Of a DNA stretch of 33,989 nucleotides, positions 1-33,989 are shown in pieces; position 1 is the first letter of the stretch; every line of letters begins with the position of its first letter. Both the position numbers and the translations under genes were made by a program. The DNA comes from Phoronis australis (lineage: Eukaryota > Animalia > Phoronida): contig NMRA01001255.1 in assembly GCA_002633005.1 (NCBI GenBank), positions 1 through 33,989 on the forward strand. Direction: 5' to 3'. The notes beneath the pieces are model-generated. The model saw nothing but the letters and a program-made list of their open reading frames with translations. It searched no databases and was not told the origin of the DNA.

Positions 1-1819
1 GGTGTTGTCACTACGGTGATGGCGGTTTTGATCAAAAACTGTGGTGGCCCCACGACTCGTGTGACGGCGGTATTACTTACAGTGTACGAAGTGGCGGTAT
101 AATAACTTGTGCACTCATCATCTGGTTTGGCTGGAATTCTAACGCTAGGACCTACAGTAGGCCTACCTAGAAACCAACACATCGAGACTACGAGAGCTAT
201 TGCCGTGCATTTTAAACGAAAACATATGATTCAGGCTATATTTTTCTTGCCGCTAGACATCTCTACTGAACTTAACCCAGGTCTTCGCAGTAAAACTGGG
301 TTCACCTTTCTTCTGGTCCTCACTTTAAATAGCGATTTGTTTAGAACAGAACCGTCGAGAGCCAACGTGTTGCTGAGTCTCGCTCAACTCGTCGCTCAAC
401 CTTCGAGTAACGATGCATCTTTAATTCGGCCTGTCCACACCTACGTGTACATGTACATGTAGCGATTTGACACAACTGCAACACAACTGCAAGACAACTG
501 CAACTCCTTAAAACTGGTACGCGTTGTAAACAGGCCGCTACATGTACATGTACGCGTAGCCTAGATAGGCGTTTAGACAAACATTTTCGACTTAACATAA
601 AGCGTCTGGCAATCTTGTATAACTGAATTGGCTGCAAAGTTGCAATAATTTTGGTTGTGACAAGATCATTGTGTGAATAATGGTGTGTACCCTAGACATA
701 ATTCAGTAAACAACTGGTTTGGTCATCGTGTGAGTTGACGCATGCATGGTAGTTGTTACGCCACCTGTAGACTTGGTTATTCGTAACAGCATTCGGACGT
801 TCCGATTGGTTAGGGTTGAAAACGTAGGCGTATACGGGTACGTGGGCGCTGGAGCACTGAAAAAAGTGTGGGCTATACGCCTGAGTCTTTTTGATGCCTG
901 CTAACTTCATATGCTGCCCCTCCCCCACCGACGCCGGCCTAAGGACTGGCGATGATATGATATGCAATCACGTGACTTGTGCTACTGCTTGCTCAAAAAG
1001 CACTGTCTTCTCCAAGAATGAGTGCAAAATCACACTCCATCACCGATGACATTGCGCTATGTATTACCCGTTGCCAGACACGTTTGCTTCCCAGGTGTTT
1101 TAGAAAACACTCTGCATGTACATGTACACTATGCACGGCGAGGAGACTGGAGGTGAATCAAGTATCACCTCGCACCACTAAACAGGTTCACGACTTGCTT
1201 GGTTCTCCACCCGGATCTTACGTAATACACAAATTTGACGCAAATTGTGGAATATCAATATGTTTGATGCGATAGGAAAACAGTTGCGATGCACTTGCCG
1301 CGTTTTTGAAATTGCATTTCTGAAATCTTGGTTATCAATTTACATTGAACATTTTGTTCACGAGGCAGCTCAATGTTTGGGAAACAGTCTAGCGATTGAT
1401 GGCAGAGTTGGTGCAGAGGCGCTCGAATTTCCCGATGACTCATAGCGTAATTTAAGAATCCCAAAGGTTGGACACCGAGGCTCCCAACTTCAACTAACTC
1501 AAATTCAAATAAATTGTCCGTTTATCATCCTGTAAAGACTGGTATCGCATAAACCTCCGAAGTTCGAACAAGCCCCCAGTTTGGCGAAATGGGCAAAAAG
1601 GTCCGCCTCACAGAAACAAAAACTTCAAAACAGTGGAAAACAAGACAAAAATCCACTAAATAGGCAGAAACTACCAAAATTCGGCGAATGCAAAATTCAT
1701 TGCTCTGAACGTACCCCGTGAATCTTAGCAAAAGGTCCAAATTCTCAAAAATATGAACCCCCCATTTTTAGGCTGGGTGCGGGCCTGGATAGCGTTCATA
1801 CAGCCAGCTGACGGGCTAA

Positions 1820-1965
1820 GAGTTTAGCAGCTTGATGGTCGCTCAACATAGAGAATAATAGCTTGATGGTCGCTAGACACATATACATGTAGATTCTAGC
1901 GCTTGATCGTTACTCAACTCAGAGTCTGGCGCCTGATGGTCCCTCAACATAGAGTCTGCCGGCTT
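1820..1965. repeat. Degenerate ~31-bp tandem repeat (AGAGTCTAGCGCTTGATGGTCGCTCAACAT-like), 4-5 units
   Basis: Recurring GCTTGATGGTCGCT / CTCAACATAGAG blocks. Confidence 0.75.
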
Positions 1966-3819
1966 AAGAGCACCAATGAGGCACCAACGATGAATCTTCA
2001 AGTGTAGCCACAAACGTTTTCCGATCGCCTAATGCTCATTGAATCTTTGGGGACAAAGGTCTCTTTTCAAAATATAAAGGCGTAATCTTTGGGACCTTCT
2101 TGAAACTCACTTTCACCATATTAAACTCTCTTCTGCGTGTGGTCCTGTCCCTAAAGTTTCTGGCTCATGTCTCAAAATTGTTTAGACCCAGCTTTGAAGT
2201 GTAGCCTGGTTCAGTAAACTTATACTTGACCACCACAAAGTAAACGTCTCCTCTTCTAGACTAGCCTTAAACCGTGATTTAGCCTCCTGCTTGTACATTT
2301 GGTTACAAGAAACCTGTGAAGTCCTGGTGTAGCTTAGTTGTGCATGGTGGTGACATTGGATAACCACGTAGAATACATGTACCATTTTTTCTTTCCAGTC
2401 ATTGTCTGGAGCCGGTGAAAAGGAATTATTGCTTACAGACGCTCCCCGTTTGCTTTTGAGTGACAAAAACGCCCAGGCTGCTTCGTTAAGAACTCAAGAT
2501 CAGTCGTGTTTTCTGCGTCGTGGGTACAGTGTTGTAAATATATGTCGTAACTGAATTTGGGCACCTAGGAAATAGTAAATGAAAAGAAACACTGACATGA
2601 GACGGAAAATAATTGCGAATTGTCTTACTGATTTATTAAACTCCTCGTTATCTATCAATTACTGCATTATGTCTTTCATGGTGCAACAGCCGTAATCCCC
2701 GACGCCATTTCTAATGCAGTTATGGAAGTAAAAACACTACATGTACATGTACATGTACATGACTACCACTGGCGGCGCACAATAAAGGGCTGGGGGGCTC
2801 TAACCCCAGTTTTTTTCAGTGCTCTGGCGCCCATGTCCTATGGGCAGTGTGCCACAGAGTGGCTGGGGGGGGGGGGCTATAGCCCGACTTTTTCCAGTGA
2901 TGCGTCGCCCATGCTTCGTCGGCTATAAGGGTGTACGGACGCCGTTCGTGCACCAAACAGTCATTGTGAGAACAATCCCAAAGACTTGTTTGGTTTTATT
3001 TTCTTGGTCCGTAACTTCGAGTTACAGACACCCAATACATACTATACATTACCAGCAGCGCTATCTTGCATGTACTTAAAGTGCTTAGTGAAATTTATTG
3101 AACATTGAATCATCATTTTGCATACATGTGCATATCGGCACTTTCTGCTTGCTATAAGTCTCCTTCAATAGCATTCACACGAGTGAGGCCCGCTACAGAA
3201 ACCTCCCCTGCGCCCTCGCACCATGCAATCAGCTGCACACGACCACGGAAAACAAGTTCGACGCTTACTTCTTTGAACCGAACCTGGAAAAACATAAAAA
3301 GGGTGTGTATTTCTATCCCCTGAAGGCTTTGGACGTGTACTGTACATGTACATGTACACTGCAATTCCTGTCTCTTAAAAGGATACTAAACCCTATTTTG
3401 ACGATTTCTTCCAATCCTCGTTCTATACCTGATAATGAATCATTGGCGTCAAAGTGGCGCTGGAATCAATTAAAAACGTGTACTCCTTGCATCACATATT
3501 GGACATTATGGTCTTTGGTGGACGGGAGTTTCCCACAGTTGCCGTGTAATTTGCTAAACGTATAGGTCACGCTTGCCCATTTAGCAAACCTGGAAATTAG
3601 TTTTCAAAATTCCCTCCAAACTTCTAAGGGTTATTGCGGTTTACAGGGCATTATTTTGTTTCAAAGAACTGGATGGGAAAGTCGTTTTTAATATCTGCTA
3701 ATAGGTCAAAACCTGGTTCGGTATCCTTTTAACCAACAAATAGTCAAATTGTTTGTTTTACAAACTTCAGTAACGTTGATCCGGATATTTTTGCTTAGAC
3801 CTGCTTAGTGCCGAGGCAG

Positions 3820-3868
3820 CACCACCATCAACAACGACAACAACAATAGTAACAACAATGACAACAGC
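3820..3868. repeat. Degenerate (AAC)n microsatellite
   Basis: CACCACCATCAACAACGACAACAACAATAGTAACAACAATGACAACAGC. Confidence 0.8.
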
Positions 3869-4895
3869 TTTCATTAGTTGCAAAGACATAAGACCTTCTG
3901 CCACTCAATGCTAGCAGACCGGTGTCATTATTCTGGTTTTTTAACAGAAAATCAGAAGCAGAACCCGCAATATTCCTGCCGTGTATGGCCAATGGATTGA
4001 CCAACACCTACAGGTATGAACGGGTTGCCTGAAAACACGTGCCCGTAGCTTTAGGAGTACGCACCCCCACACCTCCTCCCCCCGCACAACGAGTGGAGGG
4101 AATATCAAGTCAAATACAGGGTACATTAGGCTAGAATAACCATGCCTGCAGAAAAATTGATCGTGGCCGAGGTGAGCGGGGCCGGGGTGCAAAGCGACCG
4201 AGGGGTCGGATTTCAGCTTTAGCATTCCCTCGTTTTAATAACTAGCTACTGGCGTGTCACTATAAATGTTGATGGTCCATCGTGGTTCGATGTTTGCAAA
4301 TTCACAATGATTGCTAAAACACGTCATGGATGTCATGCTCTGTTAGAACTCAGCTGTTGCAGAGACAGCGGTAGAGTCGTGTCACGTGATGCGATTACAA
4401 AAGCATCGTACCTTCTTTGTCTTCATTAAGAGGAAGAGCTTGAAGAGAAACCGCAACTAAGACAAGTGTCAAAATCAGAAAGAAACACTCTCTCTTCATT
4501 TTCGAGTTGTGTCAAGGCTTCAGTTCACGCTGTAATATAAATATTTTACGTCACTCTAAAAGTACGAATATAGCGTACATGTACATGTATTTGTAAGCAA
4601 CACGGGTTCAAACTACTATTCTAATCTTTCTCACATGTCTTCAAAAACCAAAACTTATCTAAAATGTTTTAATGCGTAAAAGAACACTCATCTCTATCTT
4701 GGTCTAACAGTTACCTCTAGATTACTGGAGTGGCCCATCACGCGCATTAGTCCTTAGTTGTGTAAAATTTTGAATGATTATTACAATGTTTTTCTAAATC
4801 GGCGTGTAGACCAAAGTTTGATGTGAATAAGTCTAGCCCTGGGAGGACCTCCACCCTTGTCGTACCAACAAATTTATTTTGAGACACAATGCCAA

Positions 4896-5100
4896 TAGTG
4901 TGGCTCAATGGTTTAAGCTCCGGACTCCTGTTTTTGAGGACTGAGTTCCAACCCTGACTTCACTGGTTCAATGGCTGACAATCGAGCATAGCACAAAGGT
5001 GTCTCCTATTCATCTGAGGTCGGTCTTACTTGAGAGTGTATACAAGTAGGTACATAGGAACCTCGATATAATGCAACAGCGATTGATGAGGCCGTGCTCT
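4896..5100 (+). mobile_element. tRNA-derived SINE, family 1, copy 1
   Basis: A box TGGCTCAATGG (4901-4911) and decayed B box GAGTTCCAACC (4943-4953). The body shares CCGGACTCCTGTTTT, CAATCGAGCATWGCACAAA and GAACCT.GATATAATGC with 21636-21860. Confidence 0.7.
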
Positions 5101-6762
5101 TAATGTTTATTACGATGGTAAAATGCTTAAACCGAAGAAATCAAATCGTTCATGTACTGCGTGAGCAACAGCAAGGGACGGGATTAGTTCAGTGTGAACA
5201 GACCTGAGGGTCTAATTTTTGTACACGATATCGAACTCGAAAATTTGTTGACATTTATACGCTTGTGCTAACTCCGGATAAATGTGGAGTAAAATATGGT
5301 TTAAGCATATCAGTTTCTAATCTACATGTATGTTCGCGATTGATGACCTGACGATTCGAGCTGCAGTCGACTAAAAACTCGAGATTCCGAGTAATATCTT
5401 GAAGTTTTGAGTTCAGACTCTAACTTTTAGCCTCAACGTCGGGATCACAAAGTGCGCTAAACGAAGATTAGACACCTACATGTATCTACCCAAGCCTTTA
5501 TTTGCTCGCGCATAGAACGCTGGACACACTTTCTGAGTTTGCGCAAATTAAAGTACATATAGAAAAGAAAATGACAAAATGATTTCTAGTTCGACTTAGA
5601 ATGCAAAGATTGGACCCTGGGTTTAATTTCCATATATTTAGAATGTTACACTTTACCAGCTAATAATGCGTCAAATTACACACAAACGGCTGTTAAGAGA
5701 AACATTGACTACTGTCGATTCTAGTCGCCTCGCAAGTCCTCCCATACATTTGGATGACGCACGCTGTTGTAATGGTCGACAGTCCACCCGCTGTTCAATA
5801 ATCATTCCAAAAACGGAGACACGTATGTTAGAATTTCTAATAGATGACGCAAATTTCGTAAGGTTTTTGCTTTGCGTACCGTATGGCCCTTAACAGCACG
5901 TCCCTGTCACAAAGACTGCGTCTACATGTAAGCTCTCACACGTATGTGTGCAAGCTGAATAACTCAATATACGGTACAATGTTAAAGATCTCCCAAAACC
6001 TGAAACGCTCTCAAACAAGGATTCCATGGTCTCCCATTTTGAAAAAAGTACATGTACTCAAAATACAAAAGCACACACACTTACTGTACAAGCGAGTCAC
6101 TCTTCTGTCCTGAGTTGTTATTAGCGACTGTTTTCTGCCGTTCGTAATACGTAACCATATTTATATGTCTGCGTGACGTTAAAAGTGCAGCACAACGTTT
6201 GATAAAAACATTAATAACATAATTAGTCCTGGGTAGAATTTCGTTATCACGTAAATTTCAAACCAAATATGATCACGTGATTTGCGGTAGAGTTCTTGCT
6301 TTTCTCACAAGAAACTAGGCTTAAGGAACAGAAACGTGGTTTATTCCCAACTTCGCCTGACGTCTACTCCTCGCTGATCATGACCAATTTCAGCTTACAG
6401 TGTACATGTGTACATCAGACGACTTTTCTTCTTGAAACTATCGACAACTAAAAATATTCTTGGTCATCGCATCAACTGACAAAAATTAGCAAACATTGAG
6501 TAGAACAAACAGTCTATTTTCGTTGACCTGGCCGCATTTAATTCTACTAATTACCAAATGTGTTTAATCAAGAAATTTGTGTTAAAGCAAATAGAACTAG
6601 GTGATTGTGTACAGTGTAATTGTGGTATCACACAGTTTAGTGTTTTTTTTACTGTGTAGCGTTAGAGTGCATTCGAGATTAATTGTAGGGCAAGTGCTTG
6701 GCAGGTAGTATGAAGACTATTGATATACTTAAATAGTTGAAGATATAAATATAAAAAATAAA

Positions 6763-6822
6763 TGCAGGTGGTCTGACACAAGTTGCACCAGACATGCGCA
6801 GGCCGCGCATGTGGGCCCATTG
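6763..6822 (+). repeat. Short dispersed repeat, also at ~25369-25434 (defensin intron 1)
   Basis: TGCAGGTGG.CTGA ... TGCA.CAGA..TGCGCAGGCC ... CCCATTGC is shared between the two sites. Confidence 0.6.
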
Positions 6823-6869
6823 CACTGATCAACTGGAACCATTTTTATGCTTTATTAATATATACTTAA

Positions 6870-6988
6870 AACCGAGCTGAGGAGCTTGAAACTTGACTCA
6901 AGGGTTTAGCCGTGTGACCTAGTGGTAATCGACCCCACGACCTCGAGTAAAGAAAGCAGGCACCCATCGCACTAGGCCACACCGCCTC
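6870..6988 (-). mobile_element. tRNA-derived SINE head, second family
   Basis: Minus strand reads GAGGCGGTGTGGCCTAGTGCG (A-box-like) ... GGGGTCGATTACC (B-box-like), followed by AAACCCTTGAGTCAAG. There is no complete cloverleaf. Confidence 0.5.
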
Positions 6989-7254
6989 TTATGAGTTGAA
7001 GATATGGACTGTATTGGGATTTAGAAAATCTTAATACAAAGGCACATACAATATAAGTACGTTAATTGACGAGCGATACCCGAATGGCGACTGGGTTGAA
7101 CACCTTGTTGCAGAATCAAACACCAGAGTCGCAGAAAATTTTGGACTCCTGGGTACCATGGCAGGACAAAGTGAAAGAAAATGATCTAATCTTGGGGTTA
7201 AGAACTTGAAGTACACGTCTACATGTACAGTTGTATGTATAGCTTATCAGGTCC

Positions 7255-7925
7255 AGGCAAAAATTATTGAGGGGTGGGGTAGAAACCAATTCAACTTCGC
7301 CAAACTACCCCCTTCCTATTGCCAGCACCCCAACCCCTTTCACCGGATGCCTCCATAATTTTACCAACCCCACGCCCTCCATAGTTGGGGGGGAATCCCT
7401 GGATGCAGCCTTCAGGATTTGAGTAACCTTGAACCAACAAAATTTTTCGGAGAGTAAGAATGGGTCTAGGGCCAGCGCAGTGACGGCCGGGTAGGTGGGA
7501 GCTGCCTCAAGTAACTGTAGCTGAGATCTAACAGTATGAAAATATGAAATTCCATAACTAGAGCTAGTCGTTGCTCAGGTCAGCTATGATTCACTTGAAA
7601 CAGGCTCGTACCTACAATGTTTCCTTCTGCGCTGGCTATAAGGAAAAGATTCATGTAATTATGATCCAGTTTCGTTAAAAGTTCATTTTATAATGACAGT
7701 TCTTTGAAGGAATTTTTTAAAGGTGAGCTCCCGAGGTCCCTGGTAGAGTGCCTTCAAGGCTGTTTCAGAATCCCTTGATGAATCACATCCGGTAGACCCA
7801 TCTCTGGTTGCTGGGGAAAATGATAGATGTCGTGACTGTCTCAAAAATGTACACAGTTCAACGCCTGGAGTTCAAATTCTGTGGAACTCTAAGATTCTGC
7901 GCGGGCCTTTTGCATGTTTACACCA
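7255..7925 (-). repeat. Old dispersed repeat (~650 bp), inverted relative to 33085-33720
   Basis: Colinear shared blocks: GCGCTGGCCCTAGACCCATTCTTA, TTTTGTTGGTTCA.GGTTACTCAAAT, CAAGTGAATCATA, TTCATCAAGGGATT, ACCAGGGAC.TCGGGA.CTCACCTTT, TCCTTCAAAGAA. Identity is roughly 70-75% by eye. Confidence 0.85.
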
Positions 7926-8020
7926 GCCAGTCATTATGTGCTCTGTTTGTGTAGTATTTACGCGACTGGTAAGCAAACGATTCAGTTTTAAAGAATTTGG
8001 ATTCATTGCGCAATACCATT

Positions 8021-8462
8021 GTGCCGGGTTGCATGAAACAGTCCCAAATAGGGACTCAACTAAGTTCCCTAAATCTTTTGCCTCTTTTTGTCTTTGTTTA
8101 CTTACAGATGCAATCTTTTGATATCATTTCATCTTCATTTTGAGGTCCAATTTGCATATTGACATTTTGTAAGAAATAAAACTAAAAACTGAGTCCAGAA
8201 TTCAATGAAAATAAATACATGTAGGCACTTAGTCCTTAAGTTAGGAGCGTTGCACGAAAAGATCCCTATATATTTTCGATAACATTGAGACTTCAACGTC
8301 CAGTTCACCCTCGATTTGTATCAAAGCCAAAAGTTGACTTAGTAATGAAACTAAAACAGCAGAAAAAAGGGCAATCGATATTTTCACAAGTCCAAAAATA
8401 CGCAGTGGATTTAGGGAACTTAGTTGAGTCCCTAATTGGGATTGTTTCATGCAACCGAGCAC
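8021..8462. mobile_element. MITE with 55-bp terminal inverted repeats
   Basis: 8021-8075 (GTGCCGGGTTGCATGAAACAGTCCCAAATAGGGACTCAACTAAGTTCCCTAAATC) matches the reverse complement of 8408-8462 at 51/55. The interior is AT-rich and non-coding. No clean TSD. Confidence 0.85.
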
Positions 8463-9255
8463 TGGAAACTAAAAAACATCAAGGAAGTGCAAAGGCAACC
8501 TTTCCAAGTTGATGAGAAATGAGCATAAATTGATTTATAAGTACTTAAACCTCTTTTCCCGCCTCCGGTTTCTGAATTTAATCCCACTAATCTAGCTCTT
8601 CATGTATGCGAAATTTAGGCGCATGCGCCAATATGCGAATCGCTTGGCTAAAAAATGTCGCAAAAAGGCATGGATGCATACATGTATATGTACAGTGTAC
8701 ACGTGTTACATGAGCCTAAAGGCTCGGCAATACGGTTAAAAGTCATGCATACTCTTAGTACTTAGGCTTTTAGATGCCCCTTTTATGATCACGGCATTGC
8801 GTTATGAATTTCATTCTTTTTGTAATCAGATACTCCTCTGTTGCAATTCAGTTTAATGTTGATGATGTTTGACCTTCTGATACGACGCGTTTTGATACAT
8901 TACGGAAGTGTGTGACATTATCAACAACTCTGTGTATTTAGTGGTGTAGAAAAATCAGATATCCTGACAAAACTATGAAAAACAAGCGTTGTGTGATATT
9001 TTCACAAGTCATTTCTTCATAACTTCATGGTCAGTTTATTGATTTAGTGCCAAAAATAACCGCAATTTGCCAAAATGACATACAAATCACCTTTGACTCA
9101 AGCGATGCTTCGTTCAACGTAACGTATCTCCAATAATTGGAATAGACAATAGCTTAAACCTCTACCTGCTCTTCCTCAATGTGTTACGCCTTGAACTCAT
9201 GTCTCTGTTTTCACATTGGAAGTAAAAACAACATAAATTCATCAAATTTACTCAC

Positions 9256-9474
9256 CTTGCCTGGCTTCACTTCTCGAAACAGGTTTGAAAAATTCGTTCT
9301 CGATCGCATTCCGGTCCTTCTCGATCGCGGGTTGGCCGGGGTGGTGTAGTGTTTAAGTAAAAGGCATGCATTTTCTGAGATAGTCCGCAAAAGTTTATTT
9401 TTGACTTCGTGTCAATCCTGGGTCACGTGACCATGTCTTATTAGTGATTTGTTTCTGATAGTAAAATTACGTCA
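9256..9474 (-). promoter_or_regulatory. Candidate promoter and first exon of a second, downstream minus-strand transcript
   Basis: Perfect AAG|GTGAGT donor at 9256/9255 after a CpG-rich stretch. A palindromic E-box GGTCACGTGACC (9421-9432) and a CRE-like TTACGTCA (9467-9474) lie upstream. No downstream exon was identified. Confidence 0.3.
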
Positions 9475-10602
9475 TTAACATCATGACCAAATTCTAATTA
9501 ATAAAAATGATCAAGATGATATCTCAAAAACACCGGAACGGTTTTTAAAACTCATTTTGTTTTTGTTTTTGTTTTATGCAACTTTTGATTTTTTTCATAA
9601 AAATCATCAGTGATCAGTTATTTGTAAGCATTTGAAAAGCATAAAGCACAGTTTCAGAAAAAAATAAATAATTCCTACCCAACGTTGTCACCCATCTCTG
9701 AGATAAGGATGTTCGGAATTGTCAATTTTGGATGTTTTTCTACAGTCCTACAAAAAATTAACGCCAGTCACAGACATGATAGATGTGTTAATTCAACATT
9801 GAAGGGCCTCAAATCAAGTTTTGCCTCTGGCCCCTAAATGTTTAGGACCGGCCCTGGGTAGCAGTCAATGGGAGGTGGTCCACTTCAGTGTAAAATGGTT
9901 CACCATTCGTTCCCCAAATCGTATGTTGCACGGTATATACTTGTCAGACCTACCTTCAAATAATTCAAAGCGGCTGTAAACCCATATTCCGTCGAAGTAA
10001 TTAAGTTTTGATTGAGCCCACTGATTGACGTATGACCTTTGACCTAAAGTTAACTTGTTCGTTGCTCAGATGAGAAGTGTATGATGTGTTTGGTTAGATT
10101 GGCAGGGCGCTTATACTGACACGCCATCACTAGCCAACTTATAGAACTATAAGCTTGGTACAAATCAATAAGGAGCGGTCAGTTCTTTCCATACCCCGAA
10201 ACCACCTCTGAGTTCACTACAGGACACTTTTGAGACCATTCTTTCGGTGAATGTTATTAATCAGATGTTGTCAAAGCCAAGTAAGTTTTTGTCGTAATCG
10301 GACAAAAAGGACATTTCTGCATACGAGCCATTTTTAGTGAGCACTTATTGCTAATCAGACAATGGGCACATTGGGAGAGTTCACGTTTTTCAACAAAAGA
10401 TGCATTCACGAAAACTAATTCATGTTTTTCTTGGAGGATCTGATGCCAACGCCTTCCCAAGCAGTCAATGTTCTATTGTCCAACAGTTCACTGCTACAGT
10501 CTCGTTTTGATGATGATGGAAATTCAAACTCGCAACCATCGATATTCATGAGAGTGATAAATGAAGCAACAAAAAGACAATTGATGGTCGCTTTGACAGA
10601 TT

Positions 10603-10608
10603 TTTATT
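10603..10608 (-). terminator. Polyadenylation signal AATAAA of the defensin-like gene
   Basis: TTTATT on the + strand, shortly downstream of the predicted stop in exon 4. Confidence 0.5.
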
Positions 10609-10653
10609 TTGCCTTAGTCGTCAATACATTTATATGGCATCCATGTCGTTGAC

Positions 10654-10664
10654 CTACCAAGTCG
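10654..10664 (-). CDS. Probable terminal exon 4 coding part (adds S-T-W-stop)
   Basis: Strong acceptor TTTATTTTCAG| at 10665 with an upstream CTAAC branch-like motif. The phase-1 join gives TCG ACT TGG TAG, and AATAAA lies ~45 nt after the stop. An alternative acceptor at 10979 cannot be excluded. Confidence 0.55.
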
Positions 10665-11349
10665 CTGAAAATAAAGTATTAAACGTTAATTAATTACAGC
10701 CGTTAGAAACTCGAGCAGAAAATGAAAGACACTTGAGCTGAGTACAGACTGTTGGAGGTAGAGAGGCGAATTTGCAAAATTCATTTCAAAGTTATACATG
10801 TAGTTTTAGTTAGTGTAATGGATTTCCGCCAACATTGTCGACTTGTCCAGTGAGATGAAATCATCGATCACAACTTATGGAAATTAATCCGAAGTAATTT
10901 TGTCGACTTTGCTACGCCGCCAGGCTGTTTCTATCGGCACAAAATTTGTCGTCCTTTGTCGATTTCCACAGACGAAAACTGAAAGAAGTTGAATCTCTTT
11001 GAATAGAGACGGAGACAACAAACTTGAGTTATCTGACTCGTGATCCAAAGCCTTGCAACTTTCGTCCATGAACATAGAACGCGCGAACCAGTCAGTCATC
11101 GCTCCCCAGCAGAAGCAGAAAAGCGGCTCTAAAATGTCGGAAAAGTAATTTTGCAAAGAATTCCATTTGTTGTGATTTATGATTTTTCATCCAGTTATTC
11201 ACTTGGATGAGTGCGTGGAAACCTTCACCGTCTGTAATGTCCCCGTGTTTTTCGGGTCAAGTTAAGTAGGGATAACGATGAGCAAAACATAATAACTACA
11301 AGTTTTAACTTTGGAATAATTTAAAAATTATTCCAAATTCCCTGACACA

Positions 11350-11864
11350 GGGGACCTAATCTCCAAGTTCAGACTTGAACTCATTTATCTAAGTTCTCGA
11401 AATCGTTTGCGTACTTGAGACGTTCATAACTCACATGGGTAATCTCTTTCTATCACCTTCTCTTTATCATGAGCTCTTTCTGATTCATGACAAGCTCTGG
11501 CAATATTACTAAAATCGAGTCTTTAGTTCAGTGAAAATAAGTAGAGGCTAAGTCCGAAATTTGGGGCGTTGCAGTAAATTAACAGTTCTCTACTTATGTT
11601 CCATAAAATTGAGAAGTCAGCATAGAATTCAATCTCGTTTTGCATTAGGAATAACACTAAAACGCCATAAGAATGGACAATACATGTAAGTGTTTCCACA
11701 AGTCCACAACTCGGCAGTAAATTTAGGCCGAAACTCGCTGGAGTTCTAATTGGGTCAGTTTCACGAAGGCAATGGGGCATTTGTCCCAAATTGTCTTTCA
11801 TCGTCAATATCTCGCGTAACCTCGTAAAATCTCGGTTTTTCATCGAGCTCCTTGCGTTAATTAA
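11350..11864 (-). pseudogene. Decayed L1/Tx1-like LINE apurinic endonuclease remnant (second copy ~14290-14946)
   Basis: One frame (with stops) gives, in order, LINARS, RLREIL, CLRETD, SYGVLVLF, YCNAPN, VIERDYPC and MSSSLNL. These resemble the APE-domain motifs SLNVRG, KRxxIF, CLQETH, SxGVAIL, IYAPN, IxGGDFNC and LNLxD. Confidence 0.45.
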
Positions 11865-12361
11865 CTCTACCCAGTGTTGGAAAATTAGAAACCAAGCCCT
11901 TCAGTCATAGGTGTAAGATTTGGAAGGATCTTATTCAGGCTAAAACGGCACAGTGGGCTCTGCTCTGTGATTTGAAAACTGATGCGGTGATACGGTATGC
12001 ATGTAGTTTTACTTTATAGAAGTCACATAATGCGTTGAAGTGGTGCGCGATTTTTTCCAGTATCGGCGATCCAATATTCGGTGGTACTCTGATCGACCGG
12101 AGTTGATTGCACTCGTGGCCAGTCGTGAGGTATTGGGAGCTGACTGCGACCCAAAACCACACCACTTGCAACTAAAGAAGTGACGATTCCTGCTAAGGTA
12201 CGTTACATTAGTTTGTGTAGCTTTTGGATCAAAAAGTGTTAAAATTGTTGGGGTTGGGCGCTGCCTTCCTTTAAACATTGAGGCGCAGTTTTCAAAAAAG
12301 TTTAGTCGCAGACCAGATCCAAAAATTCTATTTTTTGGAATTTGCATACGTTTTTACTTAC

Positions 12362-12490
12362 AATCGAGACATTTGCAGAATTCAAACCCGAATAAGTTGC
12401 TGCAGTACCCGCCTTTCCTATGCCCTCCTTCTTTGCATCTTTTGCGGCATTTCCTCCCATTACAAGATCTGCGGAATCTTTGTAGGGCAT
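12362..12490 (-). CDS. Exon 3, copy A: furin site plus CS-alpha-beta defensin-like domain, (D)ALQRFRR-SCNGRKCRKRCKEGGHRKGGYCSNLFGFEFCKCLD
   Basis: Acceptor CTATTTCAG|, 129-nt phase 1-1 exon, donor T|GTAAGT. It has the same six-Cys framework as copy B, an RFRR site and net charge about +6. It is read in a different frame from the ORF-track call 12302..12490. Confidence 0.85.
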
Positions 12491-14087
12491 CTGAAATAGA
12501 GGGCATTATTCACGTGTAAAATACATTCGTACTTCATTCCATAGAACTATAGCCCTGGAATACCAACTGCAATCTCGTGGCCGTTGACGATGCAAAGCGC
12601 ATGCGAGAGAGTTGCTTGCTTTCACTTGTTCCGTTGTGTGTACTTGCATGCTCTGGAATCTACTATCACTTATGCTTTTCGCATCTCCCCCATTTTCAAC
12701 GGAATTGCAAAAGAGCCATATCACCAGAAAGCCTTTTGCCATTCAATGATGCCTATACCAGAATTCATAAGTAATTATCATTTCGCATACATGACTGGTT
12801 TAAAATATTTTTTAATTCTAAAAACCAAGAGTGTTACCAAACTTCGACAAACAACAGCGTGTAATAGTAACATAAACAGGAAGTGAACCAGAGAGGTTAT
12901 AAAAATGACTAGTTAAGCCATTACAGAAAGAATTTGAATGATTTAAAAGATTTCTTCGATATAAAAATAAAGGTTTAGAATATGGATCCCTCACATCCAT
13001 TGTGGATAATTTAGTCAGGCACTTATCCAAAATTATACATTTTTATGTATTATAATTAACTGAACCTTTTTTGGAGTTTGATACAATTACATTCTTCAGA
13101 AAAATTTGTATTGAAGTAACATTTAAGAAAAATATGGTAAACTACTCCAGGTATATATCCGAAAGTTGCTGATAAAGGTTGTTTGATAGATAAAAATGGG
13201 GAAAATCTACCACAAATCTTTGAAATGCACGGTTTATACATCACCATATTAGCTGCGGTGTAGGAATTCCCATAATAACTTAAAAATAAATTCTTTTGTT
13301 CAGAATATGAAAGTTTGTGATCCTGATACATACATGTACACTGTATATTCTATGTTACCGTAAACAAGAGACATTGGAACACGTCTTTACGATTGTTATT
13401 TTAGTAAAGGCAGTGGAGTCTAGTCATTGACAATATTCATAAAAAGAAACAGTGTTATTTTGAACACCTGTTGTATAGTTGTCAAGGTCAACATTAATGA
13501 ACGAAAAAACGGAACAGTTGGATTGAAAAGCGGTACTTCATGATAAAAAGCGAGACACCTGGGTCTAGGCCAAAACGTAAGGATGAAATGTTCGCTGCAA
13601 CCATAGACTATCGTGAGTACATGGACCACCAACTCCATATATTTTCAATGGACGAAATCTATGATCTTACGCATAAGCCGTGACGTTATTATTCACTAGC
13701 GACACCTGACAAAATCAGCAAGTATTACTTCCGGCAAGCATGGTTGGGTGTTCGGCCACACAGGCGAAATGTAAAGGTCTAAGTTTCCACAGCAGTGACG
13801 TTTGAATTACGCAATTACATGACCAATAGCATTGCCAAAAGTACTTCTGCTATTGGAGGCTTTGAACAGCGTTTCAGCAAAGTACATGCGAGCATTTCGC
13901 GGAAACTAAAATTGGTAATTTAGGAGGGTGGCGCCGTCTCTAGGATGATTTGCAAGAAAGCGTTGGGGGTTGCGAATCTATTGATCTATGCTGCAACACA
14001 CAAACGTGCAGAACAGGAGATTTAACACCCAAAAAATCTCGACCAAGTTGCACAAATAAATTATCATGAAACAAAAATTATTAAAAN

Positions 14088-15778
14088 CTAAAATGTCGGA
14101 AAAGTAATTTTGCAAAGAATTCGATTAGTTGTGATTTATAATTTTTCATCCAGTTATTCACTTGGATGAGTGCGTGGAAATCTTCACCGTCTGTAATGTC
14201 CCTGTGTTTTTCGGGTCAAGTTAAGTAGGGATAACGATGAGCAAAAAATAATAACTACAAGTTAAATTATTCCCAATTCCCTGACACAGGGGACCTAATC
14301 TCCAAGTTCAGACTTGAACTCATTTATCTAAGTTCTCGAAATCGTTTGCGTACTTGAGACGTTCATAACTCACATGGGTAATCTCTTTCTATCACCTTCT
14401 CTTTATCATGAGCTCTTTCTGATTCATGACAAGCTCTGGCAATATTACTAAAATCGAGTCTTAGTTCAATGAAAATAAATAGAGGCCTAGTCCAAAATTT
14501 GGGGCGTTGCAGTAAATTAACAGTTCTCCACTTATAACAGCTTATTATTTAAAATGACTTATTCTTATTAAAATGACATAGGCAAAAAATTGAATTTCGG
14601 ACCTCAAAAGTGAGGCCTCCTATATTAATATAGGAGGCCTCGCCGAAGGGAGGCCAGAGAGCGGGGTTCCTCTATATTAATATGGAATGCTCCGCCGAAT
14701 TGAGAAGTCAACATAGAGTTCACTCTCGTTTTGAATTAGTAATAACACTAAAACGACATAAGAATGGACAATAAGTGTTTCCACAAGTCCACAACTCCGC
14801 AGTAAATTTAGGCCAAAACTCGCTGGAGTTCTAATCGGGCCAGTTTCACGAAGGCAATCGGGCATTTGTCCCTAATTGTCTTTCATCGTCAATATCTCGC
14901 GTAACCTCGCAAAATCTCGGTTTTTCATCGATCTCCTTGCGTTAATTAACTCTACCCAGTGTTGGAAAAGTAGAAACCAAGCCCTTCAGTCATATGTGTA
15001 AGATTTGGAAGGATCTCATTTAGGCTGAAACGGCACAGTGGGCTCTGGTCTGTCATTTGAAAACTGATGCGGTGATACGGTATGCATGTAGTTTTACTTT
15101 ATAGAAGTCACTTAATGCGTTGAAGTGGTGCGCGATTTTCTCCAGTCTCGGCGATCCAATATTCGGTGGTACTCTGATCGACCGGAGTTGATTGCACTCG
15201 TGGCCAGTCGTGAGGTATCGGGAGCTGACTGCGACCCAAAACCACACCACTTGCAATTAAAGAAGTGACGATTCCTGCTAAGGTATGTTACATTAGTTTG
15301 TGTAGCTTTTGGATCAAAAACTGTTAAAATTGTTGGGGTTGGGCGCTGCCTTCCTTTAAACATTGAGGCGCAGTTTTCAAAAAAGTTTAGTCGCAGACCA
15401 GAACCAAGAATTCTATTTTTTGGAATTTGCATACGTTTTTACTTACAATCGAGACATTTGCAGAATTTCAACCCGAATATGTTGATGCAGTATCCGCCTC
15501 TCCAATACCCTCTTTCTTTGCAACTTTTGCGGCATTCCTTCCTATTGCAAGATCTGCGGATTCTCTGTAGGGCAACTGAAACAGAAGGCATTATTCACAT
15601 GTAAAATACATTCGTACTTCATTCCATAGAACTATAGCCCTGGAATACCAACTGCAATCTCGTGGCCGTTGACGTTGCAATGCTGCAACACACAAACGTG
15701 CAGAACAAGAGATTTAACACTCAAAAATTCTCGACCAAGTTGCACAAATATATTATCATGAAACAAAAATTATTAAAA
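14088..15778. repeat. Duplicated segment copy B (X' plus Y'); lacks the 1.39-kb A-only segment and carries a ~153-bp B-only insertion
   Basis: Begins CTAAAATGTCGGAAAAG, identical to 11129. It is colinear with copy A at a few percent divergence outside exon 3. Confidence 0.95.
15447..15575 (-). CDS. Exon 3, copy B: furin site plus CS-alpha-beta defensin-like domain, (V)ALQRIRR-SCNRKECRKSCKERGYWRGGYCINIFGLKFCKCLD
   Basis: Acceptor CTGTTTCAG|, 129-nt phase 1-1 exon, donor T|GTAAGT. Cys spacing is C-x4-C-x3-C-x10-C-x8-C-x-C with a GGYC gamma-core. An R-x-R-R convertase site precedes the mature peptide, whose net charge is about +6. The phase matches exon 2. Confidence 0.85.
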
Positions 15779-15797
15779 ACAGTAATAAGGCAAACAC

Positions 15798-15800
15798 TCT

Positions 15801-15831
<31 letters not shown>

Positions 15832-15860
15832 GAGCACACGCGCGCGCGCAAATACACACA
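15798..15860. repeat. (CA)n/(CG)n compound microsatellite
   Basis: Directly visible alternating purine-pyrimidine tract. Confidence 0.9.
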
Positions 15861-16870
15861 TTCACACTTACATTTAGCTAAGCAATTATGAGTAATTTTT
15901 CAAAAGTTCCGTAAACACATCTACATAGATATATGTATTTTAGGGCCTAAACATTTTGCTTAGGCCAAATGTAACTTATTTCCGCAAAATACTGTAAACA
16001 TGATTTTTAAGTCCTTATATCAAAGTATAATTTAGTTCAAAATCTTAAAAATATGTATCAAATTAAGTAATATGTAGCATAATGTTCACATCTTGTCTGT
16101 TATCAAACTAAAAGCCTTTTTGAGCACAATTTTTCTCCTCTGCCGAGATCAGAAAATCGAATATTTCCGTTTCCTATCGTGACCTAAATTCCTTTGCCGG
16201 TTCAGGAACGATTCCTGAATAACGGACATGTTGTCCTTGAAAACGTACATTGTATTGAGATCACCGTGAGCGTGAGCGTTGTTATTTTGTCTGGTTGTTT
16301 TTGATTCTCATTTCGGTTCTTTTTATACAAACTTGACTACCCGGACGTGTGAGCGCAGTGCGTACGTGGCAGCAAATAGGCAACGGCTTTACTGGCCGTT
16401 AAAAATGTTAAAAAAACATCCATACACGGCGATGTTCAACAAAAAACAAGTGTTACCACAAAAGAGTGAGCCTCACATCTCAGTTGTAATAACGAACACC
16501 TGTGCTTGATTTTGTTGTCAGGACACAGTAACCGGCGGCGTGACTCTTCGCTGGGAAAATAATAACTTGTTAAATTGGCTTTGATTTCCAGTTATTAGGG
16601 ACAGTATACATGTATTTCAGAACCTGACAAAAACTTACAATATATACCTCTGGGCCAAGCTGCATAAAAGTTATACGCCGTAAAGGAACAATGACCTCGC
16701 ATTATCACGAGTCACGTTGTTATTGTTGAACAATGCCTCTGACGTCATTGTCATTAAACAATCAAACTTATCAAGCGGACGTGACGGGTCCAGTTATATT
16801 TATATAGCATGACCCGCAATGATGGGTCGAGTTATATTTATATAGATAGAACCATCAAGGTAGGTGAAGC

Positions 16871-16899
<29 letters not shown>
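16871..16899. repeat. (TA)n microsatellite at PLE 3' end
   Basis: Directly visible. Confidence 0.95.
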
Positions 16900-16903
<4 letters not shown>

Positions 16904-18080
16904 CGTTGAAAAGTAAGCTGTTCTTTGCTTTAATTAGTTTGTACAACAAACTTTCGTAGTGTCTACACAAGTGTCTTTCATCAGATGGTAGTTGATATAA
17001 TAGATCGCCCAGTGTAAGTGGCATCACAAACACATATATATGAGTAAATATATAATAAAACTCTGTACAAAACATATCATAATAAAACAGTAGCGGTACT
17101 TCGACTATACATCAGTCATCAAAGGCAAATAAATCTAAAAATTATCAACGCTATCGTGTATGATACATAAAACAAGAACAATGACATTAAACACAAATAT
17201 AAGGTTGCATACATAAGAGCGCAATTACAGAAGGAATTGTCATGGAAACTAAATTAAACGTACACTGTACTATGTAACATAGTAAAATTTAATAAAATAC
17301 ATAGGTGAAACAACTTATGGACATTATTTATATAACGACAAGGTACGATGGAACCCAGTGTCTTGAGAATTTATGTAAGGTGTTTCAGTTTTTATTATTA
17401 ATGCTTCAAGTATTTTCAAACGAAAGAGGTCACGTTCGAAATACCTGACGATGGTATTATCAACAATATCTGAACGAGAAATTTTCTGTTTGTGGAGTGT
17501 TTGGAAGTGATCTTTAATTGATCCATTCTGTAAGTGCATAGATAACCGGCGAGATAAAGTGCAAGTTGTATAACCAACGTACCTTGAGCAATCAGTGTTT
17601 GAACGAATACATTCGTTGTGGGGACAATTGAACTGATAAATCAAGTCAGTTTTGGCTAACACTCGGACAGACTTTGAGCACATATTGTTTTTAACAACAA
17701 GATCTTTAGTTTTGTGGTTTTGGTAATATATAATTAATTTAAAGCTGTCTTCTGGCTTAACGGTCTTAACATTATTATGGATGATCCGTTTTAAAACTCG
17801 TTCATCTTCAATATAACGTGAATGGAATTGGTTGCGGTAGAATAGTTTTTTGGTACAACCACTTGCTTGTTTTAAACACATAGGCTTCTGCAACTGGCTT
17901 ATGAAAAGCTTCACATTCTCATCAACAAACTTATTGCTGTAACCGTTATTTATCATAATTTGCTTAATGCGATTACACTCGGTGTTGAAGGTTTTCCAGT
18001 CTGAGCAAACGGAATATGCTCTTTTCAAAAAGCTTGTCAAAACAGAGACTTTATATCTCAGAGGACATTGGCTAGTTTCG
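16900..18080 (-). mobile_element. 5'-truncated Penelope-like retroelement (PLE) with C-terminal GIY-YIG endonuclease
   Basis: An ORF encoding the RT thumb/linker and GIY-YIG domain is followed by a ~420-bp 3' region ending at (TA)n. The 5' end is cut at the (TACATA)/(TA)n tract. Confidence 0.9.
17324..18076 (-). pseudogene. PLE ORF C-terminal fragment (RT thumb, linker, GIY-YIG nuclease)
   Basis: SQCPLRYKVSVLTSFLKRAYSVCS...NNGYS is typical of the PLE thumb region. LIYQFNCPHNEC...YVGYTTCTLSRRLSMH...SIKDH...LKILEALII...INSQ supplies the GIY-YIG motifs including the conserved R, E and N. The RT core is absent and the TTG start in the ORF track is not a true start. Confidence 0.9.
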
Positions 18081-18082
18081 TG

Positions 18083-18160
<78 letters not shown>
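18083..18160. repeat. (TACATA)n/(TA)n microsatellite at PLE 5' end
   Basis: Directly visible. Confidence 0.95.
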
Positions 18161-18161
<1 letters not shown>

Positions 18162-20351
18162 CTGGACTCATCACGACGGATCTACACTACTGCAATAGGT
18201 GACAGGTCCAGTTTATAGATAGACCCATCCCGAATTTGGTGTCCCCAGTTACAAAGAGAGACTTCGCTGATCAACATTTACCGACAGGTGTACCCACCTA
18301 TAATCATATTTCATGTAGAAACACATATCTTTTTGTGGGTGTCCCCATTTTAGTCCTTGAAAAGCAAAAATTTACCAGATAAGAAAAGTTAAAATAATTA
18401 AAATTAAATAAGAAGCTGTTGGTAGCTCTGTGCAACTGGACCCTCTGATTGTCTAAATATAAAAATTCCACGACGAGAAATTATTGCGGTATTACGAGCA
18501 TGACGCGATATCTTTTAATCTCTTTGTCACACGAATTTCACTTATTCCTGGCCTGGGTAGCTAATTAATGTGTTCATCATGCTTGTGGAACACAGATGTC
18601 CCTGCACGACAGGCCAGGCTGTCTGGGCGGTGGGCCAGATCTCATAGCATTCACTCTTGTGAGTACTTTGGGGGGGGGGGGCAACCTATGTGACTACAAA
18701 ATACACTTATATTTCAAATTCCAAAAAGTTCCCACGTCTACCCTTGCACATTTTTTTAAGAAAAGTTGTTTTTGTTGCAAGAAATATTACGCACATTCCT
18801 GCCACTTGGTGGCACTTTTCTATTAAATTGACCTACATGTACCAAAGAGCCAGATTGTATTGTTGTGCACAGCAACTTAAATATGGCAGCTCCCATGGAT
18901 AATTCAAGGTTTCTCAAACAGCACTAAATTTTAATACCCACAACCTGAAGAAGCTTAGAGAAGCATCATGACAAAAGTTGATTGATTATGTGTATCAGAA
19001 CAAACGAAAAAGAACGATGTGTCACAAACGTTTGTGCAGGAAAACAGTTGCTTTGCCCAACTGGCTTATACACTGCAGCATGTTCTGCTTATACTACTCT
19101 AGAAGACTAAGCGTCATAACTAAAATTGAAAAGGCATAGAAACACGCATAGCAACGTTTCAAAACATCAACAGTAGTAATAAAGCTGAAGCTGCCGAAAG
19201 TGACACAGTTGTTACCCAAGATTTACCATGAAAATCAATTAGATTTGTAAAATATGAAGCACCAAATTAACCTGAAATTCATACATTCTGACACATTAGT
19301 GCATCATTTGCGAGCAGGAAAACTATGTTATGGGTCATATTTCAAGAAAGAGAGAATGAGGCAACTTTCTATAGCTTTGAATATAAAACAGGTTTGTGTG
19401 TTTTTATTGGGTACATCTTAGTGTTTTCGATGTGTGCTTAGTATTTTCACCAGTTCTTGTTTAGCTTGTTCAGTCCCTTAACGTTTCAGGCTGTAGACAA
19501 TAGTGCTGTCTCAACTGGCCCAGTAGAGAAGGTGGCCATGTCATAGGTTCTCCATATGCCGGACGTTTTTCGGCACATTTTGCATCACACTGATTGAACA
19601 ATCGAAGTCATGTTGCTTTAAGATTGAAAGTACCTTTTGAGCACTAGAAGGATGACTTAGGGGGCCGTTAGTTTCTTTATATTTTCCTAGCTTGAACAAA
19701 TACTCCTGAAATCCTGTTTTTCAAAGAGTTCGTCATTGCCCAAATTGAAAATCGACCATTTTTACACTGATTGCGTCAGGGGATAATCGTATGGCGTTAT
19801 ACTGTGGGTCTGATTTTAAGCACTTTAAATCAAGCGTTTTTGGGGAAGGTTAAAGAGAGTAAATGTTGCAATGAACTGTTAAATCAACGTGCGCAAGTGT
19901 ACCTCATCCCCCTCCGTAATCCTGGAACAGGGGCAACTTCTTCTGAATTTTTTGCAAACTGCAAACATTAATTACTTAGGTAGTTGCAATGGTACCTAAA
20001 TTAAAATGCCCGACTGGCCGGCGTCTCCGTAGTAATCTGAGGACGGGGGAAGCCCCTGCCCATTTTGTCAAACGTTCTGCAAACATATTGGCTATGGTAT
20101 GATCATCTGATTAAAAAAATAAATTTCAATATCTGCATTGGTACATCAGCGGACTCATTTTCAGTCGCATCAATTAATCTTATTGGACACGGTCAAAATT
20201 TTTAGGCGACAGATCACTGACAGACCGCTCCTTAATCTGTTATGCTAGTTTTTGATAAATTTCCGATACATGTAAGTCTGTCTGAAAAATGTGCATACCA
20301 GCACCCTGGTAGTTGAATGTTAAATCAGTGATACCAGTTTGCATTTTTCAG

Positions 20352-20500
20352 ATGGATTTGCATCGCACAGCTGAGTCCGGAGACATGAATATGCAAATGA
20401 AATTCAAGGACAGAGACCTTGTGGCCAAAGAAACCAAGTACGACCGGTTATATTATAAAAATAGAAATACAAAGACGAGGAAGAAGAAAGAATCCAGTTT
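20352..20500 (+). pseudogene. Possible decayed DNA-transposon protein fragment (Academ-like motif)
   Basis: KFKDRDLVAKETKYDRLYY resembles the DLxAxEAxYHxxCY motif recalled from invertebrate Academ-type transposase proteins. The key H and C are mutated, and the family assignment is from memory. Confidence 0.3.
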
Positions 20501-21635
20501 TCAGTAATGTTTTTCTACAGTTTTGTTTGGAGTTCATTCAAATTTTCTAACACACAATTCAATTCGGTGCTTTGGCCCTAAAGAAACCTGTTTTGTTCGC
20601 AAGCACATCGTTGTCACGTTCTCACGTAGGACTGCATCTGGGCCAGGTGAGAAATTTCCGTATCACGGTCGAATCGAATCATTTTGGACAGCCTTCATAA
20701 TTACGAACGGCCAATACACAAAAGCTTGCAATGAACCTTTGGTCACTGTTTGTCTTGTGGTCGAGCCCAGGCCCGTGTCAAACTTTGCGCAGGGGGTGGT
20801 TGAAATTTCTTGCATTAAAGCCCTCAGTTGACGCAGCTTAATCAGGGGAAGTAAATTTGTATACACAACAATGACTCTCAGCTCTATGTTTTTGAGATGA
20901 GACGGAATTACAATGAAGTAATACTCCGAGATGAAGGTGAAGTGGCGGTTGCTCAAAAATAACAGGACTCAATTAGGATGTATTGTGGTCAAAAACGTTC
21001 TCGCTTTACTTCCTGCCAAATTGTCAAATCGGGCATGTTTAAATGACTGATTACACCTTCTTGGACAGAATTATTCAGTCGGACATTGACTCGACGAAAT
21101 TTGTTATCTAGTTATATTTTTGCGTGTTAACGTTATTGCATTTTAAAAAATATGGAATGGGAATATTGATGAATTATAAACCACGATACATTTGCATCAA
21201 ATCCATGTCAAGGTCGCATCATTTCACAGCGGGGCTGAAAAGTTTAGGACCGCTACGCCTGAACTTCACCCACTGGAACCATGCACACGGGGGGTCGAAA
21301 TTAATGTAGTTACTGTAGCAGGTTACCATGCCCCTGCCAGTCTTCGCATAGTCAGTGAGCCCAATTCAGTCTTCTATATTATAAAACCGTTGGTCGCCGC
21401 AGCCCGGACCCATGCCTCAGATGTTGCCCCTAACTGATAATGATTTGTTATATACAGTAGATTCAAGATTCACGATTGGCAGTGATTGGAACCGAGCTCA
21501 TGTGTAAACAATGAAAGCCATGTATTTAGAGCTAGTGAACTTTTGCACAGCCTTTGATAGTTACTAAATGGTCACAAATACGGTAATTTATTCATGTTTG
21601 TTACGACTCATTAGCAGACAATCAGACTAATGAAC

Positions 21636-21860
21636 TGTGTGACTCAGTGGTTTGAGGTCCGGACTCCTGTTTTAGAGCGACCCGATCGAGTTCGAATCAT
21701 GGCTTCACTGACAGCCAATCGAGCATTGCACAAATGTGTCTGCAACTTCTCTGATCTCTTTCTTACTAATGAATACATGTACATGTACATGTACGTGCAA
21801 GGGTGTGAATTAGAACCTGGATATAATGCGAAAGCGACTCCAGGGGCTCTGCTTATACAT
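21636..21860 (+). mobile_element. tRNA-derived SINE, family 1, copy 2
   Basis: A box TGACTCAGTGG (21640-21650) and B box GAGTTCGAATC (21688-21698). Homologous to 4896-5100, with an internal TACATG expansion. Confidence 0.75.
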
Positions 21861-23380
21861 GTAAATTGAGAAAAAAAATAGGTTTTGGAATTGTGGACAT
21901 TCGAAATACTGAGTAAACTTTCGAAGATGGCGACAATTCGGAGTGGCGAACCTTCGGAATTGTGGCATCTAACCTTGAAAATCTTTTCCATCAAGTCAGT
22001 TGCTCGTATGAACTCGTGAGGCTGTGCTACACTGACACTAGTCAGAAGAGAAGTCTATCACCATTGCCGGAACAAAGTCTTTATTGTGTCTAGACCTGCT
22101 TTCCCCCAAAAATGTGAAGGTGCTCTTCGGTAAACCTTTTCTCAGAGCAAGCAAACACGGTTATAGTTAAATTCTGAGCAACGACGGAAGGCTGCCTTGT
22201 GTTAATTTACCGTCGCTTTCTACTGAATTTAAAAGAACGGAAACGCACACACGTGTACACGCATGCATGTGAATCCACCAATCCACAATCGAATTCAACT
22301 CTATATGAAAATATACCTGTATTTGGCAAACATTTCCAATTCCAAATTTGAAAACGCCTGCCCTTTACCGTACTATGCTAGCAAAAAATATTAGATAACA
22401 AACCTATGTTGTGTTGTTTTGTTTCTTGTTCGATTTTAAGGCATTCACACCTCACTGTGACTTTTTGGGAGCTCTCTCGCTGCTACTGTGTATACCTTAG
22501 CTAGGTGTACACATCTACTTCTTTATCCCCTTGTTTGCCTACGGTGTAACCACCACTCGTGTTCAATGCCGATGAGTAACGTAAAGCCTCGGAGGAGTCC
22601 TCCAATCGTATGCACGATCCTGTCATCTACATGTATGCAAATACCACTCGGGCGAAGCTGGCCGGGTACTGCCCGATTATTACATGAAGCGCTTTGAACC
22701 AGAAGCAAGTTCAAAATTATTACTAACTTAGTTAATATTGTAGTTAGTAGTACCAGTAACTGCAACTGTTTTGTTGTTGGCATCTGTATCATATCTTTAA
22801 CGGATAGGCTGGGGGTGGACCTTTTCCGCGGGGGGATTCGTTCGAACCCCTCCTCTAACCCCCTGGCTAAAGGCCGGTGGTCTCAACTCATATTATGGAT
22901 CTTGAATTACCTTCAAAACAGTCATTAATAAAAATCCCATATGACTTTAATTTGTCAGAAAAGACCATATGCCAAACGGCATTCGGACATGGGACTCCAT
23001 ACGTCCTCCGATATTACCGTTTACGTCTGGCTTCAACTTCGGAATGATAAGTGACAATTAACAACTGCCAAAGTGTATCTCGGGGTACAGTTACACCTTT
23101 GCTACGCACTCCTGATGCATAAACCAATAACCGTCCATCTGACCTGAACCCGAGACTTGTTCTTCAACAAAACGAACCACTTCATCAAAATCAAACATAT
23201 TTTACGGCGCCGAAGTCCTTGAGTCGTTAAAAACACGTCGCAATTGCAATGTGCTTAGTGACACTCCAAAACGACCCACGAGTACCTTTATTATTACATT
23301 TTGAGTCAGTCCTAGCTTGAACAAATCAACAATATGCTTGTTTCGGTTCTCCATTTTAATTTGAAACTGAGCAGCAACCT

Positions 23381-24443
23381 CGATATCGTAACTCTAGCGA
23401 TAGATTTACTAGAGTTACTAAGAATATCGATAGAGTTAATAAGTCTTTCGATAGAGATAGAAAGTCGATCGACAGCGATAGTAAGTCTATCGATGGAATT
23501 AGTAACTCTATCGATAGAGTTAGTAAGTCTATCAATAGAGATAGTAAGTCTATCTTTGAGTAAGTAAGCCTATTAACAGAGATAGTAAGTCTATCTATAG
23601 AGATAATAAGTCTATCGATAGAGTTGTAACTCTATTCATAGCGATACTAAGTCTATAGATGAAGTTAGTAAGTCTCTTGATACAGTTAGTACGTCTACCA
23701 ATAGAGATACTAAGTCTATCGATAGAGTTACTAAATCTATCGATAGAGATATTAGGTCTGTCTATAGAACTAGTAAGTGTATCGATAGAGAAAGAAAGTC
23801 TATCGATAGAGTTAGTTAGTCCACCAATAGAGTTAGTAAGTCTATCAATAGAGATATTAACCCTATCGACAGAGTTAATAAGTCTATCGATAGAGTTAGT
23901 AAGTATGTTGATAGAATTAATGTATATCGATAGAGATAGTAAGTCTATCGATAGAGTTAGTAAGTCTATTGATAGAGATAGTAAGTCCATCGATAGAGTT
24001 AGTAAGTCTATCGATAGAGTAATTTAGTCTATCGATAGAGTTGATAATTCTACCGACAGAGGTAGTAAATCCCTCAAAAACGATAGTAAGTGTATCGATA
24101 GAGTTAGTAAGTTTATCAATATAGGTACGAAGTCTATCGATAGAGTTAGTATACCTATCAATAGAGATAATAACCCTATCGACAGAATTAATAAGTGTAT
24201 CGATAGAGTTAGTTAGTCTCTTGATGGAGATAGCAAGTCCACCGATAGAGTTAGTAAACCTATCGATAGAGATATTAACCCTATCGACAGAGTTGATAAG
24301 TGTATCGATAGAGTTAGTAAGTCTATTGATGGAGATAGTAAGTCCATCGACAGTGTTAATAAATCTATCGATAGAGTTTGTAAGTCTATCAATAGAAATA
24401 GTAAGTGTATCGATAGAGATGGTAAGTCTATCGATAGAGTTAG
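23381..24443. repeat. 21-bp minisatellite, consensus AGTAAGTCTATCGATAGAG(T/A)T, about 50 units
   Basis: Clear 21-nt periodicity. The consensus unit contains the 12-bp palindrome TCTATCGATAGA, and GAGTTA/GAGATA variants often alternate. This array explains the LSIELVS/SIDR heptad ORFs. Confidence 0.97.
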
Positions 24444-25097
24444 CAACGGAGAAAAAAGTTGTTGTGCCGTCCTTTTACAGCCACCGTAGGGTCAAGCACT
24501 GCATGTATACAACTACATGCACATGCAAAAAAAGACTTTAAACTTTCTCTTCCAAGAAATGCTTTAGAAAGCTTCATTTCACTGCTGTTAAGCTGTCATT
24601 GTCGTCCTATTATCAGAAACGTTTTGGTGTTTTGAAACAAGACCACGCTCGTCTTATCTTGGATTGTGAACTCAAATCACCATCAATGCATACATGCATC
24701 GTTTTCGAAACCGCATTTTCAAGGTTTCCAAACCCCAATAATCTCTGAAACGTTTTTGATTGGTTGATTTGTTACGATATTCTCGTTGGTAGCGGAAATA
24801 AATTTCCAACGCGGTAAGAATTATTCTGAGACCGGCTTGACGAGAATGAAAGTCCTAATTCAATTTTTAGCCAACTATACCGTAGGACGAAATGCAGTTT
24901 TAAATTTGAAGTGTTACCAAATTTTTCCACGTCGGATCCTAGACCAGACTCACGTTCTGTAGACGTAACAAACTCACGAAAACGCAAAACTTCGCAAGAT
25001 ATCGCCAGACGGTACAAGGATTGCACGTGATCACTTTCAATTTATTGCGAAACACTTGGGGAACATGGCCCAGAGCACTGACAGTTTTTGTTCTCAC

Positions 25098-25179
25098 CTC
25101 CGTCTCCGCCATCTACCGACAGCGCCTGGAGGCAGCCCACAGCCAGCATCAACACAAGGAATACCACGACGCACTTCAT
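25098..25179 (-). CDS. Exon 2 coding part: signal peptide plus start of propeptide, MKCVVVFLVLMLAVGCLQA-LSVDGGDG (phase-1 end)
   Basis: Acceptor TTTCAG| at 25193, exon starts 25192, ATG at 25179. There are 82 coding nt (27 codons + 1) ending GAG|GTGAGA. The N-terminus has a basic residue, a hydrophobic core and a small-residue cleavage site (LQA), typical of a signal peptide. GC content is higher than in the flanks. Confidence 0.85.
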
Positions 25180-25940
25180 CACTTCTAGTTTTCTGAAATA
25201 CAGTCTCAGACCAAGTTGATACAAGTATATAAAAGGAGAAACAAGTACATGCATATGAGATTAAAACAAACTGTGAATAAGCCATAGTAAATCTTTCTCT
25301 CATCTATATAACAATTACCCTTCCGTATTATCTGCAAACACTGTGTCCCATAGGTTTCTAAAAAACAGTGCAGGTGGCCTGATGTCATTTTGGGTGCATC
25401 AGATGTGCGCAGGCCTCATGGTTGGACCCATTGCTAAGAACCGTTAAAGAATCAAGTATCTTCACGCGTCTCTGCGAATTACCTTAAACTCCATGTTGTG
25501 AATTGCAGATTTTGAATTTATACTGGTGACAATAAAAAAGTAAAGCCCCCCCCCGAGCCTGTTTCGTTTTGCTCCAACACTGCTCTTCTTTGTCTACAGT
25601 ATTGTTTTACGATATTTGTTTTACATCGTGTGTTGGTGCAACGAGCTGACACTTCCACATGTATACTAATATTTAATCCAGAATCACAGGTTTTCACATT
25701 TTACAAAACAAATTCTTCGTTTTGATAAAGACAAGTGAATTGTTGCATGACCAGTACGCGGCACCCTATTGAACGGCTCTCTTATATTCACTGCGTTACA
25801 AAGCGTCGTCTTATTACTTTGAGAAACGATCTTCCTCCTAATGGGACCTTCGTCCTTTCTAACGAGTTTTAACGAACTGGTAGTGTTACTGGCTAGCCTA
25901 AAACTATGCAGCCGTACGCAGTGAACATTAAATTACTTAC

Positions 25941-25972
25941 CTGCTTAATCACCAGTGCTGTGTATGCAGTAT
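25941..25972 (-). other. Exon 1 (non-coding 5'UTR) of the defensin-like gene
   Basis: Starts at the Inr, contains no ATG and ends in AAGCAG|GTAAGT. The intron (25940-25193) ends at TATTTCAG, just before the signal-peptide exon. Confidence 0.7.
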
Positions 25973-26090
25973 GGAGCAATCCTTAAACTATGCTCGTTTT
26001 TATAGCCCTTTAAGTCCCTCCTCCACCTTTTGATTGGTGGATATTTGGAACATCACTTCTAGTCTGGGTAATGCATTGTTTAACCAATCA
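25968..26090 (-). promoter_or_regulatory. Pol II core promoter of the defensin-like gene (CCAAT box, TATA box, initiator)
   Basis: Minus strand reads CCAAT (26037-26033), then TATAAAAA (26004-25997), then CCATACT matching the Inr consensus YYANWYY with the A at 25972, 32 nt from the TATA T. A second, oppositely oriented CCAAT is at 26084-26088. A perfect CAG|GTAAGT donor follows at 25941/25940. Confidence 0.75.
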
Positions 26091-26714
26091 TACATCATAT
26101 TCTTGTCTTGAATGATTGATCATTTCCATGACGTTATGTTTTCGTAAAGTTTGCCTCTGGTTCAAGCCTGTCACCCAAGCGAAAACCCACCTACATGCTG
26201 TATTGTCAAACGTATGCGCTTAGCTGCAAATCGTTCATGTGTGGGACTACAGCATAAGCTGCAGTATATACATGTACATGTACTGTACAAGTAAGTCGGC
26301 CATGTTCAGAGATAGCTTTATTGGGTTTGTCGTTTGGGACACTTGGCGCACCGAAATAAATAAGTAATTACAAGCTGGTTCAAACTGCATCAAGAGTAGG
26401 AAAGTTTGTGGTAATTACTGATACAAAATTGGCTATCTATTGAAAATAAAGATTTTATATGACCTCGTTCATTTTGGAAAGCGTATAAACCTATCATTTC
26501 TTTATAGTGGTTTATGCTTTGAAGCGGCAAGAATAAAACGACCTGTCATTCAGAGGGCGCGTTGTGTGTTGTGGCTATTCATATTCTATGCACCTTACAG
26601 TCCGTTAGGTGCAAGCGAGTTGGGTGATTCTTATTTTGTTTTATAAATCTGTTTTGGAAAATCTCGGGGAAAATTTTGATTTATCGAAGATTCTGCCAAT
26701 TTTGAAATGTGTAT

Positions 26715-28122
26715 AGACCCTATTCACGCCGACAGGAGGCGCGTTCCAAAACGAGGCTCGCTACGATAGCTCTGTTAGCTTATCGTCATAGGAGTCTGTG
26801 TTTCAGTCCGTGTTGTTCCCCGAACGGCTAGAAAAAATACGGACACGCTTCACAATCTCTAAAGACGTTGCCATACGCCGACGAAGCAAAATATGTCCGT
26901 GTAAAATAAATGTTTTGGAAAAGTTAGATCATATTTTGTCGCGTCTCGGTCAGTTGTCAAGCATCATAGTAACGACTGGAGAATGGGCCAGCCAGGTTGT
27001 ATTTTCATGACAACGGATTTAGGGGGGGGGNNNNNNCCCTCTCAAAAATATTGAAATATCACGCGAAATTCCCCCCACGAGGCACAAAAATTCCCCTAGT
27101 GAAAAATCTCTCTGAGTTCACATAACCTGTAACCACACAGGTGACAATTTTTAAGAGCACAAAAGGCTACTTTAAAATGAGACAGAGCCTATGAGAGCTT
27201 GCAACAGGGCGGGGGTGCTATTGATGGTGATCGGGAGGTAGACTGTTCCCGCCCTCACTCGGCGAAAAAATCGCCTCTCAGTAGGCACTAGCAACGTGGG
27301 CCTTTCCCCTCGGATGAACGAGGTTTCTACAGAAACATGATAACTATGATTTCATTGTCCAGTTAACTGAAATTGAGTTCTAAAACGAGGTTACGTTTTG
27401 GACGAACGAATTAGGTATTTTAATTTTAAAATTCAACTTGGTCCAAATTGATACTTGAAATCTAACACATGAAATAGACGTAAGAATTATTACAACCAAG
27501 AAAGCAGAATTGATGGTCAAATAATTTTTATTTTCAATTACGATTCTGGTTTATTATTTTAATAAAAATATATCTAATAACATCAATTATTCTTTCAGAT
27601 CAATGACAAATCAACTGTTAGTCCCAGGGAGTGCATAGGATCAAGCTATGCTTGATTTTAATATTCTTGATCAACAAATTAAACCAGATGTGACTAATTG
27701 CACATGACAGCCACCACTGTCGAATATGTCTTCAACTCGTCAACAATACGAGCAGATGACCTGGTCCGCGTAGAAAGTATTTTGATCAACATTTTACAAG
27801 AAAAAAGTAACCTGCATTCAGCATAATACCTAATCCGTAACACTACGATCGCCGCAATTTGGTCATATTTACTTTTCATGTTTCGAACCTAGTTTTCCGA
27901 GAAAAATTAAACCCTTTCGTCAGACAATTCTTTGACGCCTTAACTTGTTCTCTAATGTAATTTTCTACGTCTGTGTGGTTTAATTGTTGACACATTATTA
28001 AATTCAATATCCAGGTTGGACTCGAAAGACCGGCTATTTAACTCACGCAATGTCTACTTTCGCTTTGTTTATCGCAGTCAGCCTCGCTTTGGATTTTAAT
28101 GTCTGCCGCGTGAATAGAGTCT
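26715..28122. mobile_element. Non-autonomous TIR DNA transposon, ISL2EU/PIF-Harbinger-like
   Basis: TIRs AGACCCTATTCACGC (26715-26729) and GCGTGAATAGAGTCT (28108-28122) match at 14/15 and are each flanked by AT (26713-14, 28123-24), consistent with an AT TSD. No intact ORF. It contains an N gap at 27031-27036. Confidence 0.65.
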
Positions 28123-29934
28123 ATAAGAACCTTTTTTCAGTGAAATTTTTAAGGTTGAATTTCGGAGAGTCTATAGTAGGTGTTCTTGTCGGCCGGAATA
28201 ATCACCGAAATCCAGATAACAGAAGACACGTCACAGCCGCTTTGACGTCTAATTCGGGCTGATGACTTAAACATTATTAAGCAGAAATTGAAATATTTTC
28301 ATTCAGTTCATTTCAAAAAGTTTATAATTTGCGAATGCATTAGTCACGATAATGATTTTTTTCCAACTAAGTGCAAGCACTTTCCACATTTTTCAGAGAA
28401 TAGCTTGGTTGAGACTTCAGCCAGGTCCAACATACTTGACCGTCAGGGTGGTCAAGATGATCACCATGGTTTTACTCGGCCGCATTTCTGCTAGTGTCTC
28501 AAGCAGATTCCGTCCAGGACGGAAAATTTTTACATCAATGAGCTTTAACACCACACAAAGACGTTAGTTGGCTTCAAATAGCTGGAAGCCATTTCCTAGC
28601 ATAGACCCACGCTGAGTTTATCGAGCTTAACTAACAACTTTTAGGTTAATGTGGGACCTACGTGTAATGGACAAAGCTTTGTATTTAGCAAATATTTACA
28701 AATCTATGACTGTAACATGGTGAAAACATTTATTTTCTGAACAAAGAAAGGCCACGAATTTTGTTATTCCATACTCGTTAAATCTGTCGAGGAAAATACG
28801 GCCATGTATTAAAGTTTTCCGTACATGTATTCACCTCCCGCACTACTTCAACAGTGACCTCTGACATACGGAAAGTTCAAAAGGTAGGTCAATGTCGACT
28901 CGACGTCTTCAGCCGGTTCGATCATCAAACTTTCAGAATATAGTTTAAAGAAATTCACTTGCAGTAGTGTAACTAGCACTCGACATGCAACCAGGTTCTA
29001 AAAGTAAATTCTGGAGCAAAACTGTTAATTATAAGACACTTATGTCTCAGTTTTCAATTGCTGAATACTTTATCGTCTGCAACTCAGGCGACGATTCCTA
29101 GGAAATTACAATATCAGATATTGTTGTTTTTTAACTCTTTCCAGATGTTACAAGTTCACTGCACAGTTGCCGTTGTTTTCATCCCTTTTACCCCTTTTCA
29201 AGAAACAAATCATTACTTTTAAATCTGTTTCTTTTACAAGAAAAAACTTGCAACCTAACGTGCAAGTACATACATATAGGATGTGATCCGCCATGTGAAC
29301 AGTCTGGGTCAAGTATTTAAAAAATCTGCCGAAAAAATGTAAGAAAATTAGGAATTCGAAGCATATGGGATAAATACAAAATTCGATCTCGGTCGATACG
29401 CGGAATAATGTCTCGTGGGATACTACTTCATGTACGCCACTCTCGGTACGTTTTGTATTTATATTTGACTTTGTACCGATGTTTGGTAATTGGGTCACGT
29501 GACAATATTCTTTTAATAGAATTTAGTAAAAGGTTCCATTTGGTGGTCCTTACCGATTTCTATCAGCAATTTGTTACAACAATGTTTGCTTAATAAGAAT
29601 TATCGGGTAAACATTCACGTAACTGAGATGCTGATCGAAAATATTTAGCCACTTCCGACAACTTGTCAAACTATATGTTAGGAGAGGTCTTCAACAAGGC
29701 ATTTTGAGATTTAAAATCAAGACAAAGAAGTAGCCCTTAGTTTCGCCATGTTTGCTCTGTAAGTGTACATGAAATGTTTACTAACATATGACTTGAGGTA
29801 ACTTCGAAAAATACTTCTTTATTTATTTGCGTAGCTAAGAATTCACTGTTACACCATTATACATTGATCATATCATTAAATCCTTCTTAATAAAATCATC
29901 AAAATCAACCCTACTTGATAATGTCAAGGCTTCG

Positions 29935-30240
29935 CGTACACGTGTACCGAACACTTGACGGTACAACATTGCGATCATTAATCAAAGTGTCAAAAAACCT
30001 GCAACCAATTTTGTAATAAAATGTAATTTGTGCACTTATACGTACACGTGTACCGTGTACGAGACGGTTGACAAACAAGAATGCGATCAGAAATTAATGT
30101 GTCATACATGTATAACGTTAAGGCCCGTGCCGGCACAACTGCTCAGGGTAATAAATTGAAATTGTGTTGTTAAAAGTGCAGGTGTACCGTATACGTGACG
30201 GTACTCCAACAGCAATATGATCATCAATTAAAGTGGCGTA
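29935..30240. repeat. Three diverged tandem units of ~105-135 bp
   Basis: GTGTACCG...GACGGT...GATCA...AAAGTG recurs at ~29935, ~30041 and ~30180. Confidence 0.65.
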
Positions 30241-32196
30241 GAAAGTAAAAACTAAATTGTGTAATTCAAAGTGGTTCTCTGCTACTGAAACAAAAGTCTA
30301 GCCAGCCAGCTAGCTCATGGAGATGTCGTCAAAATACAGGTACATGTAGGTACCCCAGGTGTTCAGTGCTATCAGACCTCGAAATTACACACGGCCAGGG
30401 TAGTTCTGCTTGTGAGCTCGCCGTGAAGCGTGCATCAACATGTACAGCTAAAGACCAGCGGGCTGCATGCAAAATCTGGGAGTCAATCAACTCTCACCTT
30501 GCCAGTTTCAGTGAAAATAGTCTATTAAATGTCATTTTCTAGCGTACTTCTCCGCCTTTTGTAAAAATGAAAAGTACGTCGAGGTTTTGAAAACAGTGCG
30601 CTCGTGACACGCGCACGTGCCATTTCTTAAAATTTTACTAAATCTATCGGGAGATGATGACAACTTCAAATCAGAAAAATTTGATCTGAATTTCAGTTTG
30701 TTGATAATAAACAGGGACGTAGGAAGTTGGGGGGGGGTGGGTTTGACCCCCCAAAAATTTTCGGACATGAAGGTTAAGCCGTGGCAACCGACATAAGCGT
30801 TAGGTCGAGAACAGTCGAGGAAAGAAAGACTGCGAAATACGTATAAGAGAGAAGATTCTAAGAGAACATTTAACAACTCTGTATCAGTGCATAGTTTAAA
30901 ATTTGAGGACCCTGGCCAGGATATTGTTGTTAGGGTCTCCGCTTTTGCAGCGTAGGTCGTCTAAACGCACTTGAAAACTTGCACCGAAGCAAACACATAC
31001 ATTTTGAAAATTCGAGAAAACTTTTAAAGCGAAGCTTTTGCGTAGCGTATTAATATACAGGATTTTTAAATTCAGTATGTCAGTTTTGCGAACGCAAAAG
31101 TATATTTTTCCAGAGGCACCTCTGAGGCAAGGGATAACGGAGATAACTCGCTTTATTTCTTTTCTCGAAAGTGTATATCACTGTAGAAAAATTGATGATC
31201 TGACAGATAACATCAAATGCTACGAATTTCTTGATTATTGAAAATATAGATATTTTCATAATTAGGGGCCCCGCCCTTCAAGGAGGACTTTAATGACATT
31301 CAACTGGCCACCATTTGTGTGCTTTTATTGACAAATTCTTAAAGCGCCGCTCACGCAGAGAGTGCCCAATGTTGAAATAGATTACCTGAGTCTATTTTCC
31401 TGTTTTTGTGAAGTCGTGCGACCAGCTTTCATGTTGAAGGAGGTCACCTCCTGTATCGTTTTGGGATCGCACGACCATGGAATGAACTGTCACTTTTTTC
31501 CAAGCTTTATTATGTTTATCCTTTAATCTTAAAGTGTCCATTTCAGACGGCATCCTCTCTCGGTGGAGCAGTTGGGGGAAATGTCCCTTTGTCCCTCTAT
31601 ACATGTAAATAAGACAATGCCAAGTATTCACGAGAGAAGTTGATATTCCAAACTCATAAAAACCAAAAAAATTCGTGTACAGCACAGCAGGATCAAGACA
31701 TTTGACCCAACAAAATGCGAAAAGATAGGATAGGATTGTTTGCCATCGAAAGGATTGGAATTTTGAGGAACGTGAAGACCACTGTTTGTGAATTACACAA
31801 AAGGACTACTTCCGATGGTTAGTTACAAAATAATGTTACCGTTTCCCAAAATATCACAAGGATAGTATTTCGTTTGAAGATTGTTACTGTGAGTTGTTTG
31901 TGAGGAATTCCCACACGTGGAAGACACTGCTGTCTAATCTACTATTTGTGATGACCGTGCACATGTCGAATGGGAGGTACTCAAAGAACTCTGGCAATCA
32001 TAAACACAGGTTTCAGCGGTTTTTTGTCAGTGGAGTTCAAGTTTACCTCGTGAACCGTTATAGATACCTCAGCAATGCGCAAAAATACGTCTTAATACGA
32101 ATGTCTCATCTCTCATGTTCCCTTGGCTACCCGTTAAAACTCTGTGAGCAAGCACGCGGAAATTGCTTATTACTTTCTGTTTTGATAAACAGATTC

Positions 32197-32900
32197 GTTG
32201 GTTTCTGATTTACTTGTTTATGTATCTACGAAAATCGATAGAATCATAGATGATTTTTGGCAATTAGAAGCTAATATTTTAAAAAATGACTATGTTTCAG
32301 TGAATTTAGTTGAAGCCTGAATATGCCAAAATAGTAAAGTGCACTTGGACGCTTCTTGTCTATCTAAAATAACTCTCAAAGACATTGATGGAATTGGGAC
32401 AATTCCCAAAAATTTGCAATTCAAATGGCAATAAATGCATTGTTTTTACTTTGTTACAAGATTTGTGGTTTAAACTCACTAACAGGGGATCAAAAATGAA
32501 TTAAGTCATTAAAACATGGTAAATGTATTACACATGGATTCTATTGTTGGTTTCTGAATTACATGTATCAAGGAAAAAGAGCTGATTTGCTGATGATTTT
32601 TTTAAATAGAAGCTAATCTTGTAAGAAATAACAATACTTCAACGAAATTAGTTGCAAGCAGACATTGGGAAAATTCGATCTATCATCAGATTCCCAAATA
32701 TAAAAGTGCACTAAACAATTTGATTTGTCTATCTGAAAGAAGTCTCAACGATATTAACGAATCATCGGATAGCTCTACAAAGTGTCCTAATTTTTCTCAC
32801 AATTCAAATGACAATAAACTGTTTATTGACTTAGGGAAATACAGTAGATTAGCGGGTTTAATTTCACAAACCGTAGATTGTAGAAGTTAAAGTACTTAAA
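32197..32900. repeat. Old ~350-bp tandem duplication (two units)
   Basis: GTTGGTTTCTGA, GATGATTTTT, TAGAAGCTAAT, AAAGTGCACT, TTGTCTATCT and CAATTCAAATG.CAATAAA each occur twice in the same order, about 350 bp apart. Confidence 0.75.
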
Positions 32901-33084
32901 TAAATAAAATCAAACTTATTGCTCATCAACTGGGAAATGTTCTCTTTGCACTTCCTTGATGTTGTTAGTTTCCAATAGTATTGCGCAATGATATCTCTTT
33001 AAAACTGACTCATTTGCTTTCCATTCCTGTGCATACTACATACACGGAGCACGTGATAACTGACGTACCACGATAAAAATAAGG

Positions 33085-33720
33085 TGTACAACTGTGCAGT
33101 TGTCTGCGCAGAATATCAGTGACCCACGGGAGCTGAATTTGAGTTCCAGGCATTGAAGTGTGTACATTTTTTGGGAAACACTCTGTATCATTTCCCCCAG
33201 CCACAAGAAAGTTAATTACCGGCTATGTTTCATCAAGGGATTTTGAAACGGCCACAAAAGCATTCATACCAGGGACTTCGGGACCTCACCTTTCCAAAAA
33301 GTCCTTCAAAGAAAGGCCATGATAAAATGAAGTTTTCCCGAAACTTGATCATAATAAAACGGACCTTGACCTTAGATCCACCGCGGAGGAATACGTACAT
33401 GTACGAGCTAAGCTGCCTGTCTCAAGTGAATCATACCTGAGCTGACTAGCTCTAGCTCATCGAATCCACTGTTGGAACCCAGCTACCCGTCAGGGCGCTG
33501 GCCCTAGACCCATTCTTATACTCCGTGAAATTTTGTTGGTTCACGGTTACTCAAATACTGATGGTTGCATCTCAGGTAATATCTCCCAACCCACCTATGG
33601 AGAACGGTGGGGGGCGTACAAATATGGTGACATCCAGAGAACGGGGGAGGGTTGTGGCGATAGGAAGGAGGTAAGTTGGCGAGGTCGATTTGGTTTGGGC
33701 CCCCCAATATTTTTTACCTT
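33085..33720 (+). repeat. Old dispersed repeat (~650 bp), second copy
   Basis: Reverse-complement match to 7255-7925. Confidence 0.85.
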
Positions 33721-33989
33721 CCTACGGGCCTGCCATACTCGCGGAAATTAATTGTGTACAGTTTATAACTAGAAATCGTCTGGTCTTCAGAGCACTTATG
33801 AGTAAAACATTGACAAATACATGTACATAATATAGAATCAGAGGCCCCAAAAATACATCCAAAATGAGTTTGGCATCATTCAAAATACCATCTTTATTTC
33901 TCATGTAAGATTGCATCGTGTTGTGCAGTTAAGAGTTTCTGAATCTCGTACCCGTTATTTTTCACAAAGCCACGTTTCACAACCACAAT

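Follow-up and report, generated by a model that had tools for sequence, protein, structure and literature searches.

A low-expressed four-exon gene for a predicted CS-alpha-beta defensin-like peptide, with two probable alleles of its cysteine exon and a second gene nearby

Do the small exons scattered between positions 26004 and 10590 of a 33,989-nucleotide stretch of DNA (the window) form one gene for a secreted defensin- or toxin-like peptide, and what would that peptide do? An earlier note on this DNA had claimed four exon types with canonical, phase-compatible splice sites and a polyA signal that assemble into a precursor of ~73 residues, and all of these were found. Gene 1 consists of four exons, all on the minus strand, whose coding parts (82 + 129 + 8 = 219 nt) make 73 codons. 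The proposed promoter is present as a TATA box (TATAAAA at 26004, 25998..26004); no other TATA occurs in the 120 nt preceding the GTAAG donor at 25940, and its promoter role is putative. The non-coding exon 1 (25941..25970, 5' end approximate) would provide 5'UTR and ends at the donor GTAAGT at 25940. Exon 2 (25098..25192; ATG at 25179, 82 coding nt) encodes a predicted signal peptide with a hydrophobic N-terminus (11-residue hydropathy peak 3.54) and the start of an acidic propeptide, and has a phase-1 donor, GTGAGA. Exon 3 occurs as copy B (15447..15575) and copy A (12362..12490), both of 129 nt with a polypyrimidine-CAG acceptor and a GTAAGT donor; copy B encodes the end of the propeptide, RxRR, and the six-Cys core. 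Both copies are phase 1-1, and the core is thus isolated on a symmetric exon, as had been stated. By inspection, an Asp-rich spacer followed by the announced furin-type RxRR site separates the predicted signal from the core. Exon 4 (10590..10664) holds the last three codons, the stop at 10656-10654, the 3'UTR, and AATAAA at 10608, and is probably joined through its strong acceptor in compatible phase.

Four RNA runs (X1 to X4) were chosen by species label. The splice 25098>15575, which the earlier note had named for checking, was read exactly, with CT..AC ends, by six reads in two of the four runs (X1, four reads with three starts; X2, two reads with two starts); these reads were absent from X3 and X4. 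The first mate lay on the plus strand throughout, which fits minus-strand RNA. Both the donor of exon 2 and the acceptor of copy B are used in this splice. Among the 15 of 20 RNA joints listed, this was the one of the three gene 1 junctions that was read, with six reads in total. RNA evidence for exon 1 is indirect: in X3, one family member has a loose end of 21 nt that agrees with it at 17 of 21 letters, counted by eye. The bin 10200-10740 around exon 4 was covered at low depth and in the right orientation in three of the four runs. A run search with 12200-12700 as the query listed no RNA run. Expression of gene 1 is low. At least three other family members are expressed, one of them abundantly and in all three raw-read runs; at 88% likeness, this most abundant relative matched neither the copy A nor the copy B core exon. 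Abundant signal-exon reads were considered as alleles of gene 1 and dismissed, their 5'UTR differing right up to the ATG.

The CS-alpha-beta motif that had been recognised in the core was borne out by its spacing and by the predicted fold. Cysteine spacing is 4-3-10-8-1 and identical in copies A and B. A six-frame CS-alpha-beta pattern with GxC matched three times in the window, always on the minus strand, and in none of 300 order-3 Markov simulations, so the matches are not attributable to chance; with a looser pattern, 5 of the 300 simulations had a single match. AlphaFold predicted copy A with a pLDDT of 81.9 without an alignment (four of five models at 78.8 or above) and 82.1 with a three-row alignment. 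The model has a helix (residues 11-20) and a beta-hairpin (strands 26-32 and 35-41), that is, one helix on a two-stranded antiparallel sheet, with Cys14 and Cys18 in the helix and Cys38 and Cys40 in the second strand. The superfamily is defined in the accessible text of PMC5308243 by six cysteines, with CX3C on the helix and CXC on the strand, and the core has this arrangement. In the VIA structure comparison, the top 11 rows were all defensins or scorpion peptides and all tied (Z 4.4-3.5, rmsd 0.9-2.7, 30-37 residues), with no Z as high as 5; nothing in Foldseek reached E 0.001. Three disulfides are predicted for the gene 1 peptide from these fold matches. The disulfides of CS-alpha-beta peptides are C1-C4, C2-C5, and C3-C6.

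Sequence searches agreed with the earlier statement that the peptide fits no nameable family. Neither copy passed any Pfam cut-off; the best rows below cut-off were SLR1-BP (18.0 against 22.7), Defensin-like (12.8 against 27), and Myticin-prepro (11.4 against 28.5). At E up to 10, copies A and B were not listed for Defensin_2 (gathering cut-off 20.4), Toxin_2 gave no Pfam match, and a PDB sequence search with copy A returned six rows, none below 0.2. A profile of the three cysteine exons of the window, gene 2 included, found insect defensins best (E 2.4e-4 and 4.8e-4). In the fold and language-model searches alike, scorpion short toxins took the top single row, the Atlas language-model rows all lying below 0.9 and serving as leads only. 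Identities as a big defensin or a myticin were dismissed on cysteine pattern and score. Gene 1 is a divergent new member of the known CS-alpha-beta superfamily, and it is almost certain that it specifies a real, expressed precursor of this kind.

A second gene with an identical layout, missed by the earlier note, lies on the minus strand at 6165-3099. A TATA at 6165 and a probable non-coding exon 1 (6085..6165, donor at 6084) are suggested by sequence. The predicted signal and acidic propeptide exon (4412..4529; ATG at 4499, 88 coding nt, phase-1 donor) has a hydropathy peak of 3.29, and the Cys exon (3099..3283, spacing 4-3-9-5-1) includes a basic cleavage site, the stop, and AATAAA at 3099. 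This third CS-alpha-beta exon of the window (3283-3165) passes Pfam Defensin_2 with 28.8 bits against the cut-off of 20.4 (E 1.2e-6), and its core is identical to copy B at 14 of 35 positions, RGG.C included; the signal exons of the two genes gave no BLASTP alignment. In tblastn and a pattern scan of the window, no further Cys exon and no second last exon were detected. A signal-like match at 3874-3821 was rejected as a GTT-rich stretch. The two genes of the window and at least three further transcripts make up an unrecognised defensin-like set, which Pfam-based inventories would largely miss.

Compared with the CS-alpha-beta defensins of invertebrates and fungi (Defensin_2, PF01097: eurocin, plectasin, sapecin, oyster Cg-Def, and mussel MGD-1), gene 1 has the same six cysteines, CxxxC helix, and CxC strand, likewise a predicted signal, an acidic propeptide, a basic cleavage site, a cationic peptide, and a clustered gene, and it aligns with eurocin in the GG.C before Cys4. 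However, it falls below the Pfam model, has one residue before Cys1, a short n-loop, and a long hairpin, and carries its core on an own phase 1-1 exon followed by a three-codon last exon. Plectasin-type peptides have an N-terminal GFGC, which is absent from gene 1. CS-alpha-beta defensins of the same fold class are reported in lancelets, namely B. floridae XP_002596529 and two arthropod-like B. belcheri genes (accessible parts of PMC4165938, PMC12373286, and PMC11116330). In the B. floridae genes, which are classed among the classical defensins of insect type, the c-loop is interrupted by a phase-0 intron according to the same part of PMC4165938, whereas genes 1 and 2 have all six cysteines on one exon and no intron inside the core. 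Gene 2 may nevertheless be identical to a reported lancelet gene, the comparison made here being one of intron layout. Big defensins, characterised in the available source text by C-X6-C-X3-C-X13/14-C-X4-CC and a hydrophobic N-terminal domain, include the lancelet BjBD, from which gene 1 differs in its spacing and in lacking the CC pair. BjBD and BjAMP1 are both secreted antimicrobial precursors of lancelets; like gene 1, BjAMP1 combines a signal, an anionic region, and an RR site, but its mature form is a 21-residue helix. Titles and abstract openings in the open-access literature contained no description of the gene 1 peptide. If the animal is a lancelet, which a motif makes likely, the chordate repertoire of this fold would be broader than the few insect-type genes given there in the literature consulted in excerpt.

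The two Cys exons had been taken for alternatives, and this reading probably does not hold. The copy A unit (11129-14086) and the copy B unit (14088-15778) have matching starts and matching ends and meet exactly at a single N (14087), the sole isolated N in 34 kb and probably the place where scaffolding joined overlapping contigs from two haplotypes. Their introns differ at 57 of 1409 positions (4.0%), a value within the lancelet heterozygosity of 3.2-4.2%, if a lancelet taxon is presumed; the accessible text of PMC10013865, which gives that range, also reports false duplications in older assemblies. Because the N sits exactly at the junction and intron divergence resembles lancelet heterozygosity, copies A and B are, as judged from sequence, probably two alleles of one exon set side by side by assembly. 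A true duplication, with B and A both belonging to one gene that uses either exon or the two in combination, is unlikely. Both being phase 1-1, the exons could then be joined in frame into a precursor with two defensin domains split by RxRR; two-domain fungal defensins do exist (PMC4165938, part seen), splice sites, frame, and six cysteines are intact in both copies, and divergence after duplication would account for the changed mature residues. Yet if the tandem were real, its junction would be unique and could be assembled, and would not coincide with the lone N; copy B enters a CA microsatellite 12 nt past the point matching the end of copy A, and the intron divergence equals the reported lancelet heterozygosity. 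A single N can make two alleles look like alternative exons, which calls for caution.

Taken as alleles, the copies differ more in exon 3 (17 of 129 nt, 13.2%) than in the intron (Fisher p 6.6e-5), and the excess ends at the exon borders. Non-synonymous changes exceeded the intron level (13/102, p 5e-4), synonymous changes compared with the intron gave p 0.076, and a dN/dS above 1 was not seen within exon 3 (pN 0.127 vs pS 0.125, the latter from three synonymous changes on 24 sites). Twelve of the 35 mature residues are changed at constant net charge. We infer host-microbe selection as the cause of this divergence. Gene conversion of one allele by a paralogous exon, instead of selection at the locus, is somewhat doubtful as the source: it is suggested by synonymous differences raised like the non-synonymous ones, by the stop at the exon edges, and by the several expressed paralogues, but the synonymous differences number only three, no close donor is in view given the failure of the most abundant relative at 88% likeness, and radical swaps at constant charge fit selection. 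Should the copies be allelic, the contrast between 12 changes in 35 mature residues and 4% in the intron would be a clean selection test case for an antimicrobial peptide, and the copies offer two natural variants for direct assay.

As to function, gene 1 would give a 73-residue precursor, predicted to be secreted, and a furin-like protease would cut behind RxRR to release a 38-residue peptide of net charge +6 (nine K+R vs three D+E in each copy), predicted to take the cysteine-stabilised alpha-beta fold. The peptide would kill bacteria by binding the anionic envelope, either lipid II or the membrane; oyster defensins bind lipid II, with surface charge under selection (PMC3390580, excerpt). 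By analogy, an antimicrobial role is likely, and somewhat less so the entire account, a secreted, furin-cut CS-alpha-beta antimicrobial with probably allelic core exons. The earlier note had left open a toxin. Gene 1 resembles the short scorpion K+-channel toxins (Toxin_2; BmBKTx1, cobatoxin) and navitoxin in its compact fold, its short n-loop with four residues between Cys1 and Cys2, and an Asn that follows Cys4 at a distance of two residues in copies A and B alike; the nearest folds to the predicted model were BmBKTx1 (Z 4.4, rmsd 0.9, 31 residues aligned) and navitoxin (Z 4.1, rmsd 1.0, 30 aligned), and the best Atlas row was Toxin_2 at 0.80. That it acts on ion channels in the manner of such toxins, whether those of predators, of parasites, or of the host itself, is nevertheless very unlikely. 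The alpha-KTx signature is Lys-Cys4-Xaa-Asn, and some toxins block without the dyad (both from the accessible part of PMC8252768); the Lys is missing from both copies, and the antimicrobial role is the likelier since the signature is only half present. Unlike scorpion toxins, gene 1 also has an N-terminal propeptide with a furin-type site, the fold rows were tied with plant and insect defensins, and nothing suggests a venomous organism. Nor does Atlas discriminate, placing gene 2, a Pfam-passing defensin with neither Lys nor Asn of the signature, in the same toxin cluster (0.81).

Some plant defensin-like peptides act as recognition or signalling ligands. A fast-evolving ligand of this type, for gamete or self recognition, would suit the fast allelic change and the best Pfam row of copy B, which is SLR1-BP, a family from the pollen coat (E 0.0039, short of the cut-off), but it is hardly likely at all for a strongly cationic peptide with a Defensin_2 gene adjoining and a relative abundant in three of three raw-read runs. 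Returning to the antimicrobial reading, a bolder version of it is conceivable, though we would not favour it. An undescribed, expanded and Pfam-invisible defensin family of a basal chordate, with short loops and the CS-alpha-beta fold, would carry its entire killing domain on a single phase 1-1 exon that can be swapped. The alleles of this exon, differing at a third of residues with constant charge, would be an ancient balanced polymorphism of the immune system, and the natural defensin would have the shape of a scorpion channel toxin.

Homologue searches with copy A against 1.84 billion representatives, with copy B against longer proteins, and with the three-exon alignment against proteins of 20-74 aa returned none. 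These negatives are weak, because the 77 matches of a control search with an intronic retroelement were all from ena/jgi/lgn and none from NCBI, and coverage of animal proteomes thus looks thin. The control, a minus-strand fragment in the long intron (17324..18070) that we take to be Penelope-like, has homologues of which many carry PF26215 and some PF00078 or PF01541, one being named a GIY-YIG endonuclease.

We concluded that gene 1, the minus-strand peptide gene proposed in the earlier note, is a genuine gene that is expressed and encodes a divergent CS-alpha-beta defensin-like peptide; it lies in a small cluster and belongs to a larger expressed family. All of its proposed elements were found in place on the minus strand of the sequence: a TATAAAA box at 26004, a short non-coding exon 1 with its donor at 25940, the signal exon 2 (25192-25098; 82 coding nt from the ATG at 25179, phase 1), two copies of the 129-nt, phase 1-1 Cys exon 3 (copy B at 15575-15447 and copy A at 12490-12362), and, starting at 10664, a last exon that contains the stop codon (10656-10654) and AATAAA (10608). 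If one Cys exon is used, the frame comprises 82+129+8 = 219 nt, or 73 codons, and the mature peptide C-terminal to RxRR has 38 residues. Both Cys exons have the cysteine spacing 4-3-10-8-1, and their 35 mature residues include 9 K+R and 3 D+E in either copy. The CS-alpha-beta motif pattern with GxC matched three times in a six-frame scan of the window and was absent from 300 of 300 simulations.

RNA datasets with the same species label (three raw runs and one contig set, X1 to X4) were mapped onto 10200-26400 at 88% likeness, covering 18-19% of each raw run. The splice joint 15575/25098, which skips 9522 nt with ends CT..AC, was supported by four reads with three starts in X1 and two reads with two starts in X2, and by no reads in X3 and X4. 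The first mate was on the plus strand in all joint reads, which fits minus-strand RNA, as expected in most stranded libraries. These six reads bear out the predicted junction 25098>15575, and the splicing of signal exon to Cys exon, on which the proposal had been made to depend, is present for copy B. Read depth was below 2 on the exons of the remaining predicted junctions, so the absence of those junctions among the 15/20 joints listed carries no weight against them. Exon 1 and a transcript start ~30 nt behind the TATA box receive indirect support from a loose 5' end of 21 nt in X3, of which 17 letters agree with this exon.

The majority of the signal-exon reads derive from other genes: their likeness to gene 1 is mostly 90-95%, and beyond the matching part they no longer resemble it. 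Loose ends at 25101 (1148, 2051, and 2680 reads in the three raw runs), 25112 (543 reads, listed only in X3), and 25108 (88 reads, X1) translate by eye, from 30 letters each that stop short of any Cys core, to VALQRTRR, DVALER, and GVDIQER, respectively; copy B has VALQRIRR. RNA is therefore made from at least three further genes of the family, one of which yields several hundred times more transcript than gene 1. No loci for the transcripts with loose ends in 25101-25197 were found within the window.

A tblastn search revealed a third Cys exon at 3283-3165, part of a predicted 68-codon minus-strand neighbor (gene 2, 6165-3099) with the exon layout of gene 1 minus the tail exon: a TATA box at 6165 followed by a probable non-coding exon, a signal/propeptide exon (4529-4412, ATG at 4499, phase 1), and AATAAA at 3099. 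Gene 2 passes the Pfam Defensin_2 cut-off (28.8 bits against 20.4). The gene 1 peptide is no member of Defensin_2. The n-loop has four residues in both genes, and 14 of 35 residues are identical between gene 2 and copy B; the two signal exons gave no BLASTP alignment. The mature peptide of gene 2 is nearly neutral (3 K+R, 2 D+E), and the gene could be identical to a reported lancelet defensin gene.

By self-BLAST, 11129-14086 recurs as 14088-15778, with insertions of 1393 nt (12599-13987) in the copy A region and 153 nt (about 14535-14690) in the copy B region. Both private insertion regions draw repeat-like RNA reads, and the insertions are consistent with haplotype-specific mobile elements. 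The sole isolated N in the window, at 14087, sits exactly on the A/B junction; the letters before it (the end of A) equal the end of B, those after it (the start of B) equal the start of A, and a CA microsatellite in B lies 12 nt beyond the point where A stops. Such a pattern typically arises when two overlapping contigs, one from each haplotype, are placed in a scaffold instead of being merged. Introns of A and B differ at 57 of 1409 positions (4.0%), and lancelet heterozygosity is given as 3.2-4.2% in PMC10013865. Copies A and B are probably alleles. If the duplication is true, as is possible, a B+A transcript would be in frame and would encode two defensin domains.

Exon 3 differs between A and B at 17 of 129 nt compared to the 4.0% in introns (p 6.6e-5); over 42 codons, 13 of the changes are non-synonymous and 3 are synonymous. 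Twelve of the 35 mature residues are changed; the six Cys, RxRR, GGYC, and the net charge are constant. Non-synonymous sites diverge more than introns do (p 5e-4), but a test for dN/dS >1 in exon 3 did not show it because pN (0.127) equals pS (0.125). This divergence would fit either old balanced alleles or gene conversion by a paralogue. In oyster defensins, surface charge is described as being under selection (PMC3390580).

AlphaFold2 with exon A alone predicted a helix (11-20) and two strands (26-32 and 35-41) at a mean pLDDT of 81.9 (82.1 with three rows). VIA-align placed 39 of 48,161 chains at Z >= 2 and none at Z 5, low values being expected for only 42 residues. The top rows were BmBKTx1 (Z 4.4, rmsd 0.9, 31 aligned) and navitoxin (Z 4.1, rmsd 1.0, 30 aligned); the others of the top 11 were plant defensins, termicin, drosomycin, nasonin, and eurocin, and all 11 rows are tied within 1 Z. 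No Foldseek match reached E 0.001; plant, bacterial, and fungal defensins headed its list. The predicted elements, with defensins and scorpion peptides among the top structural matches, argue for the CS-alpha-beta fold claimed earlier; such modeled likeness proves no function. As far as testable, the peptide fits the CS-alpha-beta definition, and it probably works like an invertebrate defensin. It is not a member of the alpha-KTx or big defensin families. Of the two earlier readings, antimicrobial peptide or toxin, the first is more likely. In favor of a toxin are the short n-loop, the Asn, and the highest-ranking fold matches, but the Lys of the channel-toxin signature Lys-Cys4-Xaa-Asn (PMC8252768) is absent, and the same toxin cluster came first in Atlas both for gene 1 (0.80) and for gene 2 (0.81), which passes the Pfam cut-off.

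Most likely, the precursor would enter the secretory route and lose its signal peptide. The short acidic propeptide would hold the peptide until cleavage behind RxRR, and the cationic, disulfide-locked peptide would then bind the anionic bacterial envelope, attacking it through lipid II, which oyster defensins bind (PMC3390580), or by damaging membranes when the dose is higher.

B. floridae CS-alpha-beta defensin orthologues have a phase-0 intron in the c-loop according to PMC4165938, whereas genes 1 and 2 have no intron in the Cys core. Other papers assign insect-type defensins to amphioxus (PMC11116330) and two arthropod-like defensin genes to B. belcheri (PMC12373286), or describe introns in the 5'UTR, and phase-1 introns close to where the signal ends, as common in such genes (PMC5308243). 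The available portions of PMC6015868, PMC4683396, and PMC10608444 treat solely big defensin and BjAMP1, another lancelet antimicrobial peptide. No description of the gene 1 peptide turned up in the literature searched, which covered openly accessible text. An undescribed chordate subfamily (a wording from the lancelet comparison; the source is a phoronid) with strongly diverged balanced alleles is a tentative reading that we would not favor.

The window has 39.5% G+C and a CpG observed/expected ratio of 0.91. The motif TACATGTA, typical of lancelets, acorn worms, and some molluscs, occurs in 34 copies against 2.0 expected. Six Ns at 27031-27036 inside a G/C homopolymer suggest a short-read assembly. 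Inside the 9.5-kb intron of gene 1, the minus strand carries the 3' part of a retroelement (17324-18070; RT tail and GIY-YIG), which we take to be Penelope-like, flanked by (TA)n and (TACATA)n repeats. The minisatellite at 23410-24443 (21 bp, 49 copies, 74% matches) is partly self-complementary and gives rise to long but spurious reading frames on either strand. An inverted repeat pair, 7255-8594 and 32845-33719 (69-78% alike), probably represents DNA transposon remains; nested within its left copy is a segment whose two 77-nt arms, 8021-8097 and 8386-8462, are inverted. A short dispersed repeat, 4898-5030 and 21637-21767 (72% alike), is SINE-like by appearance.

Follow-up and report, generated by a model that had tools for sequence, protein, structure and literature searches.

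The marks of false heterotype duplication given in the available part of PMC9516828 are a gap between the two copies and half depth over them. As for antimicrobial peptides, the CS-alpha-beta cis-defensins of invertebrates, plants and fungi, together with the short scorpion toxins, share six cysteines, the C-x3-C and C-x-C elements that define the CSH cysteine pattern, and a GYC gamma-core, though the six-cysteine pattern does not tell defensins from toxins; myticins have eight cysteines (PMC5116183, the portion available). Mussel myticin C (PMC3164099), oyster Cg-Def (PMC2823732) and the Drosophila antimicrobial peptide alleles (PMC4874389), of which the last are under balancing selection, vary in the mature peptide, in a manner rich in amino-acid changes, according to the parts of these sources that were available. 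Both old balanced polymorphism and conversion from paralogs are known for invertebrate antimicrobial peptides.

In the window analysed here, the whole stretch of 33,989 nucleotides of Phoronis australis contig NMRA01001255.1 (assembly GCA_002633005.1), one segment is written twice. The preliminary description had given its structure as X-[1.39 kb]-Y-N-X'-Y', and self-BLAST and global alignment bear this out: X is 11129-12594, the insert found only in copy A is 12595-13987 (1393 bp), Y is 13988-14086, the N is 14087 and X'Y' is 14088-15778. With self-BLAST E-values of 0.0 (X pieces) and 2e-40 (Y), chance cannot account for the similarity. In the global alignment, 4.5% of the aligned columns (69 of 1538) carry a substitution, and B has deletions of 20, 6 and 1 bp relative to A. 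The N, described earlier as the sole one, is indeed the only one within 11129-15778 and separates the last letter of Y from the first of X', but six further Ns occur in the window, at 27031-27036. The parts of the segment are as follows.

11129-14086, no strand: copy A, haplotype A, with part of intron 2, exon 3 and part of intron 3 (self-BLAST, global alignment, contig paths)
12595-13987, no strand: insert of 1393 bp present only in A, mostly pieces of multi-copy repeats (global alignment; contig depth summing to hundreds or thousands along most of its length)
14087, no strand: single-N scaffold join of two haplotype segments, likely not in the genome (self-BLAST, graph predictions, no crossing piece among those listed)
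14088-15778, no strand: copy B, haplotype B, the same segment as copy A (self-BLAST, global alignment, contig paths)
14536-14696, no strand: insert of ~153 bp present only in B, a very high-copy repeat (global alignment; bin depth up to ~35,000 in run X2)

A search for terminal inverted repeats of at least 8 bp bounding the A insert found none. The locus that contains the segment is predicted to have four exons and to encode a secreted CS-alpha-beta (defensin-like) peptide with six cysteines; its minus-strand transcript would consist of exon 1, exon 2 with the signal, exon 3 in form A or B, and exon 4, and each chromosome would carry one exon 3.

25941-26004, minus strand: exon 1, predicted non-coding, with a TATA box at 26004 and a GT donor after 25941 (predicted from the sequence alone)
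25098-25192, minus strand: exon 2, single copy, with ATG at 25179, a predicted signal peptide, a short pro-piece and a phase-1 donor (boundaries; hydrophobic core with Kyte-Doolittle values up to 3.7)
15447-15575, minus strand: exon 3, allele B, with an RIRR site and cysteines spaced as in A (two RNA reads spliced from 15447 to exon 4)
12362-12490, minus strand: exon 3, allele A, with the end of the pro-piece, an RFRR site and the six-cysteine mature domain, spaced C-x4-C-x3-C-x10-C-x8-C-x-C (AG/GT boundaries)
10603-10664, minus strand: exon 4, with the last codons, a TAG stop at 10656-10654 and a 3' UTR to AATAAA at 10608-10603 (spliced reads)
3165-6165, minus strand: neighbouring defensin paralog, ~6 kb downstream (Pfam Defensin_2, PF01097)

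Exons 1 and 2 are presumably joined to exon 3, the link between exons 2 and 3 lying outside the RNA coverage.

The DNA evidence on the duplication consists of contigs from short-read runs of one sample, probably the assembled animal, in a listing beyond which lie a further 114 joints and 7163 pieces. These contigs are haplotype mosaics, some of their rows were assigned to records by equal depth only, and the graph predictions use k=31, a value assumed from the text of the tool. On the left, the flank crosses 11128|11129 unbroken in three runs, with at least 31 letters on either side, and continues into sequence of the B type:

10663-11287: run X2, record 9, with a B letter at 11222
10434-11304: run X3, record 18, with B letters at 11164, 11168 and 11181
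11037-11586: run X4, record 26, with a 20-letter gap, the size of the B deletion

On the right, an X3 contig of depth 6.2 (depth-matched to record 23, which reaches 16363) is of the A type at 15751, from where it runs on into the right flank. Each flank is thus linked to either copy, and no DNA piece among those listed crosses 14087. The flanks are heterozygous as well, with other letters at 14 of 623, 19 of 890 and 11 of 484 positions in X3 contigs.

These paths run against a true tandem of exon 3 on one chromosome, for which the graph prediction is a second entry at 11128|11129; a tandem junction needs a branch that the DNA graph lacks. At the right-flank end A and B have only 27 bases in common, and the required 31-mer is missing from all four tandem models. 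The end of the A sequence points in the same direction: an A-only contig of X2 (record 13, depth 18.4) terminates three unaligned letters beyond 14086, that is, at 14089, which is the position predicted by the allele model, whereas a tandem predicts an end at 14116-14117, the junction giving ~30 more aligned letters past 14086. Neither contig paths nor graph predictions place exons A and B on one DNA molecule, and a tandem junction would, moreover, have to fall exactly on a gap character. What favours the tandem is that exons A and B are both 129 nt long, in phase 1-1 as first described, with intact AG/GT boundaries and an R-x-R-R site in each, and could be joined in frame, although intact exons in the same phase are equally expected of alleles. 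The exon divergence of 13%, higher than that of the introns, would also be possible for paralogs under selection. We nevertheless consider it highly improbable that the two exons form a real tandem, whether mutually exclusive or serial, the latter giving a furin-cut precursor of two defensins. Even less credence can be given to a copy-number polymorphism, with A and B in tandem on one chromosome and a single copy on the other. Tandem organisation and recombination have been reported for bivalve antimicrobial peptide genes (PMC3164099, PMC2823732, as far as the available parts go), but such an arrangement with a single A predicts a contig end at 14086-14088 and not the observed 14089, and the single copy would need a B-type start together with an A-type end.

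Contig depth, the only form in which the proposed check for half depth over the duplication could be made, agrees with two alleles in part. In X1 the A-only pieces have depths of 3.05 and 3.5 and the B-only piece 2.8, against 6.45 and 6.99 for the flanks and 6.92 for the collapsed piece; exon B in X3 has 2.8 against 5.5-8.0. However, the core of the A insert is flank-like rather than half (6.0 in X1, 6.14 in X3), and this equality with the flanks in two of the three runs with a listed piece there speaks for the tandem. X2 is ambiguous, its collapsed piece having a depth of 53.6, or 1.5-1.9 times that of the flank contigs (28.9-36.7).

The raw RNA runs, of which about 18-19% each was read, give a depth on exons of only ~0.2-1.9. 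In run X6, from another sample than the DNA, two reads splice exon B from 15447 to 10660 in the last exon, and in two others 10987, in the left flank, is joined to 14090, in sequence of the B type. RNA depth in the exon A bin is low (0.18-0.40), and run X7 has depth in that bin only (0.40 vs 0), which is too little for calling segregation. The joint 15447-12490, which would splice B to A, is not among the 6 + 4 joints listed, an absence that carries no weight at an exon depth below 2; the same holds for contig run X8, possibly RNA, which has no depth at any exon and carries no weight on expression.

Because of the contig paths at both flanks, the end of the A-only contig and the splice of exon B to the last exon, we conclude with high confidence that A and B are the two alleles of a heterozygous stretch of a single gene, which the assembly has erroneously placed one after the other and linked by a single N; the reading preferred at the outset, haplotigs scaffolded end to end, is thereby supported. 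As in the false heterotype duplications described in the available part of PMC9516828, a near-identical pair lies on one scaffold with a gap between its members, allele-specific letters and a heterozygous region, and depth is about half in the clearest run; unlike those cases, this one was examined on short-read contigs and not on mapped read pairs or long reads. Large allele-specific insertions probably prevented the merging of the two alleles, and the 1393-bp insert of A is likely the reason why the bubble stayed uncollapsed. The tandem exon is very likely not a real feature of the genome, and the suggestion of true tandem or mutually exclusive exons finds no support, given the missing tandem branch in the DNA graph and the lack of a listed DNA piece across 14087. 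As to the polyprotein proposed from tandem splicing, the B-to-A splice is in frame as stated, but the same DNA evidence speaks against it, and with A and B as alleles, the two-peptide furin precursor would be an artefact too. A literature search for multi-domain furin-cut defensin precursors gave unrelated matches, and we make no claim on prior publication. This negative result removes a false story of a modular two-defensin precursor, and it indicates that within genes the assembly holds alleles that were not collapsed, so that numbers of exons and genes in immune families would come out too high.

One effect of the artefact is that this uncharacterised defensin-like gene is represented by its two alleles, whose differences are concentrated in the mature peptide. 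A and B differ at 17 of 129 positions in exon 3 and at 52 of 1409 in the introns (Fisher p=2.5e-5); the clustering in exon 3 has p=0.0026 by a scan statistic under uniform placement, and one 129-bp window outside the exon carries 12 differences. Fourteen of the 17 exon changes are non-synonymous, so that 13 of the 42 residues encoded by exon 3, and 12 of its 35 mature residues, differ, while the six cysteines, the cleavage motif and the net charge are unchanged. With pN 0.132 and pS 0.117 (Fisher p=1.0), pN and pS are about equal and a dN/dS above 1 is not claimed. The excess of differences lies in exon 3 only and consists largely of amino-acid replacements; its most likely cause is the long maintenance of the alleles by balancing selection, with the reservation that only two alleles are available. 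It is plausible, though we propose it tentatively, that A and B are ancient and functionally distinct allelic lineages under balancing selection of the MHC type, a heterozygote making two antimicrobials.

Within the allele model, the excess in exon 3 could instead come from a short tract of gene conversion off a paralog elsewhere in the genome, an explanation that we find possible but rather doubtful. It would fit the synonymous divergence, which is raised too, at 3 of ~26 sites (11.7%) where the introns have 3.7% (p=0.07), although a very old balanced pair would raise pS as well. It would also fit the three further differences in the 24 bp that precede the acceptor, and the nearby paralog, by whose existence the defensin family is multi-copy; this sole paralog in the window is, however, too distant as a donor, with 43% identity to B, and a conversion has to be reconciled with the bias to non-synonymous changes that spares cysteines, cleavage motif and net charge. 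The locus resembles the polymorphic antimicrobial peptides of mussel, oyster and fly cited above in its amino-acid-change-rich mature-peptide variation, its small gene family and its intron size variation, but unlike them it is represented by two alleles only. With this pair one can ask if the alleles of an antimicrobial peptide act on different ranges of targets, a question already studied in flies and bivalves, to which the pair adds one more example.

A furin-type convertase would cleave the secreted precursor behind its RFRR or RIRR site and so release a single CS-alpha-beta peptide of 38 residues, which is cationic (net +6) and most likely acts as an antimicrobial; cleavage, fold and activity are all predicted. 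The cysteines C9, C14, C18, C29, C38 and C40 are invariant across A, B and the paralog and include C-x3-C, C-x-C and a third pair, and G-Y-C at the fourth cysteine, in both A and B, corresponds to the G-x-C of the gamma-core. The predicted structure (mean pLDDT 83.7, from a 3-row alignment) has a helix at 11-20 followed by strands at 26-32 and 35-41. A fold search of the PDB puts scorpion toxins and defensins from plants and insects at the top, with probabilities of up to 0.96 but E 0.23 or worse, none attaining E 0.001, and PDB sequence matches all have E 0.17 or worse. In these cysteines, the gamma-core, the predicted helix and two-stranded sheet, the signal and pro-piece and the cationic charge, the peptide is like the CS-alpha-beta defensins and short scorpion toxins of PMC5116183 (available part). 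Unlike them, A and B are without an above-cut-off Pfam match or a close relative in the databases searched: no family reaches its curated cut-off, Defensin_2 (PF01097) is not listed at E up to 1, a word search at 23-74 residues found no homologues, a search of longer proteins with alignment gave eight candidates but none at E 0.01, and a scan of 1.84 billion representatives gave none at E 0.001, the last three being weak negatives for a 42-residue query. Myticin identity (PF10690) was rejected, the peptide having six cysteines and not the eight of myticins, and its match to the profile being weak (11.4 against a 28.5-bit cut-off, E 0.39). Three longer open frames contained no Pfam domains. In the paralog, by contrast with A and B, the stretch 3168-3281 matches Defensin_2 with 28.8 bits at a cut-off of 20.4; its parts are a predicted non-coding exon (from a TATA box at ~6165 to 6085), a signal exon (4529-4412) and a defensin exon (3283-3165).

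Also unlike the known CS-alpha-beta defensins, a separate tiny last exon contributes three residues here. This exon 4 is single-copy in the assembly and has a second form in the reads: one DNA contig differs from the assembly at 10661-10662 and has 19 bp inserted at 10633, and the X6 reads joining 15447 to 10660 use this form, which is missing from the assembly. The threonine of the terminal STW stands as first read for the assembled form, and is replaced by phenylalanine in the second.

Self-BLAST and global alignment divide the duplicated segment into copy A (11129-14086), an N (14087) and copy B (14088-15778), which is the layout read from the sequence alone in the preliminary description; the N does mark the A/B join, but it is not the sole one in the window, since upstream of the defensin-like gene the assembly has another gap, six Ns beside a poly-G/C run (27031-27036). 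The global alignment contains 69 substitutions in 1538 aligned columns, three small gaps and one insert in each copy:

12595-13987, insert in copy A, 1393 bp
14536-14696, insert in copy B, about 153 bp

Judging by summed contig depth, most of both inserts consists of multi-copy repeats. Insertions of 2-3 letters at 14141-14146, present in single contigs of several DNA runs and in 5 of 8 reads of RNA run X7, perhaps come from low-copy relatives of this stretch elsewhere.

Copies A and B are, very probably, alleles of one locus that were falsely duplicated in the assembly. The DNA analysis covered four runs (X1-X4) of one sample and one study, all compared with 9800-16800; the assembly may itself have been built from these runs, which hence test it rather than provide independent biology. 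The evidence consists of contigs, which are haplotype mosaics, and k=31 was assumed from the tool description. Among the pieces listed, three contigs span the left boundary, extending at least 31 letters to each side of it, and all of them carry B-type features, though the assembly joins the left flank to A only: B letters at 11164, 11168 and 11181 (X3 record 18), a B letter at 11222 (X2 record 9), and a 20-letter gap matching the B deletion in size only (X4 record 26). A fourth contig, X1 record 2, is pure A and was left out of this count, having just 29 flank letters. On the right side, the A letter at 15751 stands in an X3 contig of depth 6.2 (record 23, matched by this depth) that runs on to 16363; past 15751 the copies share only 27 bases, and the 31-mer needed to lead from this letter into the right flank is missing from every tandem model. 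As for the end of A, X2 record 13 (depth 18.4) aligns up to 14086 and continues for exactly 3 more letters, while the end predicted for a k=31 graph is 14089 with two alleles, 14116-14117 with a tandem junction and 14086-14088 with a tandem plus a single copy. Position 14087 was crossed by none of the 32 DNA pieces listed. Thus the contig paths at both flanks, the A-contig end and the N at the join bear out the allelic reading offered in the preliminary description, and its alternative, a true tandem exon, is made unlikely by the same flank paths and contig end: the tandem feature is very probably not real.

Depth was given secondary weight. In X1 the A-only pieces (3.05 and 3.5) and the B-only piece (2.8) stand against flanks of 6.45 and 6.99 and a collapsed piece of 6.92, as expected from two alleles, so the half depth proposed earlier as a check is found here; it is not found in the core of the A insert (6.0 in X1, 6.14 in X3), which speaks against alleles, as does the X2 collapsed piece (53.6), well over the flank contigs (28.9-36.7), though the A-only pieces of X2 have depths of 18.4-20.5. 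Heterozygosity extends into the flanks, where three X3 contigs depart from the assembly at 2.1-2.3% of letters (a lower bound for mosaic contigs, one of which extends over the start of A), and therefore an intron divergence of 3.7% between the copies lies within the allelic range. The N at the join, the contigs tying both flanks to both copies, the A-contig end point and the partly half depth all match marks of false heterotype duplication described in PMC9516828.

The gene and its neighbour are arranged as follows:

~26004-25941, minus, putative TATA box and non-coding exon 1
25192-25098, minus, signal-peptide exon 2 as read from the sequence (ATG 25179), single copy
15575-15447, minus, exon 3 of copy B, 129 nt
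12490-12362, minus, exon 3 of copy A, 129 nt
10664 (start), minus, exon 4, the last, stop 10656-10654, single copy
~6165-3165, minus, second defensin gene (paralog), of similar layout

With either exon 3 the predicted precursor has 73 residues; behind its R-x-R-R site stands a peptide of 38 residues with six cysteines and a net charge of +6. The phase does not point to a splicing cassette, because a phase-1 intron behind the signal exon is frequent among secreted peptides (PMC5308243). The paralog comprises a predicted non-coding exon, a signal exon ending in phase 1 and a defensin exon, behind a basic cleavage site, that passes the Pfam Defensin_2 cut-off; the two genes are a small defensin cluster.

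The divergence of the alleles is concentrated in exon 3, with 17 differences in 129 bases against 52 in 1409 of the aligned introns (Fisher p=2.5e-5). For 69 uniformly placed differences, the probability of any 129-column window holding 17 is 0.0026, though the actual differences are clustered, and outside the exon one window of this length, the richest there, has 12. Fourteen of the 17 changes are non-synonymous and 13 of 42 residues differ, 12 of them among the exon's 35 mature residues; the cysteines, cleavage motif and net charge are the same. Positive selection is not demonstrated, since pN (0.132) and pS (0.117) are about equal. The excess fits an old balanced pair, and it also fits a conversion tract received from an unseen paralog; with 43% identity, the paralog next door is too remote to have donated it. 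For mussel myticin C, oyster defensins and Drosophila antimicrobial peptides, strongly variable mature peptides, recombination or conversion, and balancing selection have been reported (PMC3164099, PMC2823732, PMC4874389). The underlying gene is new, while its kind and its type of polymorphism are already known.

Both the cysteine spacing and the G-x-C motif agree with CS-alpha-beta peptides as defined in PMC5116183, where the six-cysteine pattern is also said not to separate defensin from toxin. In the model of exon B (pLDDT 83.7) a helix precedes a sheet of two strands; the closest solved folds are plant defensins, insect defensins and scorpion toxins, with no match reaching E 0.001. Neither allele passes a Pfam cut-off, and homologue searches with the exon 3 peptide found none in the databases covered. 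We infer an antimicrobial role from the fold, the charge, the arrangement of the precursor and the neighbouring defensin gene.

RNA from other samples, covering about 18-19% of each of three raw-read runs as well as one contig run, was compared with 10350-15785. Expression is low: depth was 1.46, 1.87 and 0 on the exon B bin and 0.18, 0.36 and 0.40 on the exon A bin in the raw-read runs, all with the first mate on the plus strand, consistent with a minus-strand transcript. Two reads of run X6 connect 15447 with 10660 through four intervening letters; these begin exon 4 in a version unlike the assembly at 10661-10662 (Thr to Phe), so exon B splices directly to an exon 4 form missing from the assembly. 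The two letters at 10661-10662 recur in DNA contig X3 record 18; most simply, this form belongs to the second haplotype, the phase being taken across individuals. The DNA contig with this second form also has a 19-bp 3' UTR insertion at 10633, absent from the assembly. Two further reads of this run pass from 10987 to 14090, into B-type sequence, which suggests for 10987-11130 another haplotype, one that has diverged over 30 letters and lacks about 110 bases immediately left of the duplicated segment. The B-to-A splice, proposed to yield a furin-cut two-defensin precursor, does keep the reading frame in the exon sequences; none of the joints listed corresponds to it, at an exon depth too low to weigh this absence.

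In intron 2 an array (23410-24443; 74% matches) repeats a 21-bp unit with a partly palindromic core about 49 times. Between TA-rich microsatellites of the same intron lies a 285-residue open frame (17324-18181, minus), without a Pfam match at E 0.01, which by eye we take to resemble the terminal part of a Penelope-type retroelement, with a GIY-YIG-like motif. Dispersed repeat pieces at 7283-8594 and 32845-33696, inverted and 77-80% identical, probably stem from a single transposable element present in two old copies.

Follow-up and report, generated by a model that had tools for sequence, protein, structure and literature searches.

Two versions of a defensin-like mature-peptide exon in Phoronis australis diverge more than their flanks and may be haplotypes of one gene

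A stretch of Phoronis australis DNA of 33,989 nucleotides (hereafter the window) carries two versions, A and B, of an exon for a small cysteine-rich mature peptide (Table 1). The locus raises the question of whether A and B are alleles, paralogues, or alternative exons of one gene, and of what made them differ more from each other than the DNA around them does. Version A translates as ..ALQRFRR and version B as ..ALQRIRR, each followed by a 6-Cys peptide of 35 residues, and the two mature peptides differ at 12 of the 35 (A to B: G4R, R5K, K6E, R10S, G14R, H16Y, R17W, K18R, S23I, L25I, F28L, and E29K). All six Cys, the GGYC motif, the RxRR site, and the splice sites (acceptor cag and donor GTAAGT) are intact in both, and the net charge is +6 in each (9 K/R and 3 D/E). 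Since the perfect donor GTAAGT stands at the exon end, at 12361/15446, and a stop lies two codons beyond it, the C-terminus of the peptide is not fixed by the exon. An earlier note on this DNA had reported these replacements and conserved features, together with 17 differences in 129 nt, 14 of them non-synonymous and 3 synonymous. Our global alignment and retranslation reproduced the counts, coordinates, and frame, with 13 of the non-synonymous changes falling in whole codons and the remaining one in the codon that is split at the 5' end. The 17 mismatches are at positions 12383, 12384, 12395, 12400, 12408, 12415, 12419, 12422, 12428, 12438, 12452, 12454, 12458, 12462, 12476, 12480, and 12490.

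Table 1 Coordinates of the features of the A/B locus and its relatives in the window
Feature	Positions	Strand	Remarks
Version A, mature-peptide exon	12362-12490	-	129 nt, phase 1 at both ends
Version B, mature-peptide exon	15447-15575	-	129 nt, phase 1 at both ends
Copy A of repeated unit	11129-14086	n/a	Carries A-only 1389 bases, 12599-13987
Copy B of repeated unit	14088-15778	n/a	Carries B-only 153 bases, near 14534-14686
Single N	14087	n/a	Directly adjoins both copies, A ending and B starting beside it; taken as scaffold join
Best-supported high-divergence tract	12383-12501	n/a	19/119 columns (16%); likelihood-ratio scan, equalled by 5/2000 shuffles
Difference-free A/B stretch	11336-11530	n/a	194 columns; 6/2000 shuffles as long
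Signal-peptide exon, the only one available to A/B	25098-25179	-	27 residues plus one base; donor GAG/GTGAGA, phase 1
Paralogue gene C	3165-4499	-	Signal exon 4499-4412, mature exon 3283-3165

In the cysteine-stabilized alpha-beta fold, a single alpha-helix lies against an antiparallel sheet of two or three strands, and the disulfides of defensins with this fold join C1-C4, C2-C5, and C3-C6. A and B share the spacing C-x4-C-x3-C-x10-C-x8-C-x-C, and both therefore have the cysteines of the superfamily, namely, six Cys with C-x3-C (helix) and C-x-C (last strand); when the window is translated in six frames, the Cys pattern is confined to three places. AlphaFold predicted a helix at residues 11-20 and strands at 26-32 and 35-41 for both versions, with pLDDT values of 82.4 (A) and 83.1 (B). 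None of the 233 Foldseek matches to these models reached E ≤ 0.001, and the 49 matches listed were mostly plant, insect, and fungal defensins and scorpion toxins. Look-alikes from the ESM Atlas, scorpion short toxins (0.80 and 0.81), were under the level at which we count a match as more than a lead. A profile of three sequences (A, B, and the paralogue C) searched against the PDB gave a mosquito defensin (E = 2.4e-4) and sapecin (E = 4.8e-4). By cysteine pattern and predicted fold, the A and B peptides are thus defensin-like.

Paralogue gene C, approximately 8 kb from A/B, matches them in the phase-1 position of its intron, carries an RSKRR site, and encodes a 6-Cys peptide of 30 residues, and it passed the gathering cut-off of Pfam PF01097 Defensin_2 (28.7 bits against 20.4, E = 1.3e-6). 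For A and B (P0001 and P0002), PF01097 gave no row at E ≤ 10, and the best Pfam rows were all below cut-off (Myticin-prepro, E = 0.39; SLR1-BP, 0.0039; PF24552, 0.13). MgCRP-I was ruled out as the family by its different Cys array, C-C-CC-C-C in the cited part of its description (PMC4558851). A profile search run exhaustively over 1.84 billion representatives returned three matches at E ≤ 0.001; P0010 and P0011 were repeat artefacts, and P0012 was a distant defensin precursor with five tandem Defensin_2 domains. Word-index protein searches with version A and with the three-peptide alignment gave no candidate, metagenome scans with an exact 25-base pattern and a protein pattern gave no match, and short motifs of the peptides had no match in full-text literature. 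Rfam at its gathering threshold (0 matches in the window), megablast against a phage collection, and a Pfam search of eight long open frames, those downstream of the exon among them, also gave none.

For the comparison of exon and flanks, copy B (14088-15778) was globally aligned with copy A minus its private 1389 bases (leaving 11129-12598 and 13988-14086), giving 73 mismatches in 1538 ungapped columns. The flanks had 56 mismatches in 1409 columns (3.97%), or 51 in 1398 after removal of the columns adjoining the 153-base indel, and the exon, at 17 in 129, exceeded both (Fisher p = 5.5e-5 and 2.2e-5, respectively), with approximately three to four times the divergence of the surrounding DNA. 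The richest 129-column window held 19 mismatches, a number equalled in 8 of 20,000 shuffles in a scan permutation; the exon diverges significantly faster than its flanks. Divergence between the copies was a mosaic that included an identical run of 194 columns, which contains the ~180-bp identical stretch noted before at 11340-11520. Likewise, a block earlier given as differing at 4 of 98 positions corresponds to 13988-14086 against 15680-15778, with 4 mismatches in 99. The best-supported tract of high divergence covered most of the exon and 11 bases of the upstream intron and excluded the last 21 bases of the exon; it took in two or three intron mismatches (12497, 12501, and 12514).

The earlier note had called the exon divergence mostly non-synonymous, which is no signal in itself. 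Non-synonymous sites make up 102 of the 126 sites (81%), and non-synonymous changes 13 of the 16 (81%), so there is no excess. Over 42 codons, pN was 0.127 and pS 0.125, giving a dN/dS of 1.02 (Fisher p = 1.0), and over the 35 mature codons dN/dS was 1.31, not different from 1; the ratio clearly above 1 expected of a positively selected peptide was not found in either set. Relative to the flanks, non-synonymous divergence was raised (13/102 against 56/1409, p = 4.5e-4), and synonymous divergence (3/24 sites, p = 0.07) was not significant alone, with only three differences; synonymous, non-synonymous, and adjacent intron sites were each up approximately threefold. The earlier note's interpretation is supported only in part: the exon does diverge faster than its flanks, but replacements are not in excess. 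With pS raised like pN and the tract running into the upstream intron, the pattern resembles a short tract that is old or imported rather than an acceleration confined to amino acid changes. An old haplotype tract, held by balancing selection, or a converted patch would explain it more readily than would repeated positive selection for replacements; between those two, a single sequence pair does not discriminate. Joint retention of the Cys and the net charge has a probability of 0.011 under random replacement (nominal, from a post-hoc test), so both versions look constrained.

We then considered whether A and B are separate at all. By the conventions of scaffolders, a single N stands for an overlap that is predicted. 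The window contains just two N runs, both of estimated size (lengths 1 and 6), as in a gapped draft assembly, and the run of one lies between the copies, as in false duplication of haplotypes. The earlier note had missed this N, which adjoins both copies, and the signal exon they share. The window has three mature exons against only two signal exons of the family type; we found no signal exon inside copy A or its 1389-base insertion, and beyond the exon neither copy has AATAAA or ATTAAA on the minus strand, the first downstream poly(A) signal on that strand being at 10608, left of the repeat unit. Since the copies adjoin a single N and have one signal exon between them, they may be alleles rather than paralogues, and the three mature and two signal exons, the lack of a poly(A) signal of their own, and the junction at N make haplotypes of one locus stacked end to end the most likely arrangement. 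A gap between copies and above-average haplotype divergence are marks of false "heterotype" duplication in the cited part of Ko et al. 2022 (PMC9516828). On these sequence features, our leading though tentative reading, to which we give a little less than an even chance, is that A and B are two haplotypes of one gene stacked by the assembler, the extra divergence of the exon probably reflecting two old balanced allelic lineages. Against it, the single N could instead be an ambiguous base, and the 4% flank divergence stands without a genome-wide heterozygosity baseline.

A real tandem duplication is unlikely but is the strongest of the rivals. Here a 1.6-kb unit holding the mature exon only would have been duplicated and would have diverged later, so that a single signal exon is followed by two cassette exons, used alternatively or together as a two-peptide precursor. 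Acceptors, donors, and frames are indeed intact in both exons. As 129 nt is a multiple of three and the end phases are equal, either or both exons can be included in frame, and both would depend on the single signal exon upstream and the single poly(A) signal downstream, which is the structure expected of mutually exclusive cassette exons. Multi-domain defensin precursors such as P0012 also exist. However, duplication leaves unexplained why the junction falls, to the base, at one of two gaps in 34 kb, and haplotypes would show the 1389- and 153-base indels and the flank divergence just as readily. That both exons sit on one chromosome, as alternative cassettes of a single defensin gene whose splicing would give two different antimicrobial peptides, or one precursor holding both, under one promoter, is decidedly improbable.

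We regard as unlikely a gene-conversion patch of approximately 120 to 130 bases, brought into one version, whether allele or paralogue, from a family member elsewhere. Such a patch would import synonymous, non-synonymous, and intron differences together, and it agrees with the sharp limits of the tract (12383-12501/12514), with pS equal to pN, with the intron bases inside the tract, and with the multigene family evident within the window. The window nevertheless holds no donor: gene C is identical at only 58 of 111 positions to A and 56 of 111 to B, and of the 14 A/B differences that can be aligned to it, its base agrees with A in five, with B in three, and with neither in six. Low identity and mixed matches thus rule out gene C as the donor.

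That repeated positive (diversifying) selection favored replacements in the mature peptide, the main reading of the earlier note, now appears highly doubtful. Such selection would account for the non-synonymous divergence above the flanks and for the retained scaffold and charge, and it has precedents in the cited parts of work on mussel myticin-C (PMC3164099) and MgCRP-I (PMC4558851), but the dN/dS values near 1 speak against it, and replacement selection alone does not predict raised synonymous and nearby intron sites. Least probable of all, and very unlikely, is an in silico chimera in which, the introns of the family being conserved, the contig or a gap fill took up reads from a different paralogue and the spike is an assembly product: the assembly is a gapped draft with N runs of estimated size, and the tract is about as long as a short read, but both versions have clean open frames, intact splice sites, and a conserved scaffold, and the tract edges bear no sequence mark of a join.

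On the favored haplotype reading, the signal exon would be spliced in phase 1 to the mature exon; its probable link to A/B rests on phase and on its resemblance to the gene C signal exon. The precursor would be secreted, and a furin-type convertase may then cut after the RxRR site present in both versions, releasing a cationic (+6) peptide with three predicted disulfides that could act on microbes as invertebrate defensins do. If A and B are alleles, one animal would bear two defensin-like forms on the same scaffold with a third of their residues different, the locus would add a further case to the debate on balancing selection keeping immune effectors diverse, and the two natural peptides would have activity spectra that can be compared. 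There is also a practical warning: a "tandem duplicate" beside a one-N draft gap could be a haplotype that the assembler stacked, so that in such families both the number of genes and dN/dS computed between paralogues can mislead. If the cassette reading were true instead, effector diversity would arise from one gene through exon choice.

The A and B peptides resemble the invertebrate ("arthropod") defensins (PF01097) in their six Cys, C-x3-C, C-x-C, and G-x-C ahead of the first strand, in their cationic character and predicted helix and beta-hairpin, and in the probable order of signal, short propeptide, dibasic or RxRR site, and mature peptide. They differ in falling short of the PF01097 cut-off and in a very short pre-helix loop (C-x4-C). 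By analogy, immune-peptide hypervariability of this pattern is already known. According to the cited passages on mussel myticin-C (PMC3164099), MgCRP-I (PMC4558851), and the conserved introns and variable exons of cone-snail toxins (PMC3862624), such peptides combine a conserved pre-pro region and introns with variation peaking in the mature peptide on an invariant Cys frame; highly divergent forms occur in one individual, and balancing selection has been suggested. Like myticin-C, MgCRP-I, and cone-snail toxins as described there, A and B have conserved introns and most variation in the mature peptide on a fixed Cys frame. Families and Cys frameworks differ, however (eight Cys in myticins and C-C-CC-C-C in MgCRP-I, in the same passages), and A/B are two sequences only, with dN/dS of about 1. 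The likeness to false heterotype duplications as outlined in the cited part of PMC9516828 lies in two diverged copies, one scaffold, a gap between them, and unusually different haplotypes; their other marks are half read depth, haplotype-specific k-mers, and discordant pairs, and the present case was judged from assembled sequence alone. The passages cited (PMC4874389, PMC6764478, and PMC4451034) report that Drosophila has balanced polymorphisms of antimicrobial peptides and that cod has trans-species alleles of cathelicidin. Those were population samples and A/B is a single sequence pair, but if A and B are alleles, they would likewise be divergent immune-effector alleles kept within a species. 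The cassette reading would instead resemble Dscam in generating diversity by exon choice, in effectors here and in receptors in Dscam.

Versions A and B, two minus-strand exons each encoding a defensin-like mature peptide of 35 residues, lie within two repeated units, copy A and copy B, delimited by self-BLAST and global alignment. When the two leading bases are set aside, version A translates as ALQRFRR-SCNGRKCRKRCKEGGHRKGGYCSNLFGFEFCKCLD and version B as ALQRIRR-SCNRKECRKSCKERGYWRGGYCINIFGLKFCKCLD, and both show the cysteine pattern C-x4-C-x3-C-x10-C-x8-C-x-C, which is of the cysteine-stabilised alpha-beta type. The global alignment of the copies contains 73 mismatches in 1538 ungapped columns. 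The exons differ at 17 of 129 bases and the flanks at 56 of 1409 (3.97%; 51/1398 without the columns beside the large indel), with Fisher p = 5.5e-5 for all flanks and 2.2e-5 with the indel-side columns dropped; the exon has 10 transitions and 7 transversions, the flanks 31 and 25. The densest 129-column window, 12373-12501, holds 19 mismatches and was equalled in 8 of 20000 shuffles. A likelihood scan placed the top high-divergence segment at 12383-12501 (19/119, 16%; 5/2000 shuffles) and an almost equal runner-up at 12383-12514 (20/132); both extend into the upstream intron at its 3' end and omit the final 21 exon bases, which code for FCKCLD. These results confirm the exon divergence peak as a property of the assembled sequence, in agreement with an earlier note that had described an exon diverging faster than its neighbouring intron. 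The 17 mismatches, 12 replacements and 3 synonymous changes of that note were reproduced on recounting, as was the retention of the cysteines, GGYC, RxRR and nine K/R and three D/E in both versions; its identical stretch near 11340-11520 proved to be a difference-free run of 194 columns (11336-11530), longer than expected by chance (6/2000 shuffles).

The spike had also been called mostly non-synonymous, a count that holds but carries no signal. Nei-Gojobori counting over 42 whole codons (24 synonymous and 102 non-synonymous sites) gave three synonymous and 13 non-synonymous differences, corresponding to pS 0.125, pN 0.127 and dN/dS 1.02 (1.31 across the 35 mature codons), with p = 1.0 for the contrast between the two classes. 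Because pN is close to pS, a majority of non-synonymous changes is the expectation under unconstrained change. Relative to the flanks, non-synonymous sites are elevated (p = 4.5e-4), and synonymous sites are elevated equally, but with three changes only (p = 0.07). The divergence is not confined to amino-acid-changing sites, and positive selection on replacements, which the note had named alongside balancing selection as a cause, is not supported by these ratios. When 12 random replacements were simulated in a post-hoc test, all six cysteines stayed intact in 8% of cases, net charge was unchanged in 15%, and both held in 1.1%; given this joint retention, both versions look constrained as folded cationic peptides. 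The data describe a short tract, on a conserved scaffold, that either predates the adjoining sequence or is foreign to it.

Positions of the repeated units, defensin-like exons and other features in the window
Feature	Position	Strand	Details
Gene C	3165-4499	-	complete two-coding-exon defensin gene; signal exon 4499-4412, mature exon 3283-3165
Inverted repeat pair	7255-8021 / 32973-33719		~750 bases, 69% identity; second piece 8463-8594 / 32845-32974; probably a dispersed repeat family
Open frame at left unit edge (11129)	10884-11186	-	100 codons; acceptor-like cttctttcag ending at 10979; no Pfam match; candidate last exon of the defensin-like gene
Copy A	11129-12598 + 13988-14086		A-only 1389 bases between both parts
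Version A exon	12490..12362	-	129 bases; acceptor tttcag, perfect donor GTAAGT
A-only stretch	12599-13987		intron immediately upstream of version A exon; search found neither terminal inverted repeats nor a long open frame, and no signal exon of the family type
Copy B	14088-15778		contains B-only 153 bases
B-only insertion	14534-14686		perfect 15+15 palindrome (14612-14641) and second copy of palindrome arm; looks like a miniature inverted-repeat element
Version B exon	15575..15447	-	129 bases; acceptor tttcag, perfect donor GTAAGT
Open frame	17324-18181	-	285 codons; retroelement tail within the long intron
Minisatellite	23390-24500		21-base units, dozens of copies, 60-80% identity; spurious long open frames result on each strand
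Signal exon	25179-25098	-	MKCVVVFLVLMLAVGCLQALSVDGGDG plus one base; phase-1 donor

For both versions AlphaFold (pLDDT 82.4 and 83.1) predicted one helix (11-20) and two strands (26-32, 35-41). Plant, insect and fungal defensins and scorpion toxins predominate among the Foldseek matches listed, and 0 of 233 matches reached E<=0.001. Pfam returned nothing at cut-off for either version (Myticin-prepro E=0.39, SLR1-BP 0.0039, PF24552 0.13). Exactly one further family member, gene C, was found by a six-frame pattern scan of the window; it shares the phase-1 intron position of A/B, encodes an RSKRR site and a 30-residue six-cysteine peptide followed by a stop, has a poly(A) signal (AATAAA at 3099) and scores 28.7 bits against Defensin_2 (PF01097; cut-off 20.4). 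A profile of the three peptides matched mosquito defensin (E=2.4e-4) and sapecin (E=4.8e-4) in PDB. Beyond the window, the single distant match was P0012, a public-library protein of 363 residues with five tandem Defensin_2 domains; acidic spacers separate these domains, and the protein is a multi-peptide defensin precursor. Word-index protein searches and metagenome scans gave no relatives of the peptides, and a literature search for their motifs found no papers. With a defensin-like predicted fold and cysteine pattern, and Pfam scores short of the threshold, A/B are filed as a new, divergent invertebrate defensin.

We consider it probable that A and B are alleles of one locus. The window has two N runs only, and the single N at 14087 falls, to the base, between complete copy A and complete copy B; a lone N is used by several scaffolders for an overlap that was predicted but not found. 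The second run, six N at 27031-27036, lies between a nine-G run and a C run with no surrounding duplication, and is a homopolymer drop-out. A scan for signal-type first exons found two of the family type in the window, that of gene C and the one listed separately, whose phase is compatible with both A and B; copy A and its insertion contain no comparable exon. A poly(A) signal is likewise missing downstream of the exon in both copies; the first encountered is AATAAA at 10608, left of the unit. Since it has neither a signal exon nor a poly(A) signal of its own, the repeated unit holds a middle exon only, and gap position, signal-exon count and poly(A) signals argue against two separate genes. 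Upstream of the separate signal exon is a TATA-like ttttatatac; an acceptor-like tatttcag directly precedes its ATG, so an additional 5' non-coding exon is possible.

If A and B are alleles, the assembler would have left the two diverged haplotypes of a diploid 'bubble' unmerged and the scaffolder would have placed them end to end, the first contig comprising the left flank and haplotype A and the next haplotype B and the right flank. A gap between copies and above-average haplotype divergence are given as marks of false heterotype duplications in Ko et al. 2022 (PMC9516828). These unmerged 1.6 kb, with 4% divergence overall and 16% in the core, would then form a divergence island within otherwise merged sequence, a profile that might be expected around a long-kept polymorphism.

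A real tandem duplication, giving one gene with two cassette exons matched in length and phase, ranks between unlikely and quite improbable; either exon or both could splice in frame, and the five-domain P0012 shows that multi-peptide defensin precursors exist. That the patch was converted from an unseen paralogue, which would account for the equal pS and pN and for the sharp tract, is distinctly unlikely. Gene C was rejected as donor: at the 14 alignable A/B differences it matches A at five, B at three and neither at six. An assembly chimera is very improbable.

The window has a eukaryotic look, with long introns, microsatellites and the retroelement tail, and Rfam returned no matches for it. 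Relatives of the retroelement frame, at 46-65% identity, are proteins of 400-800 residues that carry a reverse-transcriptase domain (PF00078); we take the frame to be Penelope-like from its GIY-YIG-like motif.

Mussel myticin-C (PMC3164099), MgCRP-I (PMC4558851) and cone-snail toxins (PMC3862624) are described as combining a conserved pre-pro region and introns with a mature peptide that is hypervariable around a fixed cysteine frame, and balanced antimicrobial-peptide alleles are reported from flies and cod (PMC4874389, PMC6764478, PMC4451034). The A/B case adds a divergent defensin to a type of system that is itself already known.
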